A stretch of DNA of 64,000 bases, taken from contig JADJEE010000012.1 in NCBI GenBank assembly GCA_016709225.1, positions 2,307,630 to 2,371,629 on the forward strand. The letters run 5' to 3'. The DNA is from Deltaproteobacteria bacterium (GTDB lineage: Bacteria; Myxococcota_A; Polyangia; Nannocystales; Nannocystaceae). The notes under the pieces were generated by a model. The model did not search any database and was not told the DNA's origin. It saw only the letters and a program-made list of their open reading frames with translations. Shown here piece after piece: positions 1 through 64,000 of this stretch. Each line of letters opens with the position of its first letter. The stretch's first letter is position 1. The position numbers were made by a program, and so were the translations under genes.

Positions 1-1225
1 GCGCTTCGCCGTCACCGCCTTGGTCCTGCTCGGCTGCGATCCCACGCCCGCTGCACCGACCCCAGCTGCCGACAGCCGGGCGGGCGCTGCGAAGGCAGAG
101 CCCACTGCGGACGCGCCGACGGACGCGAAGCAAGACGAGACCGCCGCGAACACCAAGCCCAAGGCCGCACCCACGCCGCTCACGAGGGAGGCGCGCGCCG
201 AGTACCACCAACACCTCGAGCAGGGCCGCAAGCTCGCGAAGGCGCAGGATTGGGCCAAGGCGATCGTCGAGCTCGAAGCTGCGCTCGCGGTGATTCCCGG
301 CGACGATCGTGCGCTGGGTGAGCTGTCGTGGGCGGCGTTCTCCTCGGGTGACCACGCCAAGGCGCGCTCCTCGGCGAAGGCGGCGGTGCTCGCCGCCAGC
401 AACCCGAAGATCAAAGGCGCGTCGCTCTACAACCTCGGCCGTGCCGAGGAGGCACTCGGCGAGCTGGCCGCGGCGAAGTCCGCGTACGAGCAGTCGATCG
501 CGGCGCGCCCGAACGAGGTCGTGCGCAAGCGACTCGCCGACCTCGCCACCCGCGTGCCCGCGATCGCCGAGCCGCTGCCGTGCACCAAGCCCAGCGACGC
601 GACGAAGGTCTGCGAGTGTCTGCGAGCGACGCTGCCAGCGGACACCTTCGCACCCGAGAACCAGCCCGCGGCGTGCGAGCTCACGGCCACCGGCGTCGAC
701 GGCTTCTCGTTCGCGAGGTTCGCGACCTCGCCCATCGGTGAAGAGAACGTGGTGTTGATTGCGCGCGGGCCAGAGGGATGGGCCGTGGTCGCGCAGCTCG
801 ACTACGTCTACAACCCCGGCGCCTTCGGGATCTACGAGGAGTGGGAGCTCGCGGCTGCCAAAGAGCGCACGATTGGCACCCACGCCGTCGTCGAGTTCAC
901 CAGCCACAAGACGCGCTCCGACAGCGACATGGGCGTCGATGAAGCGGAATCGGAGACCACCGACAGGCTGATCGTGTGCGACCGCGGGGTCGGCAGGTCA
1001 CTGCCGCGCTGTCCGCTCCAGATCGTGACCTCGTACGAGTACGAGCGCGACCGCATGGGCCTCGCCGAGGATGGCGACCTCGCGAAGGACATTCAGACGC
1101 CGGGGCTGCCCATCCACAAGACCAGCAAGATCGCCGTCACGATCGGCGAGGATGGCATCGCGAAGCTCCGGGCCGAGACCGGCAGCGTCGAACCAGAGCA
1201 GCTGGGCGATCGCAAGCTGTGGTGA
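1..1225 (+). CDS. TPR-like secreted lipoprotein, 5' end outside window (partial)
   Basis: The open frame runs from the window edge. The N-terminal ...ALVLLGCD looks like a lipobox whose signal peptide lies upstream of the window. The body is Ala-rich and helical (TPR-like) and the C-terminal domain is conserved-looking. GC3 is high in this frame only. Confidence 0.6.
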   Translation, partial: RFAVTALVLLGCDPTPAAPTPAADSRAGAAKAEPTADAPTDAKQDETAANTKPKAAPTPLTREARAEYHQHLEQGRKLAKAQDWAKAIVELEAALAVIPGDDRALGELSWAAFSSGDHAKARSSAKAAVLAASNPKIKGASLYNLGRAEEALGELAAAKSAYEQSIAARPNEVVRKRLADLATRVPAIAEPLPCTKPSDATKVCECLRATLPADTFAPENQPAACELTATGVDGFSFARFATSPIGEENVVLIARGPEGWAVVAQLDYVYNPGAFGIYEEWELAAAKERTIGTHAVVEFTSHKTRSDSDMGVDEAESETTDRLIVCDRGVGRSLPRCPLQIVTSYEYERDRMGLAEDGDLAKDIQTPGLPIHKTSKIAVTIGEDGIAKLRAETGSVEPEQLGDRKLW

Positions 1226-1271
1226 CGACGACGATGTGGCGGGGTCGTGGCGCCGCCGGCTCGCGCGCGGC

Positions 1272-3950
1272 TCACGGCGCGGGCAGCTCGGCGATCCGCC
1301 GATCGAGGCGCTCGAGACGGGCCGGGTCCGGCTCGGGCGCGGCGGCAGCGATCGCCCGCGCGCGCACGAGCAGGCGCCGACGCTCGTCCTGCTGCGACGC
1401 GAGCACGAGCACGTCGGACAGCGCCACCAGCGTACCGACCAGCTCGGGATACTCGAGTCCGTAGGCGCGCTCCTGCACCGCGATCGCACGCCGGAGCGCA
1501 CGCTCGGCCGCCACGGGCTCGTGCAGCTCTGTCAGCGCCAGGCCGAGGTCGTGCAGCGGCATGATGAGCTCGGGGTGCTCGGGCCCGAAGTGGCGCTCGA
1601 AGATCGCGACCGCGCGCTCGAGCTGCGGCCGCGCGAGCTCGGGGTGGCCCTCCTGCGCGTGGGTCAGCGCGATGTGGGCCAGCACGCTGGCGACCTCGGG
1701 ATGATCGGGGCCGTAGGCCGCCTCGAGGTTGGCCATGGCGCGCTCGTACCACAGCCGCGCGGTCGCGGGCTCGTCGCGGGCCCACCACACGTTGCCGATG
1801 TTGGACTGTAGATCGCCGACCGTCGGATGGTGCGGCCCGTACAGTCGCTCGAAGCTGGCGGCGGCCTCTTCGTAGAGCGGCATCGCAGCGTCGACATCGT
1901 CGCGCAGGAACGTGAGGTTGGCGAGCGCGGTCGTCACCAACGCCCGCTCGCGATCATCGGGCTGCAGCTGCGCGGCGGCCTCGCGGGCGCGCTCGAACGA
2001 CGACGCCGCGCCGTCGAAGTCGCGCTGCTCCAGACGCATCGCGCCATGCGCGACGAACAGCTTCACGGTGAGCGCCGGCGCGGCGCCGTGGCGATCGAGC
2101 AACGCCGACGCCAGCGCGAACCACCGCTCACCCTCGGGAACCCGCGCATCGACGTAGCCGACCTGTCGCAGCAGATCGATCGCGATGGTCGCCGCCAGCC
2201 GATCGTCACCCCCGCGCAGCGCCGTCCACAGCGCCTCCTCGAGCGCGGCCTCGCCGTCGTCGCCACCATCCTTGGTCGCGAGCTGACCGTGGATGTGCAG
2301 CGTCTCGGCCAGCAGCGGCGGATAGCCGAGCGTGCGCGCCTGCGGGAGCATCGTCGCGAGCTGCTCGGCGGCGTCGCGGGGGTGACCCGAGATGTCGGCG
2401 GCGTGGACCTGCGCGAGCTGGGCCTGCAGCGACTCGATCGCCTGGCGTCGCTCGGGCTCGGTGGGCAGCGGCGTGCGCTGGCCGAGGGTGGCGGTCTCGC
2501 TGCAGGCGTCGAGCGCAGGCAATCGTCCGACCGCCGTCACCGACTCGCGCACGGTGATGACGTCCGCCGCGGCCATGCGCGCGACCAGGGCGTCGAACGA
2601 CTGCTGCGCGCGCGCGAGGCACTGCATGCGCTCGTCGAGCACCTGCTCGGACTGCACGCCATCGATCGACGTGGCGCGGCACGCCTGGCCGTGCGCCTCG
2701 ACCCACGCACCGGCGTAGCCTTCGAGCAGCGAAGTCGTGTGGCGCAGGGCGTCCGCGGCATACGGCGCGTCGACACCCTCGAACGCGTGACGCAACGCGT
2801 CGCGCGTGGCGTCGTTCCAGCTGGGGGCGAATGCCGCTGCGGCGCCCCTGCACGGTGTTGGCGATGCGGTCGCGCGCGCGGTGAACCACGCCGCGCCGCC
2901 GGTCGCACCGAGGGCGACGGCCGCGATCGCGAAGCGACGCCGCCGTGCTCTCGGATCGCGCGAGAGGCGGTCGAGCAGCGCCGACAGCGACGGGTGACGC
3001 TCGTCGACGCGCTTGGCGAGCCCCCGACGCAGCAGCGGCCACACCCACCGCGGCACGCGACCATCGGCCGGCGGGGGCTCGGGCTCGCGCTCGCACACCG
3101 CGATGACCAGGGCCGTCAGCGAGGCCGCGCGGAACGGACGCACGCCATAGAGCGCCTCGTAGAGCGCGACGCAGAACGCAAACTGGTCGGCGGCCGGGCC
3201 CGGCTCTCCACCGAGATGTTGCTCCGGCGCCATGTAGGCCGGCGTGCCCGCGCGTCCATCATGCACGCTGGTCTCGCCGCTGCCTCGAGCACCGGCGTCG
3301 GTGGGCGGGACCTCGTCGGTCGGCTCCATTCCCGACGAGCGATCGAGCACGCGGGCGAGCCCGAAGTCACCGACCCGCGCCCGTCCATCGCGCCCGATGA
3401 GCACGTTGTCGGGCTTGAAGTCGCCGTGCACGATGCCGGCGTCGTGGGCTGCGACCAGACCGCGCCCGGCGTCGAGGTACATCGCGACGATCTCCGACCA
3501 CGTGCGCTCCGGCGCGCGCTGCCACTGCGTCAGCGTGCCGCCGTCGATCTGTTCCATCGCCACGAAGACGCGGCCACCGATGGTGCCGACGTCGTGCACC
3601 GTCACGACGTTGGGCGAGGTGAGCCGCGCCATGGCCTGGGCCTCGCGCAGCAGTCGGCGGCCGCCGGCCGCTCCCGCACCCCCGCGCGCATGCAACAGCT
3701 TGAGCGCGACGGCGCGGTCGAGCTCGGGGTCGAACGCCGAGTACACCACGCCCATCGCGCCGACACCGAGCGTGCCGTGCACGACGTAGCGACCGAGCTG
3801 GCCGTGCAGCTCACCCGACGCGGCAGGCCCACGCTCGCCGCGCGCGGTCGCGTGCTCGTCGCTGGCGTGCGTCTCCTCGAGACTTCGCGGATCGGATCGC
3901 ACGTCATCACGCGCGTCCCCGCCCTCGCCGTCCGTGCCGCCCACGCGCAT
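1272..3950 (-). CDS. Eukaryotic-like Ser/Thr protein kinase with C-terminal TPR repeats
   Basis: Glycine loop LGVGAMGVVY, lysine motif AVALK, catalytic loop HGDFKPDNVLI, and DFG/APE-like motifs (DFGLAR, PAYMAPE) are all present. The C-terminal half is tandem TPR-like repeats (repeated LxNLAxxY and YERAL motifs). An ATG sits at the minus-strand start. Confidence 0.9.
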   Translation of the reverse strand: MRVGGTDGEGGDARDDVRSDPRSLEETHASDEHATARGERGPAASGELHGQLGRYVVHGTLGVGAMGVVYSAFDPELDRAVALKLLHARGGAGAAGGRRLLREAQAMARLTSPNVVTVHDVGTIGGRVFVAMEQIDGGTLTQWQRAPERTWSEIVAMYLDAGRGLVAAHDAGIVHGDFKPDNVLIGRDGRARVGDFGLARVLDRSSGMEPTDEVPPTDAGARGSGETSVHDGRAGTPAYMAPEQHLGGEPGPAADQFAFCVALYEALYGVRPFRAASLTALVIAVCEREPEPPPADGRVPRWVWPLLRRGLAKRVDERHPSLSALLDRLSRDPRARRRRFAIAAVALGATGGAAWFTARATASPTPCRGAAAAFAPSWNDATRDALRHAFEGVDAPYAADALRHTTSLLEGYAGAWVEAHGQACRATSIDGVQSEQVLDERMQCLARAQQSFDALVARMAAADVITVRESVTAVGRLPALDACSETATLGQRTPLPTEPERRQAIESLQAQLAQVHAADISGHPRDAAEQLATMLPQARTLGYPPLLAETLHIHGQLATKDGGDDGEAALEEALWTALRGGDDRLAATIAIDLLRQVGYVDARVPEGERWFALASALLDRHGAAPALTVKLFVAHGAMRLEQRDFDGAASSFERAREAAAQLQPDDRERALVTTALANLTFLRDDVDAAMPLYEEAAASFERLYGPHHPTVGDLQSNIGNVWWARDEPATARLWYERAMANLEAAYGPDHPEVASVLAHIALTHAQEGHPELARPQLERAVAIFERHFGPEHPELIMPLHDLGLALTELHEPVAAERALRRAIAVQERAYGLEYPELVGTLVALSDVLVLASQQDERRRLLVRARAIAAAAPEPDPARLERLDRRIAELPAP

Positions 3951-3990
3951 AGCATGCTACGCGAAGACGCGGCCAGCCGGGCACGCGTCC

Positions 3991-4024
3991 GCGCACGTGC
4001 CCGCGCCCGCGCACGTGCACGTGC
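3991..4024. promoter_or_regulatory. Cluster of CACGTG palindromes in the divergent kinase / DTW intergenic region
   Basis: gcgcacgtgc ccgcgcccgc gcacgtgcacgtgc: three CACGTG hexamer palindromes lie within 34 nt between two divergently oriented start codons. Confidence 0.25.
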
Positions 4025-4040
4025 TAGCCTCCCGCGCCCG

Positions 4041-5219
4041 ATGGACCTCGTCGCACCGCAGCCCCGCGCGATGTGTCTGCGCTGCCGCCGGCCGCAGGTG
4101 GTCTGCTGGTGCCGGTTCATCACGCCGATCCCCACGCGCACGCGCGTGGTGTTGGTGCAGCACTCGCGCGAGCGCGACGTCGCGATCGGCACCGCACGCA
4201 TGGCGAGTCTCTCGCTGCCGAACTCCGAGCTGCACGTCGGTGTCGACTTCACCGACGACCCCGCGCTCGCGCGCGCGCTCGGCGATCCCACGCGACCACC
4301 GATCCTGCTCTACCCCGGCCGCGACAGCATCGACGTGGTACAGCAACCGCCGACGGGGCCGGTCACGCTGGTGGTGGTCGACGGCACCTGGTCGCAGGCC
4401 AAGACGCTAATCCGCGACAACCCGCAGCTGGCGTCCCTGCCCCGCTACGGCTTCGTGCCGCCCAAGCCCAGCGAGTACCGCATCCGTCGCGAGCCGCAGG
4501 ACGAGTTCGTCTCGACCATCGAAGCACTCGTGCACGTGCTCGGTGCGCTCGAGGGCGCACCGGCGCGGTTCGAGGCCTTGATGACGCCGTTTCGCGCGAT
4601 GGTCGACATGCAGCTCGAGCACATCGGTCGGGTCCATGCTGGCCGTCGCAAGCTGCGGCGTCGACCCACGCGGCCGTCGCCGCGCGGCCCCGCGATCCTG
4701 CGCGAGCGCGCGACGGATCTACTGTGCATCGTCGGGGAGTCGAACGCGTGGCCCCACGGTCACGCGCTGCGCCCCCGCGGCAGCATCGGCGAGCTGGTGC
4801 ACTGGGTCGCGTGGCGCCCCGCGACCGACGAGCGCTTCGAGGCGGTGCTCGCCCCCCGCGGACCGCTGGCGCCCAACACCCCCAGCTACCTCGAGCTGTC
4901 GCAAGCCGCGATCGAGGGCGGCGAGTCGGTCGAGTCCTTCGTCGCACGCTGGCGGGACTTCGTACGCGAGCACGACGTCGTGTGCAGCTGGGGCAGCCAC
5001 GGCATGCGATTGCTGCGACCGACCGGCGGCATCTGGCCCGACCCCCACGTCGATCTTCGTCGCGTGCACGGCACCCTCACGCAGCGACGCGCGGGCAGCC
5101 TCGAACGCGACGCGACCGCGCTCGCACTGCCGGAGATCGCGTCGCCCGCCCACGGTCGCGCGGGGCGACGCCTCGCGCTACTGGCCGCGGTGGTGCGCCA
5201 CTACGCCGAACGCTGCTGA
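4041..5219 (+). CDS. DTW-domain protein (tRNA-uridine aminocarboxypropyltransferase-like) with a ~190-aa C-terminal extension
   Basis: The N-terminal half has the DTW-domain hallmarks: a CxxC pair (CLRCRRPQVVCWC) and the DGTW motif (VVVDGTWSQAK). The ATG at 4041 is in frame with the long track ORF 1827..5219, whose 5' part is antisense to the kinase. The C-terminal half (LCIVGESNAW...SWGSHG...H-x-D) weakly resembles a degenerate DEDDh exonuclease fold. Confidence 0.75.
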   Translation: MDLVAPQPRAMCLRCRRPQVVCWCRFITPIPTRTRVVLVQHSRERDVAIGTARMASLSLPNSELHVGVDFTDDPALARALGDPTRPPILLYPGRDSIDVVQQPPTGPVTLVVVDGTWSQAKTLIRDNPQLASLPRYGFVPPKPSEYRIRREPQDEFVSTIEALVHVLGALEGAPARFEALMTPFRAMVDMQLEHIGRVHAGRRKLRRRPTRPSPRGPAILRERATDLLCIVGESNAWPHGHALRPRGSIGELVHWVAWRPATDERFEAVLAPRGPLAPNTPSYLELSQAAIEGGESVESFVARWRDFVREHDVVCSWGSHGMRLLRPTGGIWPDPHVDLRRVHGTLTQRRAGSLERDATALALPEIASPAHGRAGRRLALLAAVVRHYAERC

Positions 5220-5365
5220 CGAGCTGGGGCGAACACGCTGCCGCGCGCGGCAACCGAATCGTGGCGGCGGGCGTCGCGTCCGCGAGCGCCCATCCCGAAC
5301 GCCTTGACGCAACCGCCACGCCGTGGCTCGCTACGAAGCGAAGGCGCGCCAGGAGGTCTCCCGTC

Positions 5366-5971
5366 ATGCACGAACCGTCGGACGGCCGGGAGCATCGATC
5401 GCGAATGAGACGGACGACGAAACTGCGGGCGAGCCCATGGCTCATGCGGATCCCGCTGCTGGCCGCGTGCGCCGGTCACCGCGAAGTCCCTTCCTCCGCA
5501 CCACCCGAGGTCGTGCGGGTCGAACTGCCCGCGACCGTGTCGCTGCCCGACGAGCCTCATGCCTCTGCGACGACGGGCGCGGAGGCCGGAGCGACACCGG
5601 AACCATTCGTCGCTGTCCGCGATCCGCAGTGCAAGGTCGACGCGGACTGCATTCCGGTGGGCGAGGTCCATCCCTACATCTGCGGGGTCGAGCGCGAGCC
5701 CGAGATGATGTGGCCGGTCGACATGCTCGTTCGAGGGACGCTCGACTACAATGTCCCGGGTACCGGCTGCCTGTGCATCCAACGGCAGTGTGCGATTCGG
5801 GTGAACACTTGCGAGCTACTCATCGGCAGGAAGACCCCGAACTGGGACCTGCCGGTGCGTCGCTGGTGTAACGGCGACAAGCCGGGGCCGCGTCTCAATC
5901 GAGGCCTGGACCCACCGCAGGAGGCCCACCCGAAGGGCACTGGTCAAAGCGATGCGGGCTCCAAACGCTGA
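5366..5971 (+). CDS. Hypothetical lipoprotein (Cys-rich C-terminal domain)
   Basis: An AGGAGG lies 9 nt upstream of the ATG. The signal peptide has a lipobox (MRIPLLAACAG). The C-terminal domain carries 8 Cys. The frame is shared with track ORF 4073..5971. Confidence 0.55.
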   Translation: MHEPSDGREHRSRMRRTTKLRASPWLMRIPLLAACAGHREVPSSAPPEVVRVELPATVSLPDEPHASATTGAEAGATPEPFVAVRDPQCKVDADCIPVGEVHPYICGVEREPEMMWPVDMLVRGTLDYNVPGTGCLCIQRQCAIRVNTCELLIGRKTPNWDLPVRRWCNGDKPGPRLNRGLDPPQEAHPKGTGQSDAGSKR

Positions 5972-6008
5972 GATTCCCGCCATTCGGCCCCACGCGACCG
6001 CGACCGGC

Positions 6009-6920
6009 TCACATCAACACGCCGTCGTCGTCGGGCGTCGGCGGCTCGGGGGCATCGGAGTCGCCGAGTCGATTGCACAGCTCGATCTCGATGTTGGTCG
6101 CGATCGCGTTCAGCGGAAGGGCGGCGGGGGCCATCGAGAACGGGTCCTCGAGCATGGTCCCGACCTGGTCGATCACGCGGAACGCGAAGCAGACGAGCAC
6201 CGCGATCGGGACTGCGAACCATCCAGCTTCCTCGACGATGCCCATCGGCAGTAGCACCGCGAACGCGGCGATGAGCAGCGACGCGACGAACTCGTAGGTC
6301 TGCGGGAACGGGGTCTTCTTGATGCGCTCGCAGCCGCCCTGGACGTCGAGCAGCGTGGCGATCGAGCTGTCGAGGGACTGCAGCGCGCGGGCGTCGAGGT
6401 GGCCGGCGCGGCACAGGCGTGCGAGGTCGCGGAGCTGGCGGTTCAGCAGCGCAGCGTTGACGTTGGGTTCGTCGGTCATTCGCCCGAGCTCGCTCGGCTC
6501 GACGTAGCTCGCGACCTCGGGGTCACGCGTGGCGTCCTGCTCGCGCAGGGAGCAGCGCAGCGCGTGCACGTAGGCGATGTGGCGACGCACGATGCGTTGC
6601 AGGATCGGTCGCAGTCGATCGGCGGGTCCCACCGGGTAGCCCAGCACCTGAATCCCGAACATGCGCGAGGTGTTGACCAGCTGACCCCACAACTTCCGGC
6701 CTTCCCACCAGCGGTCGTAACAGGAGTTGGTGCGGAAGCTGACGAAGATCCCGATCGCTGCACCGATGACCGTGAGCGGCACCGCCGGCAGATCGACCCA
6801 TGTCGCGGTGAGCACATCCTCGAGGAACACCACGATGCCGGCGCACGCGGCATACAGCGCCAGGGCGCGCCACTGCCACACGACGAGCGTGGACACGGAT
6901 CGGTGGTAGTCGACGAACAT
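6009..6920 (-). CDS. Bestrophin-like / UPF0187 (YneE family) anion channel
   Basis: Strong motif match to YneE: FRTNSCYDRWWEGRKLWGQL (compare FRNNACYARYVEARKLWGQL) and EDPFSMAPAALPLNAIATNIE (compare EDPFG..NDLPLNAM). The start is placed at the internal MFVDYH ATG, because the upstream part of the track ORF is Arg/Gly-rich filler. Confidence 0.8.
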   Translation of the reverse strand: MFVDYHRSVSTLVVWQWRALALYAACAGIVVFLEDVLTATWVDLPAVPLTVIGAAIGIFVSFRTNSCYDRWWEGRKLWGQLVNTSRMFGIQVLGYPVGPADRLRPILQRIVRRHIAYVHALRCSLREQDATRDPEVASYVEPSELGRMTDEPNVNAALLNRQLRDLARLCRAGHLDARALQSLDSSIATLLDVQGGCERIKKTPFPQTYEFVASLLIAAFAVLLPMGIVEEAGWFAVPIAVLVCFAFRVIDQVGTMLEDPFSMAPAALPLNAIATNIEIELCNRLGDSDAPEPPTPDDDGVLM

Positions 6921-7380
6921 CGAAGGCGGCGGCGGGGATCCACGGCTGCACGCGTGGTGCCATGGCTGGCGTCGTGCAGGCGTGGGCAAGGACCCGCACC
7001 GACCGCGCGCATCAGCGCCCTGCATCCCATGGGCACGTGCGCCAGCGCCCGCACGGGCGCCGGTGGTGCCCGCGTTCGGCCGCCAGCTCGTCGGGCGCGT
7101 CAGCATCCGCGCCGCCGCATCGTCGAAGCCGCTGCAGTCCACCGTCGGTGGGCCGAGGTTCCGGCGGCTGGCATCCGCGGCGCGTGTGGGCCGAGGTGCA
7201 CCGGGGCGCTCGGGCGGCAGCGTCTTCGATCGCGTCAGCGTCTTGTCGAATCCGTCGCGCGGGCCGCAGTTCGGGCGTCAACGTCCCGACATGGTCCATG
7301 CGGCCGAATTGCCACCGCGTCGAGATCGCATCGCTTTGTCACGCGGCACCACGGTTGCTCCTTCTACGGGGCAACCCGCC

Positions 7381-7656
7381 ATGACCGCCGCCGACGTCAC
7401 CGTTTCCACGCCTGTCTTCTTCGACCTCGAGGCGAACCTGTTCGGCCATGACCCGGATCGGGCCACCGACGTCGCCCATGCCTTCGTGCGACAGGCGGTG
7501 CGCCCCGGACGTCCGCTGCGGCGCGTCACCAGCTCGGACGTGCCGTGCCTGCCCGACGTCGGCGTCGGCGGCTACGCGCGCCACAGCGGCGAGACCACGG
7601 TGGTGCGCAGCAGTGGGCTCGCGCTGGTGCTGGCGCAGCGTGCCCGCGCGGCATGA
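7381..7656 (+). CDS. Small hypothetical protein
   Basis: The last 91 codons of track ORF 6982..7656 have very high GC3. The ATG is preceded by a GGGG run. There are no recognisable motifs. Confidence 0.25.
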   Translation: MTAADVTVSTPVFFDLEANLFGHDPDRATDVAHAFVRQAVRPGRPLRRVTSSDVPCLPDVGVGGYARHSGETTVVRSSGLALVLAQRARAA

Positions 7657-7659
7657 AGG

Positions 7660-8097
7660 TCACATTCGATCGATGCCGCCCTTGGCGATGATCGCCCCGG
7701 CGACATCGAAGAACGACGCGACGCTGTCGCTGTGATCGCCGCGGATGTGCTTGCCGGCCTTGGTCAACGGGAACGCGGTGATGTCGGCCGCCGGCAGGTG
7801 CACGCCGGGTCCACGCTCGGCATCCTCGCGCCACTGGCCGCCGTAGACCGCGACCATGCACTCGCCGACGAATGCACCGATCGCCAGCGCCATGCGATCG
7901 CAATCATCGGCGGACCACAGCGCCCGGTTGGCTTCGATGTAGCGATCGACCGCGGCGACCCCGGCGTGATCGTACTCGAGTTCGATGCCGACCCGCGCCA
8001 GCGTGCGCACGAGACCGTCGGCGTGATCGCGGAGCTGTCGACGCACGGCATCCATCGAGGGTGACGGTACCGCGACGGCGTGCGCGAGGGGGCGCAT
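7660..8097 (-). CDS. Hypothetical protein
   Basis: C-terminal ~145 aa of track ORF 7660..8364 (MRPLAHAVAVPSPSMDAVRRQL...). Codon usage looks coding. An alternative ATG lies at 8055. Confidence 0.4.
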   Translation of the reverse strand: MRPLAHAVAVPSPSMDAVRRQLRDHADGLVRTLARVGIELEYDHAGVAAVDRYIEANRALWSADDCDRMALAIGAFVGECMVAVYGGQWREDAERGPGVHLPAADITAFPLTKAGKHIRGDHSDSVASFFDVAGAIIAKGGIDRM

Positions 8098-8284
8098 CCG
8101 TCGATGCCGCCCTCGGTGCTCGGTGCCGAGGGGCGACGTGGCGTTGCGGCGGCGAGCAGCCCACGTTTCGGACGCGGCCCGCGAGGCCGCCCGCGGACCG
8201 CCGCGATTGCGCACGTTCGCGCGAGCGCGTGTAATCCCGGCGCAGCCGCGACGATGTCTCGTCGGTGGCCCCGACGATCTGAGC

Positions 8285-9301
8285 ATGCTGCCCCTCGCCC
8301 TCGCACTCGCGACCCTCGCAGGCCCCAGCCCCGAGCTGCCTGCGCCGGAGGAGCCCGTGACCACGGCGACGAGCCTGCGATGGTCGGCGCCACCCTCGTG
8401 CCCCGATCGCGACGCGGTGCTCGGTCAGCTCGCGCCACGGGTGGACCTGGACACCCTCGCCGTCACGGTCGAGATCCACACCACCGACGCCGCGATGCTG
8501 CACGCCGAGGTCGCGATCACCGGCCCGCACGGCAGCACCACGCGCACGCTCGAGAGCCCGGCATGCCAGAGCATCGTCGATGCCGTGGTGCTGTTGGCAG
8601 AGGTGACCGCCGAGTCGCTGCCGAGTCGCAGCGCGCTGGCAGACACGCCGGCGACGGTACCCGAGCCAGTTCCGACGACCGAACCCGCGACGCAGACCGA
8701 GCCGCCACCGCACGACGTGCGCGACGATGCACCGCCCGCGGGGCAGCCGGGCCCCCGTAGGCCCGAGCCCGCGCGCGGGCGTCGGACGCAGGCGCGATTC
8801 GCCGCCGCCGCGGTGGTCGGGGGCAACCTCGTGCCCAATGTCGATGCGGGCGCGCGGCTGTCGATCGGCATCGCGCGTCGGCGCGTCCTCGCGGATGTCG
8901 GCGGGGCCTTCGTCGGGCGGGGACGCCTGCGCCCGAACGACGACGTGCGCCTGCAGTTCGATGCCTGGGCCGCGATCGCGCGGGTGTGCCCGGTCGTACC
9001 GCTGCCGACGCCCCGCCTCGCGCTGGCGATCTGCGGCGTTGCGGCGGCCGGCACCATGGTCGCGAGCGCACAGGGCCCCGGCCTGCTGTTCCCGCGAACC
9101 CGCGCCCAGCCGTGGCTGCGCCTCGCCGCCGGTCCCGAGCTCGGCGTGGTGCTCGGCCCACGCGTGCGGCTGGTCGCCGGCCTCGAGCTCGGCGGCCACG
9201 TCCTGCGCCCGGGCTTCACGCTCGGCGGCCTGGGCCGCATCTGGGCGCCCAGCGGCCTCTCCGCCCATGGCCTGCTCGGCATCGAGGTCCGCGTCCCGTG
9301 A
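8285..9301 (+). CDS. Secreted hypothetical protein (signal peptide; Gly/Ala/Leu-rich C-terminal region), first gene of an ECF sigma operon
   Basis: There is an internal ATG followed by the signal-like MLPLALALATLAGP. The stop overlaps the GTG start of the downstream sigma gene (GTGA). Confidence 0.55.
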   Translation: MLPLALALATLAGPSPELPAPEEPVTTATSLRWSAPPSCPDRDAVLGQLAPRVDLDTLAVTVEIHTTDAAMLHAEVAITGPHGSTTRTLESPACQSIVDAVVLLAEVTAESLPSRSALADTPATVPEPVPTTEPATQTEPPPHDVRDDAPPAGQPGPRRPEPARGRRTQARFAAAAVVGGNLVPNVDAGARLSIGIARRRVLADVGGAFVGRGRLRPNDDVRLQFDAWAAIARVCPVVPLPTPRLALAICGVAAAGTMVASAQGPGLLFPRTRAQPWLRLAAGPELGVVLGPRVRLVAGLELGGHVLRPGFTLGGLGRIWAPSGLSAHGLLGIEVRVP

Positions 9302-9909
9302 CGGGGCCACCGATTGCGAGATCGTTCGACGGATTCGCGGGTCATACCGCAAGAGCGAAGGAGAGCTTGCGCGCCGCCCCCCACGACGCGGACCCGACCC
9401 CGGGCCCGACGACCGCCTTCGAGGCGGCCTACGCCGAACACTTCGGGTTCGTGTGGCGGAGCCTGCGTGGGCTCGGCGTGCCGACGGCGTCGCTCGACGA
9501 CGCGGCGCAGGATGTCTTCGTCGTGGTCCACGATCGACTGCACACGTTCGACTCCACGCGCCCGATGCGGGCGTGGCTGTTCGGCATCGTGCGCAACGTG
9601 GCGCGCCGTCATCACGAGCGCGGCGCGAGGCAGTCGCCGCTGCAGCTGGTGCAGTCGCCCGCGCCGCTCGAGGAGACCATGCAGTGGCGCGAGCGGGCGG
9701 CAGTGGTGGCCGCGATGCTCGAGCAGCTCGACGAGGGCCATCGCGCGGTGTTCTTGCTCGCGCAGCTCGAGGGCGCCACCGCGCCGGAGATCGCCGACGC
9801 GCTCGGCATCAATCTCAACACGGTCTACTCGCGACTGCGAACCGCACGCGCACGCTTCGAGCGCGCGGTCGCACGGCACGAACGACGGGATACGGAGTCG
9901 ACACGATGA
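9298..9909 (+). CDS. ECF-type RNA polymerase sigma factor
   Basis: Sigma-70 region 2 (FEAAYAEHFGFVWRSLRGLG...DAAQDVFVVVHDRLHTF...RAWLFGIVRNV) and region 4 (HRAVFLLAQLEGATAPEIADALGINLNTVYSRL) are present. The proposed GTG start at 9298 overlaps the upstream stop; a later TTG is also possible. Confidence 0.8.
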   Translation: MTGPPIARSFDGFAGHTARAKESLRAAPHDADPTPGPTTAFEAAYAEHFGFVWRSLRGLGVPTASLDDAAQDVFVVVHDRLHTFDSTRPMRAWLFGIVRNVARRHHERGARQSPLQLVQSPAPLEETMQWRERAAVVAAMLEQLDEGHRAVFLLAQLEGATAPEIADALGINLNTVYSRLRTARARFERAVARHERRDTESTR

Positions 9910-10694
9910 CGCGGGAACACGACGCAGCCCGGCAGCAAGAGGTGTACTGGGAGGCCTTCGCCCGCTCGCTCACGCCCACCGCGGCCGATGCCGAGCGCGT
10001 GCGCGCGGGTCTGCTGCGTCGCCTCGCCCAGGTGCGCCCGGTCGCCCAGGAGCCGGCTGCTGCGTCGCCGCGCGAGGCTCCGCGCGCGGCCGCAGCGGTG
10101 GTGTTGTTCGCGAAGTCGGCGGCGATCTCCGTCGGTCTCGCGGTCACGGCCTTGGGTGGGCTGCACCTGGGCGCTCGCGCCTTGTCGCCGACGCCCGCCG
10201 AGCTGCCGACGCGCGTGGCGACGGCGACCGAAGTGCCTCGCGGTGACGCGCCGATACCGTCGCGTCGCGTCGTCGAGCCGCCGGCACCCGCGACCTCGCC
10301 CTCGCTCGCACCGGTGACACCGACGCTGGCCCCGCAGGCGACACCGACCACGCGAACGACCGCGCGCGCCCCCGGCAGTACGTCGGCGCCGTCGCGCGGC
10401 GGCGAGGCCGTTGCGGTAGCGATGGCACCGGCCGACGCACTGCAGCAAGAGCTCGCGCTCGTGCGCAGCGCTCGCGAGGCGATCGCCGCCGGGCGCCACG
10501 CCGACGCCGACGCGCCGCTGGCCCGTCACGCGCAGCAGTTTCCCGACGGTGCACTCGCGCCCGAGCGCGAGGCCTATCGAGCGATCGTCGCGTGTCGGCT
10601 CGGGCGTGGCGACGCCGGCAAGCGGGCACGCGCCTTCGCACAGGCACACCCGACGGCATCGCTGCTGGGCGAAGTGAACGCAGCGTGCGAGTGA
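9906..10694 (+). CDS. Membrane-anchored anti-sigma factor (putative)
   Basis: The ATG overlaps the sigma stop (ATGA). A cytoplasmic N-terminus is followed by one TM helix (AAAVVLFAKSAAISVGLAVTALGG) and then a Pro/Thr/Ala-rich periplasmic domain. Confidence 0.6.
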   Translation: MTREHDAARQQEVYWEAFARSLTPTAADAERVRAGLLRRLAQVRPVAQEPAAASPREAPRAAAAVVLFAKSAAISVGLAVTALGGLHLGARALSPTPAELPTRVATATEVPRGDAPIPSRRVVEPPAPATSPSLAPVTPTLAPQATPTTRTTARAPGSTSAPSRGGEAVAVAMAPADALQQELALVRSAREAIAAGRHADADAPLARHAQQFPDGALAPEREAYRAIVACRLGRGDAGKRARAFAQAHPTASLLGEVNAACE

Positions 10695-10750
10695 CCGACG
10701 CCCGTCACTTCGGATGACGGAAACGACGACGACGACCGAACCCACCATTG

Positions 10751-12310
10751 ATGACGACGAAGCGAATGCTCCTGATCCCTGGCCTTCGGATGCCGAGCAT
10801 CACCGTGCTGTGCGTGCTCGCGTGCGGCCTGCCCGACAAGAACCTCGGCCAACTCGCCGACGACGGGTCGACGGCGGGCGAGCCCACCGCGTCGGGCACC
10901 GACCCGACGACCACGACCACGGACACCGGCCCTGGCGACGACACCGGTGGCGACTTCGCCTGCGGCGATCCGGCCGCCCCGCCGCCGCGCTGCGTCGAGG
11001 ATGCCGACCTCGACCAGGTGCGCCTCGCCTGCGACAACGCGCCGGACATCACGAATCCGGGCCAAGAGGACCTCGACGCCGACGGCATCGGCGACGTCGC
11101 CGATCTGTGCCAGACCATCACCAGCGACCCCAGTGCCGACAGCGACCGCGACGGCATCGGCAACGCGTGCGACAGCTGCCCGTCGACCGTCGACCACTAC
11201 GAGGGTGCGGTCGACGTCACGCTGCCGGACGGGCTGCGATTTCGCAACGTGCCCGACCTCGGCGATCTCGACGGCGATGGCGTCGGTGATGCCTGCGACA
11301 ACTGCGTGGCGGTGCCCAACTGCGGCGACTACGACGGCGCCGCACCCTGGCAGGTCGGCGATCCGATCGATCGCGACGACACCACGCAGTGCCAGGCCGA
11401 CGCCGATCGCGATGGCGTCGGCGATGCCTGTCAGGGCCTGGTGGTCGGCGCACTCGCGGTCGCAGCGGTGGGGCTCGGGCCCGACGACGACTTCGATCAA
11501 GACGGCCTCGCCAACGGCGTCGACGCCTGTGCTCGCCTGCCGCTCGTCGTCGACGACGACACGCTCTGCGACGGCGACGGTGACTGCCCCTCGGGCTCGC
11601 AGTGCGAGCCACGCGTGGGCGAGAGTCAGGGTGTCTGCAATCATCCCGATCACGACGGCGATGGCATCGGCGACGCGTGCGACACCTGTGCGACCGCGAG
11701 CAACCCCGAACAGCTCGTCGACGGTGGGCTCCAGCAGGACGACCAAGACGGTGACTTCGTCGGCAACGCTTGCGAGGCCACGGCCGAGTGCGGCGTCCAC
11801 CCCGACTCGCCGCCGAGCGGGTTCTATGCGCTCGCGGCCGAGGGCCTGTGCTGCGCTGCCCAGCTGCAGGCGCTCGGAGACGGCACGCTGGCGTTGGTCG
11901 CGACCGGCCGTCCGTTGAGCGATCCCGACGGTCGACCGATCAAGCTGGAGTGCAGCGACGCCGACGTGGCGGCGGGCCTGTGCCGTCGACTGCCGGCAAG
12001 CGTCGCGGCGCGACCCGGCGTGCTCGAGGCCCCGCCGGGGTGCGAAGCGCTGTTGGACGGCCAGCCGGCCTGGTCGGTCGCCCCGCTCTCGCTCGCCGAG
12101 GTCGCCAGCGTCGACGACTTCTGGGGCTTTCGCTGCGAGCTACCGCAGCTCGACCAGGACTTCGACGGCATCGGCGACGCATGCGACTTCTGCATGTTCG
12201 CGTTCGACCCCGACAACACGCCCTATGTCGACGCGCAGGGGGAGCTGTGGCCCCTCAACGGCAAGTACTGCAACGGCGCCTACTCGATCGAGAACACCTG
12301 CGGCGAGTGA
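10751..12310 (+). CDS. Lipoprotein with thrombospondin type-3 calcium-binding repeats
   Basis: Lipobox VLACG. There are many DxDxDGxGDxCD(N/S)C motifs (DLDADGIGDVADLC, DSDRDGIGNACDSC, DLDGDGVGDACDNC, DADRDGVGDACQ, DHDGDGIGDACDTC, DQDFDGIGDACDFC). Confidence 0.8.
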   Translation: MTTKRMLLIPGLRMPSITVLCVLACGLPDKNLGQLADDGSTAGEPTASGTDPTTTTTDTGPGDDTGGDFACGDPAAPPPRCVEDADLDQVRLACDNAPDITNPGQEDLDADGIGDVADLCQTITSDPSADSDRDGIGNACDSCPSTVDHYEGAVDVTLPDGLRFRNVPDLGDLDGDGVGDACDNCVAVPNCGDYDGAAPWQVGDPIDRDDTTQCQADADRDGVGDACQGLVVGALAVAAVGLGPDDDFDQDGLANGVDACARLPLVVDDDTLCDGDGDCPSGSQCEPRVGESQGVCNHPDHDGDGIGDACDTCATASNPEQLVDGGLQQDDQDGDFVGNACEATAECGVHPDSPPSGFYALAAEGLCCAAQLQALGDGTLALVATGRPLSDPDGRPIKLECSDADVAAGLCRRLPASVAARPGVLEAPPGCEALLDGQPAWSVAPLSLAEVASVDDFWGFRCELPQLDQDFDGIGDACDFCMFAFDPDNTPYVDAQGELWPLNGKYCNGAYSIENTCGE

Positions 12311-12315
12311 GCTCG

Positions 12316-12372
12316 CCGCGGCGTCATGTCGTGGGCGCGCCGTTCTTGCCGGCGCCGGCCGATGACGCCGGG
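12316..12372. terminator. Possible bidirectional terminator hairpin between convergent genes
   Basis: Imperfect inverted repeat ccgcggcgtcatgtcg ... cgatgacgccggg with an inner gccggcgccggc palindrome, in the 82-nt gap between convergent stops. There is no U-tract. Confidence 0.25.
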
Positions 12373-12392
12373 CACCACGTTCGTCGTCGCGA

Positions 12393-14429
12393 TCAGCCCT
12401 TGCGGGTGGTGCGGATGAGCATCCATGCCATCAGCGCGAAGCAACCCACGCCGAGCAGATCGTAGCCGCCGGGTCCGAGCACACCGACCAGCGTCTCGTG
12501 CAGCGACAGGCTGCCGAGCGTGTCGCCCATGCGCGCGGCCGCGATCGCGTACAGCACCCCGGCGAGCGCACCGCCGGCGACCAGGCCGGTGGAGTAGAGA
12601 TTGCCGGGGCCGAATTCCTCCTCGGCCTCGGCCAGCTTCTCGTCCTTGTCCTCGGCCGCGGCCGGCTTGGGCTTGCCGCGATCGGCGACGTAGCGCACCA
12701 CGCCACCGGCGAAGATCGGCAGCGTGGTCGCCAGCGGCAGGTAGGCCCCGACCGCGAACGCCAGCGCCGAGACCCCGCACAGCTCGACGGTGATCGCCAG
12801 GAAGACGCCGACCAGCACGAACTGCCAGTCGAGGTTGAACGACAGCAGGCCCTTGATGAGCGTGGCCATCAGCGTGCCCTGCGGGGCGCTGAAGGTCTCA
12901 CCGATCGCGTGCACGACCTTGCCGGTCTCGGGATCGACATGGGCATTGTCGAGCAGCTGCACGGTGGCGCCGATGACGAATGCGGCCGCGACCACGCCGA
13001 TGAGGAGGCCGATCTGCTGTGCGCGCGGGGTGGCGCCGACGAGGTAGCCGGTCTTCAGGTCCTGTGACGTGGCCCCCGCGTTCGCGGCGGCGATGCAGAC
13101 CATGCCGCCCACGCAGAGGGCCATCGGCTGGTAGACGTCGCCCGTCCAGCCCAGGCCCGCGAAGATGAGACACGTCGCCATCAACGTGGCGATGGTCATG
13201 CCGCTGATGGGGTTGTTCGAGCTGCCGATGAGGCCGACGATGCGGCTCGACACCGTCACGAAGAAGAAGCCGAACACCACCATCAAGACGCCCAGCAGCA
13301 GCTTGCTGCCGATGCCGTCGCCGGGGATGAACGGCAACAGCGCGACGATCACCGCCAGTCCGACGCTGCCGCCGACGACCACCGACATCGGTAGGTCGCG
13401 CTCGGTGCGACGGGCCGCCGGCGGCAGCTCGCCCTTGGCCTTCACCGAGCCGAGGCTGCCCCGCACCGCGCCGACGATGGTCGGCAGGGTCTTGAGCAGG
13501 GTGATGAAGCCGCCGGCCGCGACCGCGCCAGCGCCGATCTGGCGGATGTACGCGAAGTAGATCGCGACGTTGAGCTGCGCAAAGTCGTGGGTCGCCGGGT
13601 CATAGCCGAAGCGACCCGGCTCGTAGCCGATCTTCACGAGCTGCGTGGCGATGGTCTCGCCAGGCACCAGCGTGGCCAACAGCGGGATCATGCCGAGCCA
13701 CGCGAGCACGCCGCCGGCGACCAGCATGCCGGTGCTGCGGGCGCCGAGGATGAAGCCCACGCCCATGTACTCGGGCGTGATGTCGCCGGCCACCGTCGCC
13801 GCCGGGAACACCTTGCTCTTCATCGAGCTGACCCACGTCGGGGTCTCGGCGATGACGCCCAGCACCTTCTGCGCGATCGCATAGACGAAGGCAAAGCCGA
13901 GGCCCTGATAGGCGATCGCGGCCAGGCGGCCGCCCTTCTCGCCCGCGATGAGCACGCCGGCGCAGGCGGTGCCCTCGGGGTACGGCAGCGTCTCGTGCTC
14001 GTTGACGATGAGCGCGCGCCGCAGCGGGATCATCATCAACACGCCCAGCACGCCGCCCAGCAGCGCGAGGGTGAAGATGGTCCAGTAGCTGAAGAACGGC
14101 TCGCCGATCGAGTTGCCGGTCTCGTCGCGGCTGAGGAACAGGAAGCCCGGCAGCGTGAACACCACGCCGGCCGCGACCGACTCGCCCGCGGAGCCGATGG
14201 TCTGCACGACGTTGTTCTCGAGGATGGTCGAGCCGCCCAGGCGCTTGAGCAGCGAGATCGAAAGCACCGCGATCGGGATCGACGCACTGACCGTGAGGCC
14301 GGCCTTGAGCGCCAGGTACACCGTCGAGGCGCCAAAGATGATGCCGAACAGCGCACCGATCACGATGGCCTTGGGCGTGAACTCGGCGACGTTGCTCTCG
14401 TCGGCGACGTAGGGCTGGAACTTGGGCAT
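12393..14429 (-). CDS. OPT-family oligopeptide transporter
   Basis: 678 aa and polytopic. The N-terminus (TPKAIVIGALFGIIFGASTVYLALKAGLTVSASIPIAVLSISLLK) is typical of bacterial OPT proteins. A GDKGGR-like cytoplasmic loop is also present. Confidence 0.85.
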   Translation of the reverse strand: MPKFQPYVADESNVAEFTPKAIVIGALFGIIFGASTVYLALKAGLTVSASIPIAVLSISLLKRLGGSTILENNVVQTIGSAGESVAAGVVFTLPGFLFLSRDETGNSIGEPFFSYWTIFTLALLGGVLGVLMMIPLRRALIVNEHETLPYPEGTACAGVLIAGEKGGRLAAIAYQGLGFAFVYAIAQKVLGVIAETPTWVSSMKSKVFPAATVAGDITPEYMGVGFILGARSTGMLVAGGVLAWLGMIPLLATLVPGETIATQLVKIGYEPGRFGYDPATHDFAQLNVAIYFAYIRQIGAGAVAAGGFITLLKTLPTIVGAVRGSLGSVKAKGELPPAARRTERDLPMSVVVGGSVGLAVIVALLPFIPGDGIGSKLLLGVLMVVFGFFFVTVSSRIVGLIGSSNNPISGMTIATLMATCLIFAGLGWTGDVYQPMALCVGGMVCIAAANAGATSQDLKTGYLVGATPRAQQIGLLIGVVAAAFVIGATVQLLDNAHVDPETGKVVHAIGETFSAPQGTLMATLIKGLLSFNLDWQFVLVGVFLAITVELCGVSALAFAVGAYLPLATTLPIFAGGVVRYVADRGKPKPAAAEDKDEKLAEAEEEFGPGNLYSTGLVAGGALAGVLYAIAAARMGDTLGSLSLHETLVGVLGPGGYDLLGVGCFALMAWMLIRTTRKG

Positions 14430-14508
14430 GCGCGGGCGCGATGGTAGCGGACCTCAGGCGGGCCGTGTCGCTGCTATGCCGGCCGCGCGGCTGCTACGAT
14501 GCACGGGC

Positions 14509-15102
14509 ATGCCCACCAAGAAGCCCTCCGAGGCCGCCGATGTGATGCTCGCCGGCTTCACCGTCGAGCAGTGGAAGCAGCACATGGACCAGGACGAGGA
14601 CTGGACCGAGCGCATCGAGGGCGCCGACGCAGCCGCCGTGCGGGGCATCGTCGAAGCGCTCGCGCACGCGAACGCGGACGTGCGGCTGCTGGCGTGCAAT
14701 CTGATCTACGCGCTCGGGGCCGACGGCCTCGGGGTGCAGGGCGATGCCGCAGTCACGCGGCTCGCCGAACTCGCGGCGAACGAGCCGAAGGTCAAGCTGC
14801 GAACGCGGGCGCGGCTGGTGCACGAGGCGGTCGCGCAGGCGCAGCAGCGCGCCGCGATCCACCGCGAGTTCCCTTGGCTCGGCGACAGCTCGGGTGACGC
14901 CGCCGCGCAGGCGCTCGCTGCCCTCGACGATGCGCGCGCACGCGTGCGCCTGCACGTGTATCTGTGGTGGGTCAACGCCGCCAAGCCGGCGGCGGCGTCG
15001 CGCACCGCGGCGGCGCAGAAGCTGACGGCGCTGGTCGAGCGCGAGAGCGAGCCCGAGCTGCGCCAGGCCGCTTCGCTCGCGCTCGCGCGGGTGCGAGGCT
15101 GA
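14509..15102 (+). CDS. HEAT / PBS-lyase-like repeat protein
   Basis: Repeated helical motifs (AAVRGIVEALAHANADVRLLACNLIYALG; RLAELAANEPKVKLRTRARLV). ATG at 14509. Confidence 0.5.
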   Translation: MPTKKPSEAADVMLAGFTVEQWKQHMDQDEDWTERIEGADAAAVRGIVEALAHANADVRLLACNLIYALGADGLGVQGDAAVTRLAELAANEPKVKLRTRARLVHEAVAQAQQRAAIHREFPWLGDSSGDAAAQALAALDDARARVRLHVYLWWVNAAKPAAASRTAAAQKLTALVERESEPELRQAASLALARVRG

Positions 15103-15326
15103 GCGGCCGCGGACGGGCCGGCGGGGCCGACTGCGCGCCGATCCGAACGAACACCGCACACGCTGCGGGGTGGCGGGACTTGCGGAGCCCGCGTCGAGCT
15201 GACATGCTCTCCCGGTTCGTCGCGGTGGATGTCGTCTTGGGTCGTGTTCGACCCCGCGCGGCGAGCGTCGTCTTGGTGCCCATGTCGATGGGCCTGCCCT
15301 TTGGATGGATGGAAAGGTTGGATTTG

Positions 15327-17111
15327 ATGAAGCGCGCAGCATTGTTTTCCAGTGTGATCGCAGCTGCTCTCCTCGCGATGCCCCGCGAGGCCGAGGCCTG
15401 TGGCGGCACGTTCTGCGACACCGGGCCGAACGCGATGCCCGTGCCGCAGACCGGCGAGAACATCCTGTTCGCGATGGGTGAGGGCTACACCGAGGCCCAC
15501 ATCCAGATCCAGTACGACCCCAACACCGAAGCCGCGAAGTTCGCGTGGGTGGTGCCCATGACGGCGCTGCCGGAGTTCTCGGTCGGCTCGCAGACCCTGT
15601 TCACGAACGTGCTCGCCAGCACCGTGCCGGCCTACGGCTTCAACTACACGTTCGACAGCTGCGGCGACCAGGGCAACTCCAGCGGTCTCACGGGTGGCGA
15701 CGGCGGCGGCGATCCAGGTGGCACGAGCGCGGGTGATGAAACCGGCGGCGAGACCGGCCCCGAGGTGATCCTGCACGAGACCGTCGGCGCGTTCGAGATC
15801 ACCGTGCTGCAGGGTGGTACCGCCGAGGAGGTCATGACCTGGCTGGGCGACAACGGCTATCAGCAGGATGCGGCAGCCGAGCCGATCCTCGCCGAGTACC
15901 TGGCGGAGAACTACATCTTCGCTGCGTTCAAGCTCACCAACGGCGCCGAGATCGGCGAGATCCACCCCATCACGCTGCGCTTCGCCAACGACGAGGCCTG
16001 CGTGCCACTGCGGCTGACGCGGATCGCCGCCGAGGAGGACATGGAGGTCCGCACCTTCTTCCTCGCCAACGACCGCGTGGTGCCGCAGAACTACAAGCAC
16101 GTGCTCGTGAACCCGCTCGAGCTCGACTGGCCCAACTTCGCCAGCAACTACAAGGAGATCATCACGCTCGCGGTCGATGCGTTCGGGGCCGACGGCAAGG
16201 CCTTCGTGACCGAGTACGCCGGCCCGTCGTCGGTCGTGAACCCGAGCGGGATCTTCGACGCGAGCTGGTCGCCCGCGGCGTTCGAGGGCCTCGATCCCAT
16301 CGCGGTGGTCGACACGCTGTCGTCGCAGAACCTGATGTTCTGCGACGAGTTCAACGGCTGCGTCTTCATCCATCCGCTCATCGAGGGCCTGCTCGCCCAG
16401 TTCCTGCCGGTGCCCGACGGCCTCGGCCGTGACGAGTTCTACGGCTGCCTCAGCTGCAACGAGGCGATGATCGACACGATGGCGTGGGGCGACGGCTCCG
16501 GCTTCTCGACCGCGATGCAGGAGCGCATCGTCGCGCCGGGGCAGCACGCCGCCGATCTGCTGGCGGAGTTCCCCACGCTCACGCGCATGTACACGACCAT
16601 CTCGCCCGCCGAGATGACCGAAGATCCGTTCTTCTGGCAGAACCCGGACCTCCCGCCGGTCGACCTCACGGCCTCGCTCGCGACGCGTCGCATCTTCTGC
16701 AACGGCGATGCGCTGTGGACCCTGCCCGATGGCAAGGAGGTGCTGGTGCCCGACGACGGCGCATGGCCGGACTTCGGCGACGAGATGCCCTACGTCGAAG
16801 AGATCGCGACGACGCCGGCCAACGGCGCACCGATCGCGATCGTCGACAACCGCACCTCGATCCAAGGCCAGCTCGACACGTACAACTGCGCGCTCGGCTA
16901 TCCCGCGACCACCTGCGGTGACAATGCCGACACCTCGGGCGGCTCGGCCTCGGGCGGCTCGGCCTCGGGTGGCGATTCGAGCGGCAGCGACACCGCGGGC
17001 GAGAACGACGACAGCGGCTCGGGCTGCGGCTGCAACAGCGGTGGATCCACCTCGGGCGTGCTGCTGCTGCTCGGCGCGATCGCGCTACGACGCCGTCGCC
17101 GCGATCGGTAG
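15327..17111 (+). CDS. Secreted protein with a MYXO-CTERM sorting signal
   Basis: Signal peptide MKRAALFSSVIAAALLAMPREAEA with GGAAAGG upstream. The C-terminal GCGCNSGGSTSGVLLLLGAIALRRRRRDR is a textbook MYXO-CTERM. A Gly/Ser-rich linker precedes the tail. Confidence 0.75.
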   Translation: MKRAALFSSVIAAALLAMPREAEACGGTFCDTGPNAMPVPQTGENILFAMGEGYTEAHIQIQYDPNTEAAKFAWVVPMTALPEFSVGSQTLFTNVLASTVPAYGFNYTFDSCGDQGNSSGLTGGDGGGDPGGTSAGDETGGETGPEVILHETVGAFEITVLQGGTAEEVMTWLGDNGYQQDAAAEPILAEYLAENYIFAAFKLTNGAEIGEIHPITLRFANDEACVPLRLTRIAAEEDMEVRTFFLANDRVVPQNYKHVLVNPLELDWPNFASNYKEIITLAVDAFGADGKAFVTEYAGPSSVVNPSGIFDASWSPAAFEGLDPIAVVDTLSSQNLMFCDEFNGCVFIHPLIEGLLAQFLPVPDGLGRDEFYGCLSCNEAMIDTMAWGDGSGFSTAMQERIVAPGQHAADLLAEFPTLTRMYTTISPAEMTEDPFFWQNPDLPPVDLTASLATRRIFCNGDALWTLPDGKEVLVPDDGAWPDFGDEMPYVEEIATTPANGAPIAIVDNRTSIQGQLDTYNCALGYPATTCGDNADTSGGSASGGSASGGDSSGSDTAGENDDSGSGCGCNSGGSTSGVLLLLGAIALRRRRRDR

Positions 17112-17197
17112 CCCAGGACCTGCCCAGGCGGGCGCGTGCGAGTCCTCGCTCGCGCGTAGGCTTGCCCCACACGAGGGCATGGGTGGACCATCCAGCC

Positions 17198-18625
17198 ATG
17201 CCCTCGCTTCGTTGGTTGGTCCCCATCACCGCGCTCGTCACGGCGTGCTTCGATCCCACCAAGTCGACCAACGACGACACCAGCGGTGGCGATGGCACCA
17301 GCGGCAGCGCCACCGATGGCAGCATCGAGACCTCCGCCTCGGCGTCGGCCTCGACCACCGCGTCGAGTGCGACCGACGCGACGACCGCGAGCAGCACCGA
17401 CCCCATGACCACCGCGGACACGACGACCGCGGCCGACACCACGCAGGGCGACTCGACCGGGCCCGCCGAGCCCTTCTGTGGCGACGGCAACCTCGACGAC
17501 GGCGAAGCGTGCGACGACGGCGACGCCATCGATGGCAACGGCTGCAACGCCGACTGCCTGCCCTCGGGACGGCTGCTGTGGTGCATCACCGACGGCGACT
17601 TCGATGAAGACGTCGGCGAGGGCATCACCACCGACAACGTCGGCAACATCCTCGCGACCGGCACGCTCTTCCGCGACGGCGCCGACGAGGACGTGTGGGT
17701 CGGCGCCTGGGCGCAAGACGGCACCGAGCAGTTCGTGCAGCTGTACGATCTCTCCGGCGGCGGCTACGAGCGCGGCGTCGACATCGCGTATGACGGCTCC
17801 AACGACGCCGCCTACGTGCTCGCCTCCGACGGTGGCGTGCGACTGCTGCGGATCCTGTCCGACGGCACGCTGTCGACCAACCAGGTGTTGACGGTCTCGG
17901 GCGCCAGCTCGCTCGAGCCGCACGTGCTCACGGTCGCGCCCGGCGGGATGTACTGGGCCGGGTCGGGCTTCTTCATGGGCGTGTCGCGTTCGGTGGCGGC
18001 GCGGCTGTCGAGCTTCGGCGGTGAGCTGTGGACGACCTCGGTCGCGCAGGGCCCCGCCAACTTCTCGCTCTACGTCGGCGCGGCCGCCGATCCGCTCGAC
18101 GACGTCTATCTCGCCGGCGTGAGCGGCTCGCAGGGCTTCATCCACCACCGCAGCGCCAGCGACGGCACCAACGCGCTCGACGCCACCGGGCTCACCCCGC
18201 TGGCCGGCATCGCCGTCGCAGGCAACGGCGATCTCGTCGTGGTCGGCACCCGCTTCGTGAACGGCCAGGGCGACAACCTCGCGGCCACGCGACTGGCCCC
18301 CGACGGCACCACCGTGCTGTGGAGCGTCGACTGGAACGGCGACGCGAACCTCGACGATTTCGCCGCCGGCGTCGCCGTCGACGCCGACGATCGCATCGTC
18401 GCGGCCGGCACCCTGCGCAACAGCAACACCAACTGGGTCGGCTTCGCCGCGCGCCTCGAGGGCGACGGCGACACGCTCTGGACCACGACATTCGAGGCCG
18501 CGGTCGGCGGCATCTCGCAGGTCAGCGACCTCGCGCTCGACTCCGAGGGCACGCCGAGCGTGGTGGGTACGCAGTTCGGCGACGCCGGCGACGGCGACAT
18601 CTTCGTGTGTCACCTGGCGATCTGA
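17198..18625 (+). CDS. Lipoprotein with a myxobacterial Cys-rich (disulfide) repeat and a beta-propeller-like body
   Basis: Lipobox LVTACF. CGDGNLDDGEACDDGDAIDGNGCNADC matches the Myxococcus cysteine-rich repeat consensus. Repetitive DG/VG strands follow. Confidence 0.7.
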   Translation: MPSLRWLVPITALVTACFDPTKSTNDDTSGGDGTSGSATDGSIETSASASASTTASSATDATTASSTDPMTTADTTTAADTTQGDSTGPAEPFCGDGNLDDGEACDDGDAIDGNGCNADCLPSGRLLWCITDGDFDEDVGEGITTDNVGNILATGTLFRDGADEDVWVGAWAQDGTEQFVQLYDLSGGGYERGVDIAYDGSNDAAYVLASDGGVRLLRILSDGTLSTNQVLTVSGASSLEPHVLTVAPGGMYWAGSGFFMGVSRSVAARLSSFGGELWTTSVAQGPANFSLYVGAAADPLDDVYLAGVSGSQGFIHHRSASDGTNALDATGLTPLAGIAVAGNGDLVVVGTRFVNGQGDNLAATRLAPDGTTVLWSVDWNGDANLDDFAAGVAVDADDRIVAAGTLRNSNTNWVGFAARLEGDGDTLWTTTFEAAVGGISQVSDLALDSEGTPSVVGTQFGDAGDGDIFVCHLAI

Positions 18626-18650
18626 ATCGAGCCGTCGGGCCGCACCGGCT
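18575..18650. repeat. Direct repeat copy A (3' end of lipoprotein gene 17198..18625 plus downstream sequence)
   Basis: ttcggcgacgccggcgacggcgacatcttcgtgtgtcacctggcgatctgaatcgagccgtcgggccgcaccggc is about 85% identical to 19637..19710. Confidence 0.7.
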
Positions 18651-18656
18651 CGGGCG

Positions 18657-19616
18657 ATGGTTAAACCGGAGGGCAGGTGGGGGAACGTACCGTCCGTGAG
18701 GCGTTCGTCGACTCCGTGGCTCTTGCTCGTTGCCTGCAATTCGACCGGGGTCGGCCCCGTGGCGCTGAAGGAGCAGCCCAGCGGCACGACGGTGCGCGCC
18801 GTGAAGGTGAGCGGCAGGATGTCGACGATCCTTGGCCTCACATCATCGACCGAGACCATCACGAGCGACATCCCGAAGGACAGCGCGTCGGGCGTGTTCG
18901 AGGTGCGCGTCGAAGAGACACCACCCGAGATCCTGCAGATCGCCACCACGGCGACATGCCGCGTCGGCGATTTCACCATCGCCCAACCCTTGACGTGGAA
19001 CGGCAGCATCGGCCACACCCCCGTCGGCGAGAGTCGCGAGTTCTCGGCGCAGTACCTGCCCTCCGCCGCCGCACCGGGGTTGCCCAGCGCCTGCGAGTTC
19101 TCCGCGTTCGCCGGCAGCATGCGTCCGGGCCCGAGCGTCGACATCACGCCGGTTCGGCTCGCGACCGCGTGCTGGCAGCCCGATGCGATCGTCGAGGGCT
19201 CGTGTCCGGCCGAGCGACTGCCGCGCACCGCGATCGACGAGCGCCTGCCGGCGTCGATCCCCGCGCTCGTCTCGAGCGGCGCGCGCATTCACGGCAGCGG
19301 CTACGCGGTACCGTTCTACTTCGTCGTCACGGCCAACACGAACCAGCTCGAACGCGCGAGCGTGAACGCCAGGATCTCGTGCATCGTCGACGGCAAGGTG
19401 ATCGAAGCCTCGGCGGACGCGCTCACACAGATCGATCACCTCGCCGCCGGCGAATCGGTCCACGGACACGGCATTTCGTTCGCCCGCGCGCCGCTGCCGG
19501 CCAGACCCGAGTGGTGCACCGTCGAGTTCGAGCACACGTCGGCCGACGCTCCACGCGTGTCCATCGCGAGCTGGTGCATCCGCGACGGACACGCGACGGC
19601 TGGCGCATGCGCGTAG
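18657..19616 (+). CDS. Hypothetical lipoprotein
   Basis: ATG at 18657; a GTG at 18696 would give the signal peptide RRSSTPWLLLVACNS (lipobox LVAC). The gene is flanked by the 75-nt direct repeats. Confidence 0.55.
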   Translation: MVKPEGRWGNVPSVRRSSTPWLLLVACNSTGVGPVALKEQPSGTTVRAVKVSGRMSTILGLTSSTETITSDIPKDSASGVFEVRVEETPPEILQIATTATCRVGDFTIAQPLTWNGSIGHTPVGESREFSAQYLPSAAAPGLPSACEFSAFAGSMRPGPSVDITPVRLATACWQPDAIVEGSCPAERLPRTAIDERLPASIPALVSSGARIHGSGYAVPFYFVVTANTNQLERASVNARISCIVDGKVIEASADALTQIDHLAAGESVHGHGISFARAPLPARPEWCTVEFEHTSADAPRVSIASWCIRDGHATAGACA

Positions 19617-19636
19617 CGACGTGGGACGACGATCCG

Positions 19637-19710
19637 TTCGGCGACGCCGGCGACGGCGACATGTTCGTCTCGTCACTTGGCGGTCTGAATCGAGCCGTCG
19701 GGACCGACCG
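19637..19710. repeat. Direct repeat copy B
   Basis: ttcggcgacgccggcgacggcgacatgttcgtctcgtcacttggcggtctgaatcgagccgtcgggaccgaccgc lies downstream of the 18657..19616 stop and overlaps the 3' end of the convergent anti-sigma gene in antisense. Confidence 0.7.
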
Positions 19711-20170
19711 CGAGGTTCGGATCATCGCAGGCACAGGGCGCCCGCGTGCACGCGAGCACGCAGGCCGCCTGGGCGTCCGTCATCTCGCTGCGTACGGGCG
19801 AGTCGCCGCCCGCCGGCGGGCTCCCATCGGGCTGCGAGGCGTTCTTCTGGTAGCCGGGCCAGTCGTACAGCGGCAGCTCCTCCTCGTGCTTCGGTCGCGC
19901 GTCGGGGTCGGCCACGCTCAGCTCGTACATCGGGCAGTGGGCCCACGACACGGTGACCAGCCCGACCGCGAGCGCGCCGAGCACCATCACGCGCAGCCAC
20001 TGCCGCACGAACGGGCCGAACTCGCGGCGCGGTCGCCAGGTGCCCTGGTCGGCCTCGGCCTCGAGCCGCGCGAGGAAGCGGCGGTGGGCCCCGTCGACGT
20101 CGCTCGAGTGTCGATCGAGCGCCGACTTGGCGCGGGAGATCAGCTCGGCTCGTGATTCATCGGCGTTCAC
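19673..20170 (-). CDS. Membrane-anchored anti-sigma factor (putative)
   Basis: Begins 4 nt after the sigma stop, with a GTG start. One TM helix (WLRVMVLGALAVGLVTVSW) is followed by a Cys-rich C-terminal domain. Confidence 0.55.
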   Translation of the reverse strand: MNADESRAELISRAKSALDRHSSDVDGAHRRFLARLEAEADQGTWRPRREFGPFVRQWLRVMVLGALAVGLVTVSWAHCPMYELSVADPDARPKHEEELPLYDWPGYQKNASQPDGSPPAGGDSPVRSEMTDAQAACVLACTRAPCACDDPNLAVGPDGSIQTAK

Positions 20171-20173
20171 GGC

Positions 20174-20731
20174 TCACACTCTTCCTTCTCGCGCGCGCAG
20201 CTTGGCGACCGCAGCATCGAAGCGATCGCGACCCAGGCGGAGACGCGAATACACGGTGTTGACGGAGATCTCGAGCAGCGTCGCGACCTCGGGTGCCGAC
20301 AACGCCTCGAACTCCATCAGCACGAAGACCTCGCGCAGCTTGCTCGACATCCCATCCATCGCCCGCAGCGCGAGCGCCAGGGCCTCGTTGTTGGCGACGT
20401 CACGCTCGGGATCGTCGGCGGCCGCCGGCAGGGCATCGACGAGCTCGGGCCGTCGCACGCGGCGGCGGTTGCGGGCGACGCCGCGGGCGATGCCATACAG
20501 CCACGCCCGCGCCGGCCGCGAGGGGTCGAAGTCGGCGCGGCGGCGGTGCGCGATCACGAACACCTCCTGCGTCACGTCGTCGGCGTCGATCGGCGGCACA
20601 CCGAGCCCGACCAGGGCCCGCAGCACGAACGGGTAGTGCTCGCGGAACGCCGAGGCGACGTCCAGCTCGCCGCTGCCGACCACGACGAGCGCCGCCGGGG
20701 CCGGCGCGGCCGGCGGGTCGTAGGCGCTCAT
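20174..20731 (-). CDS. ECF-type RNA polymerase sigma factor
   Basis: Region 2 (AFREHYPFVLRALVGLGVPPIDADDVTQEVFVIAHRR...RAWLYGIARG) and region 4 (REVFVLMEFEALSAPEVATLLEISVNTVYSRLRLGR) are present. The ATG at 20731 is in frame with track ORF 20174..21295. Confidence 0.8.
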   Translation of the reverse strand: MSAYDPPAAPAPAALVVVGSGELDVASAFREHYPFVLRALVGLGVPPIDADDVTQEVFVIAHRRRADFDPSRPARAWLYGIARGVARNRRRVRRPELVDALPAAADDPERDVANNEALALALRAMDGMSSKLREVFVLMEFEALSAPEVATLLEISVNTVYSRLRLGRDRFDAAVAKLRAREGRV

Positions 20732-20782
20732 CAGGCACGATTCTGCCACGACCTGGATTTGTCGCGGCCGCGCCCGATCCGT

Positions 20783-20826
20783 CAGTGGCGTCGGCAGTGG
20801 CGTCGGCAGTGGCGTCGGCAGTGGCC
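20783..20826. repeat. 12-nt tandem repeat (cagtggcgtcgg x ~3.5) in the ECF sigma promoter region
   Basis: gtcagtggcgtcggcagtggcgtcggcagtggcgtcggcagtggccc lies in the roughly 100-nt gap between the msrB stop and the sigma start. Confidence 0.6.
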
Positions 20827-20832
20827 CTGGTT

Positions 20833-21273
<441 letters not shown>

Positions 21274-21316
21274 CTTGCGGCGCCAAGCCTGACACGGCCC
21301 CGCGGGCGCGGCAAAG

Positions 21317-22180
21317 CTACGCGACGCGACGCGCGTAGACCTCGAACGAGGTGCCGAGTCCGACGCGGTCCATCCACGTCGCCGGCAAGGCCGCGGCGTG
21401 ACCGAGCACCTGCGAGAGCGCGACCGCAGGAGCCGAGCCACCCAGTGCGTGGCGTCGCAGCGCACGGGCCAGCGTCTGCGGCCCGAGGTTGGAGAAGCTG
21501 GTCCACCGCACCGGCTCGAGGCCGACCCGCCGCAGCAGCGTACGCAGCCCCTCGCGCGTGAAGAGGGCGAGGTGATCGGGCGGCGTGATCATCGGGAAGC
21601 GGCGACCCATCAGTCGCGCCGGCATGCCCGACATGCTCGGAGTCGACAGCGCAACGATGCCCGCAGGTTCGAGCCACTGCACCATCGTGCGCAGCGCCGC
21701 GTGAGGATCGGGGAGGTGCTCGATCACCTCCCACAGCGCGAGCGCCTGCCATGGTCGCGGCGGCTCGTATTGCTCGAGCCAGGTGGTGTGCACGACGTGC
21801 CCGCGCGCACGCGCAGCCGCGGCGGTGCGGGCCGGATCGACGCCCTCGATCTCGAGCCCGATGGCCTTGGCCGCGTCGAGGAAGTGACCGGGCCCGCAGC
21901 CGACCTCGATCACGCGATGGGCTCCGAGCTCGGCGACCACACGGGCGCGCGCGTCGGCCTCCGCCCGCATGCGCACGGCGGCGTCCTGCGCGGTCTCGTG
22001 GTAGTCGGGCTGCAGGTACGTCGCCTGCACGATGTCACGGGGGGGCAGCGGCGCGACGAAGAGCGTCCCGCAGTCGCGGCAACGCACGAGCGGGTGCCCG
22101 GCGACCTCGAAGGCCCACTGCGATCGTGCGCACGCGCAGGCCGGACACGGACGCAAACCCTCTGCCACGCGCGCGCTCAC
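21317..22180 (-). CDS. Class I SAM-dependent methyltransferase with an N-terminal zinc-ribbon
   Basis: Motif I VIEVGCGPGHF and post-I LGLEIEGVD are present. The N-terminal CPACAC...CRDCG ribbon is followed by the methyltransferase fold. GTG start. Confidence 0.75.
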   Translation of the reverse strand: MSARVAEGLRPCPACACARSQWAFEVAGHPLVRCRDCGTLFVAPLPPRDIVQATYLQPDYHETAQDAAVRMRAEADARARVVAELGAHRVIEVGCGPGHFLDAAKAIGLEIEGVDPARTAAAARARGHVVHTTWLEQYEPPRPWQALALWEVIEHLPDPHAALRTMVQWLEPAGIVALSTPSMSGMPARLMGRRFPMITPPDHLALFTREGLRTLLRRVGLEPVRWTSFSNLGPQTLARALRRHALGGSAPAVALSQVLGHAAALPATWMDRVGLGTSFEVYARRVA

Positions 22181-22231
22181 CGTCGACGGCGACGATAGCA
22201 GAGCGCGCGCGCGGCCGTCAGCTCGTGGATC

Positions 22232-22402
22232 TCAGCAGTCGCACGGGCACGGGCAATCGTCGCAGTCGCAGAGGTCGCCGCACGGGCAAGGGCTCGCTGC
22301 ATCGGCGCCGACGACGGGTGCCGTGGCGCCGGGTGCGACGGCGCAGCCGCAGCCGCAGCCCGCGAGGTTGGTGGTGGTGGGGGTGGTGTTGCTGTCGTTC
22401 AT
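22232..22402 (-). CDS. 56-aa Cys-rich peptide (13 Cys; metallothionein-like), not in the ORF track
   Basis: Translating the minus strand gives MNDSNTTPTTTNLAGCGCGCAVAPGATAPVVGADAASPCPCGDLCDCDDCPCPCDC* (ATG 22400-22402, TGA 22232-22234). It is in the same frame as, and 30 nt downstream of, the CorE-like sigma stop. GC3 is about 89% in this frame. The sequence was checked for consistency against two overlapping track ORFs. Confidence 0.45.
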   Translation of the reverse strand: MNDSNTTPTTTNLAGCGCGCAVAPGATAPVVGADAASPCPCGDLCDCDDCPCPCDC

Positions 22403-22432
22403 GTCCCTGCCGACGCGCGCACCGACCCGGCA

Positions 22433-23020
22433 TTACGACGGTGGCAGTGGATGATCGCAGCTGCAGTCGCCACAGCCACCATCGGCACAGCTGCCGCAGC
22501 ACTGCGCGAGCGCGCGGCGCAGGCGTTCGCGCGCACGGAACAGGCGCACGCCGGCCGCGTTCGGCGTGATGCCGACCTCGGCCGCGACGTCCTTCACCGC
22601 GGCGCCTTCGAGGTCGACGCGGCGCAGCACCGTGGCTTGATCGTGGGGCAGCGCATGCGCGAGCGTCAGCAGACAGCTGCAGATCTCGGCGCGCTCGTCG
22701 GGTGCTGGCTCGGGCGCGCGCTCGAGCGCCCGCGCCAGCTCGTCGAGCCTGCGCGCGAAGGTGTCGTCGCGCCGGCGGTGATCGATCACCGCGTTGCGCA
22801 GCATCCGGTAGAACCACGCCACCACCGACTCGTGATCCCGCAGCTGATCGATGCGCTCGAGCGAGCGCACGAACGCCGTCTGCAGGAGATCCTCGGCCAG
22901 CGCCGGGTCGTGCACGCGGCGCTGCACGAACCCGAGGAACGCGCGCCAGCTCGGCAGCAGCGCGTCGATCGGCGAGGACTCGGGTTGATCGTGCATCGTG
23001 GGGCGGATCTCGTGGTTCAT
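22433..23020 (-). CDS. ECF sigma factor with a C-terminal Cys-rich domain (CorE-like, ECF44-type)
   Basis: Region 2 (DLLQTAFVRSLERIDQLRDHESVVAWFYRMLRNAV) and region 4 (LEGAAVKDVAAEVGITPNAAGVRLFRARE) are followed by QCCGSCADGGCGDCSCDHP. A GGGAGG lies 5 nt upstream of the MNHEIRP ATG. Confidence 0.75.
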   Translation of the reverse strand: MNHEIRPTMHDQPESSPIDALLPSWRAFLGFVQRRVHDPALAEDLLQTAFVRSLERIDQLRDHESVVAWFYRMLRNAVIDHRRRDDTFARRLDELARALERAPEPAPDERAEICSCLLTLAHALPHDQATVLRRVDLEGAAVKDVAAEVGITPNAAGVRLFRARERLRRALAQCCGSCADGGCGDCSCDHPLPPS

Positions 23021-23123
23021 CGTAGCCTCCCAGGTCGGCGGTGCCAGCACCGCGCACGCGCGGCGTAGCGCGCCCGGTCGTACGCCGACGTGCGGCGCTG
23101 CGGCGTATTACCGCGCCGGGCGG

Positions 23124-24329
23124 TCACGCCGCGCGCGGTGACCAGCGCCACCACGCACCGAGCTGCACCGCCTCGGCCAGCGCCAGCGCCAGCGGCGACG
23201 CCACCGGCCCCCACAACAGCGCGCCGCCGCCCAGCGCCGCGGCGCGCAGCCCCAGGCCCACGAGGTCCCAGGACACGAGGCCGCCGGGGTCGCGTGCGAC
23301 GCGGAGCTGACGGCCGATGGTGTTGGCCAGTCGCAGCGCAGCGAAGGGGGCCGACGCGAGCACGAGCAGATCGATGCGGTCGGCGACCTGCCAGCCGGCC
23401 GCGCGATCGATGATCGCGGCGCTCGGCGGCCACGCCAGCACGCCGGCCATCGCGACCACGCCGACGCCGGCGACGACGCCCCCCAGCAGCGCCCAGCGAC
23501 GCAGGCTCGCGACCTCGGCGAGCCCCGCCACACCACCGACGCGCAGCGCGAGGATGGTCGCGCCCGCGGTCGGCACCGCGAGGATCGCGTTGACGAAGAA
23601 GTAGCCGTAGCTGAGCAACGCGAAGTCACCATCGCCTAGCACGTACAGGGACATCATCGAGTCGACCAGGCCGAGGTTCACGTAGACCAGCGTGTCGAGA
23701 TAGAGCGCGAAGCCAGGCGCACGCGCCTTCGGCATCGCGCTGCCCGGCGCATCGTCGCTGCCGCGTCGCAGCGCCGACGGCAGCAGCACCAGCGCGGCCA
23801 GCAACAGGCCGCCGGCGAGCCCACCGATCGCGCCGCGGGCCAACGAGCCGCCGCTGCCCGCGACCCACAGCGTGCCGACCACCGTGCCCAGCGGCGGCAG
23901 CCAGTCGACCATCACGCCCAGCCGCTCGTGACCGTGGCGCTCCGAGAGCGCCCGCACTGCGCCGCCGTACGCCGCGATCACGACGCACAGCGCGAACACC
24001 AGGCTCTCGATCGACCACCACGCCGGCCGCGGGATCACGATCGCGAGGCTCGCGGTCGCAGCAAAGGCGACCGCGCTGCAGCTGGCCAGGCCGGTGCGCG
24101 CCAGCGCGGCCCCCGAGGGCCCCGGCGGCAGCGGGATCCACCGCGCCCGCAGCAAGGCGAGCGTGAAGCTGCGGGTCGCGTTCACCACCACCACGCCGCG
24201 GAAGAACAGGTCGGCGCCCTCGGTGGCCTGCAGCTGCCGTGCAATCACCAGCTCGCGGACCATGCCGAGCAGCAGCGTCGCGGCCGACAGCGCGGCCATC
24301 CATGCGAAGGTCCGCCGCGCCGCGCTCAC
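23124..24329 (-). CDS. Polytopic membrane protein (MurJ / UPF0104 flippase-like)
   Basis: About 10 predicted TM helices, with the N-terminal pattern RRTFAWMAALSAATLLLGMVRELVIARQLQATEGADLFF. Only the C-terminal ~400 aa of the track ORF look coding. A GTG at 24329 or an ATG at 24299 are the candidate starts. Confidence 0.5.
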   Translation of the reverse strand: MSAARRTFAWMAALSAATLLLGMVRELVIARQLQATEGADLFFRGVVVVNATRSFTLALLRARWIPLPPGPSGAALARTGLASCSAVAFAATASLAIVIPRPAWWSIESLVFALCVVIAAYGGAVRALSERHGHERLGVMVDWLPPLGTVVGTLWVAGSGGSLARGAIGGLAGGLLLAALVLLPSALRRGSDDAPGSAMPKARAPGFALYLDTLVYVNLGLVDSMMSLYVLGDGDFALLSYGYFFVNAILAVPTAGATILALRVGGVAGLAEVASLRRWALLGGVVAGVGVVAMAGVLAWPPSAAIIDRAAGWQVADRIDLLVLASAPFAALRLANTIGRQLRVARDPGGLVSWDLVGLGLRAAALGGGALLWGPVASPLALALAEAVQLGAWWRWSPRAA

Positions 24330-24943
24330 GTGCCCCACTCGGCCGGCACGTCGGGCGACGACAGCTTGCCCTTGATGTGCAGCAGCGTCGCGGTCACGCG
24401 GGCGAAGGCTTCGCGCACCGGCGCCGCGATCGCCTCGCCGTCGACCAGCGACAACACCCGCAGCGCGGCCTCGAAGGTCGACATGCCGCGGGGGTCGTGC
24501 TGCGTGCGCACGGTCCAGAACGACGGCGGCCCCGGCGGCAACGCCACACACGGCAGCTCGCGCACGAGCGGTGCACGTCGCGACATCCGCGAGCACTGAT
24601 GCCAGGTGCCGTCGAGCAGCACGATGCCGCGGGGCCGGCTCGCGAGCTGGCCACCGCTTGGGGCAACGTCGAGCTCGGGTGCGCCTTCGCGGGGGAACAG
24701 CACCGACCAGTCGATGGCGTCGTCGGCGATGGGCCCGGGGTCGAACGCGGGCTCGCGCATGCCGTAGGGCACGATCGTGACGCCCTCGACCATGCGCTCG
24801 AAGAGTCGTGCGGTGTTGGTCGGCTTGGGCGCCTCGCGGGCGTGCTGCACGATCGCGAAGCGCACGCTCGAGCGCACCCGCGGGAACGTGGCGCACAGGC
24901 AGGTCTCGGGCGTCAGGCTGCACCCCCGGCAACGGGGCTTCAT
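24326..24943 (-). CDS. DTW-domain protein (second copy)
   Basis: CRGCSLTPETCLCATF and the VLLDGTWHQ motif are present. The 205-aa product is the C-terminal part of track ORF 24326..25552. Its stop overlaps the downstream membrane-protein start. Confidence 0.75.
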   Translation of the reverse strand: MKPRCRGCSLTPETCLCATFPRVRSSVRFAIVQHAREAPKPTNTARLFERMVEGVTIVPYGMREPAFDPGPIADDAIDWSVLFPREGAPELDVAPSGGQLASRPRGIVLLDGTWHQCSRMSRRAPLVRELPCVALPPGPPSFWTVRTQHDPRGMSTFEAALRVLSLVDGEAIAAPVREAFARVTATLLHIKGKLSSPDVPAEWGT

Positions 24944-25028
24944 GCGGCTGCGAGCGCTCACGGGGCCCGCACGATAGCACCGACCGCCGCCGACGGTCGC
25001 AGGGCGCCGACGTGACCGGCAGGCTGCT

Positions 25029-26465
25029 TCAGAGCGCGTAGATCTCGACGTCGTCGACCCAGACGCTCTCGATGCCGGCCCAGTTGTACAGATCGACCGC
25101 GAAGCTGCCGGTTGCGTCCTGCAGCTCGGGGGTCGTGTCGAGGATGTCGATGAACCAGTCGGTGGGCTCGGGGTCGGTCGCGAGCCACACCTTGCCGCGC
25201 AGCTGCGTGCCGCCCGGCAGCTGCAGGACTTGGTAGCGCATGCGGTACACCGTGCCCGGCTGCAGGCCGCCGGGGATCGGATCGAAGCTCGCCGACGACA
25301 GCGTCTCGATGCCCGCGACCTCGTGCCAGATGCCGAGCGACTGCAGATAGAAGCCCTCGAGGAACAGCGCGTAGCCCTGCCCGGGCGGATCGGTTTGGTC
25401 GAGCGAGCCGCCGTTCTGCCGCGCGTAGAGCCCGAAGCCCTGCGAGTTCCAGTCGGTGAACTCGATCGACGCGTACATCTCGGCGTCGCGCAGATCGAAG
25501 CCCGGCAGCACGATGCGTGCGGTCCCACCGGTGATGCCCGACAGCTCGCCACGACCGTTCTGGATCGTCGCCGACAGCACGTTGTCGCCGACGATCATCC
25601 ACGGCGACGGCCATGGATCGCCGTCGTTGCCGTCGAATGACTCGGTGAAGATCGGCAGCTCGCCCATCATGCCGCCGCTGGTGCCGCCGTCGCTCGAGCT
25701 GCCGCCGCCCTCGGTGAGCCCGACGGTGTCGATGCCTCCGCTCGTGGCCATGCCGCCGTCGCTGCCAGCGCTCGTGCCCGTGACGACGTCGCCGCTCGTG
25801 CCCGTGACGACATCGCCACTCGTGCCCGTGACGACGTCGCCGCTCGTGCCCGTGACGACATCGCCACTCGTGCCCGTGACGACGTCGCCACTCGTGCCCG
25901 TGACGACATCGCCACTCGTGCCCGTGACGACGTCGCCGCTCGTGCCCGTGACGACGTCGCCACTCGTGCCCGTGACGACGTCGCCACTCGTGCCCGTGAC
26001 GACGTCGCCACTCGTGCCCGTGACGACGTCGCCACTCGTGCCCGTCGCGACGTCGCCGCTCGTGCCCGTCGCGGTGCCGTCACCGCGGGAGGTCGTGTCG
26101 CTGCCCGAGCCGGCGCTGGTGTTGCCCTCGGTCGTGCCGCTGCCCTCGCCCCCGGTGCTGCTGCCCTCGCTGGCGCTGGTCGTGCTCGCGCCGTGGGTCT
26201 CGGACCCGGTGGTGTCCGCGGCCGTGGTGCCAGGCCCGGTGGTGCCAGGCCCGGTGGTGCCAGGCCCGGTGGTGCCAGGCCCGGTGGTCGAACCGGTGCC
26301 ACCCGAGCTGTCGACACTGCCGGTCGACGCGCTCGCGGAGCTCGCGTCACCACCGCTGCTCGAGCCGGTGATCGATGGATCCTCGGTGACGTCCCCCGTG
26401 CAGGCCCCAGTGACCCACAGGGACGCCACGGCGATCGCTCGATACCAAGGTGCGTTCATGACCAT
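25029..26465 (-). CDS. Lipoprotein with (TGTSGDVV)x13 and TTGPG repeats and a C-terminal globular domain
   Basis: Signal plus lipobox MVMNAPWYRAIAVASLWVTGAC, with a GGGAGG upstream. A long Ser/Thr/Gly linker contains perfect octapeptide repeats. The C-terminal ~220 aa are non-repetitive. Confidence 0.7.
   Translation of the reverse strand: MVMNAPWYRAIAVASLWVTGACTGDVTEDPSITGSSSGGDASSASASTGSVDSSGGTGSTTGPGTTGPGTTGPGTTGPGTTAADTTGSETHGASTTSASEGSSTGGEGSGTTEGNTSAGSGSDTTSRGDGTATGTSGDVATGTSGDVVTGTSGDVVTGTSGDVVTGTSGDVVTGTSGDVVTGTSGDVVTGTSGDVVTGTSGDVVTGTSGDVVTGTSGDVVTGTSGDVVTGTSAGSDGGMATSGGIDTVGLTEGGGSSSDGGTSGGMMGELPIFTESFDGNDGDPWPSPWMIVGDNVLSATIQNGRGELSGITGGTARIVLPGFDLRDAEMYASIEFTDWNSQGFGLYARQNGGSLDQTDPPGQGYALFLEGFYLQSLGIWHEVAGIETLSSASFDPIPGGLQPGTVYRMRYQVLQLPGGTQLRGKVWLATDPEPTDWFIDILDTTPELQDATGSFAVDLYNWAGIESVWVDDVEIYAL
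25771..26075. repeat. 24-nt tandem repeat, ~13 near-identical units (ctcgtgcccgtgacgacgtcgcc[g/a]), coding for TGTSGDVV
   Basis: Directly visible on the + strand. The repeat is in frame within the lipoprotein gene on the - strand. Confidence 0.85.
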
Positions 26466-26845
26466 GTCGCGATGCGCCTCCCTGCGCACGTCATTGCGGC
26501 CAGGGTATCACGGTCGGCAGGCCATTCGGCCACTCGGCACCGCCGCACCCGCAAGCGTTTGGATTGCACGTCGATGTCACCGCGCGGTGTCGCGCGGGTC
26601 CTGACGGGGCGACGCGAATGCCGACATGGCGGCGCGTCGATCGAAGTGGACAGGAGTTCCCCGATACGACGCGAGGCGGAGCTCCACATCGCCGTCGATC
26701 GCCGCGTCATCGCCCAGCGACCGCTCCGCCCGATCGAGTCGATCGAGTCGATCTTCGTCGACCTTGGTCGCATCATCCGAGCGCACGCTCGGAAGGTGCA
26801 TCGTGATACACCGAAGATGGGCGACAACGCTTCGCCGATGTCGAG

Positions 26846-28282
26846 ATGCCGACCTATCGCTTGATCGTCGAGGTCTCCCCGAACGCGATGCTGCTGGTCG
26901 ACCGCGACCGTCGCATCGAGATGGTCAACCGCAGCGCCGAGCAGCTGTTCGGCTACTCGCGCGCGGAGCTGCTGGGGCAGGCGGTCGAGATGCTGATCCC
27001 GGAGCACCTCCGCGACGCCCACGCGGCCCACGTCCACGGGTTCTACGGGGCGCCGCAGTCCCGCGCGATGGGAGCCGGGCGCGATCTGCATGGTCTGCGC
27101 AAGGACGGCACGCAGGTACCGATCGAGATCGGGCTCGACCCGATCGAGACCCCGGAAGGGCTGTTCATGTTGGCGTCGATCATCGACATCACCGAGCGCA
27201 AGCGGGCCGATCGGGCCTTCCGCGCGGTGGTCGAGGCCTCGCCCAGCGCCATGCTGATGGTCGATGCGAGCGGCACGATCCGCCTGGTCAATCGTGGCAT
27301 CGAGGAGCTGTTCGGCTACCCCCGCGAGGAGCTCATCGGTCGTGCGGTCGACGTGCTGCTGCCCGACGACGTTCGCGCGCGGCATCCCGAGCTCGTGGCG
27401 AGCTACTTCGCCACGCCGGAGTCGCGGCCCATGGGCGCAGGACGCGAGCTGTTCGGTCGTCGCAAGGACGGCAGCGTGGTCCCGATCGAGATCGGCCTGA
27501 GTCCGATCGACATCGAGGCCGGGCAGTTCACGCTCGCCGCGATCCACGACATCACCGAGCGCGCGCGTCGGGACCAGGAGCTGCGCAGGAGCAACGCCGA
27601 CCTCGAGCGCTTCGCGTACATCGCCTCGCATGACCTGCAAGAGCCTCTGCGCATGGTCGCCAACTACACCGAGCTGCTCGGCCAGCGCTACCGCGGGCAG
27701 CTCGACGACAGGGCCGACAAGTACATCCACTACGCCACCGACGGTGCCAAGCGGATGCAGCAGCTGATCCGCGATCTGCTCGCGTACTCGCGCGTGGGTG
27801 CCGAGGGGAAGCCGATGGTCGCCGTCGAGGTCGGCACCGTGATGGAGCGCGTGCGGCGGAGCCTGGGCCCGACGATCCTCGAGCACGAGGCGACGCTGAA
27901 GGTCGGGCCACTACCCACCGTGCGGGCGGACCCGAGCCAGCTCGAGCAGCTGCTGCAGAACCTCGTCGCCAACGCGATCAAGTTCCACGACGACGCACCC
28001 CCGGTGGTCGAGGTCAGCGCTGCGCTCGAGCGCGGCCGGTGGTGCTTCGCCGTGCGCGACAACGGCATCGGCATCGACGCCGAGTACGCCACCCGCATCT
28101 TCGAGATGTTCCAACGCCTGCACGAGCGCGGACGCTACGAGGGCAGTGGTATCGGGCTCGCGATCGCCAAGCGCATCGTCGAGCGACACGGCGGTGAGCT
28201 GTGGTTCACCTCGACGCCCGGGATCGGCACGACGTTCTTCTTCACCCTCCAACCCACGTCGGGATCGCCCTCATCGCCATGA
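26846..28282 (+). CDS. PAS-PAS sensor histidine kinase (cytoplasmic)
   Basis: Two PAS domains are followed by the HisKA H-box (FAYIASHDLQEPLRMV) and the HATPase_c N, G1 and G2 boxes (NLVANAIKF, DNGIGI, GSGIGLAIAKRIVERHGG). Confidence 0.9.
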   Translation: MPTYRLIVEVSPNAMLLVDRDRRIEMVNRSAEQLFGYSRAELLGQAVEMLIPEHLRDAHAAHVHGFYGAPQSRAMGAGRDLHGLRKDGTQVPIEIGLDPIETPEGLFMLASIIDITERKRADRAFRAVVEASPSAMLMVDASGTIRLVNRGIEELFGYPREELIGRAVDVLLPDDVRARHPELVASYFATPESRPMGAGRELFGRRKDGSVVPIEIGLSPIDIEAGQFTLAAIHDITERARRDQELRRSNADLERFAYIASHDLQEPLRMVANYTELLGQRYRGQLDDRADKYIHYATDGAKRMQQLIRDLLAYSRVGAEGKPMVAVEVGTVMERVRRSLGPTILEHEATLKVGPLPTVRADPSQLEQLLQNLVANAIKFHDDAPPVVEVSAALERGRWCFAVRDNGIGIDAEYATRIFEMFQRLHERGRYEGSGIGLAIAKRIVERHGGELWFTSTPGIGTTFFFTLQPTSGSPSSP

Positions 28283-28698
28283 AGCCAGCCCGCATTCTGC
28301 TCGTCGAGGACAACCCCGGCGATCTCGAGCTCACGATCGACGCGTTGGCCGACAGCGACCTCGTGCTCGACGTCTCGTCCGCCATCGACGGTGCAGACGC
28401 ACTCAACCTCCTTCGCCGACTCGTCGCCTCCGGCGAGGGCTTGCCCGATCTGGTCGTGCTCGATCTCAACCTCCCGAAGCTCGACGGGCGCGAGGTACTC
28501 GCGGCGATCCGTTCGACGCCCGAGCTGCGCACGCTGCCAGTGGTCGTGCTCTCCTCCTCGGACGCCGAACGTGATGTGCTCGAGAGCTACGCCGCCGGCG
28601 CCAACTGCTACGTCACCAAGCCGGTGGATCTCGCGGGCTTCCAGAGTGCTGTGCGTTCGATCGGCGGTTTCTGGTTGAGCGTCGTCCGACTACCGTGA
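28279..28698 (+). CDS. Single-domain response regulator (receiver)
   Basis: ILLVEDNPGD...VVLDLNLPKLDG...CYVTKP. The ATG overlaps the kinase stop (ATGA). Confidence 0.9.
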   Translation: MKPARILLVEDNPGDLELTIDALADSDLVLDVSSAIDGADALNLLRRLVASGEGLPDLVVLDLNLPKLDGREVLAAIRSTPELRTLPVVVLSSSDAERDVLESYAAGANCYVTKPVDLAGFQSAVRSIGGFWLSVVRLP

Positions 28699-28939
28699 TC
28701 CGCTTCAGGGAAATCCTGGTGGTCGCTCGCTCGGGGTCGCCCTGGCCGCGGTGAGCGTGCTGGTCGTCACCTACGTCGCGCGATCCGTGGCATCCTGAAG
28801 GCGCGCCGCTCGCGTTGCACGGTCGCGGATGAACAAACACTGCCCCGAAGGGATGCGGGGAGCGAAGCAACGAGGTCGACGAAGTTCGTCGGAGCAGGCG
28901 CCCACTTCGTCGTGCCCAGGTTCTGCGCACGAGGCCACG

Positions 28940-30832
28940 ATGCCAGGAGAGAAGACCCGAATCCTGCTGGTCGAGGACAACCCGGGTGATGCCGATCTCA
29001 CCATCGAGCGACTGCACGAGGCCGGTGTCGCAGAGTTCGAGATCCGCTGCGTCTCGACCCTGCGCGAGACCATGCGCGCGCTCGCAGCCGAGCCCACCGA
29101 TGCGGTGATCCTCGACCTCGACCTGCCCGACTCGCGGGGCATCGAGACCGTGTCTCGAGTGGTCGCGGCCGCTGGAACGGCGCCGGTGGTGGTGGTCTCG
29201 GGCTCGATCGACGAGAACCTGCATCGCGTCGCCCAGTCGGCCGGCGCGCACGACACGTACAGCAAGGACGAGATCCAGAGCCGACTGTTCCCACGCAGCC
29301 TGCTGCACGTGGTCGAGCGTCACCACGCCCGCGAGCGCCAGATGCAGATCGAGGCCCTGCTCGACACGACGCCCGACGCCATCCTGGTCTCCAACCGCGA
29401 GGGCATCGTGCGCTACGTGAACGAGGCGGCGTTGGGCCTGTTCTGCCGTCGCCGCGAGGACTTCATCGGCGAGCCGCTCGGCTTCTCCGTGCACGATGGC
29501 GAGTCGACCGAGATCCGCGTCGATACCGCTGGCGGCACGAAGTCGTGTGAGCTGCGCGTGGTTGCGTTCCAGTGGCAAGGTGAAGCGGCGTTCGTGGCGG
29601 TGATCCGCGACGTCACCCAGCGGAAGTACCTCGAGGCCCAGCTGCTCATGAACGATCGCCTGGTCTCGATGGGTACGCTCGCCGCCGGCGTTGCACACGA
29701 GATCAACAACCCGCTGGCGGCGGTGGTTGCCAACGTGACGGTTGCGATCGAGGAACTCTCGCACCTCATGCTGCGCCGCGACGTGATCGACGGCGTCATG
29801 GATGCCCTCCGCGACACCCGCGACGCCGCCGAGCAGATCCGTCAGATCGTGCGCGACCTGAAGGTCTACTCGCGCGCCGAGCCCGATGAGACCAGCTCGA
29901 CCGCCTTCGAGGTCCACCACATGCTCGACGCGGTCGCACGTCTGGCGTGGCATGAGGTTCGGCAGCGCGCCCGCCTGGTCAAGGACTACGGCGGCAAGTT
30001 GGTGGTGGTCGGCAACGAGTCGCGCATGAGCCAGGTCTTCCTCAACCTCGTGATCAACGCCGCGCAGGCGATCCCGGCGGGTGCCCCGGAATTCCACGAG
30101 ATCCGCATCCGCACCGCACGCGAAGGCGACGGCCGGGTCGTCGTCGAGGTTCGTGACACCGGCGCAGGCATTCCGCTCGAGGTGCGTCCGCGCCTGTTCA
30201 CGCCGTTCGTCACGACCAAGCCGATCGGCTCGGGCACCGGCTTGGGCCTGGCGATCTGCCAGCGCATCGTCACCGCCGCGGGCGGAAGGATCGACTACGA
30301 GAGTCAGCTCGGGGTCGGCACGTCGTTCTTCGTACGCCTGCAGGCCGTCGACGACGCGGCGGCGAGGGCCGCCGACGTCGAGGGCCGCGGTCACGACGAT
30401 GGCCCACCGCCGGCCGCGGCGCTGCGCCCCACGAAGCGCGGCCGCGTGCTCGCGATCGACGACGAGGCGTTGGTGCTCACGACCCTCGAGCGCGCGCTCG
30501 GTCGCGTGCACGAGGTCGTCTGCGAGAGCCGTGCAACCAACGCGCTGGCGCGGATCGAGGCCGGCGAGCGCTTCGACGTCATCCTGTGCGACATCATGAT
30601 GCCCGAGATGACCGGGATCGAGTTCGCGACCGCGCTCGAGATCTCGGTGCCGGAGCAGGCGCAGCGCATCGTCTTCGTCACCGGCGGCGCCCTGCAGGCC
30701 GACGCGCAGAACTTCCTCGAACAGACCGAGTACATCCGCATCGAGAAGCCGTTCGATCTGTCGATGCTGCGAGCAGTGATGCAGCGGTTCTTGGCCGTTG
30801 GATTCGGCGACCAGGTCGTTGGCGACGCGTGA
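28940..30832 (+). CDS. Hybrid sensor histidine kinase (REC-PAS-HisKA-HATPase-REC)
   Basis: N-terminal receiver (ILLVEDNPGD...ILDLDLPDSRG), then PAS, then the H-box (LAAGVAHEINNPL) and ATPase (DTGAGIP, GSGTGLGLAICQRIV), then a C-terminal receiver (VLAIDDE...ILCDIMMPEMTG). Confidence 0.9.
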   Translation: MPGEKTRILLVEDNPGDADLTIERLHEAGVAEFEIRCVSTLRETMRALAAEPTDAVILDLDLPDSRGIETVSRVVAAAGTAPVVVVSGSIDENLHRVAQSAGAHDTYSKDEIQSRLFPRSLLHVVERHHARERQMQIEALLDTTPDAILVSNREGIVRYVNEAALGLFCRRREDFIGEPLGFSVHDGESTEIRVDTAGGTKSCELRVVAFQWQGEAAFVAVIRDVTQRKYLEAQLLMNDRLVSMGTLAAGVAHEINNPLAAVVANVTVAIEELSHLMLRRDVIDGVMDALRDTRDAAEQIRQIVRDLKVYSRAEPDETSSTAFEVHHMLDAVARLAWHEVRQRARLVKDYGGKLVVVGNESRMSQVFLNLVINAAQAIPAGAPEFHEIRIRTAREGDGRVVVEVRDTGAGIPLEVRPRLFTPFVTTKPIGSGTGLGLAICQRIVTAAGGRIDYESQLGVGTSFFVRLQAVDDAAARAADVEGRGHDDGPPPAAALRPTKRGRVLAIDDEALVLTTLERALGRVHEVVCESRATNALARIEAGERFDVILCDIMMPEMTGIEFATALEISVPEQAQRIVFVTGGALQADAQNFLEQTEYIRIEKPFDLSMLRAVMQRFLAVGFGDQVVGDA

Positions 30833-30893
30833 GCCGCGAGGCGCCGGGCCACAGAGGTCGCGGGTGAACGCCTTCGCGTTCGCACTTTGGGCG

Positions 30894-31697
30894 TCAGCCG
30901 TCGCCCGCGGCGTCGGGCAGGCAGTACGCCGTGTCGCCGACCGGCGTGCAGACGTCGGTACCGTCGCACGACGGCACCTCGAGATCGCAGCTCGGCGCGC
31001 AGACGGCGACGACCATGGGCTCGATCACCGCGCAGGTCCCCGTGCCCGCGCACTCGGGCTCGGAGCTACTGCCGCGGCACTGCTCGACACACACGCCCGT
31101 CGACGCCTCGGCGTCGAGCACCCAACAGAAGGCACCGAACGCACAGTCGTCGACGCCGCTTTGCGGCTGGCCCTCGACGTGACACGGCTCGCCGATGTCG
31201 CTGGCGTCGGGCTGCACGGGGCTGCAGCGCGCCCGGTTCCAGGTGTCGCCGCCGTCGTTCGCCCACGGCTGGCACTTCTCGTCCGCGGGGCAATCCTGCG
31301 CGAACACGTCGCACTCCACCAACGCGCCACCGAGATCCGGTGCGCCATAGATGAAGCCACCCGCGGTCATGTCGGTGTCGAGCTCGGAGGTCGACGAGTC
31401 GACGCCGCTGTCCGAGAGCGTGGAGGCCGAGCCCTCGGTCGCCGTCGGCGCGCTCGTGCTCGACATGCCCTGCGTCGCATCGCCAGCCGAGGTCTCCGTG
31501 CCGGCGGAATCGCCCCCCGAGTCGCCGCCCTGCGGTTCTCCGCAGGCGAACAACATCGTCGAGATCGCCACCACCGCGATCGCCGGTGCAGAGGCCACGA
31601 CGACGCGGCCCACCGGTGCACGACAGAACGGACACACCAACTCGCGCATCGCCACGTGCCGCCGACACCCACCACACCGCTGCATGATCTCACCCAT
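30894..31697 (-). CDS. Bitopic Cys-rich protein: N-terminal zinc-ribbon, one TM helix, extracytoplasmic Cys-rich (EGF-like) domain
   Basis: QRCGGCRRHVAMRELVCPFCRAP (CxxC...CxxC ribbon) is followed by the TM helix VVVASAPAIAVVAISTMLF and then a periplasmic domain with about 24 Cys in repeated C..C..C patterns. The ATG overlaps the stop of the upstream radical SAM gene. Confidence 0.6.
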   Translation of the reverse strand: MGEIMQRCGGCRRHVAMRELVCPFCRAPVGRVVVASAPAIAVVAISTMLFACGEPQGGDSGGDSAGTETSAGDATQGMSSTSAPTATEGSASTLSDSGVDSSTSELDTDMTAGGFIYGAPDLGGALVECDVFAQDCPADEKCQPWANDGGDTWNRARCSPVQPDASDIGEPCHVEGQPQSGVDDCAFGAFCWVLDAEASTGVCVEQCRGSSSEPECAGTGTCAVIEPMVVAVCAPSCDLEVPSCDGTDVCTPVGDTAYCLPDAAGDG

Positions 31698-33055
31698 CAC
31701 GTTGCCATCCCTTCGAGTCCATCCTCGGAGACACCGAGTTCGATTGTGTGACCCGGCCCCGAAGGGTCGCGGTCGCGTCCGGTGCGGGGCTCATCGATCT
31801 GCACCGGCCCGGCGGCCCGCAGCGCCGGATCGGTGTGCTCGCGAATCAAGCGGAAGAGGCCGTGCGCGAAGGCCTCTGGGCCCGCCGCCGCAACCTGTTC
31901 GACGCGCTCGCGCAGCCCCATGCGGTCGAGCTCGAGCGCGCGATGATGACAGTAGGGGTTGTTGCCGGGGCGCCCGAGCAACGGCTCGCTGGTCGCCGTG
32001 CAGCCGGCCATGCAAGTCGAGGCGTAGTAGCACTCGCGGCAGTAGCCCCACAGGTCGTCGAGCGTGCGGCGCTCCACGTAACGCATCGGCTCCGCGCCTT
32101 CCCACAGCGCGCGCAGCCCGTGCTCGCGCCAGCTGCCCCCGGTGTTGGTCGGCCCGCCCAGGCTCGGACAGCTCTTGATCGCGCCGTCGGCTTCGATGCC
32201 GATGCCGGTGAGGCCGGCCTGACAGCCACGATAGTGGGCGCCCTGGTTCTGCGACTGGCGCAGCTCGTGCTCGACCGGGCCGAAGTAGCCGAGGTTGTTG
32301 CCCGGCCAGATCCGGATGCCGCGTGCGCGTGCGCGCGGGATCATCTCGTCGAGCATCGCGAAGACCTCGAGCAGGTCGTAGGGCTGCAGCAACAGCTCGG
32401 GGTGATCCGCTGCGTTGCCGTGCGGCATCGTCAAGAACATCTGCCACGCGCGCACCCCCGCGTCGGCGAGCAGCTCGGCGAGCGCGGGCAGATCGTGGCG
32501 GCTCTTGGCGTTGATCTGGCTGTTCGCCCCCGTCGAGATGCCCGCGGCCTGGGCATGGCGGAGCGCCGCAAAGGCGCGGCGCCATCCGCCGGGCGTGCCG
32601 CGCAGCGCGTCGTGGCTGGCTTCGAGCCCGTCGATCGACACCGACACGAACTGCAGACCAGCCTCGACCAGCGCGTCCGCACGGGCGCGAGTGAGATTGA
32701 GCCCACCGGTGACCATCGATGCCTTCATGCCGGCCTGCCGAATCGCCCGGATCACGAGCAACACGTCGGCACGCAGGTAGGCCTCGCCGCCGATCAGGTC
32801 GACCTCACCGACACCGAGCTGGGCGAGCTCTTCGACGAGCTTCAACGCCTCGTCGGTGGTGAGCTCGTCGGGTCGAGCACGACCCGCGCGTGGCCCACAC
32901 GCGACGCACTTCTGATCGCACGCGAGCGTGAACTCCCAGACCGCGAGCTTCGGCGTCGGTCGCTCGCCCGGCGCCAGCGGTCGAGCCCAACGCGTACCCG
33001 AACGCGGCAACGATGCGACGATGGGAAGCCGACGCCGCATCTGCTCGAACCCCAT
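31697..33055 (-). CDS. Radical SAM enzyme with a C-terminal SPASM domain (peptide/protein-modifying maturase family)
   Basis: CxxxCxxC (LACDQKCVACG) plus the SAM-binding GGE-like motif (DLIGGEAYL). The C-terminal SPASM cysteines are present (CPSLGG...GYCRECYYASTCMAGC...NNPYC). Candidate starts are a GTG at 33088 and ATGs at 33055 or 33040. Confidence 0.85.
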   Translation of the reverse strand: MGFEQMRRRLPIVASLPRSGTRWARPLAPGERPTPKLAVWEFTLACDQKCVACGPRAGRARPDELTTDEALKLVEELAQLGVGEVDLIGGEAYLRADVLLVIRAIRQAGMKASMVTGGLNLTRARADALVEAGLQFVSVSIDGLEASHDALRGTPGGWRRAFAALRHAQAAGISTGANSQINAKSRHDLPALAELLADAGVRAWQMFLTMPHGNAADHPELLLQPYDLLEVFAMLDEMIPRARARGIRIWPGNNLGYFGPVEHELRQSQNQGAHYRGCQAGLTGIGIEADGAIKSCPSLGGPTNTGGSWREHGLRALWEGAEPMRYVERRTLDDLWGYCRECYYASTCMAGCTATSEPLLGRPGNNPYCHHRALELDRMGLRERVEQVAAAGPEAFAHGLFRLIREHTDPALRAAGPVQIDEPRTGRDRDPSGPGHTIELGVSEDGLEGMAT

Positions 33056-33143
33056 CGATGACGATGGTGAACGCGCCACCGGGATCACGCAAGCGTTTTG
33101 TTCGCTAAGTTGGCAAAGCTTGAGTTGGTTCGCAGTCCGCCGC

Positions 33144-33160
33144 GAACTTTCGAAAAGTTC
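33144..33160. promoter_or_regulatory. Inverted repeat GAACTTTcgaAAAGTTC in the AT-rich promoter region of the radical SAM operon
   Basis: 7-bp perfect arms with a 3-nt spacer. It sits inside the only low-GC stretch of the window (about 33085-33230), 60-100 nt upstream of the radical SAM start. Confidence 0.3.
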
Positions 33161-33424
33161 ATGCGATAGGCCTCACAAAGTCGGAGATCTTTTTGCGGAT
33201 CGGCAGGCGACGCGGCCGGTCTATCCGTCCCGCGGCAGCGGGGGTCTGCCATCGGCCCTCGCAAGCTCGCGCCCGCGCATCGGGACCGACGGTGCGATCG
33301 CGAACGCGGGCCCGATGAACTCGACCGACCCGCGAAGCTGTGGTGTCGCCGTGGGGGCAGCGACCTCGCGCGCTCGCGAGGATGCGTGCACGCGAGGATC
33401 ACATCGTGCCGTACGAGCAGTTCA

Positions 33425-33458
33425 CCTTCGCTTGTGTCCGCGCGGACACAAGCGAAGG
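33425..33458. promoter_or_regulatory. Perfect 34-bp palindrome ccttcgcttgtgtccgcg|cggacacaagcgaagg
   Basis: The reverse complement is identical to the sequence, with no loop. It lies 56 nt upstream of the lipoprotein ATG (33514) in the divergent intergenic region. There is no U-tract, so a terminator is unlikely and an operator is more plausible. Confidence 0.45.
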
Positions 33459-33513
33459 CGCACGTGCGGATCGCGGCACCGACGGACGAGCGCTGATAAC
33501 CTCGGCGACGCTG

Positions 33514-35811
33514 ATGCTCGGATCTCGCGCCGCCATTCTCCTCGTCGCGTTCTCCTTCGGCTGCCACTCCGACGGCGGCGGCACGGCCGTCGGCGACAGC
33601 ACCGGCACCACCGCGGCGGGATCGACCTCCACCACCGCGGGCAGCAGCGACGCCGCCAGCGACAGCGGCGGCGGCACGCCCATCGATCCCGAGTCGCTCG
33701 GCCACAGCTGCGTGGTCGTGCGGGGCGGTGACACCTGGCTCGCGCGCAGCGGCGATGCGTTCGGCTTCTCCGCGACCGCGGCCGCCGACGCCACATCATT
33801 CCGCCTGCAGCCGTCGGACCTCGCGACCTACCTGCTCTACGACGCCGAGCGCGGCTACCTCGTGGCCGAGGACGGCCCCTTGCTGCGCCAGACCCAGCTC
33901 GAGTCGGACCTCACGCGGGTCGATGACGATTACGTCTCGGGCGCCGAGTGGATCGTCGAACCCGCCGCCGGTGCGACCGTGCACCTGCGCAACCGTCGAA
34001 CCGATCGCCTGCTCGGCGCGAGCGGACTGGTCGACGACGAGGCCAGCGCGCTGGCGATTGCGCTCGATGCCGGCGACGGCTGCACCGACCACCCCGAGCT
34101 CACGCTCGACGCCACCGGCACCCCCACCAAGACCACCTTCGACGACGGCACCGTCTACGGCATCGTCGACACGCACTCGCACATCCTCTCGAACTTCGGC
34201 TTCGGCGGCGGCGGCATCTTCCACGGCGCGCCGTTCCACCGCTTGGGCATCGAGCATGCGCTCGCCGACTGTGCGCCATTCCACGGCGAGAACGGTCGCA
34301 AGGACTTCTTCGGCTACGCGTTCGACTCGGCGGGCGCCGACGGTGCCGACATCGCCTCGGTCATCCCCGATCTGATCGCCGGCTCGCTCTCGGTCGACGC
34401 CCACGCCACCGCCGGCTACCCCACGTTCACCGAGTGGCCCAGCGCGCCGACCCGGTCGACCCATCAGATGCAGTACTACAAGTGGCTCGAGCGCGCATGG
34501 CTGGGCGGGCTTCGGCTGGTCGTGCAGCACGCCACCACCAACTCGGCGATCTGCCACATGATCGCCGGCCAGGGCCTGCAGCCGGTGCGCTACTCGTGCG
34601 AAGACATGGTCGCCGTCGATCGCATCATCGACGAGACCTACGCGCTCGAGCGCTACATCGACGCGCAATCCGGCGGCAGCGGCAAGGGCTGGTTCCGCGT
34701 GGTCACGACCCCCGCCGACGCTCGCGAGGTGATCGCCGCCGGCAAGCTCGCCGTGGTGCTCGGCATCGAGACCTCGGATCTGTTCGACTGCCGGCTGGTG
34801 CCGCGCGAGGGCGGCCCGACCTGCGACGCCGACTTCCTGCGCGCACAGCTCGACGCCTACCGCGACCGCGGCGTGCGGGCGGTGTTCCCCGTGCACAAGT
34901 ACGACAACGCGTTCGGCCCCGGCGATGGCGACCGCGCGTTCATCGAGCTCGGCAACTTCTTCAACTCCGGTCACTGGTCGAACTTCACGCAGGAGTGCCC
35001 GGCGGAGCGCCCGGCTCGCTTCGACAACGGTGACGTGCAGTTCGGCGGCCTCAACATGCCGCGCGAGCAGTTCGATGCGCCGCCGCCGAACGACTTCAGC
35101 AACTTCCCGGGCGCACCGCTGGCGACCGCCCTGCCCTACATCAACGCGATCTCGGCGCCTGCGCTGGTCGGCGACTACTGCCAGAACGCGAGCATGACGA
35201 CGCTCGGCGAGACGCTCATGCGCGAGATGATGCTGCGCGGGATGATCATCGAGATCGATCACTTGCCGCAGTGGTCGTACCAGCGGGCCTTCGAGCTGCT
35301 CGAGGAGAACGACTACCCCGCGGTCGGCTCGCACGGCGGCACCTACGACGGCCGGCTCTACGAGCTCGGCGGCGTGTCGAAGACCGGCCTCGGCGAGTGC
35401 CGCGAAGACACCCCCGGCGCGATGACGCAGCGCCTGCGCGATCGCATCGAAGAGATCGTCGCGCATGGTGGCTATCCCGCCGAGGGCTTCGGCTTCGACC
35501 TCAACGGCTTCGCCGGCGCGCCCGGTGGGCGCTTCGAGGCCGGCGCCTGCGCGACGGCACAGGCCGATCCCGTCACCTACCCGTTCACGTCCTTCGCCGG
35601 CGACGTCGAGTTCACGCAGCCGATGCTCGGCGAGCGCGTCGTCGACTACGCCAACGAGGGCTTCGTACACATTGGGATGCTGCCCGAGATGCTCGAGGAC
35701 GCCCGCCGCGACGCCACCTCCGACGACGACCTCGAGCCGCTGTTCCACTCCGCCGAGGGCTACCTCCGCATGTGGGAGCGGGCCGAGCAGCGCGCGGGCG
35801 AGCTGCAGTGA
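33514..35811 (+). CDS. Large secreted lipoprotein, putative metal-dependent hydrolase (membrane-dipeptidase-like TIM barrel?)
   Basis: Lipobox LVAFSFGCHSDGGG. Motifs IVDTHSHILSN, VFPVHKYDNAFG and LDAYRDRGVR are present. The 766-aa product is the C-terminal part of track ORF 33340..35811. Confidence 0.65.
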   Translation: MLGSRAAILLVAFSFGCHSDGGGTAVGDSTGTTAAGSTSTTAGSSDAASDSGGGTPIDPESLGHSCVVVRGGDTWLARSGDAFGFSATAAADATSFRLQPSDLATYLLYDAERGYLVAEDGPLLRQTQLESDLTRVDDDYVSGAEWIVEPAAGATVHLRNRRTDRLLGASGLVDDEASALAIALDAGDGCTDHPELTLDATGTPTKTTFDDGTVYGIVDTHSHILSNFGFGGGGIFHGAPFHRLGIEHALADCAPFHGENGRKDFFGYAFDSAGADGADIASVIPDLIAGSLSVDAHATAGYPTFTEWPSAPTRSTHQMQYYKWLERAWLGGLRLVVQHATTNSAICHMIAGQGLQPVRYSCEDMVAVDRIIDETYALERYIDAQSGGSGKGWFRVVTTPADAREVIAAGKLAVVLGIETSDLFDCRLVPREGGPTCDADFLRAQLDAYRDRGVRAVFPVHKYDNAFGPGDGDRAFIELGNFFNSGHWSNFTQECPAERPARFDNGDVQFGGLNMPREQFDAPPPNDFSNFPGAPLATALPYINAISAPALVGDYCQNASMTTLGETLMREMMLRGMIIEIDHLPQWSYQRAFELLEENDYPAVGSHGGTYDGRLYELGGVSKTGLGECREDTPGAMTQRLRDRIEEIVAHGGYPAEGFGFDLNGFAGAPGGRFEAGACATAQADPVTYPFTSFAGDVEFTQPMLGERVVDYANEGFVHIGMLPEMLEDARRDATSDDDLEPLFHSAEGYLRMWERAEQRAGELQ

Positions 35812-36114
35812 GCGACGCTGAGGCCGTCGCCCGCCGGGACATGACCGCCCGCGTCGGCGCAAAGCCAGCGCGGGGACCCACCTTCCCGACCGCCGATCGC
35901 GTGCGGGCGACTTGCGCCTAAACGATGGTTTGATCGCGAGGATCTGGTTTGTGGCCGAGCGGCCATCGACGCATGCGAGCCGCCGGAGATCGACGCTGCC
36001 CACGTCGTCGAGCATCGACCTCACGCGCGCACGCTACCATCGTCAACGCGCGGCGAGGTTTGCCCGCGCTCGGGACCCGCTCCGATCCACTGCGGGCATC
36101 ACCAGGGGGTAGCG

Positions 36115-38097
36115 ATGAGACCGATCGTTCCGACCGAAGCTCGCCTGTCCACGACCCAACCCGCTGCGAGGATCGCCACGATCCCGCGCCCGAGCCCCAA
36201 CTCGCGACTGCGAGTGATGCTCGCCACCGACAAGGAGATGGCAGAGTCGCTGAAGAACCTGTCCGCGTTGCCGCGCGGCGAGGGCTTCGGCGTCACACCA
36301 GACACTGCGCGCGCGCTCGTGATCGCGACGCCGCGACCGGGCACCCGCACCGACGAAGGCGTGGAGCCGCCGGGCGGCTTCGTCGCCGAGGCGATCGTGC
36401 TCGACCACGCGCGGCCGTCATTGCTCGTTCGCAACGGCCGCATCTCACTGCCGACCTCGGCGCTGTGGCGCCAACGACTGCAGCCGCACTCCTTCGAACT
36501 CGAGCAGAGCGTTGCCGCGGTGGGCCGCATCGAGCTGCTCAACCACGACTCGCTCGACTGGATCGGCACCGGCTGGGCAGTCGGTGACCGCGCCATCGTC
36601 ACCAATCGACACGTCGCGCTGCACTTCGCGCGCAAGAAGGGACGCGGCTTCGCCTTCGTGACCAACGCGCGTGGCAAGACCATCGGCGCGCGCGTCGACT
36701 TCCGCGAAGAGCACCGCACTCGCAAGGTCAACGAGGTCGGGGTGGAGAAGATCCTGTGGATCACCGCCGACAGCAGCAAGCAGCCCGATCTCGCACTGCT
36801 GTGGCTATCGAACTCCGCCCATCTCCCCGACCCGATCCCGCTGTCGACCCGCAAGCCGAAGAAGGGCGCCTACGTCGGCGTGGTCGGCTACCCGGCCCGC
36901 GACAGCCGCAACGACTCCGATCTGATGTCGGAGATCTTCGGCGACATCTACGGCGTCAAGCGCTTCGCGCCTGGCATGGTCACCTCGGTCTCGAAGGGCT
37001 TCTGGTTCGGACACGACGCGTCGACCCTGGGCGGCAACTCGGGCTCGCTGGTGCTCGACCTCGAGTCGGGCAAGGCTTTCGGCGTGCACTTCGGCGGCAA
37101 ATTCCACGAGGAGAACTACGCCGTGAAGGCCGACACGCTCAAGCGCCTGATGAGTCGCGCGAAGGTGTCGAGCAAGGCCAAGGCGCCCACGGTCGAGGAG
37201 GAGGCCGTCAAGGACAGGCCGCGCGAGGCCTCGTGGTTCGAGGATGGGCGCGAAGGCTACGATCCGAAGTTTCTCGGCAACACCGCTGCGCATCGTGTGC
37301 CGCTGCCGCGGCTCGGCAAGTGGGCGAGCAAGGTCGTGAAGCGAACCGGCGCGCGCGGGGCCAACGCTCACGTCCTGCCGTACACCCACTTCTCGGTCGT
37401 GCTGTGCCGCACCCGCAAGCTGCCGCTGTACGCCGCCGTGAACATCGACGGCAACGAGCTCTTCAAGATCGTGCGCAAGGCCGACCGCTGGTACTTCGAC
37501 CCGCGCGTCCCGCTCAAGTACCAGACCGGCAACGAGGCCTACAGCAACAACGCATTCGATCGCGGCCACATGGTCCGGCGGCAGGATCCCGTGTGGGGCA
37601 CGCGCGCGACCGCGACCGTGGCCAATGGCGACACGTTCCACTACACCAACGCCGCGCCGCAGCACGATTCGATGAACCAGGAGACATGGTTGTCGCTCGA
37701 GGACTACGTGCTCGAGAATGCGGCCGCCTACGGCCTGCGGGTCACCGTCTTCAACGGCCCGGTCTTCGCCGACGACGACCCCAAGTACCGCAATATCCGC
37801 CTACCGCAGCGCTTCTGGAAGATCGCGGTGCTCGTCGACGAAGATACCGACCGCCTCTCGGCCACCGGCTACCTGCTCACGCAGGTCGACGAGGTTGCCG
37901 ACACCACCGACGAGTTCGTCTACGGCCAGCACCGCACCTACCAGGTGCCCATCGCCCACATCGAGAATCTCACCGGTCTCGGCTTCGGCAAGCTCGCTGA
38001 GCACGATCCGCTGCGCGACGTCGAGATCGTCGAAGGTCGCGAGCAGGCGACGATGCGCCCGATCGAGCGCGGCGAAGACATCGTGTTCTCGCGGTGA
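36115..38097 (+). CDS. Cytoplasmic fusion protein: trypsin-like (V8/Glu-specific-type) serine protease + DNA/RNA non-specific endonuclease
   Basis: A GGGGG lies 6 nt upstream of the ATG. There is no signal peptide. The protease triad context is present: TNRHV (His), PDLALLWL (Asp), TLGGNSGSLVLD (Ser). The C-terminal Endonuclease_NS hallmarks are present: FSVVLCRTRKLPLYAAVNI, DRGHMVRRQD, NAAPQHDSMNQETW. Confidence 0.85.
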   Translation: MRPIVPTEARLSTTQPAARIATIPRPSPNSRLRVMLATDKEMAESLKNLSALPRGEGFGVTPDTARALVIATPRPGTRTDEGVEPPGGFVAEAIVLDHARPSLLVRNGRISLPTSALWRQRLQPHSFELEQSVAAVGRIELLNHDSLDWIGTGWAVGDRAIVTNRHVALHFARKKGRGFAFVTNARGKTIGARVDFREEHRTRKVNEVGVEKILWITADSSKQPDLALLWLSNSAHLPDPIPLSTRKPKKGAYVGVVGYPARDSRNDSDLMSEIFGDIYGVKRFAPGMVTSVSKGFWFGHDASTLGGNSGSLVLDLESGKAFGVHFGGKFHEENYAVKADTLKRLMSRAKVSSKAKAPTVEEEAVKDRPREASWFEDGREGYDPKFLGNTAAHRVPLPRLGKWASKVVKRTGARGANAHVLPYTHFSVVLCRTRKLPLYAAVNIDGNELFKIVRKADRWYFDPRVPLKYQTGNEAYSNNAFDRGHMVRRQDPVWGTRATATVANGDTFHYTNAAPQHDSMNQETWLSLEDYVLENAAAYGLRVTVFNGPVFADDDPKYRNIRLPQRFWKIAVLVDEDTDRLSATGYLLTQVDEVADTTDEFVYGQHRTYQVPIAHIENLTGLGFGKLAEHDPLRDVEIVEGREQATMRPIERGEDIVFSR

Positions 38098-38125
38098 GAA
38101 CCAGCAACGCCCCGCGTCTACACCC

Positions 38126-38722
38126 TCACGGCTCCGGGCCCCTGTCTCGGGCCAACGGCTCACGCCATCGCGCCACCGCGGTGTATGAGCCCTGGGCCAG
38201 CTTCGCGAGATCGATCGTCACCTCGCCCGGGTGCCGCGCCACGTCGAGCACGCCCATCACCGACCCCTGGGTCGACAGGGCGATCGCGACCAGGCGGTGC
38301 ACCTCGGGGATCTCCGTCACGACGATCTGGCACTCGTTCACGCCCGGCACCACCTCGACCGTCCCGAGCCCACGACTGCTCAGCTCCCATGAACGTCCGA
38401 GCCACTTGAGCAGGCCGTTGGGGTTGCGACCGAAGATGCGCAGCGCGCCGTCGAAGAGCGCGGAGTACAGACTGTTGTCGACGGAGCCGACCACGTAGCG
38501 CCGCCAGAAGTCGAGGTACTGCTCGGTGCCCGCGATCTCGAGGTGCGCGCAGTTGATCGACACGAGCGCATCGCTCGGGATCCATGCCAGCTTGCCGCTA
38601 CGGCGGATGCGCTCGACCGCCTCGGGCGCAACCGCAGCCAGCACCGCGGCCCCGTGCGGCAGCCGTTCGAGGGCCGTCAGCACCCCGTGACAGACGGCTC
38701 CGCGAAATGCCAGCTTGGGCAC
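38126..38722 (-). CDS. Myxobacterial paralogous-family protein (DUF2378/TIGR02265-like, tentative)
   Basis: Homologous to the 49144..49695 product (KLAWIPSDALVSI versus KTEWYPYAAFVQL; shared W...RY pattern). The GTG start is chosen to give about 198 aa. No other motif was recognised. Confidence 0.5.
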   Translation of the reverse strand: MPKLAFRGAVCHGVLTALERLPHGAAVLAAVAPEAVERIRRSGKLAWIPSDALVSINCAHLEIAGTEQYLDFWRRYVVGSVDNSLYSALFDGALRIFGRNPNGLLKWLGRSWELSSRGLGTVEVVPGVNECQIVVTEIPEVHRLVAIALSTQGSVMGVLDVARHPGEVTIDLAKLAQGSYTAVARWREPLARDRGPEP

Positions 38723-38934
38723 GGCTCCGACAGTATCGCCCACAAACGCGACAACTTGAGCACCCCCTAACCCAAGAGGGGCCGCCGACGCAGCCGTGGT
38801 GCCGTACTCGAACGGGCGTCGGCATCGACCGATGACCCCTGGAGACGACGTTCCGAGTGGCCCTGCGCGAATGCATGCCGGCCTGGCGGCCGACGCAGTG
38901 TGGGTCGAGACCGCGCGATCGGTATGCTCGTGGG

Positions 38935-40428
38935 ATGCCGCGGACACGCATCACTGCGCTCGCCTTCGTCGTCTCCGCGTCGGTGCCGAGCACGGCGCTC
39001 GCCGAGCAGCTCTGCGGCACGGTCGCGGAGTTCAATGCGGCGATGGCCGCGGCCGGCACGGCATCGACCGACGTCACGCTCGACTTCGACGTCGTCGGCG
39101 TGAACCCCAACGACTTCGCCGGCAGCAAGGGTTCGCTGGCGCAGCTGCGCAACAGTGGCTGCGCCGCGGGCCAGGACGCGGTGATCAAGGTCTACGGGCC
39201 GGAGGATCCGCCCAACGTGGCGCACCCCTCGGGCACGCTGAAGATGGAGTACGGCAACGCGTGCTGCGGCGGCACCTGTGGTGAGAACTGGGCCGACCCC
39301 AACGCGTCGGCCGTCGTGTTCGTCGACGGCAGCGAGAGCTGTCACGTGACCATGTGGATGCGGCCAACCGAGACCGGCTACTCGCTGACGTGCAACGTCG
39401 GGCAGTTCGACGGCCTCGGGGCCAACCCCGAGGGCAACGCCGTCGACGGCATCGCGCTGCTCGACTACCTGCTGCCCGATGGTGGCCACACCTGGGAGAT
39501 CCCCAACGCGACCGCCAGCAACGACACGGTGTGCTGGGAGTCGGTGCCCTCGGGCATGCAGAGCATCACCGTGCCGGTCGTCGAGGATGTCACCGCCGCG
39601 CCGTCGTCGCCCGATGCGGTGTACCCCGACATCACCGATCTCGCGGTCGAGGCCGACGGCACCACCGCCTACTTGAAGTTCGTCGTCCCGCCCATCGACG
39701 GCAAGATCACCGGCGCACGCCTGCTGGTGCACTCGAGCACGGCCCCCTCGTCCGACGGCGACGGCGGCGAGGTGCACGTGGTCGCCGACACCGACTGGAG
39801 CGAGGCGGACATGACGTGGAACGATCGCCCGGGGTTCGAGGCGGCGTCGCTGGGCCGCATCGGACCCGCGGCCGCCGACGTGCCCCTGTCGCTCGACCTC
39901 GGCACCGCGATCGCCGGCGAAGGGCCGATCGCGTTCGCGATCGAGTCGCCACCCACCGATACCAACGGCACGCACTTCTGGTCGAAGGAGGGCGACCCTG
40001 CAGGCGCGGCCTCGCTGCAGCTCGACATCCTGGTCGTCGACGCCGATGGCGACGGCGTCAACGACGGCCCGGATTGCGACGACACCAATCCCGCCGTGAA
40101 CCCCGGCGCGAGCGAGAGCTGCAACGGCATCGACGACGATTGCGACGGCGACACCGACGAGGGCTGCGACGGCGTCGACTCTGGCAGCAGCGACGGCGGC
40201 GGCGACGGTGCGACCACCACCGCGGGCAGCAGCGACGGCGACGGTGGCTCGCCGCTGTCGGCGGGGCCGGGCTTCGGCGACACCGACACCGGCTGTGGCT
40301 GCACCGCCGCCCACGATGACGGCCACGGTTGGTCGGTGCTGCCGCTGCTGCTCGCGGTCGGCGTCGTCAGGCCGCGTCGCCGCGGGCGCGCCAGCGCGAG
40401 ACCACCCCGACGTCCTGCAGGTACGTGA
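38935..40428 (+). CDS. Secreted protein with MopE-like putative metal-binding repeats and a MYXO-CTERM tail
   Basis: Signal peptide MPRTRITALAFVVSASVPSTALA. DADGDGVNDGPDCDDTNPAVNPGASESCNGIDDDCDG is a MopE-type motif. GCGCTAAHDDGHGWSVLPLLLAVGVVRPRRRGR is the MYXO-CTERM. Confidence 0.75.
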   Translation: MPRTRITALAFVVSASVPSTALAEQLCGTVAEFNAAMAAAGTASTDVTLDFDVVGVNPNDFAGSKGSLAQLRNSGCAAGQDAVIKVYGPEDPPNVAHPSGTLKMEYGNACCGGTCGENWADPNASAVVFVDGSESCHVTMWMRPTETGYSLTCNVGQFDGLGANPEGNAVDGIALLDYLLPDGGHTWEIPNATASNDTVCWESVPSGMQSITVPVVEDVTAAPSSPDAVYPDITDLAVEADGTTAYLKFVVPPIDGKITGARLLVHSSTAPSSDGDGGEVHVVADTDWSEADMTWNDRPGFEAASLGRIGPAAADVPLSLDLGTAIAGEGPIAFAIESPPTDTNGTHFWSKEGDPAGAASLQLDILVVDADGDGVNDGPDCDDTNPAVNPGASESCNGIDDDCDGDTDEGCDGVDSGSSDGGGDGATTTAGSSDGDGGSPLSAGPGFGDTDTGCGCTAAHDDGHGWSVLPLLLAVGVVRPRRRGRASARPPRRPAGT

Positions 40429-40930
40429 GGTACTCGCGGACCGTGCAGCGCTCACCACCGCGGAGGCTGGTGAGCAGGTTGAACGGCGTGTGCAGCACGC
40501 CGAAGAGTGACCACCAGCCGGTCACGCCGGTGATCAGCATCGCGCCGGTCTTGCCAGCGTGGGCGTTGCTGGCGGTCGCGACGCGCGGACATGCGGTGGC
40601 ACGCAGGCGCAGCAGCAGCATGCCGACACCGATCGGGAACGTCACCAGCTCGGTGTCGAGCCGCACCACGATGCCGTCACGGAGCACGCCGGTGTCGCGG
40701 ATCTCGGCTGCGTGATGCAGCAACCACCCGCGAAAAGCGTCCTCGCGGGACTGCTCGAGCACCACGAACACCGCGCCCAGCAGGTAGACCAACGCGACGA
40801 CCAACGCGATGGCGATGGCCGCAAGCGAGTGCACGGGATCGAATGCGAAGGCCGCATAGCCCGCGACGGCGACCACACCGAACATCAACAACGCGAAGTT
40901 GAAGTCGCCGTCGCGATCGACACTCACCAT
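40367..40930 (-). CDS. Small membrane protein (2 TM helices plus a PH-like cytoplasmic domain), hypothetical
   Basis: ATG start. Two N-terminal hydrophobic helices. Its 3' end overlaps the convergent upstream gene by about 60 nt, so one of the two ends may be miscalled. Confidence 0.45.
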   Translation of the reverse strand: MVSVDRDGDFNFALLMFGVVAVAGYAAFAFDPVHSLAAIAIALVVALVYLLGAVFVVLEQSREDAFRGWLLHHAAEIRDTGVLRDGIVVRLDTELVTFPIGVGMLLLRLRATACPRVATASNAHAGKTGAMLITGVTGWWSLFGVLHTPFNLLTSLRGGERCTVREYLTYLQDVGVVSRWRARGDAA

Positions 40931-41066
40931 TACAACGCGAAGCTAGCAGCGTGGTGCTTCGCGCTCAAGCCAGCAGGCGCTCCCAAAAATTGCCGCATGA
41001 CCCCCGATGTCCGAGTGGACAGTCGGCCGAACGGCCACCGCCTCCACTGTCCCTTGGAGCAGTCAC

Positions 41067-42188
41067 TCACACGAAGGCGAGATGCTGCGGCTCCACGCCG
41101 TCCGGTCGGCGCAGCTGCACGAGGTCCTTCTGCACCGCGTCGAGCGCCTCGTTGACCTTGTGCTGTAGACACAGCGAGCCGCACATCTTCTGGGCATTGA
41201 AGCTCGGCGAAGCCAGGTGGTTCATCACCTCCCAGTAGCGGTCGCTGGCCCAGATGTCCTTGAAGCGGGTCTCGCAGATGTTGCCGATGTGGAACTTCTT
41301 ATAGCGCTCGTTGAAGAGCATGCCGCACGGCGCGACCAGCCCCGAGCCCGACAATTGGATCATGAAGGGCGGGCCGTAGCAGCGCTGATACGAGCGCTTG
41401 CCCTTGGCCTCGATCTTCGACCACTTGACCACGACCTTGTACGTGTCGTCGGACAGGGCCTCGGCGGCACGCAGCTGCTCGTAGATGCGGTCGTAGGCGG
41501 CGTAGTCGACGCCGAGCTCGCCGTCCTCGGAGTCCGAGCAGTGCTTGAGCACGAGGTAGTCCGGCCGCAGCTCCTGCCCGAGACGCGCCAGCGGCAGGAT
41601 CTGATCGCCGTACTGCGGCATCACCACCATCTGCATCCCGATCGTCACCGGCAGCGCGTCGCGCTGCTTGATCTCGACCATGTCGCGGATGTTCTGGCAC
41701 ACCTGATCGAACCACGACTCGCGCACGCCCATGATCTGGGCGTAGCGCTCGCGTTCGCCGGCGGAGATGTTCACGCGCAGGTACGTCAGGTGGGGCAGAA
41801 TCTCCTCGAGGCGCATGCGCGTGAGCGCGAGCCCGTTGGTGCCGACCGCCATCGAGAGCCCGAGCTCGTGGCCGTAGCGGACCGCATCGGCGAACACCGG
41901 CGAGATGGTGCTCTCGCCGTCGGACACGAAGCTGATGCCGCGCACGCCGATCTCGGCGCAGTCCTCGAGGAAGCCGAAGATCACGTCGCGGGTGATGACC
42001 TTGCGGTCGTTCTCCTGCAGCATCGCGTAGCAGTACTCACACGCGAAGTTGCACGCGCGGGTCAGCGCCATGTCGATCGTGATCGGCGCGATGCGTTCGC
42101 CGCGGAGCCACGCGTCGACGCGGTCCTGGTGCCACGCGATCTTGGTGCCGTCGAGGATCAGATCGGTGTGTTCGGTGAGGCCGGTCAT
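41067..42188 (-). CDS. Radical SAM enzyme (second; sugar-pathway-associated by context)
   Basis: CNFACEYCY (CxxxCxxC) at residues ~45-53, SAM motif ISFVSDGES, and additional C-terminal cysteines (CYGPP..APCG..C..C). The ATG is at MTGLTEH. The first 110 codons of the track ORF are Arg-rich filler. Confidence 0.8.
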   Translation of the reverse strand: MTGLTEHTDLILDGTKIAWHQDRVDAWLRGERIAPITIDMALTRACNFACEYCYAMLQENDRKVITRDVIFGFLEDCAEIGVRGISFVSDGESTISPVFADAVRYGHELGLSMAVGTNGLALTRMRLEEILPHLTYLRVNISAGERERYAQIMGVRESWFDQVCQNIRDMVEIKQRDALPVTIGMQMVVMPQYGDQILPLARLGQELRPDYLVLKHCSDSEDGELGVDYAAYDRIYEQLRAAEALSDDTYKVVVKWSKIEAKGKRSYQRCYGPPFMIQLSGSGLVAPCGMLFNERYKKFHIGNICETRFKDIWASDRYWEVMNHLASPSFNAQKMCGSLCLQHKVNEALDAVQKDLVQLRRPDGVEPQHLAFV

Positions 42189-42195
42189 GGGATGC

Positions 42196-43413
42196 CTATG
42201 GGTTCGGGGCCACCACGGCGAGCCGCCGCAGCTTGTTTCGATCGCGCACCTCTTCGAGGTAGATCTCGAGGCGCGGATCGATGCGCTCGTGCAACGTTCG
42301 CTCGAGCACCATGCACAGCGCGGGCTTGTCGGGCCCGTCGAGCTCGCCGCACAGTCGCAGCACCAGACGAACGTCGAACTCGATCGACACCAGGCTGGCG
42401 TCGCCGGCCTCGCCACCGTGGGCCAGCGCGAAGTCCTCGAGCACCTCTTCGACCGCCTGACGACGCGCCGCGGCGCCCATCGCCGACCACGTCTCCCGCG
42501 GGCCTTCGTCGAACTCATTGGTGCGTTCGCGATAGTCGTTCAGCTCGCGGTAGCGCGAGAGGCACGCACGCACGAGCTTGGTCGGGCGCACAAAGGCCTC
42601 GCTGGACGCCCGCGGCGTGACGATGCCGGGCACCGGGGGCGCGCTGTCGCGTGCGCGCAGCTGGTGTTCGAGCCGGATGGCGCCGTGGTCCGCGGCCTCC
42701 AGCAATGGCAGCCCCTCGATGATGCGGCACAGCGACTCCATCATGCCGACGTCCTCGGGCGCGCTGGCACCGAAGAAGCCCGCCTCGTCGACGATGTGCG
42801 AGTCTGGATCGACTGCGAGTGTGAGCATCATGGCGTCGTCGGTGGCGGCAACCAGCCGACGACCGCTGCGCGTCGCGAGCTGACGCGCATGCCAGGGATC
42901 GGCGGCCGCAGACGCGAGCGCGTCCGCGTAGGGCGAGCCGTTCGACGGCGGCGCTGCGACCGGCGCCGGGCCGTGCGGATCGACGTTGCCGCGCCGGGGG
43001 CTGCGCGACGACGGGAGCGAGCGCGCGCCGCCGGTCTCGGCCAGCGCAGCAGCGTGCATCGAGCGCACGAGCACGGTACAGCCGCGGTCGTCCTCGACCA
43101 GGCTCGCTGCGCCGAAGCGCGCCGCCATGTCGAGCACCGCGCCGCGATCGATGCCCCGCAACGTGGCATCGTCGAGGTGGATCGCGAGCTGCTCGCGTCC
43201 GGCACAGGCGGCCGCGTCCCACAGATTGCGCAGGCTCGTGACGAGGTCGTCGTCGGGCACCCACAGCGCCAGCTCGGCGGCGGCGGGCCCGAAGCCCCGC
43301 AATCGATCGACGAGTCCCACGCGGTAGTCCTCGACCAACGCGAGGTAGTCGAGCACCTCCGACGTGGTTGTGTCATCGGCGGACGGCGCAGACGGCTGCA
43401 GGGACACTGTCAT
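42196..43413 (-). CDS. Hypothetical protein (two-domain, acidic C-terminus), co-operonic with a radical SAM gene and a DegT aminotransferase gene
   Basis: The ATG overlaps the upstream DegT stop (ATGA). Its stop lies 8 nt before the radical SAM start. No motif was recognised. Confidence 0.55.
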   Translation of the reverse strand: MTVSLQPSAPSADDTTTSEVLDYLALVEDYRVGLVDRLRGFGPAAAELALWVPDDDLVTSLRNLWDAAACAGREQLAIHLDDATLRGIDRGAVLDMAARFGAASLVEDDRGCTVLVRSMHAAALAETGGARSLPSSRSPRRGNVDPHGPAPVAAPPSNGSPYADALASAAADPWHARQLATRSGRRLVAATDDAMMLTLAVDPDSHIVDEAGFFGASAPEDVGMMESLCRIIEGLPLLEAADHGAIRLEHQLRARDSAPPVPGIVTPRASSEAFVRPTKLVRACLSRYRELNDYRERTNEFDEGPRETWSAMGAAARRQAVEEVLEDFALAHGGEAGDASLVSIEFDVRLVLRLCGELDGPDKPALCMVLERTLHERIDPRLEIYLEEVRDRNKLRRLAVVAPNP

Positions 43414-44555
43414 CGATGGAACTCCGCAATGGTCGCCGCGACACGCTCGAGTTCGGCGTCGCGCAGGAACTGGTGGATGGGGAGCGAGAGGATGCGAGAC
43501 GCCTGTGACTCGGCGACCGGAAAGTCGCCGACGCGGTGCCCGAGCGCGCGCGCGGCCGGCTGCAGATGGATCGGCACCGGATAGTGAATCGAGCTACCGA
43601 TGCCGCGGCTGGCGAGGAACTGCTGCAGCGCGTCGCGGCGGTCGACCTGCACCACGAAGGTGTGGAAGCTGTTGAACTGCGCGGGCTCGCACGGCGGGGA
43701 GAACACCCGGCTGCCATCGAGCAGCGCGCGGTAGCGGGCAGCATTGCGGCGCCGCGCCGCGATGACCTCGTCGATGTGCGCGAGTCGGTGCGCGAGCACG
43801 ACCGCCTGCACGGTGTCGAGCCGCGAGACGGTGCCCCACTCGGCGACGGTGTTGCGATCGACGAGGCCGTTGTTGCGCAGCCGCCGGAGCCGCGTCGCCA
43901 GCTGGTCGTCGTCGGTGACGATGAAGCCGGCGTCACCCATGGCGTTGAGGTTCTTGAGCGGGTGAGCGGAGAAGCAGCCGACGTCGCCCATGCGACCGGC
44001 GTGGCGGCCTCCCAGCCGTGAGCCGAAGGCCTGCGCAGCGTCCTCGATGATCCGCAGGCCGCGCTCGGCTGCGATCCGCATGATCGCATCCATCGCGGCG
44101 ACACGACCGGTCAGGTGTACCGGCATGATCGCGCGGGTGCGCGAGCCGATGGCGCGCACGACCGCATCGGGGTCGATGTTCTGATCCGGCAGCACGTCGG
44201 CGAACACCGGCGTCGCACCGACCATCGTGATCGCTGCGGTCGAGGCCACGAAGGAGTTCGGCGGTGTGATGACCTCATCGCCGGGGCCGATGCCCATCGC
44301 GCGCAGCGACAACACCAGCGCGTCGGTGCCCGAGGCCACCGCGATGGTGTGCGCGGCCCCGGTGTACGCACAGACCTGCTGCTCGAAGCGCTCGATTGCC
44401 GCGCCACCGATCCACTGAGCCTCGGCGAGCGCGTCGAGGATCGCCGGGCCCAGCTGCTCGCGCTCGGCGGCGAACTGCGCAGCGAGGTCCACGTACGGGA
44501 TTGGCGCGCCATCGATGGCGACCTCGGGCATTCGTCGCGGTGCTGCGTGGTCCAT
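43410..44555 (-). CDS. DegT/DnrJ/EryC1/StrS-family PLP-dependent sugar aminotransferase
   Basis: AIERFEQQVCAYTGAAHTIAVASGTDAL...AQAFGSRLGG...SAHPLKNLNAMGDAG fits the fold, with the conserved Lys in FSAHPLKNL. An alternative ATG lies at 44531. Confidence 0.85.
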   Translation of the reverse strand: MDHAAPRRMPEVAIDGAPIPYVDLAAQFAAEREQLGPAILDALAEAQWIGGAAIERFEQQVCAYTGAAHTIAVASGTDALVLSLRAMGIGPGDEVITPPNSFVASTAAITMVGATPVFADVLPDQNIDPDAVVRAIGSRTRAIMPVHLTGRVAAMDAIMRIAAERGLRIIEDAAQAFGSRLGGRHAGRMGDVGCFSAHPLKNLNAMGDAGFIVTDDDQLATRLRRLRNNGLVDRNTVAEWGTVSRLDTVQAVVLAHRLAHIDEVIAARRRNAARYRALLDGSRVFSPPCEPAQFNSFHTFVVQVDRRDALQQFLASRGIGSSIHYPVPIHLQPAARALGHRVGDFPVAESQASRILSLPIHQFLRDAELERVAATIAEFHR

Positions 44556-44715
44556 GGCCGAGCCTTCGTGGTCTCCAGCTCTTCGTAGTGAGGACGGATG
44601 TTCGGCGCCAGTGCAGGGCTTCGCGGCGCAACGCCGCAGACGCACGAAGGGCGCCCACGGGCGACGGGCCCGCGCGCGCCCGTCGTGGAACGCCCGCGCG
44701 ATCCGGAGATCGGTG

Positions 44716-45816
44716 CTACTGGGCGTAGAAGCTACGCACGGTCGCGATCACGTGGTCTTGCTGCTCGCGCGACAGGTGCTGGTCGCAGGGGAACGTGATG
44801 ATCTCGCCGAGGTGGCGATCGGTCACGGGGAAGTCGCCCGCGCGGTAGCCGAGGTGGGCGAGACCCTTCTGGCGGTAGACCGGGATCGGGTAGTGCACCT
44901 TGGCCTCGATGCCGTGCGCGAGACAGTGCGCGAGCAGCTCGTCGCGTCGCTCGGCGAACACGATGTAGAGGTGGTAGACGCGGCGCATGCCATCGACCCG
45001 CGGCGGGATGCGGATGCCGGGGATCTCGCACAGGTGGCGGTCGTAGTACGCCGCGTGCTCGATGCGCTTGGCCGCGATCGACTCGGTCTGCGGCAGCAAC
45101 CAGTTGCCGACGACGGCCTGCAGGGTGTCGAGCCGCGAGTTGTAGCCGAGCACCGCGATCTCGTCGCGGTTGGACATGCCGTGGTTGCGCAGCAGTCGCA
45201 GGGACGCGGCAGTGTCGTCGTCGTCGGTGACGATCACGCCGCCGTCGCCCCACACGTTGAGGTTCTTGAGCGGATGCAGCGAGAAGCCACCCGCGCGGCC
45301 CCAGGTACCGGCCCGCTTGCCGCCGATGTCGGCGAGGATCGCCTGGCAGGCGTCCTCGACCACCACCAGGCCGCGGCGCGTCGCGATCTCCATCAGCGCC
45401 GGCATGTCGGTCATGTAGCCGGTGTAGTGCACCGGCATGATGGCCTTGGTGTTGGGCGTGATGGCCTTCTCGACCTGCGCGACGTCCATGCAGAAGGTGT
45501 CGTTGCAGTCGACGAACACCGGGCGCGCGCCGACCTCGGCGATCGCACCGACGGTCGCGATGAAGGTGTTCGCGGTGGTGATGACCTCGTCGCCGGGTCC
45601 GACCCCCGCGGCGCGCAGCGGCAGCTTGAGCGCGTCGGTGCCCGAGCCCACGCCGATCGCGTGCTTGCTGCCGATGAGGGCCGCGAAGCCCTGCTCGAAG
45701 CGCTCGAGCTCGCGGCCGAGCGTGAAATCCCCCGACTGCACGAGGGCCTTGATGTTCTGCAGCAAGTCGTCGATCTCGGCGAACTGCTGCGGCAGGTACG
45801 AATAGCGCACGTGCAT
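44716..45816 (-). CDS. DegT/DnrJ/EryC1/StrS-family PLP-dependent sugar aminotransferase (second)
   Basis: LERFEQGFAALIGSKHAIGVGSGTDAL...FSLHPLKNLNVWGDGG. Confidence 0.9.
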   Translation of the reverse strand: MHVRYSYLPQQFAEIDDLLQNIKALVQSGDFTLGRELERFEQGFAALIGSKHAIGVGSGTDALKLPLRAAGVGPGDEVITTANTFIATVGAIAEVGARPVFVDCNDTFCMDVAQVEKAITPNTKAIMPVHYTGYMTDMPALMEIATRRGLVVVEDACQAILADIGGKRAGTWGRAGGFSLHPLKNLNVWGDGGVIVTDDDDTAASLRLLRNHGMSNRDEIAVLGYNSRLDTLQAVVGNWLLPQTESIAAKRIEHAAYYDRHLCEIPGIRIPPRVDGMRRVYHLYIVFAERRDELLAHCLAHGIEAKVHYPIPVYRQKGLAHLGYRAGDFPVTDRHLGEIITFPCDQHLSREQQDHVIATVRSFYAQ

Positions 45817-45833
45817 GATGGCGATCCTCGGGG

Positions 45834-46934
45834 CTAGAACGGGCCCTTGAAGCTGGGGTGCGGGATGTCGAGGGGTCGATCTTCGCGGTGTTGCGCGAGC
45901 TTGCTCGCAACCGCCTCGGTGACGCTGCGCGGCAGACCCACGAGCTCTCCGATGGTCTCGGCGATCTTCGGCGAGCGCGGGTAGTAGTGCTGGGAGAGTG
46001 CGCTCGAGCTGGGCGTGGGGTGCTCGGGCAAGCCGATCCGGCGGGGGGCGGCGCGCAGATCGTCGAACGCACCCGCGACGGTCTGCGCGATGACCTCGGC
46101 GCCGATGCCATAGCCGGCGTGGCCGGTGTCGACGGTGAGCAGGCGACCCGTGCGTCGCACGGACTCGACGATGGCGTCGGTCTGCAGCGGTCGCAGCACG
46201 CGGAGGTCGAACAGCTCGACGCCGCAGCCGGCCTCGGCCAGCGCCTGTGCGGCCTGCAGCGCCTCCAGCGTCATGTACGAGGTCGCAACCACGGTGACGT
46301 CGTCGCCCGAGGTCAGCTTGCGCGGGCCATCGAGCGGTAGCGGGGCATAGCCGGGATCGATCGCGCCCTCGGCGTAGTGCACCCAGCGGTGCTCGATGAT
46401 GACGACGGGACCATCATCTTCGATCGCACCCAGCAGCAGGCCCTTGGCGTCGCGGGCACACGAGGGCATCACGACCTTCAGGCCCGGGATGTGGGCGAAC
46501 AACACCTCGAGGCTCTGCGAGTGCGCGGGCCCCTGGCCCCAACCGCGCCCGACGATGAGCCGCACCGTGATCGGCACCCGGTGTCGACCGCCGGAGACGT
46601 AGTGCATCTTGGCGGCGTTGTTCACCAGCTGCTCCATCGCGAGCAGCGTGAACTCGACGCGCTGGTGCACGAGCAGCGGTCGCTGGCCCGCCAACGCGGC
46701 ACCGATCGCGGCGCCGGTCCAGCCGTTCTCGGCGATCGGCATCTCGAGCACGCGGTCGGCACCGAAGCGCTCGCGCAGGCCCGAGGTGGTGCCGAACACG
46801 CCCTTGGGATCGGTCACGCCCTCGCCCATGACGAACACGCGCGGATCGTGCTCCATCGCGAGCACGGTGGCCTCGTGGATCGCATCGGCCGCGTGGGTGA
46901 CACGGGCTCGGTTGTCGCGTGCGAGCTCAGGCAT
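45834..46934 (-). CDS. TPP-dependent dehydrogenase E1 component, beta subunit (transketolase-like)
   Basis: EHDPRVFVMGEGV...FGADRVLEMPIAENGWTGAAIGAALAGQRP...VVIIEHRWVHY. Confidence 0.85.
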   Translation of the reverse strand: MPELARDNRARVTHAADAIHEATVLAMEHDPRVFVMGEGVTDPKGVFGTTSGLRERFGADRVLEMPIAENGWTGAAIGAALAGQRPLLVHQRVEFTLLAMEQLVNNAAKMHYVSGGRHRVPITVRLIVGRGWGQGPAHSQSLEVLFAHIPGLKVVMPSCARDAKGLLLGAIEDDGPVVIIEHRWVHYAEGAIDPGYAPLPLDGPRKLTSGDDVTVVATSYMTLEALQAAQALAEAGCGVELFDLRVLRPLQTDAIVESVRRTGRLLTVDTGHAGYGIGAEVIAQTVAGAFDDLRAAPRRIGLPEHPTPSSSALSQHYYPRSPKIAETIGELVGLPRSVTEAVASKLAQHREDRPLDIPHPSFKGPF

Positions 46935-47940
46935 GGACGGACTCCGCGATCGTGTGCGGCGCGGGGAACGGCGCGGCAAGGGCTGCAGCGAAGGCCGTGT
47001 CGATCTCGGCGGCGATCTCCGCCTCCATCGTCGACAACGCCTCCTCGTCGAGCTCGGCGGTCTCGATGAGTTCGTTGGTGAAGCGCGCGATCGGACAGCG
47101 CGCGGCCCAGCGCGCCAGCTCGCCCGGCGGGCGATAGCCGAGGTGATCGTCGTCGGCCGGCCCGCAGTGTTCGAGCAGGCGATAGGTGTGCGCGATGATG
47201 AGGCTCGGGCCCTCGCCCCGACGCGCGCGCATGGTCGCGTGGGTCATGGCGCCGCGCACCGACAGGACGTCGTTGCCGTCGACCTCCATCGCCGGCATGC
47301 CGTGGGCGTCGGCGAATGCCGACAGCGGACGCACCGGCTGCCGCTGCGACAGCGGCGTATAGACCGAGTAGAGGTTGTTCTCGAGCACGAACACCAGCGG
47401 CAGCCGGCCGGTCGCGGCCAGGTTGGCGCTCTCGTGCACGACACCCTCCTCGAGCGCGCCGTCACCGAAGAACGCCACCGACACGCCGTTGTCCCGGCGC
47501 TGCTTCGAGGCCAGCGCCAGGCCCACGCCGAGCGGCACGTTGCCGCCCACGATCGGCACGCTGGCCATCACGCCGGCATTGTCGTCGAACAGATGCATCG
47601 AGCCGCCGCGACCACTGCAGCAGCCGGTGACCTTGCCGTGCAGCTCGGCGATCATGCCCTCGAGATCGCCTCCCTTGGCGAGGTAGTGCGCGTGGCAACG
47701 GTGGGTGCTGACGATGCGATCGGTGCGTCGCAGCACCGAGCACGCTCCGACCGCCGCCGCCTCCTGGCCGATCGAGAGGTGCACCGGGCAGCGCATGCGA
47801 CCGGCCGGGTACTCGCGGGCGATGCGTTCTTCGACCCGACGGATGCGGATCATCTGGCGCAGTAGCTCGCGGCGCTCGAGCGCCGCGGGCACCGCGTGGA
47901 CACCGGCTCGGGGCAGGCCCAATTCGTAGAGTTCGTCCAT
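46927..47940 (-). CDS. TPP-dependent dehydrogenase E1 component, alpha subunit
   Basis: MRCPVHLSIGQEA...GCCSGRGGSMHLFD...GGNVPLGVGLA...FFGDGALEEGVVHESANLA contains the TPP-binding GDG...N motif. It overlaps the beta gene start by 8 nt. Confidence 0.85.
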   Translation of the reverse strand: MDELYELGLPRAGVHAVPAALERRELLRQMIRIRRVEERIAREYPAGRMRCPVHLSIGQEAAAVGACSVLRRTDRIVSTHRCHAHYLAKGGDLEGMIAELHGKVTGCCSGRGGSMHLFDDNAGVMASVPIVGGNVPLGVGLALASKQRRDNGVSVAFFGDGALEEGVVHESANLAATGRLPLVFVLENNLYSVYTPLSQRQPVRPLSAFADAHGMPAMEVDGNDVLSVRGAMTHATMRARRGEGPSLIIAHTYRLLEHCGPADDDHLGYRPPGELARWAARCPIARFTNELIETAELDEEALSTMEAEIAAEIDTAFAAALAAPFPAPHTIAESVHA

Positions 47941-47944
47941 GACG

Positions 47945-48955
47945 TCACTTCAGGTTCGCGACCTGCATGCGCTTGATGTTGTGGTAGAGTGGATCGTTCA
48001 TCGCGTCGGGCACCTTGCCGGCCGCGAACGCATCGCACAGCTCGCGCACGGCGTCGGCGATGGTGTGGCGGGGCGCGAGCCCGATGCGAGTGCGGAGCTT
48101 GTCGTCGGTGACGTGGTACGAACGGTTGTCGTTGGTCGGCACCACCTCGAACTCGATGCCCGGATCGACGTTGCGTCGGACCACGTCGGCCAGCTCGCGC
48201 ACCGTGAGGTTCTCGTTGCCAGCATTGAAGATCTCGCGATCGACGAGCTCGTCGGGCTGCACCAGCAGGTCGAGGTAGACCGCGACCATGTCGGCGATGT
48301 GGATGTTCGGCCGCATCTGCTCGCCACCGAACACGCGGATGCGGCGGTTGTGCCACGCGTGCGCAGTGAGGATGTTGACCACGAGGTCGAGGCGGAGCCG
48401 CTTGGCATAGCCACACACCGTCGAGGGCCGCACCGTCACCGTCACGAAGCCCGGTGCAGACTCCTGCGCCAGCACCTGCTCGCACAGCGCCTTGTACTTC
48501 GAGTAGTCGGTCAGCGGCTCGAGCGGCAGGTCCTCGGTCACCGCCGACTCCTGCTTCACGCCGTACACGCTCGATGACGACGCGTACACGAAGCGCTTCA
48601 CACCGGCCTGCTTGGCGGCCTGCACCAGCGGACGGAACGCGTCGTAGTTGATCGAGCGGCCGAGTGCGGGGTCGAGGTCGTAGGACGGGTCGTTCGAGAT
48701 GCACGCGAGGTGGATGACCGCGTCGACCCCCTGCATCGCACGCGCGACCGCCTCGGGATCGCGGATGTCACCCTCGATCTCCACGAGATCGGGGGTACGC
48801 ACGTCGTCGAAGAGGTCGCGGCCGTAGAGGTAGAGATCGAGCACGGTCACGCGATAGCCCTCGCGCAACAGCGCGGGCACCAGCGCACTACCGACATAGC
48901 CGGCGCCGCCGGTCACGAGCACGTGTTCGATGGGGGGACGAGTCGGGGCAATCAT
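47945..48955 (-). CDS. NAD-dependent sugar epimerase/dehydratase (extended SDR)
   Basis: VLVTGGAGYVGSALV (Rossmann fold) and YSKYK (YxxxK). The ATG is at MIAPTRPP. The upstream ~140 codons of the track ORF are Arg/Pro-rich filler. Confidence 0.85.
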   Translation of the reverse strand: MIAPTRPPIEHVLVTGGAGYVGSALVPALLREGYRVTVLDLYLYGRDLFDDVRTPDLVEIEGDIRDPEAVARAMQGVDAVIHLACISNDPSYDLDPALGRSINYDAFRPLVQAAKQAGVKRFVYASSSSVYGVKQESAVTEDLPLEPLTDYSKYKALCEQVLAQESAPGFVTVTVRPSTVCGYAKRLRLDLVVNILTAHAWHNRRIRVFGGEQMRPNIHIADMVAVYLDLLVQPDELVDREIFNAGNENLTVRELADVVRRNVDPGIEFEVVPTNDNRSYHVTDDKLRTRIGLAPRHTIADAVRELCDAFAAGKVPDAMNDPLYHNIKRMQVANLK

Positions 48956-49143
48956 GATCCACTCCGCGCAAACTTCGTAGTGAAGCGGACCGCCGTCTGC
49001 CAGGGGACCGCACCCCCGGGCCGCACTGGAACCGACGGCCCCGATCGGGCCACCTTCGCTGGTAGACTGCGGCAGCCAAGCCCGTGAGCCCATCGGATCC
49101 TTCGCAAGGCCAGGCGCCGGCCCGCGCTCCTCGTGCACGTGGG

Positions 49144-49695
49144 ATGGCATTCCTCGGCCTGCTGAAGCAGCTTCGCGCGCGCTTCGGGGCCGACGCCGTC
49201 GCCGCGGCCTTGCCGACGTGGGGCGACGAGCTGGCCGCGATCTGCGGCGAGCGGCTATCGAAGACCGAGTGGTACCCCTACGCCGCGTTCGTGCAGCTGC
49301 TGGAGGGCTCGGAGCGCGACTTCGGCGATGGCGACGGCGCGCTGGTGTCGGTGCTCGGCGAGGGCGCGGCACGCAGCGATCTCGGCGGTGGCGCGTTCTC
49401 GATCCTGCGTGTGCTGGCCTCGCCCCGCCACCTCATCGGCTCCTGCGAGCGGGTGTGGCCGCGCTACTACGAGCACGCCGGTCGCATGGTCGCGCTCGCG
49501 ACCGAGCCGAACGACACCGTGCTGCGCATCCTCGACTTCCCGAGCATGGCCCGGCTGCACTGCCGCATGATGGAAGGGTGGATGATCTCGGCGATGGCTC
49601 AGCTCGGCGCACGCGTGGCGCCGGGGGGCCGTGAGACCGTCTGCGTGAGCGACGGCGGCCCGTTCCACGAGTTTCGTTGCCGCTGGACCACGTGA
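49144..49695 (+). CDS. Myxobacterial paralogous-family protein (DUF2378/TIGR02265-like, tentative)
   Basis: Paralogue of the 38126..38722 product. It lies on the opposite strand, inserted inside the sugar cluster. The start may instead be the upstream ATG at 49084. Confidence 0.5.
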   Translation: MAFLGLLKQLRARFGADAVAAALPTWGDELAAICGERLSKTEWYPYAAFVQLLEGSERDFGDGDGALVSVLGEGAARSDLGGGAFSILRVLASPRHLIGSCERVWPRYYEHAGRMVALATEPNDTVLRILDFPSMARLHCRMMEGWMISAMAQLGARVAPGGRETVCVSDGGPFHEFRCRWTT

Positions 49696-49705
49696 TCGCG
49701 GACGT

Positions 49706-50371
49706 TCAGGTCCCGACGCGCGCCAGCGGCGATGGGGCTGCGATCGCCACCGACGCTTCGTTGCGACGCTGGCCGGCCGCGACCGCGTGGGTCAGCCAGC
49801 TGGTCATCATGTGCGAGAGCACGCCGTGCGCCCCCTCGACCAGGCCGTAGTCGCGACACGGCACGAGAATCGGGAAGTCGCACAGCGCCATCGCCTTGCC
49901 GCCCTCGAAGCCAAGGAAGCCGACCGTGATCACGCCCTGGGCGCGGGCGACCTGCAGGGCCTCGACGACGTTGGGCGAGTTGCCGCTGGCGGTGATCACG
50001 ATGAGGACGTCGCCCTCACTCGCCGCCGTGCGCAGCGGCTCCGAGAACACGCAATCGAAGGTCTCGTCGTTGGCCCACGCCGTCATGCGCGCGACATTGT
50101 CGACCAGCGAGTGCACGCGAAAGCGCTTGCGCGCGCTGCGGGGGTCCTTGCCGCTGACGGTCTTCTCGAAGTCGCACGCCAGATGACTGGCCGCCGACGC
50201 GCTGCCGCCGTTGCCAGCCACGAACACCCACGCCCCGCGCTCGTACGCGGCCAGCAGCGCGCGATTGGCCGCGATGACCTGCGCCTGGTCGATGCGGGCG
50301 AGTACCTCACCGACGCTCGCGAGGTAGGTCTGCGTGAAGAGGTCGATGCCGTACTCGTTGTCGTCGTTCAT
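49706..50371 (-). CDS. gmhA: D-sedoheptulose-7-phosphate isomerase GmhA (SIS domain)
   Basis: The 221-aa product carries a SIS fold (VFVAGNGGSASAASHLACDF...ITASGNSPNVVEA...). The ATG is at MNDDNEY. Confidence 0.85.
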   Translation of the reverse strand: MNDDNEYGIDLFTQTYLASVGEVLARIDQAQVIAANRALLAAYERGAWVFVAGNGGSASAASHLACDFEKTVSGKDPRSARKRFRVHSLVDNVARMTAWANDETFDCVFSEPLRTAASEGDVLIVITASGNSPNVVEALQVARAQGVITVGFLGFEGGKAMALCDFPILVPCRDYGLVEGAHGVLSHMMTSWLTHAVAAGQRRNEASVAIAAPSPLARVGT

Positions 50372-51129
50372 GGGCGCGCTCTCGCGATGGCGAAGGGGTC
50401 GGAGGCAAGGGTGCCGGCCGCGATCGCCTCGCGGGCGAGCTCGAGGCGGGCGGGGGAGTCGATCGCAACGCGGAAGCCGTCGAGCCGCTGGGCCGCCAGG
50501 CGACCGCTGCGGGCCAGCGTCGGGAACACGTGGGCCGGCAGGTCGCAGATCGGCAGCGATGGAATCGCCGCGCGTGCCCGCGGCGACAGCACGCACACGC
50601 CCGAGAACGCCCACCACGGGATGTGCCCCTGCGCGACGCGGGTCGGACGCTCGAGGAAGTCGACCACGCGGTCGTCGGCGTCGAGCACCGCGCGGCTGTT
50701 GGTGCCGATGCGCTGGTGCACGAGGATGGTGCCCCAGGCCTGCTGCTGGCGGTGGTGCGCGAGCAGGCCCGCGAGGTCGTGGTCGGTCAGCACATCGCCG
50801 TAGTGGACCAGGAGATCGTCGTCCTCGCCGAAGCACTCGGCGAGCTCGCGCACGGTGCCCGCGGTGCCGCGCGGCGCAGACTCGTGCACGAAGTGCACCC
50901 GCACGCCGTGCCGTGAGCCGTCGCCGAGCACGGGGAAGAAGCGCTCGGCGAGGTGGTGGATGTTGATCCACACGTCGGACACGCCGGCGATCGCGAGCCG
51001 GGCGACGATGTGCTCGAGGATCGAACGATCGCCCACCGATAGCAGCGGCTTGGGCGTGTCCTCGCACAGCGCGCCCAGGCGCGTGCCGAAGCCCGCACAC
51101 GGCACCAACGCGTTCAGCCGACGAGCCAC
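50368..51129 (-). CDS. Sugar-1-phosphate nucleotidyltransferase (heptose-1-P guanylyl/adenylyl-transferase candidate)
   Basis: GxGTRL motif (LVPCAGFGTRLG), with PKPLL and VGDRSILE. The start is uncertain; the GTG chosen would overlap the upstream stop. Confidence 0.7.
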   Translation of the reverse strand: MARRLNALVPCAGFGTRLGALCEDTPKPLLSVGDRSILEHIVARLAIAGVSDVWINIHHLAERFFPVLGDGSRHGVRVHFVHESAPRGTAGTVRELAECFGEDDDLLVHYGDVLTDHDLAGLLAHHRQQQAWGTILVHQRIGTNSRAVLDADDRVVDFLERPTRVAQGHIPWWAFSGVCVLSPRARAAIPSLPICDLPAHVFPTLARSGRLAAQRLDGFRVAIDSPARLELAREAIAAGTLASDPFAIARARP

Positions 51130-51713
51130 TGTGCGGCCTCCATCAGCGTCGAGCAGCAGTGGTCGGCGGGGGCCGGCGTCACCCGCAGTGCCGACACGAT
51201 GGCCGGGTCGTCGTGGCGACCGCTGTGCAGCCACACGGTGCGACAGCCGGCCGCCTGACCCGCCGCGACGTCCGAGGGACGATCACCGATCATGATGGAC
51301 TCATGGGGATCGAGGCCGAGCTCGGCAATGGCCCGCAGCAACATCCCGGGCGCCGGCTTGCGGCACGTGCACGCGACCCGGTACGCCTCGAGATCGGCGT
51401 TGGGGTGGTGTGGGCACAGGTAGAACGCGGCCAGCGGCACACCACCGCGCTCGACGATGGTGGCCTCGATCCGCTGTTGCAGCGTGCGAACCGCCAGCTC
51501 GTCGAGCAGCCCGCGGGCGATCACGGTCTGGTTGCTGATGCCGACGAGCACGTAGCCCGCGGCATGCAAGCGTGCCAGCGCGGCGGGCACGTCGTCGGGG
51601 ATCTCGGCGTCTTCGAAGCGGGCCAGCGGTCCACGGTCGTGCACGAGCACGCCGTCACGGTCGAGGAACACCGCGCGACGGCGCGGCGTGCCCTCGACCT
51701 CGGGCGTGCTCAC
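51114..51713 (-). CDS. gmhB: D-glycero-D-manno-heptose 1,7-bisphosphate phosphatase GmhB (HAD)
   Basis: VFLDRDGVLV (DxD motif), GISNQ and GDRPSD are present. A GTG start overlaps the upstream stop. Confidence 0.75.
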   Translation of the reverse strand: MSTPEVEGTPRRRAVFLDRDGVLVHDRGPLARFEDAEIPDDVPAALARLHAAGYVLVGISNQTVIARGLLDELAVRTLQQRIEATIVERGGVPLAAFYLCPHHPNADLEAYRVACTCRKPAPGMLLRAIAELGLDPHESIMIGDRPSDVAAGQAAGCRTVWLHSGRHDDPAIVSALRVTPAPADHCCSTLMEAAQWLVG

Positions 51714-52804
51714 GGCCGCACCCCGGCGACGCGCAGCTGCGGCACGCCGGTGAGCTCGCGCAGCGAAGCCAGCAGCGTCGCGCGTCGGATCGACGCGCTG
51801 TTGCCCATCACGGCCACCATCTGCGCCCCGGCGAGGTTGCCCAGGATGCCGGCGATGTTGGGCTCGAGACCGGCCGCGATCGCCATCGACGACAGCGCGA
51901 GCACGGCGTCGCCGGCCCCGATGCGCTCGACGACGGTGTCGGCGAGCGCGGGGCAGCGATGGATGCCCGACCCGCGGGACCACAGCATGGTGCCATGCTT
52001 GCCGAGCGTGGCCATCATCGCGCGAGCCCCCATCCGCACCGCGGTGCGCTCGAGCAGGGGTGCGAGGTCGCTGGTGAGGTCACGGGCGTCGAGCCGCAGC
52101 TCGCCCTCGTGCAGGCACGCGTAGTCGGCCCGCGGGTACTTCGAGAGCACGTGATAGCCGGTGTTCGCCGCGTTCAGCTGGGTGTTCACCGCCAGGAACG
52201 GCGCCTTCGCGGTCAGCAGGTCCACCGCCGCGGGCGTCAGCAGGCCGTGGCCGTAGTCGGTGACGATGCAGAGGTCGCAGCGCGAGAGCGCGTCGTCGAG
52301 CCGACGCAGGAACGCCCGCTCGTCGTCGCCGGCGATGGGCGTGAGGTCCATGTGGTAGACGCCCATCATCTTCGCGCGGGAGTAGGCATCGATGTAGCGT
52401 CGCTTCACGATGGTGGGGGATCCCGTCATCGTGGCGAAGCTCGCGCGCACGTGGCCCCGCAGCGACTGTCGCACGAACTCCTCGCGCGGCTCGACGGTGC
52501 CGAGCGCACTGACGACCTCGACGTCGCCACAGAACTCGGCGACATGGTTGGCGACCGCGAGCACACCGCCGGCCTGCGCATCGCAGCGCAGGAAGCGGTT
52601 CACGATCATCGGCTCCTTGCCGCTCTTGCCGATCGCGTCGCAGTACGCGTACTCGTCGATGATGGTCTCGCCGACCACCGCCACGCGCAGGCCCTGCATC
52701 GATTGCAGGCCGTCGTGGATGTCCTCGAGCGAGAGGCTGGCGGCGATCTGCTCGCGGGTCGGAGTGCGATCGTCGAACGAGGTGCGATCGTCAAGCTGAG
52801 ACAT
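51710..52804 (-). CDS. PfkB-family sugar kinase (heptose-7-phosphate kinase, HldE domain-I-like)
   Basis: The N-terminus VAVVGETIIDEY resembles the RfaE kinase domain, and GAGDAVLA is the PfkB motif. A GGAGGA lies 5 nt upstream of the MSQLDD ATG. Confidence 0.75.
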   Translation of the reverse strand: MSQLDDRTSFDDRTPTREQIAASLSLEDIHDGLQSMQGLRVAVVGETIIDEYAYCDAIGKSGKEPMIVNRFLRCDAQAGGVLAVANHVAEFCGDVEVVSALGTVEPREEFVRQSLRGHVRASFATMTGSPTIVKRRYIDAYSRAKMMGVYHMDLTPIAGDDERAFLRRLDDALSRCDLCIVTDYGHGLLTPAAVDLLTAKAPFLAVNTQLNAANTGYHVLSKYPRADYACLHEGELRLDARDLTSDLAPLLERTAVRMGARAMMATLGKHGTMLWSRGSGIHRCPALADTVVERIGAGDAVLALSSMAIAAGLEPNIAGILGNLAGAQMVAVMGNSASIRRATLLASLRELTGVPQLRVAGVRP

Positions 52805-53852
52805 TGCGTCCTCCATGGGCGGCCGCCCCGAGGTGTCGAAACCACGCGTCGGTCGCGACCGCAATCGACTCCGGCGTCCACACCGGCGCGTCGCGCCAGT
52901 CGTCGATGTGCGAGAGCAGTCGTGCGACGCCCTCTTCGATGCCCACCTTGGCGTGCCACCCGAGCAGGCGCTCGATCAGGCCGGTGTCGGCGTGGGTCCG
53001 GTCGGGCTCGCCGGGGCGCTTGGGCAGGTGCACGACGGGGCCGCCGAGCAACCGCACGATGTCGGCCACCGCGACCGGTCGACCGGTGCCGACGTTCATC
53101 GCGACCCCGCAGATCGAGCTCTCGGCCGCGCACACGAAGGCATCGACCACGTCGGTCACGTAGGTGAAGTCGCGCGACTGCGAGCCGTCGCCGACCACCG
53201 TATAGGGCTTGCCGGCCAGGCGCTGCGCGAGGAAGACCCCGAACATCGCGCCGTAGGTGCCGCTGGTGCGTGCGCGCGGCCCGTAGACGTTGAAGAGCCG
53301 CAGCGCCACCACCGGCAGGCCGTAGACCTGCCCCCAGTGCATCACCGCCTGCTCACCGAGATACTTGGTGAGGGCGTAGGGGTACTGCGGTCGGCAGGGC
53401 GCCTGCTCCGGCGTCGGGTAGTGCTCGGGGATGCCGTAGCACGATGACGACGCGGCGTAGAGGAAGCGCTCGACCCCCGCCGCGCGGGCAGCCTCGAGCA
53501 CCGCCATGGTGCCGTCGACGTTTGCGTGGGCATACGCGAGCGGCGACTCGATGGAGGGCACGATGTCGGCGAGCGCGGCGAGGTGGAACACGCGCTGGCA
53601 GCCCTGCACGATCGGCCGCACCGCCGCGATGTCGGCGACGTCGACCCGATGGAACTCGAGCGCGGGGTTGCCTTCGTGGTGCGCGAGGTTGCTCAGCCGA
53701 CCGATCGAGAGATCGTCGAGCACCCGCACTCGCCAGCCCTCCGCGAGCAGCCGATCGCAGAGGTGGCTGCCGATGAAGCCCGCACCGCCGGTCACCAGCG
53801 CGGTTCCGCGGTGGCCCTGCTGCGCGCCCTTTGCCGTGTCGGTGTCGTCCAA
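52791..53852 (-). CDS. NAD-dependent epimerase/dehydratase (UDP-glucuronate decarboxylase / heptose 6-epimerase-like)
   Basis: ALVTGGAGFIGSHL, YALTKY, DGSQSRDFTYVTDV. A TTG start with GGGAG 8 nt upstream is proposed. Confidence 0.8.
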   Translation of the reverse strand: MDDTDTAKGAQQGHRGTALVTGGAGFIGSHLCDRLLAEGWRVRVLDDLSIGRLSNLAHHEGNPALEFHRVDVADIAAVRPIVQGCQRVFHLAALADIVPSIESPLAYAHANVDGTMAVLEAARAAGVERFLYAASSSCYGIPEHYPTPEQAPCRPQYPYALTKYLGEQAVMHWGQVYGLPVVALRLFNVYGPRARTSGTYGAMFGVFLAQRLAGKPYTVVGDGSQSRDFTYVTDVVDAFVCAAESSICGVAMNVGTGRPVAVADIVRLLGGPVVHLPKRPGEPDRTHADTGLIERLLGWHAKVGIEEGVARLLSHIDDWRDAPVWTPESIAVATDAWFRHLGAAAHGGRNVSA

Positions 53853-54026
53853 CGTGCGATCTCCCGCTGACGGGAGGTTCGTAGTGACGTGGACCGGCCC
53901 GTGCCAGTGCCAGGGCGGCGGGGCGCCCCACTTCGACGCGTCCGCGGGCCGCAATCGGGACGCCCATGGCCGCCGCGCGTCCGCTCGGACGGCGCACGAC
54001 GGGGATCCTGCGGCGAAGCGACGCGG

Positions 54027-55898
54027 CTACCGGCGTCCGCGACGGCGACGCACGAGCGCCAGTGCAAGCAGCCACGGCGCGCCGACCAGCCCACGATCGC
54101 GCGGGCCGACCACACACGCACAGCCGCCGCCACCGTCGGTACCGGTGGGGCCGCCGCTGCTCGTGCTGCCGTCGGCGGCGAGCGTGGTGCTGCTCTCGCC
54201 GAGCGTGGTCGCGCCCACCGAGGTATCCGCGACGCCGGTGGTCGAGCCGCCGGTGCTTCCGCCGGTGGTCGAGGTGCCAGTGCCCTCACCTGTGCCGGTG
54301 CCGGTCGAGGTGCCCGCGACGGCACCGAAGTTCACGATCGGGATCGAGATCGACTGCTCGCCGAGGGTCTCTGGCGTCGCGCCGCCGGCGAGGTCGAACA
54401 GCTCCGCGACGTGCTCCCCCGCAGCACCGCCGTTGTCCCCGAGGAACTCGATGTACTCGGGCGTGTTCAGCAGGTAGCGCATGCGGACGTGGACGACCAA
54501 CAGATCGTCGTTGGGATCGTCGGGGGTCGCGTCGACGACCTGCGGCATCGGCTCGAGCACGTAGCTGTGATCGTCGAAGTTGGGCCAGGTCCCACCGGGC
54601 TGCAGCTGGTAGCGATCGCCGACCGGATCGGTCTGCGGATCGGCGATCAGACCCAGCGGCGGGATGCGATTGTCGAGGACCCAGTGGTTGTTGCGCAGCA
54701 GGTGCAGCTCGGTGCCATCGGCGAAGTCCTCCGCGATGGCCTCGTAGGTGCGGATCTGGCCATCGCGCTGCAGGCCGTTGTCGGCGTCCCACGAGCCCGA
54801 GCTGTAGAGCACCTCGCCGTTGTACTCGGCGGTCATCTCGAGCCAGGCCACGCGACCCTCGGCGTAGCCGCTCGGCAGCTTGTGGCCGGTGTTGTTGGCC
54901 ACGCGCACGCCGAGATCGGCGATGCCCTGCTCGAGGTCGATGGTGTTGGGCGCGAGGATGCTGATGCTCGCGGCACCCTCGAGCAGATCGTCGTAGCGCG
55001 CCATGGTGTTGTCGAAGGAGCTGTCCGGCAACACGTTCGCGCCGGCCGAGCCGTACTCCTGCTTGAGCAGCGAGACCACGAAGCGATTGGCGCCCACGAG
55101 GTCGTGGCGACGGCCGCCGCTGGGGTGCGACTGCACCGGCTGGTACTGCGTGCACGCAGCGATGTCGTCGACCTCGGGCATGTGGCAGTCCTGACAGCTC
55201 AGGAACGCCGGGCCTTCGATGGCGTAGTCGCTGTTGAGCCACTCGCTGTAGGTGCGCTGCTCGTTGAACGGCGTGCCCATGCCCACGCCGGCGTCATCGA
55301 CCCGCTCGAGCGGCGTGCTGACGTCGTGGCACGTGCCACACAGCCGCGACGAGCCGATGTAGGGGTCGTACAGCCATGCGTGCGGCGGCGGCAGCAGGCC
55401 GTCGCTGTAGTCCCACGGGCCGCGGCGCGGCACGTTGGTGTCGACGAACACGTCGTCGATGGTGTAGTTCGCGTTGCCGACCGGTGCCTCGAGGTCTTCC
55501 ATCGCGCGATGGCAGATCTCGCACTCGACACCCGACAGCTCGTCGCTGGTCAGCTCGTCGATGCTCGTCACATCGCCGTGGCCATCGAGGAAGGCCCGCG
55601 GCGCGTGGCAGCGGATGCACAGCTCGGTCTCGCCGGGGGCGTCATCCGCCGCGACCGCGACCGCGCCCCAGAACACGGGATCGCGGCCGGCATTCGCCAT
55701 CATCGAGCCCTGCCAGGTGCGAAACGGCGAGAAGGGGGGCTCGGCCGCCATCGAGGCGGGGTTCGGGAACAGGTGGCAGTTCTCGCACTCGTCGGTGGTG
55801 TTGAGCGGATTGACGAGGGTGCCGGGTTCGGTCGGCGCCGCGATCGCGTGCGCCGGGACCAGTGCCAGCACGGTGATCGCGAGCGCCCGGCGGCTCAC
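54027..55898 (-). CDS. Secreted multihaem c-type cytochrome (5 CxxCH) with a MYXO-CTERM tail
   Basis: CENCH, CIRCH, CEICH, CGTCH and CQDCH are present. Signal peptide RRALAITVLALVPAHAIA. C-terminal GGGCACVV...WLLALALVRRRRGRR. Confidence 0.85.
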   Translation of the reverse strand: MSRRALAITVLALVPAHAIAAPTEPGTLVNPLNTTDECENCHLFPNPASMAAEPPFSPFRTWQGSMMANAGRDPVFWGAVAVAADDAPGETELCIRCHAPRAFLDGHGDVTSIDELTSDELSGVECEICHRAMEDLEAPVGNANYTIDDVFVDTNVPRRGPWDYSDGLLPPPHAWLYDPYIGSSRLCGTCHDVSTPLERVDDAGVGMGTPFNEQRTYSEWLNSDYAIEGPAFLSCQDCHMPEVDDIAACTQYQPVQSHPSGGRRHDLVGANRFVVSLLKQEYGSAGANVLPDSSFDNTMARYDDLLEGAASISILAPNTIDLEQGIADLGVRVANNTGHKLPSGYAEGRVAWLEMTAEYNGEVLYSSGSWDADNGLQRDGQIRTYEAIAEDFADGTELHLLRNNHWVLDNRIPPLGLIADPQTDPVGDRYQLQPGGTWPNFDDHSYVLEPMPQVVDATPDDPNDDLLVVHVRMRYLLNTPEYIEFLGDNGGAAGEHVAELFDLAGGATPETLGEQSISIPIVNFGAVAGTSTGTGTGEGTGTSTTGGSTGGSTTGVADTSVGATTLGESSTTLAADGSTSSGGPTGTDGGGGCACVVGPRDRGLVGAPWLLALALVRRRRGRR

Positions 55899-57922
55899 TT
55901 CGCCGCGCCTCCACGTCGGCGCCGCACGCCCACGGCGAACGCGACCAACAGCCACGGCCAGCCGCGCGACGGCTGCCCCGCGTCGCAGCTACAGCCGCCG
56001 GCGCCGTCGTCCTGCGCCGCGCCGCCGCTGCTGTCGTCGAGGCCACCGCTGCTCTCGCCCGCCGTCACCGTCGCAGACTCGCTGTTGCCGGCGGTCACGG
56101 TCGCGCCGCCGCTGGTGTCCGCACCACCGCCGGTGGTCTCACCGCCACCACCGCTGCTGCCGCCACTGCTGCTGCTCGAGCACTCGAGCCCCTCGTCGAT
56201 CGTGCCGTCGCAGGTGTTGTCGGCGTCGTCGCAGACCTCGACGTTGCCCGGGAAGTTGGCGCCGTCGGTGTCGTCGCAGTCGGTGGCGTCGGCGACGTAG
56301 CCCTCGGGCGGGACGCAGCCGCCGATGGTGTCCTCGAGGTTGCCGTAGCCGTCCATGTCGGCGTCGCGGTACCACGTGTCCGGGCAGCCCTCGGTGACGT
56401 GGATGGTGCGATCGATCGGCGGATCGAGCAGGGTGTCGACGTGGCCGGAGGGCCACCGCACGACGATGCTCTCGGCCGAGGTCGCCGAGCCGAGTCCGAA
56501 GTGCCGCGTCGCGGCATTGACGATGCCGTACGCCTCACCGGCCCGGACCTCGCGGACCTGCGTGCCCAGGTCGCTGGTGACCTCCACGCGCGCCCCGACG
56601 GCGCTGCGGTTGCTCTCGACGCCCGTGAGCCACACGTTCACGTAGTGGTTGTCGTTGCCGGGATTGATGAACATCCGGTCGGCGACGTTGCTGGGCTCGT
56701 TGTAGCCGGTCGCGAAGCCGGCCAACACATCGGGGAAGCCATCGTCGTTGAAGTCGCCGATGACCGCGCTCTGGATGCCGTGGTTGTCGGCGGGGAACGG
56801 ATCCATCATCGCCGTGAAGGTCAGATCGCCACCGTTGTTGAGGAACAGCCGGTGCTCGCCGGCGCGGCCCGTGACCAACAAGTCGATGAAGCCGTCGTTG
56901 TCGAAGTCCTCGAAGTGGGTCTGGATGCCGAGGTCGATCGCGTCGAGGTCGGCGATCATGCCGGAGTCCGCGGTGACATCCGTGAAGATGCCGAGCTCCG
57001 CACCCGGGCCCATGTTCTCGTAGAGGCGGCTGCCGATGTTGTGGGTGATGAGGAACGCGTCGAGATCGCCATCGTTGTCGATGTCGCCGAAGTCGGCCGA
57101 CCACGATTGCGCGAGCGGCCGCAGGCCCGCGGCCTCGGCGACGTCGGTGTAGTTGCCGCTGCCGTCGTTCTGGAACAGCAGGTTGAGGCGACGGCCGTCC
57201 ATCGGGTTGTTCACGCCGAGCCGACACTTGGCGATGTACAGGTCGATGTCGCCGTCGTTGTCGTAGTCGGTCCAGGTGGTGCCGTAGTTGCCGCTCGAGT
57301 CGGAGGGGATCGTCGACTGCGGCACGATGATGGTCGGGTCGTACGCCAGCGCGCCGGTGCCATCACCGCGGTAGCGGGAGGCGATGCCATCGTCGTGGCA
57401 GGCGAACAGGTCCAGCTCGCCGTCGTTGTCGATGTCGGCGAAGTTGGTGCACTGCACGAAGATGTCGGGGCCGTCGAGGAAGCCGGTCTGGAAGTCGGCG
57501 CCGTCGTCGTCGGCGAGCAACAGCTTGAGGCCGTCGTAGAAGCCGCCGGTGAAGATGTCGGCGTAGCCGTTGCGATCGACGTCGGCGATCGCCATGCCCC
57601 ACGAGTTGCCCTGGATGGAGCCGTAGTCGAGCAGCACGAAGCTGCCGTCGGGCTGCTGGTACTCGATCTCGAGCGACTGCGTCTCGTCGAGCCGGATGAG
57701 GTCGTCGAGGCCGTCCTCGTTCATGTCCCAGGTGCCCATGACGACACCGCTGTGCAGCGAGGGGTTGTTGAGCGAGGCGCTCTCGTTGGTGAAGGGCTCG
57801 AGCGCGAGCGCTTCGGCGGGCAGCGTCAGCGCGAGGAGCCCCAACCAGCGGGTTCGCAGGGTCGCGTGGGATGAGCGCAGTCGAGGGGTCGCGGACGCAC
57901 GCAGCTTGTTCGAGCGGATCAT
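55895..57922 (-). CDS. FG-GAP / ASPIC(UnbV)-type repeat protein with a MopE-like motif and a MYXO-CTERM tail
   Basis: Repeated FxDxDNDGxxD motifs (FADIDNDGELDLF, YDNDGDIDLY, FGDIDNDGDLDAF, FDNDGFIDLL, FNDDGFPDVL) plus the UnbV-like ESNRSAVGARVEV. CDDTDGANFPGNVEVCDDADNTCDG is the MopE-type motif. GGCSCDAG...WLLVAFAVGVRRRRGG is the MYXO-CTERM. Confidence 0.8.
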   Translation of the reverse strand: MIRSNKLRASATPRLRSSHATLRTRWLGLLALTLPAEALALEPFTNESASLNNPSLHSGVVMGTWDMNEDGLDDLIRLDETQSLEIEYQQPDGSFVLLDYGSIQGNSWGMAIADVDRNGYADIFTGGFYDGLKLLLADDDGADFQTGFLDGPDIFVQCTNFADIDNDGELDLFACHDDGIASRYRGDGTGALAYDPTIIVPQSTIPSDSSGNYGTTWTDYDNDGDIDLYIAKCRLGVNNPMDGRRLNLLFQNDGSGNYTDVAEAAGLRPLAQSWSADFGDIDNDGDLDAFLITHNIGSRLYENMGPGAELGIFTDVTADSGMIADLDAIDLGIQTHFEDFDNDGFIDLLVTGRAGEHRLFLNNGGDLTFTAMMDPFPADNHGIQSAVIGDFNDDGFPDVLAGFATGYNEPSNVADRMFINPGNDNHYVNVWLTGVESNRSAVGARVEVTSDLGTQVREVRAGEAYGIVNAATRHFGLGSATSAESIVVRWPSGHVDTLLDPPIDRTIHVTEGCPDTWYRDADMDGYGNLEDTIGGCVPPEGYVADATDCDDTDGANFPGNVEVCDDADNTCDGTIDEGLECSSSSSGGSSGGGGETTGGGADTSGGATVTAGNSESATVTAGESSGGLDDSSGGAAQDDGAGGCSCDAGQPSRGWPWLLVAFAVGVRRRRGGAAK

Positions 57923-58315
57923 GGGGGTAGCCTCTGCCAGGCACGACCATACCCCAGGGTCCCCGCAAGGGTTTGTCGACGGTTGCGGCGCGGGCCCGCC
58001 AACGACGACGCCACGGCACTCGCGCCCGCACGTCGCCGCGTCGTCTGCGATGGCGCCTTCGCACGCGCAGCGGCGGTCATGCGCCACGATGCAGCCCCAG
58101 ACGGGCGGATACCCCCTGTCGCGCGTCGTTGCGCGCGCTACGACCGCTACGATGCGTGCGTTCGTTGACTCACGAACGCCGCACACGATGTGGGCGAGAT
58201 GCTGCACATCCGGAACGCGCGACTCGGGCAGCGCGACGCCGACGGATGCGAGCACGCGCTCAGGATCGCCGCACCCATCGCTTGATGCGCACGCGCCTCG
58301 CATCACGTGGTCGGC

Positions 58316-60310
58316 TCATCGCTCGCGCGTTCGCGACGCACGACGCGTGGGGCCGGTGCCGCGGTCGCGTCGCCGTCGCACGACGGCGAGGAGCCACGGC
58401 AACCACATCGCGTGGGTAGTGTGGGCAGCGTGGGGGCCGGGGCGTGACGGCGCGGCGCTGGCACACGCGCAGCCACCGGCGTCGACGTCGTCACGTGCGC
58501 CCGGCGTGTTGCCGCCCTCGCCGTCGCCCGTGACGCTGCCGCCTTCGCCGTCGCCCGCGGTGGTCCCGTCGCCATCCACGGTGGTGGTGCCGTCGCTGCT
58601 GGAGGTCGGCTCGCCCTCACCTGCCGACGAGTCGCTGGCATCGTCCCCCGCCACCGTGACGACGAAGCTCTGCTGCACCGCGCCGACGTCGTTGTCGAGC
58701 TGCACGGTGAACGCGTAGCTGCCCGGGGCCGTGGGCGTCCAGGTCAATGCACCGCTGGCCGCGTCGATGCGCGCGCTGGCGGGCGCGTCGGCCAGCGACC
58801 ACCACAGCGGCAGATCGCCGGCCCCGCTCGGTTGATACGCCAGCTCGATGTCGAGCTCGGCGCTGTCCGGCGGGCTGCCAGCGATGCTCGGGAGCACGAG
58901 CGCGTCGGGCTCGTCGACGACGATGCCCTCGCCCTCGACGAAGGCGTCCTCGAACTCGAACAACACCCCGTCGTCGGCATAGACGAACGGCCAGCGCGGC
59001 TCATACGGCACGTGTCGCGTGGCGGCCTGCGCTCGCCAGGTGGCGACGCGGTGGTAGGCCTCGCCATCCCATTGCGCGACGGTGGTGGTGCGTGCCGCAT
59101 CGAAGCGCACCGGCACCCGGCACGGCGCGTCGAGCTGCGGCGGGGTGGTGAGGATGTTCGCGCCGTACGCGGTCGCCTGCCGTGCCTCGCCTTGGTCGTC
59201 CCAGTCGACCACGTAGAAGAACGGTGCGCACAGCGGTGGCTCGTACTCGGCCAACAGCGCCCACGCCAGCAGCAGTGAGCCCGAGCCGACGCCGGCGGGC
59301 GCGTAGTCCTCGTCGTAGAGGTCGCGCACCGCCGTGTAGACCGCCGTGCGCGTCGGCGTGAGCGACAGCCAACGACCGACCTGCGGGCGATAGCTGCCAT
59401 CATTGGTGGGTCCGCCACCGATCGCGTTGCGAATGGTGCCGTCGTCGACATAGACCCGCTGAACGAAGGTTGCCGCGAGACCCTCGAGATCGGCGGCATC
59501 GAACACCACGCCGCGTCGCGCCGCCTGCACGGCGAAGTCGACGTTGATCGCCGCGTGCGACACATCCTCGCCGTTGCCGGCGTAGGCGCCACCCCAGTAG
59601 TTCCACAGGTACGCGCCATCACCCGCGACCGTCATCATCGCGCGCAGGCGTGCGGCCAAGGCGGTGGCCTTGGCGGTCGCATCGGCGTCGCCGGTCAGCG
59701 CGCCGTACAGCAGCAGCGCGCGCCCGAGCGCGTTCGATTGATTGAGCGGCTGATCGCTGCCGGCGTAGTCGAGGAAGCTCGCGTCGGCTGCGAACACGTA
59801 GTAGCCGGCCGGGTTCCACTCGAACTCGTGGAACGCGATCGATTCCTGCGCCGCCGCCAGATACGCCTCGGCCTTGGCACCGAAGCTCTCGCCGTCGTAG
59901 GCGAGCTCGTCGGCGTACGGCGAAGCCCGTACCGCCTCGACGAACTCGAGCATCGGGTGGATGAGCATGCCGGTGTGCACCGCATAGCAGTACGCGCCGT
60001 CCTGGTAGCTCATGTTGCGCCAGCACGCCCCCGAGATGCCGCGATAGTCGCTGACGCCGCGCGCATCGTCGCGCTGCTCGAGCACACCATCGGCGTGCCA
60101 GGCGAGGCGATCGAGGTACATCGGATCGCCAGTCACGCGGTACATCGCGGCCAGCGAGGCCATCACGTACGACTCGCCCCACGCCAGCGTGGCGGTCTCG
60201 TTGTCGGCATCGCGGTACCAGTCACCGTCGGCGACGTTGTCGTAGGCGTCCTCGTAGGACCACCGGGCCGAGACCGCCAGCGGAAGAACGGCAAGCCACG
60301 CGAGCAACAT
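58316..60310 (-). CDS. Secreted hypothetical protein with an Ig-like C-terminal region and a MYXO-CTERM tail
   Basis: Signal peptide MLLAWLAVLPLAVSA. C-terminal GGCACASAAP...WLPWLLAVVRRRRDRG. Confidence 0.65.
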   Translation of the reverse strand: MLLAWLAVLPLAVSARWSYEDAYDNVADGDWYRDADNETATLAWGESYVMASLAAMYRVTGDPMYLDRLAWHADGVLEQRDDARGVSDYRGISGACWRNMSYQDGAYCYAVHTGMLIHPMLEFVEAVRASPYADELAYDGESFGAKAEAYLAAAQESIAFHEFEWNPAGYYVFAADASFLDYAGSDQPLNQSNALGRALLLYGALTGDADATAKATALAARLRAMMTVAGDGAYLWNYWGGAYAGNGEDVSHAAINVDFAVQAARRGVVFDAADLEGLAATFVQRVYVDDGTIRNAIGGGPTNDGSYRPQVGRWLSLTPTRTAVYTAVRDLYDEDYAPAGVGSGSLLLAWALLAEYEPPLCAPFFYVVDWDDQGEARQATAYGANILTTPPQLDAPCRVPVRFDAARTTTVAQWDGEAYHRVATWRAQAATRHVPYEPRWPFVYADDGVLFEFEDAFVEGEGIVVDEPDALVLPSIAGSPPDSAELDIELAYQPSGAGDLPLWWSLADAPASARIDAASGALTWTPTAPGSYAFTVQLDNDVGAVQQSFVVTVAGDDASDSSAGEGEPTSSSDGTTTVDGDGTTAGDGEGGSVTGDGEGGNTPGARDDVDAGGCACASAAPSRPGPHAAHTTHAMWLPWLLAVVRRRRDRGTGPTRRASRTRER

Positions 60311-60393
60311 CGCAGCAACGGTAGCACGCGGGCGCGATGCGGCGTGTGGCCGCGCCTACGTCACACCGCGTAGGTGCGACCAGATCGCCCGCG

Positions 60394-62697
60394 TCACTCG
60401 CAGATCTGGGCCATGCCCATCGCAAACGTCGCCGTGGCGCCACCGCCGTCGATCATCACCTGACCGACGGACGACACCGTGACCGTGGCCTTGCCGGTCA
60501 CATCGACGACGCCACCGTCGACCGACACGCACGTGGCGCTCTCGAGCATCAGGGCGGTCACGCCTTCGATGGTGGTCGACGGCGCGCGCAGACGCGCGGT
60601 GCCGTCGAGCGTCAGCCGGCTGTCCATCACCTGTGCGCGCACCTGCGTGGAGCTGTTGAGCAGCGCGCCGGCATCGAGCTTCAGGCCGCTGGCGGCCGAG
60701 GTCAGCGTCGTGGTGGTGCCGAACATCGTCGCCTCGCCCGGCTGCAGCAGCAGCGAAGCGTCGGCGCCCATCAGCTGCAGCTTCGGCGTGTTCACGACCA
60801 CGCTGTCGGGCTTCATGACGATCGACGAAGCGCCGCACACGATCTTGATCTCGTCGCGCACGGTGATCGCATAGGTGCCCTGCACGGAGAGCTCGGCGCC
60901 GGGGATCCCCGGTGCCTGCACGTCGCCGCCCTTGCCTGCCCCGCCCTGGATCACCGTGCGCAAGCTGCCGGCGATCTCGAGCGACTCGTTGCCGCCCACG
61001 CTCCGCCCGCGATCGCCGTCGACGTGGATGGTCTCGTGGCGATCGATGGTGGTGCCGCGATCGCGACCGACCTTCTCGGTCTCGTCGACCCCGACCGAGC
61101 GCGTGCTCGAGGCCAGCACCACCTCGTCGAGGTTGCGTTGCGCATGCAGGTAGATCTGCTCGTGACCGGCCGCGTCCTCGAACGACAGCTCGTTGAAGCC
61201 ATCGGAGTCGGGCGTGCTACGGGTCTTGAGCACCGTGCGGGTCTTGTCGTCGGGCAGCGCGCGCGGGGGCTGGTTGCGACCGTTGTAGACACAGCCGGTG
61301 CACAGCGGCCGGTCGACGTCGCCGTCGATGAACGTGATGACCACCTCCATACCGATGCGCGGCAGGAACACGGTGCCGAAGCCCGGACCCGCCATCGACT
61401 GCGCCACGCGCACCCAACAGCTCGGGGCCGAACCGTCGCCGCGATCCTTGGCGTGCTGGTCCCAGTGCATGCGCACGCGGATGCGACCGTGCTCGTCGAC
61501 GTGGATCTCCTCGCCCTCGGGGCCGACCACGGTGGCCGTGTGCACGCCGCTGATGCGTGGCTTGTGGCCCCGCCGTCGTGGCCGGAACACCGCGGTCGCG
61601 GGCACGCACGAGAAGTGGTTCTCGTGGTGGGTCGCACCGCCATCGCGCTCGGGCTGGGTCATGCGGTGGTCGACACGGGTCACCAGCCAGCTCGCGTCCG
61701 ACGCGGGGTTGGCCATGCCGCCGAGCTCGACGACCTGTCCGACCGCGAGCCCGACCACCGTGCTCGCGCCGTGGGCGTGGCGGCCGCGCAGGATGTCGCG
61801 CTGCAGCTCGAGCTCTGCGCGCCACGGCGTGCGATCGGGCCCGACCGCGGGGTCGTCCTCGTCGACCGCTGCGAAGACGCCGTGCTCGAAGCTCTCGTAG
61901 GTCGGTGGATCGTGGTCGCCGATCTCCGCGTAGATGACGTCGTCGTCGCCCGCGCGCCAGCGTTGCTCGAGGTAGCGCACGCGCTGCGGGCGGGGCTCGG
62001 CGTGGTCGGCGAACGCATGCACCGTCTCGAGCTCGAGCATGCCGCCCTGCTGATCCGGCGCGCGCAGCTGCAGCGTGTCGGGCACGTCGGCGAAGGCGAA
62101 GGAGCGCCCCTCGTCGATCAGCTGCAGCACCTCGGCGCCGGCCGCCTGATCGTGGAAGAAGTGCGCCGTGATGCCCTCGTCCTCGAGCAGGCGGTGGATG
62201 AAGGCCAGGTCGCTCTCGCGGTACTGCACGCAGTAGTCGTGGACCGGGTGCTCGCCGAGCTTCGCGACGTCGATCTTGCGCTGCGTCCGCTCGAAGGTCG
62301 GCGCGACGATGGCCTGCACGATCTGCGGCACGCTCATGCCCTGGAAGATCCGCGATCGTCGGCCGACGTCGAGCAGCGCACAGGCGGGCCCGACCGACAG
62401 CCCCAACACCAGGCCCTCGCGCGTGCTGCCCAGCACCGCCGCCTGGCGCACCACGCCGAACATCGTGCGGATGTCACTCTCGCGCCCGAGCGTCAGCTCG
62501 ACATGGGCGCCCAACAGATCCTCGAGCTCGACGGTGTGATCGACCAGCAGTTCGAGCTCGATGGCGTAGGGCCGCGCGAGCTCCTCCGTGATCCGCACCC
62601 GCCGCACGGTGGTCGCAAACGTGCTGCTCTCGCCGGCGATCGTGCGCAGCTCGACGCGCCACTGCACGGGCTCATGGGTGACTCGGGGGTCGCTCAT
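60394..62697 (-). CDS. vgrG: Type VI secretion spike protein VgrG (TssI)
   Basis: About 767 aa with the gp27-like N-terminus and gp5 OB-fold, and the VgrG C-terminal beta-helix with repeated VxxG motifs (VHVDEHGRIRVRMHWD...; C-terminal ...TVSSVGQVMIDGGG). The ATG is at MSDPRVTHE. Confidence 0.85.
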   Translation of the reverse strand: MSDPRVTHEPVQWRVELRTIAGESSTFATTVRRVRITEELARPYAIELELLVDHTVELEDLLGAHVELTLGRESDIRTMFGVVRQAAVLGSTREGLVLGLSVGPACALLDVGRRSRIFQGMSVPQIVQAIVAPTFERTQRKIDVAKLGEHPVHDYCVQYRESDLAFIHRLLEDEGITAHFFHDQAAGAEVLQLIDEGRSFAFADVPDTLQLRAPDQQGGMLELETVHAFADHAEPRPQRVRYLEQRWRAGDDDVIYAEIGDHDPPTYESFEHGVFAAVDEDDPAVGPDRTPWRAELELQRDILRGRHAHGASTVVGLAVGQVVELGGMANPASDASWLVTRVDHRMTQPERDGGATHHENHFSCVPATAVFRPRRRGHKPRISGVHTATVVGPEGEEIHVDEHGRIRVRMHWDQHAKDRGDGSAPSCWVRVAQSMAGPGFGTVFLPRIGMEVVITFIDGDVDRPLCTGCVYNGRNQPPRALPDDKTRTVLKTRSTPDSDGFNELSFEDAAGHEQIYLHAQRNLDEVVLASSTRSVGVDETEKVGRDRGTTIDRHETIHVDGDRGRSVGGNESLEIAGSLRTVIQGGAGKGGDVQAPGIPGAELSVQGTYAITVRDEIKIVCGASSIVMKPDSVVVNTPKLQLMGADASLLLQPGEATMFGTTTTLTSAASGLKLDAGALLNSSTQVRAQVMDSRLTLDGTARLRAPSTTIEGVTALMLESATCVSVDGGVVDVTGKATVTVSSVGQVMIDGGGATATFAMGMAQICE

Positions 62698-63004
62698 CGG
62701 TGGGATCCTCGATCGAAGGGCGGTGGGCGACCGGCCATGGCCGCCCCCCTCGCTGCTGCCCGTGCCGGACCTGGTCGCTCGCCGCGCCGAGGGCCGTGCA
62801 GGCGCCATGCTGCATCGCCGGGTCGTGCCCGCCAAGGGGGCGCGCGGCCGGGGGCTCGGCCGCAGCGTGGGTGCTCGGGCATGCCGGTGGCCGGTCGACC
62901 CGCGCGTGCCGGCGCTTGCACGCCGGCCAAAGACGTCGCCCCGCGGGTCAGGCATGCGAGCGGGGCAGCCGGCGCGAACACAAACCATGCCCGCGTCGAT
63001 GCGA

Positions 63005-64000
63005 TCACCCCGGGCACTGCTCGAGCCGAGCCGCGCGCGCGATCAGATAGTCGCGCTCCGGAACGCTGGTGGTGCACGCGGCCGCGGCCCGGTAGTGCAC
63101 GAGCGCGGCCGCACGGTCGCCGGCCATCTCGAGCAGGTGCCCTCGCACGGCGTCGAGCCGATGGCCACCCGCGAGCCGCGGCTCGTCGGCGAGGGCGGCC
63201 AGCGCTGCCAGGCCCGCCGCCGGCCCGCGCACCATCGCGAGCGCGACCGCGCGATTGAGCCGGACCATCGGGTTGTCGCTCATCGCCTCCAGCGCTCCGT
63301 ACAGCGCGAGGATCTGCGGCCAGTCGGTCTGCGCGGTCGAGGGCGCTTCGTCGTGCAGCGCCGCGATCGCAGCCTGGATCGCGTAGGGCCCGAACCGCCG
63401 TCGCGACAGCGCCTCGGTGACCAACGCGATGCCCTCGGCAATCGCGGCGCGATCCCAACGGCTGCGATCCTGCTCGTCGAGGGCGACCAGCTCGCCGCGG
63501 GCCCCCGTCCGCGCATCCCGACGGGCATCGGTCAGCAGCATCAGCGCCAGCAGGCCCAGCAGCTCGCCGTGGGTCGGCCGCAGCGTCAGCAGCATGCGCG
63601 CGAGCCGGATGGCCTCGCGCGCGAGGTCGACCCGCACCAGGTGCGCGCCACCGCTGGCGTAGCCCTCGTTGAAGACCAGGTAGAGCACGTGGAGCGCGGC
63701 ATCGAGGCGGGCATCGAGCTGCTGCGGTCCGGGCAGCTCGAAGCCGATGCCCGACGACGCGATGGTCTGCTTGGCCCGGCTGATGCGCTGCGCCATCGTT
63801 GCCTCGGGCACCAGGAACGCCCGCGCGATCTCGCCGGTCGTGAGCCCCGCGACCGCGCGCAGCGTCAACGCGATTGCCGAGGTGCGCGTCAGCGCGGGGT
63901 GGCAACACATCAACACCAACGCGAGCGTGTCGTCGGCGGCGACCTCGGCATCGTCATCGGGTGCGGGGGCCGCGACCGGCCCGGCATCGAACACGAAGAT
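63005..64000 (-). CDS. ECF-like sigma factor with an extended C-terminal domain, N-terminus outside window (partial)
   Basis: Region 4 (LTLRAVAGLTTGEIARAFLVPEATMAQRISRAKQ) lies at the 5'-proximal end of the visible part. A ~250-aa helical (TPR-like) C-terminal extension follows. The frame is open to the window edge. Confidence 0.7.
   Translation of the reverse strand: MFVFDAGPVAAPAPDDDAEVAADDTLALVLMCCHPALTRTSAIALTLRAVAGLTTGEIARAFLVPEATMAQRISRAKQTIASSGIGFELPGPQQLDARLDAALHVLYLVFNEGYASGGAHLVRVDLAREAIRLARMLLTLRPTHGELLGLLALMLLTDARRDARTGARGELVALDEQDRSRWDRAAIAEGIALVTEALSRRRFGPYAIQAAIAALHDEAPSTAQTDWPQILALYGALEAMSDNPMVRLNRAVALAMVRGPAAGLAALAALADEPRLAGGHRLDAVRGHLLEMAGDRAAALVHYRAAAACTTSVPERDYLIARAARLEQCPG

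Follow-up and report, generated by a model that had tools for sequence, protein, structure and literature searches.

The locus described here suggests that a CorE-like sigma factor activates an as yet uncharacterised family of metallothionein-like proteins in bacteria. We consider it likely that the conserved unit consists of two genes and two promoters, in which a CorE-like sigma factor that itself senses metal has a cytoplasmic metallothionein-like peptide as its direct target. What was observed directly is the reality of the peptide gene, its synteny with the sigma gene, and the conservation and enrichment of a promoter motif.

The sigma factor is encoded by a 195-aa ECF ORF on the minus strand of the window (the whole 64-kb stretch of DNA that was analysed) at 22433..23020, with its ATG at 23020 and its TAA at 22433, and its C-terminus reads ...QCCGSCADGGCGDCSCDHPLPPS, as the earlier note had it. 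Pfam detects Sigma70_r2 (E 5.8e-13), Sigma70_r4_2 (E 4.9e-08) and Sigma70_ECF, and the architecture is that of group 4, with sigma2 and sigma4 domains only. The top NCBIfam match is SigZ (E 9e-29, under the cut-off of that model); SigZ is assigned to ECF238, into which ECF44 has been merged (Casas-Pastor et al. 2021). CorE-like factors are defined by a CxC motif along with a Cys-rich domain at the C-terminus, CRD (PMC4937300, PMC6851896, PMC8999054), and a CxC between sigma2 and sigma4.2 defines ECF44 (PMC4937300). The assignment to the CorE/ECF44 type was upheld, as both features are present. The first is Cys114-Ser-Cys116 in the sigma2-sigma4 linker (22673..22681, minus strand), with C114 and C116 both invariant in the 24 aligned homologues of alignment A1. 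The second is a CRD with six Cys within residues 174-188 (C174, C175, C178, C183, C186 and C188; 22457..22501, minus strand), all invariant in the same alignment apart from C174, and with the family consensus (S/C)CGTCAxHGCxDCTC. By these signatures the protein, which has 1093 homologues at E<=1e-10, is a CorE-like (ECF44/ECF238-type) sigma factor with putative metal-dependent activation. An anti-sigma factor is not known for any CorE-like factor (PMC6851896). The sigma gene is flanked here by the Cys-rich peptide gene and by the gene of an uncharacterised 401-aa membrane protein, kept in loci L092 and L095, and neither product matches an anti-sigma domain.

The peptide gene lies on the same strand at 22232..22402. 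The ORF runs from an ATG at 22402 and encodes the 56 aa quoted earlier, with the correction that the peptide holds 11 Cys and not 13 (positions 16, 18, 20, 39, 41, 45, 47, 50, 52, 54 and 56). Cys makes up 20% of the residues, eight of them within the final 18, and forms seven overlapping CxC triplets (16/18/20, 39/41, 45/47, 50/52/54/56). The peptide has 7 Asp and is devoid of aromatics (F, W, Y), His, Lys and Arg. Small size, abundant Cys, lack of aromatics and CxC motifs are, together with metal-thiolate clusters, the operational criteria for a metallothionein. The first four are found in this peptide, which would be expected to bind metal; its ORF is the sole one of such type in the window.

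The view that the peptide is metallothionein-like in composition also agrees with a profile search of the PDB, which gave nine matches at E<=10, all to metallothioneins and all weak (E 0.03-7.5) and composition-driven. The window peptide itself has no statistically significant similarity to characterised metallothioneins (Pfam metallothionein models E>0.6; PDB E at least 0.03), and it matched no Pfam or NCBIfam family even at E<=10. This includes Metallothio_Pro, which we take to be Pfam's SmtA-type (SmtA/BmtA) family. Scans of ten peptides against Pfam and NCBIfam at E<=10 gave nothing usable; two peptide relatives matched eukaryotic metallothionein models in Pfam below threshold. With the peptide alone as query, a word-indexed search gave no match, and phmmer against 1.84 billion representatives returned one spurious repeat-protein match and no relatives. 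Low-complexity Cys-rich sequence defeats such single-sequence tools, and the relatives, labelled 'hypothetical protein', were found only through a profile of locus-derived peptides. An AlphaFold model of the single sequence lacks a confident fold (pLDDT 46.8) and is uninformative. We found no curated family or paper describing peptides of this kind.

The peptide gene is real and conserved. Wherever the sigma factor is 63-98% identical, the ORF is found intact and at an unchanged position; it is kept in L086-L091 (2 aa changes), L092-L095, L096 and L002. The conservation and synteny with such sigma genes, by which the earlier note proposed to judge the peptide, were both found. The pN/pS values are 0.46 and 0.59, every indel is in frame, the Cys columns are kept across relatives and the non-Cys residues evolve fast. 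The GC3 was computed to 0.877, close to the 0.89 claimed. Calling of such small-peptide genes is inconsistent: the ORF, described earlier as unannotated, is indeed skipped on six near-identical contigs, and it is called on contig JAGOHL010000023.1. Its absence from the six gene calls, the plenty of spurious ORFs in high-GC genomes and the lack of relatives in the phmmer search might suggest that the ORF is untranslated, and that conservation concerns only a promoter with a 5' leader that serve the gene downstream. We find this hardly credible, since the downstream genes vary and the ORF has kept its ATG, frame and Cys codons despite synonymous divergence of about 45-50% and indels, all of them in frame. 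Further, the GC3 matches that of the neighbouring genes, and in other clades the peptides come with a canonical GGAG ribosome-binding site.

An ORF of 30-60 aa with CxC repeats was found within 250 nt of the CorE-like sigma gene at 15 of 80 related loci, distributed over Myxococcota, Gemmatimonadota and Acidobacteriota; the other 65 have no such ORF. All small ORFs of these 80 loci that survived a filter for Cys richness lie <=250 nt from the sigma gene. When the search was begun from the peptides, a CRD-bearing sigma gene adjoined in seven of eight contexts; in the eighth, the contig breaks off. The peptide gene is downstream of the sigma gene in L001, L002 and L055, upstream in L026, L038, L039, L051, L052 and L056, and convergent or divergent with its own promoter in L014, L027, L044, L069, L081, L082 and L084. 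One relative, L099, has a divergent ArsR-family gene. The window peptide may owe its likeness to the CRCEKKSCGC-type and Gemmatimonadales-type peptides to convergence and not to homology.

Such tight and phylogenetically wide adjacency, with operons in both orders, can also be taken to mean that the peptide serves chiefly to regulate the sigma factor. It would exchange metal with the CRD or bind the CRD or CxC motif, and in this way fix the threshold of activation or turn the sigma factor off, as a substitute for an anti-sigma factor rather than a bulk metal sink. The Cys chemistry of the peptide is like that of the CRD, and an anti-sigma factor is, as mentioned, not known for the CorE-like group (PMC6851896). 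However, the frequent convergent or divergent orientation with an own promoter is typical of a target gene, 65 of the 80 CorE-like loci manage without the peptide, and the Myxococcus xanthus CorE and CorE2 are metal-responsive without one. The fast evolution of the non-Cys residues also argues against a specific protein-protein interface, and we regard a mainly regulatory role as unlikely.

That the peptide gene is a target is suggested by a bipartite motif with a -35 element GTAAT (extended TGTAATG), 16 nt of spacer (N16) and a -10 element CGTC (extended GCGTC). The window holds exactly two exact GTAAT-N16-CGTC sites, one before the sigma gene and one before the peptide gene (0.13 expected; at least two in 0 of 100 shuffles). 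The candidate sigma promoter is at 23087..23111 (minus strand), its -10 element ending about 66 nt before the sigma ATG, and the CorE-type promoter candidate of the peptide gene is at 22412..22436 (minus strand). In the latter, the -35 GTAAT includes the TAA stop of the sigma gene and 9 nt separate the end of the -10 CGTC from the peptide ATG, an arrangement from which a leaderless transcript would follow. The sigma stop is TAA within the -35 element in all five downstream-peptide loci, and a distance of 8-9 nt from the -10 element to an ATG start is shared by L001, L002, L026, L092, L095 and L096. This promoter geometry sets the gap between the two genes, and hence its 29 or 30 nt. The placing of the peptide ORF 30 nt 3' of the sigma gene and in the same frame was correct for the window; frame sharing is not a kept feature, as the gap is 29 nt in L002 and L096. 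For the same reason, stop-codon readthrough fusing the sigma factor to the peptide was ruled out.

Of the 25 peptide genes examined, 24 have GTAAT-N16-CGT[CT] upstream, the exception being L082 with GTAAG; a 16-nt spacer is common to all 25. Positions that were left unfixed are also conserved (T-1 76%, G+5 80%, G+20 79% and C+27 84%). In 682 kb of sigma-flanking DNA the exact motif occurs at 101 sites, against 1.65 expected from shuffles. In L032, L064 and L086-L095 the sigma gene is likewise preceded by an equivalent motif, and the Cystobacterineae loci L074 and L076 have variant motifs only. A scan of 20000-24000 for sigma-70 promoters and T-tract terminators found none. It should be noted that GTAAT-N16-CGTC is defined here from the present loci, and that the CorE binding motif in the literature is built around an AAC -35 element. 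Because the peptide gene carries the motif of the sigma family, we find it most likely that it is a direct target of the sigma factor rather than a mere neighbour, and its expression would then depend on it.

The genes 3' of the motif include those for a P1B ATPase carrying HMA, a CopZ-like HMA protein, Cupredoxin_1, OEP, HMBD, multicopper oxidase and MbnP. These classes are those of the CorE regulon, experimentally defined to include P1B ATPases, multicopper oxidase and outer-membrane efflux protein classes (PMC3107203). Judging from these other motif carriers in relatives, the cognate metal is most likely copper, with Cd or Zn also possible. The overwhelming share of copper-handling genes among the other targets also bears on whether the peptide, rather than binding metal, could act with msrB in an oxidative-stress module as a sacrificial antioxidant or a redox buffer rich in thiols. 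Such a role would be in line with the position of msrB two genes downstream, on the same strand and with short gaps, and with a redoxin-family gene that carries the motif in L025. We judge it very unlikely, as msrB is missing at all other peptide-bearing loci and CxC repeats are characteristic of metal-thiolate clusters.

In the mechanism we propose, a rise of the cognate metal would activate the sigma factor through its CxC motif and Cys-rich tail, and the active sigma factor would bring RNA polymerase to the GTAAT-N16-CGTC promoters, which it presumably recognises. The motif before the sigma gene would give positive autoregulation, and the one filling the 30-nt gap would give a peptide mRNA with little or no leader. 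The acidic peptide, with its 11 Cys in CxC repeats and no aromatics, would hold metal in thiolate clusters, and this sequestration would lower the free metal and thereby exert negative feedback on the sigma factor. Further, we speculate that a CorE-like sigma factor and a CxC-repeat peptide make up a self-contained two-gene metal circuit in several phyla, where a new metallothionein family titrates the metal or swaps it with the CRD and resets the sigma factor, sequestration replacing the anti-sigma factor. In Nannocystaceae-type loci the circuit would be compressed, with the stop codon in the -35 element and a leaderless mRNA. This wider proposal is a tentative one that may well prove wrong.

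The genes further downstream, all on the minus strand, are present as described earlier. A SAM-dependent methyltransferase with an N-terminal CPAC...CRDC (21317..22180; Methyltransf_23, Pfam E 1.5e-25) starts 51 nt beyond the peptide ORF, and is followed by msrB, encoding methionine-R-sulfoxide reductase (20833..21273; SelR, E 1e-49), and a second ECF sigma factor (20174-20731; Sigma70_r2 and r4_2). Last comes a 165-aa putative membrane anti-sigma factor (19673-20170), with one hydrophobic segment, a 4-nt overlap with the stop of the second ECF sigma gene and no family match. The proposal of a compact metal and oxidative-stress module could not be sustained. The sigma gene has the methyltransferase, msrB and ECF/anti-sigma pair beside it in strain-level relatives alone (98% identity), and all other related loci, the next-closest (63-70% identity) among them, lack these genes. 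Homologues of the methyltransferase were not found in L002-L081 and are absent from L092, L095 and L096; those of msrB were not found in L002-L081 and none is called in L092-L096. The second ECF sigma factor has a single match, in L026, at 34% identity and about 1.3 kb from the sigma gene there. No copy of the motif precedes the methyltransferase, msrB or the second ECF pair. Membership of these genes in a module was ruled out by synteny, and by their distribution they are incidental, lineage-specific neighbours of the conserved unit.

The same distribution is relevant to the idea that the peptide is a RiPP precursor, with a leader and a Cys-rich core modified by the adjoining zinc-ribbon methyltransferase. 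A polar segment at the N-terminus and a Cys-rich C-terminus after it give the peptide the required outline, and the methyltransferase 51 nt downstream shows a weak, sub-threshold match to the NCBIfam model of the RiPP methyltransferase ApyS (E 0.0047, 16 bits vs a 400-bit cut-off). However, the methyltransferase is not conserved beside other peptide genes, and the two co-occur in strain-level relatives only. Moreover, neither the neighbourhood in the window nor, among the peptide-bearing loci, those with listed gene calls hold a cyclase, radical-SAM, YcaO, protease or exporter gene, and the context is one of copper homeostasis; we consider a RiPP precursor extremely improbable. From the peptide stop to the methyltransferase start there is a GC-rich hairpin (22164..22215, minus strand), an inverted repeat with 15-nt arms, 93% complementary, that covers the methyltransferase GTG at 22180. 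A 111-nt fold over it has a dG of -58.9 kcal/mol (z = -2.6); possible roles are those of terminator, attenuator or obstacle to the methyltransferase start. No Rfam family was found in 19000-25000.

To our knowledge, the metallothionein families described from bacteria are few (SmtA/BmtA and MymT) and all under metal-released repressors. The present locus would, if our reading is true, add a further and widely distributed one (Myxococcota, Gemmatimonadota and Acidobacteriota) under positive control by an ECF sigma factor. Peptide genes of this kind are inconsistently missed by gene callers. The sharply defined candidate promoter would make regulon prediction for the CorE-like group feasible in hundreds of genomes, and the minimal two-gene system would make the mechanism of a sigma factor without an anti-sigma factor testable. 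A high-affinity metal-binding peptide together with an orthogonal metal-responsive sigma factor and promoter would also be an attractive part for biosensing or bioremediation.

The closest known system for the sigma factor is CorE/CorE2 of Myxococcus xanthus, which likewise has sigma2 and sigma4 domains only, a linker CxC, a C-terminal CRD and, as far as sequence shows, no recognisable anti-sigma gene (PMC3107203, PMC4937300). The likely autoregulatory promoter is a further likeness. The Cys of CorE2 (169, 173, 174, 178 and 181) differ from the CC-x2-C-x4-C-x2-C-x-C of the present CRD, and because of this difference in spacing the metal specificity of CorE2 is not transferable to the present clade. 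A reading of specificity from the CC doublet, with Cys174 of CorE2 as the model, was ruled out, as the CorE2 spacing does not map. A metallothionein-like target is unreported for CorE and CorE2, whereas here it is the only motif-bearing target in the window.

SmtA/BmtA of cyanobacteria (PmtA in Pseudomonas) is a small, Cys-rich, cytoplasmic and metal-induced metal sequestrant encoded beside an SmtB/ArsR repressor. The adjacency of a small Cys-rich protein gene to the gene of a metal-sensing regulator is common to both systems. They differ in that the present peptide has no His ligands and no predicted zinc-finger-like fold, and in that its regulator is an activating ECF sigma factor and not a derepressed ArsR-family repressor. 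MymT, the Cu(I) metallothionein of Mycobacterium tuberculosis, belongs to the regulon of the CsoR-family repressor RicR. As a copper-induced protein of about 50 aa with CxC-type motifs, missed by earlier annotation and part of a copper-stress regulon, it would resemble the present peptide (compare PMC10141476); it differs in being regulated by a repressor and not a sigma factor and in coming from another phylum, and sequence similarity between the two was not found. The CxC-x3-CxC periodicity, the lack of aromatics and the size of one metallothionein domain are shared with the Neurospora copper metallothionein (1T2Y), the snail metallothioneins (5ML1 and 6QK5) and wheat Ec-1, and this likeness to the eukaryotic CxC-repeat metallothioneins is probably due to convergence rather than common descent.

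The ECF sigma factor encoded at 23020-22433 on the minus strand (Pfam; 195 aa) ends in QCCGSCADGGCGDCSCDHPLPPS. It has 1093 homologues at E<=1e-10, and its relatives carry the label Nannocystaceae. Two sets of Cys stay invariant across an alignment of 24 homologues: C114 and C116, which make up the CxC of the sigma2-sigma4 linker, and C175, C178, C183, C186 and C188, all in the C-terminal tail, whose consensus is (S/C)CGTCAxHGCxDCTC. The best NCBIfam match was SigZ, below the SigZ cut-off; SigZ was assigned to ECF238 by Casas-Pastor et al. The CorE-like group (ECF44, merged into ECF238) is defined by a linker CxC and a domain rich in Cys (CRD) at the C-terminus, and in CorE and CorE2 of Myxococcus xanthus both Cys features are essential and the factors work without an anti-sigma factor (PMC4937300, PMC6851896, PMC8999054, PMC7826278). 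As our sigma factor has the linker CxC and the Cys-rich tail, with SigZ as best NCBIfam match, we accept from its sequence the CorE-like label given in the earlier note. The Cys spacing differs, however, from the positions reported for CorE2, and metal specificity was therefore not read from Cys positions. At another peptide-bearing locus (L097, 2703-3248) the adjacent sigma factor has the CRD but lacks the linker segment bearing the CxC, as if a feature reported to be essential had been deleted naturally in this variant. Upstream of the sigma gene, synteny with the related loci L092 and L095 extends to a DTW-domain gene and the gene of an uncharacterised 401-aa membrane protein; no metal link was seen for either.

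On the same strand, after a 30-nt gap, lies the 56-aa ORF MNDSNTTPTTTNLAGCGCGCAVAPGATAPVVGADAASPCPCGDLCDCDDCPCPCDC (22402-22232). Its position, length and high GC3 were as first described, with a GC3 of 0.877 against 0.87-0.91 for neighbour genes in a window of 70% GC, but it holds 11 Cys and not the 13 claimed, along with 7 Asp, and lacks aromatic residues as well as His, Lys and Arg. The description as unannotated held in part: the ORF is intact in six contigs with a 98%-identical sigma factor, where two substitutions occur (T10P and L44V) and it is left uncalled, but a gene caller did report it on contig JAGOHL010000023.1 (MAG GCA_017996215.1), of which the window forms part. Direct sequence searches with the peptide as query gave no usable relatives, so the search was anchored on the sigma factor. 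The ORF is also kept in loci where the sigma factor is about 70% (L092-L095) or 63% identical (L096, L002), 29-30 nt past the sigma stop and with an ATG start every time. The N-termini are related (MTNDTLAPTTSTPSAGCGC... in L002, MNDSNTTPTTTNLAGCGCGC... in the window) and the C-terminus is CxC-rich throughout. Pairwise pN/pS was 0.46 (L092 vs L095) and 0.59 (L002 vs L096) at a pS of about 0.45-0.5, and all indels in these comparisons are in frame. A non-coding ORF, the reading closest to the missing gene calls, was not ranked as a serious rival beside these data, and we conclude that the ORF is a real gene. The genes 3' of it vary (an RHH-like protein; a 177-aa protein and a TonB receptor; a VWA protein), hence it is not the leader of one conserved downstream gene. 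AlphaFold gave no confident model of the apo peptide, which we count as uninformative.

The association with the sigma factor is recurrent. We scanned 80 loci, on contigs from one genome per species encoding sigma relatives, and 15 had a 30-60-aa CxC-repeat ORF adjoining the sigma gene. All ORFs in the ±4-kb flanks that passed our Cys-rich filter (6 or more Cys, a Cys share of 15% or more, below 12% Arg, two or more CxC) were within 250 nt of that gene, placed downstream or upstream on the same strand, convergently or divergently. Four subtypes were seen: an acidic Nannocystaceae type that includes the window peptide; a basic type, M..NECRCEKKSCGC...CNCGGNCSCAAAK, spread over diverse Myxococcota; CPCGCxCSCGxxCPC...CNCGCGCE in Gemmatimonadales; and a short peptide in one Acidobacteriaceae MAG. 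They share the core CxC-x3-CxC-x3-CxC-x3-CxC. A profile search added 19 peptides of 46-69 aa, named, if at all, 'hypothetical protein'. Eight of them served as starting points, and seven of these contexts had an adjacent CRD-bearing sigma factor; the eighth has only 30 nt of contig left past the peptide. Pfam and NCBIfam models gave no matches to the peptides, while the PDB profile matches at E<=10 were exclusively metallothioneins, nine in number and all weak. The peptide might also be a redox buffer or a RiPP precursor, readings that we did not rank as serious. Our literature searches turned up nothing on metallothioneins of myxobacteria, and no paper that connects metallothionein-like peptides with CorE-like sigma factors.

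When the upstream DNA of 21 peptide genes was aligned, every one of them showed a bipartite element, (c)TGTAATG(c) ... tGCGTC, or GTAAT-N16-CGTC, with a spacer of 16 nt without exception; four more peptide loci also bear it. This is ECF promoter architecture. Sigma-flanking loci, 682 kb in total, contain 101 exact copies, where shuffles give 1.65; of the 80 genome loci, 45 have the motif, which also stands upstream of sigma genes themselves. Bases outside the fixed pattern are biased too (T at -1 76%, G at +5 80%, G at +20 79%, C at +27 84%). Given the co-occurrence and the autoregulatory placement, the motif is probably what this clade of CorE-like sigma factors recognises as its promoter. 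Cystobacterineae loci have TGTAAG or TGTAAC with CCGTT or GCGTT in place of GTAAT...CGTC. In L082 (80-268) and L083 (1637-1825) a 62-aa ORF, probably a spurious call, is annotated directly 5' of the peptide gene, overlapping the motif.

The 64-kb window holds two exact copies where 0.13 are expected, and none of 100 shuffles reached two. One lies about 66 nt before the sigma ATG (23087-23111, minus strand) and the other fills the gap between sigma and peptide genes (22412-22436, minus strand). At 22433-22436 the sigma stop is TAA because it sits inside the -35 GTAAT, as in all five loci with a downstream peptide (L001, the window-type locus; L002; L092; L095; L096); the same bases thus serve as coding stop and promoter element. 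The -10 CGTC stops 9 nt short of the peptide ATG, and 8-9 nt short of it in these five loci and L026, so that transcription is expected to start at or within a few nt of the ATG. No Shine-Dalgarno is conserved before the ATG in these short-distance loci and the peptide mRNA may well be leaderless, whereas in other subtypes the -10 element lies 42-61 nt 5' of the ATG, with a clear GGAG. The promoter geometry explains the 29/30-nt gap and the frame that the window peptide shares with sigma. A sigma-peptide readthrough fusion was rejected, the shared frame not being conserved.

The earlier note had extended the locus to a metal and oxidative-stress module. The features downstream, all on the minus strand, are a Methyltransf_23 protein (22180-21317, 51 nt after the peptide ORF; Pfam), msrB (21273-20833; Pfam), a second ECF sigma factor (20731-20174; Pfam) and, with its start overlapping the stop of that gene by 4 nt, a 165-aa protein (20170-19673) that has a single hydrophobic segment. 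The methyltransferase, msrB and second ECF pair accompany the sigma factor in 98%-identical contigs only, are absent from the next-closest loci and are not preceded by the motif. With tblastn against L002-L081, the methyltransferase and msrB gave no homologues and the second ECF sigma one weak match (34% identity, L026, ~1.3 kb from that sigma gene). Lacking both synteny and motif, they were ruled out as members, and the wider module is a lineage-specific juxtaposition. A strong GC-rich hairpin on the minus strand (22164-22215; dG -58.9 kcal/mol, z = -2.6) separates peptide from methyltransferase and spans the GTG start of the latter. It consists of a 15-bp inverted repeat (arms 22164-22178 and 22201-22215) that has a palindrome inside it, and may be a U-poor terminator, an attenuator or a translation block. 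The methyltransferase start varies between gene callers (287, 283 or 256 aa). Unrelated to the finding, a 486-aa ORF (25029-26489, minus strand) contains a long tandem TGTSGDVV run within a Ser/Gly/Thr-rich region.

We propose that metal, most likely copper as judged by the regulon in relatives, would activate the sigma factor through the CxC and the CRD, and that the active sigma factor would transcribe its own gene and that of the peptide. The peptide would then bind metal in thiolate clusters and lower free metal, which should turn the sigma factor down as well. The only serious rival casts the peptide as a partner dedicated to regulating the sigma factor, and it is compatible with the metal-binding model. 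The core of the first reading, a CorE-like sigma factor with a new small, presumably metal-binding peptide, is thus supported and made more specific by the putative shared promoter. What is new is a family of bacterial metallothionein-like peptides and, as proposed, the type of target and the circuit that they represent for CorE-like sigma factors.

Several other motif contexts were seen. In L055 and L085 (~3983 and 2347, minus strand) a motif-bearing MbnP gene is divergent from the sigma gene, a DJ-1/PfpI protein 3' of the peptide likewise bears the motif, and L085 additionally has, just 3' of MbnP, a called gene for a MauG/MbnH-like peroxidase, which makes a pair of copper-acquisition type. 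Exact or variant motifs precede small His-rich proteins (L018 4555, L074 5486, L076 6411, L057 2905; e.g. MNRGPS...HAHHESHEGHAGHGPGH and MAHEHTHSHDSHAA...), which may be a second class of small metal-binding CorE-like targets. In three Polyangium genomes (L021 647, L024 626, L031 634) the motif precedes a ~144-aa Pro/Ala-rich putative lipoprotein with the C-terminus MSCGEGSCG and no Pfam matches. In L099 (1988-2653) the genes of an ArsR/SmtB-family (HTH_5) regulator and a MIP channel lie divergently to a CRCEK-type peptide gene, and the contig ends 30 nt past the peptide. Although smtA-smtB pairs are classically arranged in this way, the peptide gene has a GTAAT-N16-CGTT motif. Among non-peptide genes, the motif precedes those for HMA-domain P1B-type ATPases, CopZ-like HMA proteins, Cupredoxin_1, outer-membrane efflux proteins, HMBD proteins, multicopper oxidase, MbnP and redoxin. 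The CorE regulon, established by experiment, comprises copA, copB, cuoB and an outer-membrane efflux gene, and the gene classes found after the motif in relatives are those of this regulon (PMC3107203).

What the first reader, a model, noticed from the sequence alone, without database searches (positions are those of the whole stretch)
30894..33230. Radical SAM/SPASM maturase translationally coupled to a zinc-ribbon-anchored, Cys-rich bitopic protein
The 31697..33055 gene has the CxxxCxxC core and a full SPASM auxiliary-cluster domain, the class that installs thioether or carbon-carbon crosslinks or oxidises Cys/Ser in peptides and proteins. Its stop overlaps (ATGA) the start of a protein whose topology is an N-terminal cytoplasmic zinc-ribbon, one TM helix, and a ~190-aa extracytoplasmic domain with about 24 Cys in EGF-like spacing. 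No sulfatase, QHNDH subunits, PQQ genes or small leader-peptide genes are nearby, so the Cys-rich protein is the most plausible substrate or partner. The pair sits behind its own AT-rich promoter carrying an inverted repeat (33144..33160). A SPASM maturase acting on a membrane-anchored protein domain, rather than a small RiPP precursor, would be unusual.
Basis: partly seen in the sequence, partly recalled or inferred. Interest (0 to 1): 0.7.

Follow-up and report, generated by a model that had tools for sequence, protein, structure and literature searches.

The report
Tyrosine-splicing-type enzyme paired with lipoprotein
The radical SAM gene is a relative of the "splicease" enzymes that cut a tyrosine out of a protein backbone, and its real conserved partner feature is not the cysteine-rich domain but a zinc-knuckle-tagged lipoprotein signal plus a Tyr-Gly site, an architecture repeated in most related loci from Nannocystaceae and their relatives.

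Summary
Both genes are real.

**The enzyme.** The radical SAM/SPASM protein (31697..33055, minus strand) scores best against two NCBIfam families. They are TIGR03913 (Y-X10-GDL peptide maturase) and TIGR04103 (Nif11-class maturase 3, which I believe from memory is the PlpX tyramine-splicease family). It falls below both cutoffs. It is 49% identical to a true TIGR03913 member.

**The partner.**
- In 65 of 80 related genome loci, a neighbouring gene starts with C-x2-C-x-R-H-x8-C-P-F-C.
- That motif is followed by a hydrophobic stretch ending in a lipobox Cys, then a Ser/Thr-rich linker.
- In 75 of 76 cases, at least one x-Y-[G/A]-[G/A]-P motif follows.
- Only the closest orthologues carry the Cys-rich domain.
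- Cys-rich homologues that lack the knuckle also lack the Tyr-Gly and the neighbouring enzyme.

**Best reading (confidence about 0.55).** The cytoplasmic enzyme docks on the zinc-knuckle leader. It modifies Tyr113 in FIYGAP, most likely by tyramine excision to a ketoamide, before Sec export. Lipoprotein signal peptidase would then remove the leader.

**Novelty.** This is a new precursor architecture for a known kind of system. I could not check whether Scott et al. 2022 already list it.

The parts
31697..33055 (-). Radical SAM/SPASM enzyme, 452 aa, cytoplasmic (no signal peptide). Splicease-like clade.
   Evidence: ORF. Identical to P0001. NCBIfam TIGR03913 scores 424.7 bits and TIGR04103 scores 421.6 bits, both below cutoff. 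49% identity over 393 aa to a true TIGR03913 member.
32897..32920 (-). CDQKCVAC, the CxxxCxxC radical SAM cluster motif (residues 46-53).
   Evidence: Sequence, coordinates. Pfam Radical_SAM scores 70 bits.
31949..32224 (-). SPASM auxiliary-cluster region with seven Cys (278, 296, 339, 342, 348, 352, 369), including CRECYYASTCMAGC.
   Evidence: Full-length alignment to SPASM-family NCBIfam models. Pfam SPASM is weak at 17.6 bits.
31695..31700 (-). Gene junction GTGATG. The enzyme's stop TGA (31699..31697) overlaps the candidate partner starts GTG (31700) and ATG (31697).
   Evidence: An ATGA overlap is seen in orthologue L002. L003 has a gap of about 95 nt.
30894..31685 (-). Partner gene (263 aa from MQRC; alternative starts at 31697 and 31700). 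A lipoprotein precursor with an extended leader, and the probable substrate.
31623..31676 (-). N-terminal four-Cys zinc knuckle CGGCRRH-x8-CPFC (residues 4-21). Proposed cytoplasmic leader or docking element.
   Evidence: Present in partners at 65 of 80 enzyme loci: 2.13 hits per 10 kb within 2.5 kb of the enzyme, against 0.09 per 10 kb farther away. AlphaFold pLDDT is 81-90. It superposes on NZF/RanBP2 zinc fingers at about 1 A rmsd, with weak E-values.
31542..31607 (-). Signal-peptide hydrophobic region RVVVASAPAIAVVAISTMLFA plus the lipobox LFAC (Cys48).
   Evidence: Cys is invariant in alignment A1, including homologues that start directly with a short signal peptide. 62 of 63 partners have this Cys at the end of a hydrophobic stretch that is uncharged in 54 of 63, and 50 of 63 fit the lipobox pattern used.
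31314..31541 (-). Disordered Ser/Thr/Asp/Gly-rich linker (residues 49-124).
   Evidence: AlphaFold pLDDT is mostly below 50. Composition of short partners: T 19%, G 17%, S 15%, D 12%.
31338..31355 (-). FIYGAP (residues 111-116, Tyr113). Predicted modification (splice) site, 12 residues before the first Cys of the folded domain.
   Evidence: All 17 knuckle-bearing homologues have F-[IY]-Y-[GA] here. 10 of the 11 full-length knuckle-less homologues lack Tyr-Gly at this junction. 75 of 76 partners carry Y[GA]. 86 of 122 Tyr in short partners are followed by Gly, against a Gly frequency of 0.17.
30897..31313 (-). Cys-rich 'WANDGG' domain (16 Cys, all-beta). Cargo domain, not the conserved link to the enzyme.

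Best explanation
This is a self-contained two-gene protein-modification module of the splicease type.

**Proposed mechanism**
1. The cytoplasmic radical SAM/SPASM enzyme recognises its co-encoded lipoprotein precursor through the N-terminal zinc knuckle (CxxCxRH-x8-CPFC). The knuckle sits upstream of the signal-peptide hydrophobic core and therefore stays in the cytoplasm.
2. Before or during Sec export, the enzyme modifies Tyr113 in the disordered FIYGAP segment. The most likely chemistry is excision of a tyramine equivalent (C8H9NO, -135.07 Da). [quoted passage not shown]
3. Lipidation at Cys48 and cleavage by lipoprotein signal peptidase would then remove the knuckle together with the signal peptide. 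No dedicated leader protease or exporter would be needed.
4. The mature product would be a lipid-anchored, disulfide-rich protein with a ketoamide just ahead of its folded domain.

**Shown**
- Homology of the enzyme to the relevant families.
- The conserved association of the enzyme with knuckle, lipobox and Y[GA] partners.
- The three-way co-occurrence of knuckle, Tyr-Gly and enzyme.

**Inferred**
- The chemistry.
- The leader role of the knuckle.
- Lipidation and signal peptidase II cleavage.
- Any protease-inhibitor role.
For: **Enzyme homology**
- The two best NCBIfam hits are TIGR03913 (424.7 bits) and TIGR04103 (421.6 bits). The next family scores 140 bits.
- The enzyme is 49% identical over 393 aa to a Pseudomonas TIGR03913 member.
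- PlpX, a SPASM radical SAM enzyme that acts on Nif11-type precursors, excises tyramine at X-Y-G (PMC5995677; PMC11414181; PMC11002830).
- A search for rSAM-SPASM genes with YG-rich neighbours is how the field predicted spliceases in 189 genera (PMC10849128).

**Partner conservation**
- 65 of 80 loci (47-86% identity; Nannocystaceae, Polyangiaceae and a Bradymonadales MAG) have at least one knuckle gene within 2.5 kb. That is a 24-fold enrichment over more distant flanks. 75 of 76 partners contain Y[GA].
- 70% of Tyr in short partners precede Gly. The consensus is G-x-[APS]-[DAL]-Y-[GA]-[GA]-P, in 1-9 copies.
- Within the Cys-rich family, the knuckle and FIYG co-occur in 17 of 17 homologues. 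Knuckle-less homologues have FII, FIL or FVL at that position. Two of them (P0141, P0151) have no radical SAM gene within 6 kb, although the downstream flank of P0151 runs off its contig.
- P0140 has YG, sits directly after a radical SAM gene, and its true N-terminus carries the knuckle.

**Further support**
- TIGR03913 partners also have a conserved P-x-Y-[GA].
- Only the enzyme and the partner are conserved across loci.
- Enzyme and leader co-diversify: Mantel rho 0.27, with 0 of 999 permutations reaching it.
- The YG site lies in a disordered segment and the knuckle is confidently folded.
Against: - No experiment exists for this clade.
- The enzyme is below the curated cutoffs of both related families. 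I could not compare it directly with a validated splicease sequence.
- About 16% of the Tyr sites are Y-A rather than Y-G. The papers read here describe splicing only at X-Y-G.
- 15 of 80 loci have no adjacent knuckle partner, including Nannocystis punicea, N. radixulma and N. exedens at 68% identity.
- No PlpY-like accessory protein was found, although binary systems without a Y protein are known (PMC11414181).
- Lipoprotein processing is inferred from sequence only. F at position -2 of the lipobox is atypical, and the Cys lies at residue 48, outside the window that standard predictors use.
Confidence: 0.55

Rival explanations
1. The enzyme acts on the conserved Tyr but with different chemistry. 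Candidates are a Tyr C-C or C-O crosslink (PqqE-, RrrB- or triceptide-like), hydroxylation, or epimerisation next to Tyr.
For: - The enzyme is below the cutoffs of both related equivalog models, so function transfer is not automatic.
- Y-A sites are frequent.
- A subgroup has E-x-A-D-Y-G, which recalls the E-x3-Y of PqqA (the PqqA motif is from my own knowledge).
- In the papers I found, the TIGR03913 system is treated as uncharacterised.
Against: - PqqE, SkfB and other crosslinking families score only 69-87 bits, against about 420 bits for the splicease-type pair.
- Glu at position -4 occurs at only 18 of 122 sites.
- No second conserved residue that could act as a crosslink partner is evident around the Tyr.
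Confidence: 0.2
2. The SPASM enzyme installs thioether or other crosslinks in, or oxidises Cys of, the C-terminal Cys-rich extracytoplasmic domain.
For: - The two genes are adjacent, with overlapping stop and start.
- The domain has 16 Cys.
- Many SPASM enzymes make thioethers (general knowledge).
Against: - 56 of the 64 distinct complete partners collected across the 80 loci lack the Cys-rich domain and have only about five Cys, four in the knuckle and one in the lipobox.
- The domain occurs in ordinary lipoproteins with no enzyme nearby.
- Sactipeptide-type families score 87 bits or less.
- The domain would fold and form disulfides only after export, out of reach of a cytoplasmic enzyme.
Confidence: 0.05
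3. The zinc knuckle itself is the target. The enzyme would crosslink or otherwise modify its Cys residues, or the knuckle would bind an Fe-S cluster, and the Tyr-Gly motif would serve another purpose.
For: - The knuckle is the most sharply conserved partner feature.
- A stand-alone knuckle protein without a YG motif follows the enzyme in L070.
Against: - The knuckle is predicted as a folded zinc ribbon.
- It would be discarded with the signal peptide.
- This model does not explain the strict co-occurrence of the knuckle with Tyr-Gly, or the 1-9 repeats of the Tyr motif.
Confidence: 0.1
4. The partner is a bitopic signalling protein, like an anti-sigma factor: cytoplasmic zinc domain, transmembrane helix, extracytoplasmic sensor. 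Its adjacency to the enzyme would be regulatory or fortuitous.
For: - The topology resembles zinc-binding anti-sigma factors (general knowledge).
- Half of the partners are on the opposite strand from the enzyme.
Against: - There is no zf-HC2 or other Pfam match.
- There is no ECF sigma gene next to the pair.
- An invariant Cys ends the hydrophobic stretch.
- Most partners have only a low-complexity tail instead of a sensor domain.
- The association is 24-fold enriched near the enzyme.
Confidence: 0.05

Closest known systems
Tyramine spliceases and spliceotides (PlpX/PlpY, PcpX, RhaX, RcsX, RasX). NCBIfam TIGR04103, 'nif11-class peptide radical SAM maturase 3'.
   Same: - The enzyme is a radical SAM/SPASM protein with strong full-length homology: 421.6 bits, covering profile positions 6-386 of 412.
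- The adjacent precursor has one or more X-Y-G motifs in an unstructured region.
- It is a binary enzyme-plus-precursor organisation, like type II systems (PMC11414181).
- Protein-sized substrates are possible (PMC11414181).
   Different: - The score is below the family cutoff of 725 bits.
- There is no Nif11 or NHLP leader and no PlpY.
- The leader is a four-Cys zinc knuckle fused to a lipoprotein signal peptide.
- Sites often read Y-A.
- No dedicated protease or exporter is present.
- The host is Myxococcota.
- The chemistry is untested here.
[quoted passage not shown] Found in Pseudomonas, Burkholderia, Ralstonia and Chromobacterium.
   Same: - It is the closest curated family: 424.7 bits and 49% identity to member P0377.
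- Its partners also carry a conserved P-x-Y-[G/A] site.
- Its substrates are protein-sized.
   Different: - The score is below the cutoff of 591.75 bits.
- Its partners are DUF1843 and DUF1842+DUF1843 cytoplasmic proteins with Y-x10-GDL, arranged as a trio upstream of the enzyme.
- The window partner has no DUF1842 or DUF1843 domain, no GDL motif, and is exported.
NCBIfam TIGR04133, 'rSAM_w_lipo'.
   Same: It is a SPASM radical SAM family and the third-best NCBIfam hit. From memory, untested here: it is a Bacteroidetes rSAM/lipoprotein system in which the enzyme is paired with a lipoprotein.
   Different: The score is only 140.5 bits against a cutoff of 425. The partner family is unrelated. 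I recall this pairing from memory and did not examine it here.
Structurally solved SPASM or twitch radical SAM enzymes: BlsE, SkfB, PqqE.
   Same: They share the radical SAM core (query residues 24-217).
   Different: Scores are only 57-79 bits and do not extend across the SPASM half. The chemistries differ (decarboxylation, thioether formation, Glu-Tyr crosslink). No structure exists for any close relative.

Membership tests
Radical SAM / SPASM superfamily | CxxxCxxC cluster motif in a radical SAM core | tested here: met
   CDQKCVAC at residues 46-53. Pfam PF04055 scores 70 bits against a gathering score of 29.5.
Radical SAM / SPASM superfamily | C-terminal seven-Cys SPASM motif (C...C, then Cx2Cx5Cx3C, then C) | tested here: met
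   Cys at 278, 296, 339, 342, 348, 352 and 369. Pfam SPASM alone is sub-threshold at 17.6 against 21.5.
TIGR04103 (Nif11-class maturase 3; PlpX-type splicease) | HMM score at or above the curated cutoff of 725 bits | tested here: not met
   421.6 bits.
TIGR04103 (Nif11-class maturase 3; PlpX-type splicease) | Adjacent precursor with a Nif11 or NHLP leader | tested here: not met
   The partner has no NCBIfam hit, and only a 12.9-bit sub-threshold zinc-finger (zf-C3HC4_3) match in Pfam. Its leader is a Cys knuckle plus a signal peptide.
TIGR04103 (Nif11-class maturase 3; PlpX-type splicease) | PlpY-like RRE accessory protein (type I systems only) | tested here: not met
   No third gene is conserved across the 80 loci. 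Binary systems without a Y protein are known (PMC11414181).
Spliceotide systems in general | X-Y-G motif or motifs in the gene next to the rSAM-SPASM enzyme | tested here: met
   FIYG in the window protein. 75 of 76 partners have Y[GA]. 86 of 122 Tyr are followed by Gly.
Spliceotide systems in general | [quoted passage not shown] | not testable with these tools
   This needs co-expression and LC-MS/MS.
TIGR03913 (GDL motif peptide-associated maturase) | HMM score at or above the curated cutoff of 591.75 bits | tested here: not met
   424.7 bits. A true member, P0155, scores 771 bits.
TIGR03913 (GDL motif peptide-associated maturase) | Upstream DUF1843 or DUF1842+DUF1843 partners with Y-x10-GDL | tested here: not met
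   These are present in L085 and L086 and absent from the window.
   PqqE scores 76 against 381, StsB 86.8 against 625, SkfB 69 against 300. No anSME or QhpD model appears among the best 25.
Bacterial lipoprotein (partner) | Uncharged hydrophobic region ending in a lipobox [LVI]-x-[GAS]-C | tested here: met
   VVVASAPAIAVVAISTMLFA|C. The Cys is invariant in alignment A1. 50 of 63 partners fit the pattern and 62 of 63 have the Cys.
Bacterial lipoprotein (partner) | Lipobox Cys within about the first 35 residues (the usual predictor rule, from memory) | tested here: not met
   The Cys is at residue 48 because of the knuckle extension of about 26 residues. Knuckle-less homologues do satisfy the rule.
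Bacterial lipoprotein (partner) | Lipidation by Lgt and cleavage by LspA | not testable with these tools
   This needs globomycin sensitivity, palmitate labelling, or N-terminal mass spectrometry.
Zinc ribbon / knuckle (partner N-terminus) | Two CxxC knuckles on beta-hairpins | tested here: inconclusive
   CGGC and CPFC are present. AlphaFold gives pLDDT 81-90 with two short strands. Residues superpose on NZF/RanBP2 fingers at about 1 A over 26 residues, but E-values exceed 2. Metal binding was not tested.

The most novel reading that the evidence does not exclude
The zinc-knuckle-extended lipoprotein signal peptide serves two purposes. It is a RiPP-style recognition tag for a cytoplasmic backbone-editing radical SAM enzyme, and it is the export signal that signal peptidase II removes. 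Nannocystaceae and related Myxococcota would then make many surface-anchored lipoproteins and lipopeptides that carry ketoamide (beta-amino acid) warheads, possibly protease inhibitors used in predation or defence. This would be the first case in which lipoprotein sorting replaces the leader protease and exporter of a RiPP pathway. It would also give spliceotides a native biological context.
Probability: 0.3. Interest if true: 0.8.

Novelty: new variant of a known kind. Interest (0 to 1): 0.6.

Why it matters
- **Native role of spliceotides.** Spliceases are known from heterologous expression, but the native products and their roles remain elusive (PMC9811515; PMC8868522). This clade offers a concrete and abundant natural setting. 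The database holds more than 6000 homologues with E below 1e-20, with several paralogous modules per Nannocystis genome. The substrates are lipoprotein precursors, so the fate of the product (lipid-anchored and exported) can be predicted from sequence.
- **Leader logic.** If the knuckle is the recognition element, it is a compact leader of about 25 residues that housekeeping signal peptidase removes. That would interest protein engineers who want to install ketoamides in exported proteins.
- **Annotation.** Automated pipelines call these enzymes 'heme biosynthesis protein' or 'AlbA' (P0073 and P0077). Gene callers also cut the knuckle off partner genes (P0140; P0128).

Tried and rejected
- The repeat exists but is absent from all 84 loci then fetched.
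- The upstream region does not align with the orthologues.
- No sigma-70 promoter or terminator pattern was found.
- I dropped it as part of the system.

**Other conserved accessory genes (PlpY/RRE, protease, transporter)**
- I clustered all ORFs of the 80 loci.
- Only the enzyme is universal.
- An HTTM-like membrane protein recurs in 13 loci of one subgroup.

**Fold of the Cys-rich domain**
- Foldseek against the PDB gave E of 0.4 or more.
- The afdb50 library was unavailable.

**Direct comparison with a validated splicease sequence**
- Scott et al. 2022 (Chem 8:2659) is not held.
- The supplements of three Piel-group papers contain no enzyme sequences.
- I screened 20 of the 50%-identity cluster representatives and found one true TIGR03913 member, but no true TIGR04103 member.

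**Loci without an obvious partner**
- A relaxed search for YG-rich low-complexity ORFs found nothing in 14 of them.
- L006 shows other genes next to the enzyme.

**Rejected reading**
- I considered a PqqA-like E-x3-Y crosslink. Glu at position -4 occurs at only 18 of 122 sites.


Full report
**What is in the window.** Two minus-strand genes occupy the reported interval.

The upstream gene (31697..33055) encodes a 452-aa protein identical to a public protein from a 'Deltaproteobacteria bacterium' MAG (P0001). Its closest relatives are Nannocystaceae proteins. It has CDQKCVAC at residues 46-53 and seven further Cys in SPASM spacing. Pfam Radical_SAM scores 70 bits, and Pfam SPASM scores a sub-threshold 17.6 bits.

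The downstream gene (30894..31685/31700) encodes a protein that starts MQRCGGCRRHVAMRELVCPFC. This is followed by a 20-residue hydrophobic stretch ending LFAC, and then a 76-residue Ser/Thr/Asp/Gly-rich stretch. A C-terminal region with 16 Cys comes last.

The junction reads ACGTGATG. The stop TGA overlaps a GTG start by 4 nt or an ATG start by 1 nt. Orthologue L002 has a literal ATGA overlap. L003 has a gap of about 95 nt.

- The protein has 21 Cys, not about 24.
- The folded domain is about 135 aa, behind a disordered linker, rather than about 190 aa.
- The inverted repeat at 33144..33160 exists but is absent from every related locus.

**Which family the enzyme belongs to.** Against NCBIfam, two families stand far above the rest. 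[quoted passage not shown] TIGR04103 ('nif11-class peptide radical SAM maturase 3') scores 421.6 bits against a cutoff of 725. The next hit scores 140 bits. PqqE, SkfB, StsB and mycofactocin-type maturases score 69-87 bits, and no anSME or QhpD model is among the best 25.

The enzyme is 49% identical over 393 residues to a Pseudomonas koreensis protein named as a TIGR03913 member. Another member, P0155, passes that cutoff at 771 bits. More distant myxobacterial and other relatives (L064, L070, L073, L076, L077) are likewise below both cutoffs. The window enzyme therefore belongs to an unmodelled clade of a wider superfamily.

No close relative has a solved structure. The best PDB match is BlsE at 78.8 bits.

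The functional anchor comes from the literature. PlpX is a SPASM radical SAM enzyme (IPR026482) that acts on Nif11-type precursors. [quoted passage not shown] That IPR026482 corresponds to TIGR04103 is my recollection, not a tool result.

**What the conserved partner is.** I fetched 80 genome loci that encode relatives of the enzyme at 47-86% identity. They come from Nannocystis, Plesiocystis, Enhygromyxa, Paraliomyxa, and MAGs assigned to Polyangiaceae, Sandaracinaceae and Bradymonadales.

Full-length matches to the Cys-rich protein lie next to the enzyme only in the closest orthologues (L002-L004, L008) and a few paralogous loci (L054, L056, L057).

What recurs instead is a gene that begins M-x(1-5)-C-x2-C-x-R-[HFY]-x8-C-P-F-C. 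About 25 residues later comes an uncharged hydrophobic stretch ending in L-x-[GA]-C. A Thr/Gly/Ser/Asp-rich low-complexity region follows.
- 65 of 80 loci have at least one such gene within 2.5 kb of the enzyme.
- The motif density is 2.13 per 10 kb near the enzyme and 0.09 per 10 kb in the remaining flanks.
- The 64-kb window has exactly one such gene, at the enzyme.
- Some loci carry three or four tandem copies (L013, L027, L056).
- No other gene is conserved with the pair, and the window's own neighbours are not found in orthologous loci.
- Orientation varies: 29 partners are co-directional and 28 are on the opposite strand.
- Enzyme and leader sequences co-diversify (Mantel rho 0.27, with 0 of 999 permutations reaching it).

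**The Tyr-Gly motif.** Apart from the leader, the short partners share only one feature. They carry one to nine copies of G-x-[APS]-[DAL]-Y-[GA]-[GA]-P.
- Every one of the 56 short partners has at least one Tyr.
- 86 of 122 Tyr are followed by Gly, although Gly makes up 17% of residues. 20 are followed by Ala, and Pro occupies position +3 in 72.
- 75 of 76 sufficiently complete partners contain Y[GA].
- In the window protein the single copy is GGFIYGAPDLGG (Tyr113). It lies in the disordered linker, 12 residues before the first Cys of the folded domain.

A natural experiment supports the link. Among 32 homologues of the Cys-rich protein, all 17 with the knuckle have F-[IY]-Y-[GA] at this position. 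Homologues that begin with an ordinary short lipoprotein signal have FII, FIL, FVL or FIG there instead. Two such knuckle-less genes (P0141 and P0151) have no radical SAM gene within 6 kb, although the downstream flank of P0151 runs off its contig. P0140 looked like an exception because it has YG but no knuckle. It lies directly after a radical SAM gene, and its true start, missed by the gene caller, encodes the knuckle.

Knuckle, Tyr-Gly and enzyme therefore travel together. The Cys-rich domain is separable cargo.

**Link to the curated sister family.** TIGR03913 was formerly named 'Y-X(10)_GDL-associated radical SAM protein'. In Pseudomonas and Ralstonia loci the enzyme follows three DUF1843 or DUF1842+DUF1843 genes. 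The products of those genes contain PPYGVAIQSAIKQGDV, PLYAAPIQSAIASGDL and PLYAVAVQQAQTSGDL. A conserved Tyr followed by Gly or Ala is thus the common denominator of partners in the window clade and its curated sister, and published spliceases likewise act at X-Y-G. This strengthens the view that the Tyr is the site of action, and shows that Y-A is not peculiar to the myxobacterial clade. In the papers I could read, the TIGR03913 system is treated as uncharacterised.

**Topology and proposed mechanism.** The enzyme has no signal peptide, so it must act in the cytoplasm. In the partner, the Cys at the end of the hydrophobic stretch is invariant, even in homologues that lack the knuckle and look like ordinary lipoproteins. 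62 of 63 partners have this Cys, and 50 of 63 fit the lipobox pattern I used.

AlphaFold models residues 1-30 as a confident small beta-hairpin knuckle (pLDDT 81-90). This superposes on NZF/RanBP2 zinc fingers at about 1 A, although the E-values are not significant.

I infer the following sequence of events:
1. The knuckle stays cytoplasmic and docks the enzyme. This would play the role that a leader helix or PlpY plays in known spliceases.
2. The Tyr site in the unfolded linker is modified.
3. The precursor is exported and lipidated.
4. Signal peptidase II removes the leader. This would explain why no protease or transporter gene accompanies the pair.

Spliced peptides inhibit serine and cysteine proteases. 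A protease-inhibitor role for the mature lipoprotein is therefore possible, but it is speculation. The Cys-rich domain has no family or fold match that could help.

**Weak points.**
- Nothing here tests the chemistry.
- The enzyme fails both curated cutoffs.
- I could not obtain a validated splicease sequence, or Scott et al. 2022. Secondary sources say that paper predicted 939 systems in 189 genera by looking for YG-rich neighbours of rSAM-SPASM genes. This clade may already be listed there.
- Fifteen loci lack an adjacent partner, including Nannocystis species at 68% identity.
- About one site in six is Y-A.
- Lipoprotein processing is inferred from sequence alone.

**Verdict.** The gene pair is a genuine, conserved maturase-substrate module. 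The module is best described as a splicease-like, Tyr-directed radical SAM system with a previously undescribed precursor architecture, as far as I could check. That architecture is a zinc-knuckle leader fused to a lipoprotein signal. I rate it a new variant of a known kind, with interest 0.6.

Noticed in passing
window 33144..33160: Inverted repeat GAACTTT-TCG-AAAGTTC in the 285-nt gap between the enzyme gene and the divergent 823-aa gene. It lies in a segment that the 86% orthologues lack, and no fetched locus has it.
   Followed up: yes
window 36115..38097 (+): A 660-aa protein that fuses a trypsin-like peptidase domain (Trypsin_2, 53.8 bits) to a DNA/RNA non-specific endonuclease domain (168.6 bits). 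This is an unusual combination.
   Followed up: no
window 33340..35811 (+): An 823-aa protein divergent from the enzyme gene. It has a lipoprotein-like N-terminus (LLVAFSFGC) and a Ser/Thr-rich linker. Its only Pfam hit is a weak, partial Peptidase_M19 match (33.4 bits). It is not conserved next to the module in orthologous loci.
   Followed up: partly
L011 6911..9322 and 12 other loci (for example L014, L015, L018, L021, L040): An approximately 800-aa membrane protein with a weak HTTM-domain hit (22.5 bits) recurs in 13 loci. The partner subgroup whose knuckle reads CPECACLF...CPFC and whose sites read (S/V)TY[AG]GPD occurs in several of the same loci. It could be a subgroup-specific accessory protein.
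   Followed up: partly
L070 (Rhodobacteraceae MAG) 4577..6388: The enzyme here scores 510 bits to TIGR03913. It is followed by a stand-alone 68-aa knuckle protein (CKSC...CPLC) with no signal peptide and no YG. It is preceded by a 63-aa ORF that starts MPQPRILYGVML. This suggests the knuckle can be a separate accessory protein. A second radical SAM gene (2267..3241) and a 76-aa ORF that looks like a RiPP leader peptide (3266..3496; not scanned against any family library) lie just upstream.
   Followed up: partly
L013 6568..8578, L027 6440..8690, L056 968..6886: Tandem arrays of three or four paralogous knuckle-lipoprotein genes sit beside a single enzyme gene. This resembles multi-precursor RiPP clusters.
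   Followed up: partly
L006, L007, L010 (Nannocystis punicea, N. radixulma, N. exedens; enzyme 68% identical): These enzyme paralogues have no adjacent knuckle or YG gene. L006 has a second, unrelated radical SAM gene about 1.5 kb downstream on the opposite strand (7879..9357). Either the substrate is encoded elsewhere or it is different.
   Followed up: partly
L082 5863..6624; P0128; P0140: Public gene calls truncate partner genes at an internal Met. This removes the zinc knuckle, so database proteins under-report the architecture.
   Followed up: yes
window 30897..31313 (-) and alignment A1: The Cys-rich domain has the core motif CDVxAQDCPxGEKCxPWANDGGxxWNATRCxP. AlphaFold predicts it with high confidence (pLDDT above 90), yet it has no Pfam, NCBIfam or PDB fold match. 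All named sources among the 32 homologues found are Nannocystaceae, Nannocystales or Paraliomyxa. Longer homologues add a second Cys-rich module.
   Followed up: partly
L085 1941..3399, L086 1885..3410: The DUF1843 and DUF1842+DUF1843 partners of TIGR03913 carry Tyr followed by Gly or Ala (PYGV, LYAA, LYAV), exactly 10 residues before GD[LV].
   Followed up: partly

Follow-up and report, generated by a model that had tools for sequence, protein, structure and literature searches.

Described protease-nuclease systems

The closest described counterpart of the gene studied here is LypC of Caulobacter crescentus, a trypsin-endonuclease that forms the third component of the CARD-NLR-like system LypABC, in which LypA combines a CARD with a trypsin domain and a pseudo-ATPase, and LypB is an NLR-like STAND protein (Banks et al., Nat Microbiol 2026, PMC13236601). 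Overproduction of LypABC is toxic, and the lysis mediated by the system requires the protease activity of LypC (Banks et al., PMC13236601). The nuclease activity of LypC is dispensable for lysis in Caulobacter, such that the sole experiment on the family assigns the nuclease no role. The protein serves GTA release, not phage defence, and is encoded outside any defence island (Banks et al., PMC13236601). Effectors fused to trypsin-like proteases are also found in the Azospirillum-type CARD-NLR anti-phage operons, and such three-gene operons are enriched near defence systems (Wein et al., PMC10312443); a coupling of trypsin and Endonuclease_NS domains had already been noted in 2017 (PMC5714182). 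Elsewhere, LypC-type proteins are the downstream component of cell-death systems controlled by STAND/NLR proteins (CARD-NLR-like, lypABC), and the LypC-type protease-nuclease has so far been studied only inside a three-gene NLR-like operon.

The activation of pro-nucleases by proteases is well established as a defence strategy (Tuck et al., Science 2025, PMC12799240). The trypsin/MBL pro-nuclease pairs of Hachiman, AVAST, Lamassu and DRT systems, and the caspase-nuclease Canu, likewise couple a protease to a non-specific DNase, as the cell-killing output of unrelated sensors. Their nucleases have the MBL fold and are separately encoded, whereas the nuclease described below belongs to the Endonuclease_NS superfamily and shares one polypeptide with its protease. 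The Serratia nuclease, Anabaena NucA and mitochondrial EndoG have the same fold and DRGH...N...E catalytic set as this domain, but these enzymes are secreted, compartmentalised or neutralised by an inhibitor (NuiA in the case of NucA), while the protein studied here is cytoplasmic, lacks an inhibitor and is fused to a protease.

A LypC-type gene in a Nannocystaceae genome

The window, as the whole 64-kb stretch of DNA that was analysed is termed here, contains a complete gene for a LypC-type trypsin-like protease/Endonuclease_NS protein at 36115..38097 on the forward strand, stop codon included. The ORF begins with ATG, has a coding-like GC3 of 0.87 and encodes 660 aa; the gene is called with an identical start in the MAG annotation GCA_017996215.1. 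An earlier note on this DNA had postulated a ribosome binding site, which is borne out by an SD-like AGGGGG, read from the sequence at 36104..36109 (forward strand), 5 nt 5' of the ATG. An upstream start, which would be possible because no stop codon interrupts the frame as far back as 35845, was rejected because both the orthologues and the MAG annotation begin at MRPIVPTEAR, and because nucleotide homology to related Nannocystaceae MAGs begins only approximately 50-80 bp upstream of the ATG. Scans for promoter and terminator consensus sequences around the gene found no match, and the inverted repeats upstream of it are unremarkable. The next gene downstream is convergent (38126..38722/38947, reverse strand), without a Pfam match and not syntenic in the relatives L006 or L001. 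No small ORF with coding signal, of the kind that might encode an immunity protein, was found downstream on the same strand, as had been observed previously.

On the basis of its sequence, the gene is a member of the LypC family. The BLASTP alignment with LypC of C. vibrioides CB15 (P0207) is colinear and spans query residues 75-658, with 37% identity (E 3e-111); that P0207 is indeed LypC is confirmed by the CB15 locus, where genes for a 592-aa Trypsin_2 protein and a 1027-aa AAA_16 protein lie upstream, as published. S309, H485 and N521 of the window protein correspond to S296, H471 and N505 of LypC. Colinear homology is thereby accompanied by an intact Ser/His/Asp triad and an Endonuclease_NS domain with its catalytic His and Asn. 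The two proteins share their length, their leaderless N-terminus, their order of trypsin-like peptidase, flexible linker and Endonuclease_NS domain, and a position outside a defence island, but they differ in their N-terminal leaders. Hence the ORF and all of the motifs quoted in the earlier note are present, while its view that the architecture was undescribed does not hold, given both Caulobacter LypC (Banks et al., PMC13236601) and, in the three-gene CARD operons, the effectors joined to a trypsin-like protease (Wein et al., PMC10312443). What is found here is the orphan, or solitary, form of a described LypC-type protein whose architecture was already known.

Domain organisation and active sites

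The AF2 model of the protein (pLDDT 84) and a 65-sequence alignment divide it into six parts. The variable N-terminal leader (aa 1-88; 36115..36378) contains no signal peptide, is disordered over aa 1-25 (pLDDT <50), and ranges from 42 to 96 aa across homologues, among which it is poorly conserved (dN/dS 0.29-0.36). As a check for a CARD or other death fold, its predicted helices were inspected: there are three, all short (31-38, 40-47 and 62-71), rather than a six-helix bundle, and the leader has no Pfam match. It is followed by a conserved pre-protease segment (aa 89-140; 36379..36534; EAIVL..ARPSLLVRNG ... VGRIE), which is a hallmark of the family, with E92, I94, R100, P101, G137 and R138 invariant, and which is common to solitary and STAND-linked homologues.

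The trypsin-like (S1B-like) serine protease domain (aa 141-345; 36535..37149) has the triad H166, D225 and S309, and includes the motifs TNRHV (aa 163-167), PDLALLWL (224-231) and GGNSGSLV (306-313). Pfam places Trypsin_2 at aa 151-324 (E 4.7e-14), phmmer matches are to glutamyl endopeptidases, and the structural matches of the AF2 model by Foldseek are SplE/Esp-type S1B proteases. No variation is seen in the alignment at D225, S309 or S311, and at least 90% of the sequences have H166; both the GxSGx rule and the alignment to S296 of LypC identify S309, not S311, as the nucleophile. Matches in PADLOC-DB 2.0, a 2023 library older than the CARD-NLR models, were at the level of the protease only: the 'nacht' model PDLC03010 (E 8.9e-21), which spans aa 83-338 and hence includes the pre-protease segment, and RT-Protease_XI (E 1.8e-7). 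RT-Protease models of this kind are a feature shared with the systems of Tuck et al. The LypA- and LypB-like partners of relatives were not recognised by PADLOC, and an NCBIfam search of the protein returned nothing useful.

A flexible linker (aa 346-378; 37150..37248) joins the two enzymatic domains and is a candidate processing site. It has a pLDDT of 59-64, falling below 50 for aa 357-365, varies in both sequence and length (26-52 aa) between homologues, and has the highest dN/dS within the gene (0.35-0.47). A conserved cleavage motif was not found in the linkers of homologues. The idea of a charge-biased, DNA-mimic-like linker was rejected, as the linkers are not consistently acidic and have a median net charge of 0.

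The Endonuclease_NS (beta-beta-alpha-Me) nuclease domain extends over aa 379-625 (37249..37989), of which Pfam covers aa 412-625 (E 2.2e-49). It has the DRGH motif, the Mg-binding Asn and the beta-beta-alpha-Me fold of the superfamily; the nearest sequences by phmmer are NucA (1zm8/2o3b, E 1e-11), with EndoG and EXOG also matched, and the fold matches are EXOG, Serratia nuclease, NucA and EndoG. The active site comprises D482-R483-G484-H485 (within DRGHM, aa 482-486), N512 (within NAAPQ, 512-516), N521 and E529, and D482, G484, H485, N512, N521 and E529 are invariant, such that the loss of the DRGH histidine, which the earlier note had named as grounds for abandoning its reading, is not seen. 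Whereas the gated pro-nucleases of Tuck et al. carry insertions that block the active site, no such insertion, nor any other large one, is visible in the alignment with NucA. The C-terminal tail (aa 626-660; 37990..38094) ends in a conserved acidic-hydrophobic motif (..GEDIVF): D631 never varies and E637 almost never does, and a [DE]-hydrophobic-x-hydrophobic motif occurs within the last ten residues of 53 of the 65 homologues.

Comparison of three solitary Nannocystaceae orthologues gives a dN/dS of 0.20 overall and 0.11 to 0.12 in the nuclease. Judged from these alignments, each of the two active sites is intact and subject to purifying selection.

The protein is cytoplasmic. No signal peptide, lipobox or transmembrane helix was detected in its 660 aa, the maximum 19-aa Kyte-Doolittle mean being 0.99. 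A hydropathy scan likewise found a hydrophobic N-terminus in none of 120 homologues, so the Sec/Tat signals that would have counted against the earlier note do not occur in that set, and its description of a leaderless fusion with two intact active sites is supported.

Genomic context and distribution

LypC is encoded by the third gene of an operon, after lypA and lypB, and the Azospirillum-type operons have CARD-protease and ATPase genes and a defence-island setting; the window gene has none of these. Searches of the 64-kb window by tblastn found no relatives of LypB, using two LypB-like proteins (E at least 0.025), or of LypA, using LypA-like proteins (E at least 0.09), and Pfam detected no NTPase among the flanking genes. 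The neighbourhood resembles ordinary chromosome, with histidine kinases, radical SAM enzymes and a lipoprotein, and not a defence island.

Among 83 homologue loci taken from public collections, LypB-like STAND and LypA-like trypsin genes adjoin 16, and in most of these they lie directly upstream. The solitary state is nevertheless that of the majority, across phyla: LypAB are absent at 35 of the 45 evaluable loci. None of the 18 evaluable loci with at least 41% identity to the query has them, and therefore the operon paradigm may not transfer to the query clade; a homologue from a Myxococcales MAG, with 44% identity, sits in a LypAB-type operon. As most members are solitary and have both active sites under purifying selection, the described operon represents a minority of the biology of this family, of which the window gene is one ordinary example of the orphan class. 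This orphan form poses the questions of how a leaderless, non-specific nuclease is tolerated without an inhibitor, and of what constitutes the switch.

BLAST clustering (E 1e-6) of homologue neighbourhoods revealed no conserved small ORF for an immunity protein or inhibitor, and an all-against-all phmmer comparison (1e-3) of 1,034 ORFs, each 35 aa or longer and no more than 700 bp from a homologue gene, yielded no family extending beyond close relatives. The genes that do recur near homologues encode STAND NTPases, caspase, CHAT, patatin and TPR-S proteins. The family itself comprises 1,367 clusters at 50% identity (E<=1e-30), with full-length reading frames conserved among homologues and a patchy distribution over more than eight phyla and onto plasmids; even relatives that are 85% identical have different flanks. 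A phage origin was rejected, as no full-length homologue is present in 50,697 phage records and 2.9 M viral contigs.

Complete genomes with solitary homologues include those of Gemmata sp. G18, Nannocystis sp. RBIL2 and Pseudomonas aeruginosa PAO1. In P. aeruginosa, a 642-aa protein with both domains and 45% identity to the window protein is encoded between ilvA and a LysR gene. From this gene order and the Arg at position 245, rather than by an accession match, it is apparently PA1327 ('probable protease'). In the literature, a phage-resistant P. aeruginosa mutant with poor adherence carried no change other than R245P, which lies in the conserved GYPARDSRN motif; this is not the outcome expected from losing a defence gene. 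This homologue offers a direct test case in a model organism.

Possible functions of the solitary protein

The favoured explanation, to which we assign a probability of roughly 55%, is that the gene, a stand-alone representative of the LypC family, encodes a latent cytoplasmic cell-death effector combining protease and nuclease. The protein would be made in a latent form, allowing the producer to tolerate it without an immunity protein. A danger signal would then activate the protease domain, leading to cleavage of targets that possibly include its own variable linker, and degradation of nucleic acid by the nuclease would follow and would kill or arrest the cell, a suicide of the abortive-infection type. 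In the operon-linked relatives, the signal comes from the NLR-like ATPase and the CARD-bearing protease; in the host of the window gene, the sensor may be encoded elsewhere in the genome, or triggering may be autonomous. That the protein is latent, how it is triggered, that it processes itself and that it serves defence in this Nannocystaceae host are all inferred. The suggestion in the earlier note of an abortive-infection or toxin effector accordingly survives in part: the family is tied to cell-death systems through STAND operons and fusions, and there is no immunity partner, but the architecture is not new and export through a T6SS is unsupported. Several observations run counter to the favoured explanation: the lack of a sensor or partner in the 64 kb and the ordinary chromosomal character of the neighbourhood, the absence of LypAB from most evaluable loci and from all of those closest to the query, the dispensability of the LypC nuclease for lysis, and the phenotype that accompanies the PA1327 substitution. 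Against latency and self-cleavage stand the linker without a conserved cleavage motif and the nuclease without visible gating insertions relative to NucA.

Two more specific schemes for the solitary proteins are offered tentatively. They could be autonomous single-gene death switches, with the protease domain, pre-protease segment and C-terminal tail sensing a trigger and licensing the fused nuclease, or they could be a shared 'executioner' activated in trans by distant NLR sensors, equivalent to a caspase-3-plus-CAD-like unit in one chain.

A low probability attaches to a physiological, non-immune role, in which LypC-like machinery not aimed at phages would act as a regulated factor for self-lysis or DNA turnover. 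Myxobacterial developmental autolysis, the release of eDNA or gene-transfer particles, and remodelling of the matrix or surface would all be possible examples. This would be consistent with GTA release being the function of LypC, the sole characterised member, from outside a defence island, with the housekeeping-like settings of the window and P. aeruginosa loci, with the apparent fusion of homologue L042 to a peptidoglycan amidase domain, and with the reduced adherence and resistance to Psl-dependent phages that accompany the PA1327 substitution, although the latter evidence comes from a single mutant without complementation. It accords less well with the patchy, HGT-like spread over phyla and plasmids and the recurrent co-occurrence with genes for STAND NTPases, caspase, CHAT, patatin and TPR-S proteins, since such a distribution and such associations are typical of conflict genes.

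That the gene is a functionless orphan remaining after the loss of lypAB appears improbable. The absence of the partners from the window and the existence of related operons in other Myxococcota would fit such a history, but the dN/dS of 0.20 between the three solitary orthologues (0.11 in the nuclease), the wholly intact catalytic residues, the prevalence of the solitary state across phyla, and the conservation of full-length reading frames all speak against it.

Still less credible is an antibacterial toxin exported by a T6SS or another non-Sec route, whose nuclease would never act in the producer. Endonuclease_NS domains are known from polymorphic toxins (PMC5714182), and the vgrG gene noted previously is real (60397-62988, reverse strand). 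It is, however, 22 kb away on the opposite strand, with more than 15 unrelated genes between; the protein has no PAAR, MIX, Rhs or adaptor domain for T6SS trafficking by Pfam, and no VgrG, Hcp, PAAR or immunity gene recurs beside the homologues at the 83 fetched loci. To our knowledge, exported nuclease toxins are almost always accompanied by an immunity gene, and none is conserved here; moreover, the partners of this protein family are cytoplasmic STAND NTPases. The least probable explanation, an extracellular nuclease-protease scavenging nutrients in the manner of Serratia nuclease or Anabaena NucA, was already disfavoured, as the resemblance of the nuclease domain to NucA in sequence and to Serratia nuclease in fold is outweighed by the lack of signal peptides in the query and 120 homologues, the single Cys in the protein, the absence of a NuiA-like inhibitor gene and the cytoplasmic nature of the partners and fusions.

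Fusions and exchanged modules among homologues

Several homologues unite in one chain what the Caulobacter operon encodes separately. Rosetta-stone fusions of the forms STAND+Trypsin_2+Endonuclease_NS and Trypsin+STAND+Trypsin+Endonuclease_NS exist, and a fusion to a TPR-S sensor was also found. At one locus (L087), the pre-protease/protease module is retained in a trypsin-abhydrolase effector that carries an alpha/beta-hydrolase in place of the nuclease. The nuclease subfamily of the homologues, for its part, recurs beside proteases of several classes (S1, S8, C1 and C14).

Identification as a LypC-type protein

The window gene (36115-38097, + strand) is an orphan variant of a known LypC-type CARD-NLR effector, and its interest lies in the widespread, unexplained solitary state of such genes rather than in its architecture. 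The ORF encodes 660 aa; in sequence of approximately 70% GC, its third-position GC of 0.87 is coding-like, and its start codon is identical in the annotation of the MAG GCA_017996215.1 (contig JAGOHL010000023.1). Pfam places Trypsin_2 at aa 151-324 (E = 4.7 × 10-14) and Endonuclease_NS at aa 412-625 (E = 2.2 × 10-49), and every motif quoted in the earlier note was found in its place. Across a 65-sequence alignment, the protease residues D225, S309 and S311 are invariant, with H166 kept in at least 90%, as are the nuclease residues D482, G484, H485, N512, N521 and E529. The GxSGx rule and the LypC alignment identify S309 as the nucleophile; from the same alignment and the Serratia nuclease sequence, N521 and E529 correspond to the Mg-site residues N119 and E127. 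An alignment-based AF2 model (pLDDT 84, pTM 0.62) matches the S1B proteases SplE and Esp and the nucleases EXOG, Serratia nuclease, NucA and EndoG, consistent with a sequence search of the PDB.

The ORFs encoded up to 6 kb from the gene were all clustered for 86 sequences, the window and 85 fetched loci; one Nannocystaceae gene is represented three times among the latter, which leaves 83 distinct public homologue loci. Two neighbours recur, a Trypsin_2 protein of ~590 aa and an AAA_16/NACHT-like STAND NTPase of ~1,030 aa, in most such loci directly upstream on the same strand; in other clades, S8 and C1 peptidase genes recur beside the homologue. The trio is that of LypABC, a system already published for Caulobacter crescentus, in which LypA (592 aa) combines CARD, trypsin and pseudo-ATPase domains, LypB (1,027 aa) is NLR-like, and LypC (662 aa) has a trypsin-like peptidase at aa 1-335 and an endonuclease at aa 354-662 (PMC13236601). 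Upstream of the C. vibrioides CB15 homologue P0207 lie genes of exactly the LypA and LypB lengths, and aa 75-658 of the window protein align to P0207 with 37% identity (E = 3 × 10-111). As coupling of Trypsin_2 to this nuclease group had also been noted in a 2017 survey (PMC5714182), the architecture, which the earlier note did not recognise as described, is already on record.

The question of whether the trypsin-endonuclease fusion is conserved can be answered affirmatively: among scored candidates there were 2,260 matches, nearly all of ~600-660 aa with both domains, and at E ≤ 1 × 10-30 there are 1,367 clusters at 50% identity. Relatives occur in at least 573 GTDB species of the Myxococcota, Acidobacteriota, Chloroflexota, Planctomycetota, Pseudomonadota, Actinomycetota, Bacteroidota and Verrucomicrobiota, with Asgard archaeal MAG entries also among the matches. 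Full-length copies are present in 14 plasmid records, while phage records and viral contigs contain essentially none.

Proposed function

The best-supported reading is that the window protein would serve NLR-type cell-death pathways as a latent cytoplasmic effector combining protease and nuclease. This draws on the requirement for LypC protease activity in LypABC-driven lysis and the toxicity of LypABC overproduction (PMC13236601), on phage defence by related CARD-NLR operons (Wein et al., PMC10312443), and on the established principle of protease-activated pro-nucleases (Tuck et al., PMC12799240), although the latter are MBL nucleases encoded apart from their protease, whereas here both occupy one chain. 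The dispensability of the LypC nuclease for lysis (PMC13236601) advises caution. To propose a toxin or abortive-infection effector was reasonable in general terms; the family is already known. Candidate regulatory elements are the variable linker at aa 346-378, which has low model confidence, the conserved pre-protease segment, and a conserved end motif in the C-terminal tail (aa 626-660; 37990-38094). Within the last 10 residues, 53 of 65 sequences carry this acidic-hydrophobic motif (..DIVF, ..DLVL), which may serve in docking or autoinhibition; D631 is invariant.

A serious alternative is a non-immune role in self-lysis or DNA release. A solitary 642-aa homologue in a Pseudomonas aeruginosa record (L090:7782-9710, from NZ_CP133752.1), with ilvA on one side and a LysR gene on the other, appears, from gene order and the Arg at residue 245, to be PA1327, a 'probable protease'. 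R245P in PA1327 is the sole change in a published phage-escape mutant, the single mutant in the literature, which is phage-resistant and poorly adherent; this fits a physiological role better than defence. Residue 245 lies within a conserved GYPARDSRN motif, the window equivalent being R262. NZ_CP133752.1 is labelled a plasmid, yet carries cyoBCDE and ilvA and looks chromosomal.

The cytoplasmic location assumed for a latent effector agrees with the earlier observation that the protease-nuclease is leaderless, which was upheld: the protein has no signal peptide or TM helix (top 19-residue hydropathy 0.99), and a hydrophobic N-terminus is likewise absent from all 120 homologues, contradicting the proposal of a secreted scavenging enzyme. 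The protein contains one cysteine.

Solitary state and gene fusions

Caulobacter LypC is encoded in the LypABC operon, whereas LypA-like and LypB-like queries found no match in the 64-kb window. This solitary state is typical, not exceptional: LypAB is present in 10 of the 45 loci that extend 6 kb or more to either side of the gene, and in none of the 18 evaluable loci with at least 41% identity to the window protein. That the gene is a dead orphan is contradicted by purifying selection on solitary Nannocystaceae orthologues (dN/dS 0.20 overall; nuclease 0.11-0.12, protease 0.19-0.22), which implies that it is not a decaying remnant.

The functional link is strengthened by gene fusions. Single chains of 1,646-2,277 aa unite STAND, Trypsin_2 and Endonuclease_NS domains (P0317, P0339, P0302) or all three parts, including the LypA-like protease (P0335). 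Further fusions (L042:9068-12535, L017:9977-13543 and L088:7001-10417; ORF boundaries heuristic in the first two) join the module, respectively, to an N-terminal peptidoglycan amidase (Amidase_2), a C-terminal S8 subtilase, or a TPR-S sensor and second trypsin domain, and one homologue is preceded by a caspase gene. A Myxococcales lypB-type operon encodes a second effector (L087:248-2737) in which the EAIV..RP pre-protease/trypsin module is joined to an LCAT-like alpha/beta-hydrolase domain in place of the nuclease. In Gemmata sp. G18 (L004), small ORFs (7664-7894, 76 aa; 9946-10209, 87 aa) flank the homologue in a cluster that looks like a conflict island, with two S8 peptidases, DUF3616, an Exo_endo_phos protein, a deaminase and a patatin.

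Genomic neighbourhood

The gene 303 bp upstream on the same strand encodes a lipoprotein of 823 aa that has a weak M19-like match, and two PAS histidine kinases and a CBM96/MopE protein flank the protease-nuclease gene. Two radical SAM/SPASM-domain enzymes (31700-33088 and 41070-42518, both - strand), less than 10 kb apart on either side of the locus, may be peptide-maturation enzymes. A convergent ORF (38126-38947, - strand; 198 aa in the MAG annotation, up to 273 aa) begins 29 bp past the stop codon; Pfam gives no match for it, its GC3 is borderline (0.82), and in relatives it is not syntenic with the protease-nuclease gene. The reported lack of an immunity ORF is borne out, as no small adjacent ORF is conserved across homologue loci; this makes a dedicated immunity or inhibitor protein less likely.

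The vgrG cited in support of T6SS export is real (60397-62988, - strand; Phage_GPD, Phage_base_V and Gp5 C-terminal domains), but many unrelated genes separate it from the window gene, contradicting this route; the ORFs scanned included no further T6SS core gene. It adjoins FG-GAP/ASPIC, He_PIG and multihaem-cytochrome-like proteins.

In two Nannocystaceae MAGs, an orthologue with 85% nucleotide identity is homologous from 50-80 bp before the ATG to the stop codon, with different neighbours, implying that the gene travels, or was rearranged, as a single unit. A DUF2330 gene lies 20 kb away in the window (14964-17108, + strand), while its homologue (68% nucleotide identity) directly follows the protease-nuclease gene in the MAG loci L006 (12204-13526) and L001 (9399-10714), which indicates that the protease-nuclease gene has moved, or been rearranged, as one cassette. 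Elsewhere in the window, an 892-aa fusion of a Ser/Thr protein kinase with TPR repeats (1275-3950, - strand) is of a type typical of myxobacterial genomes.
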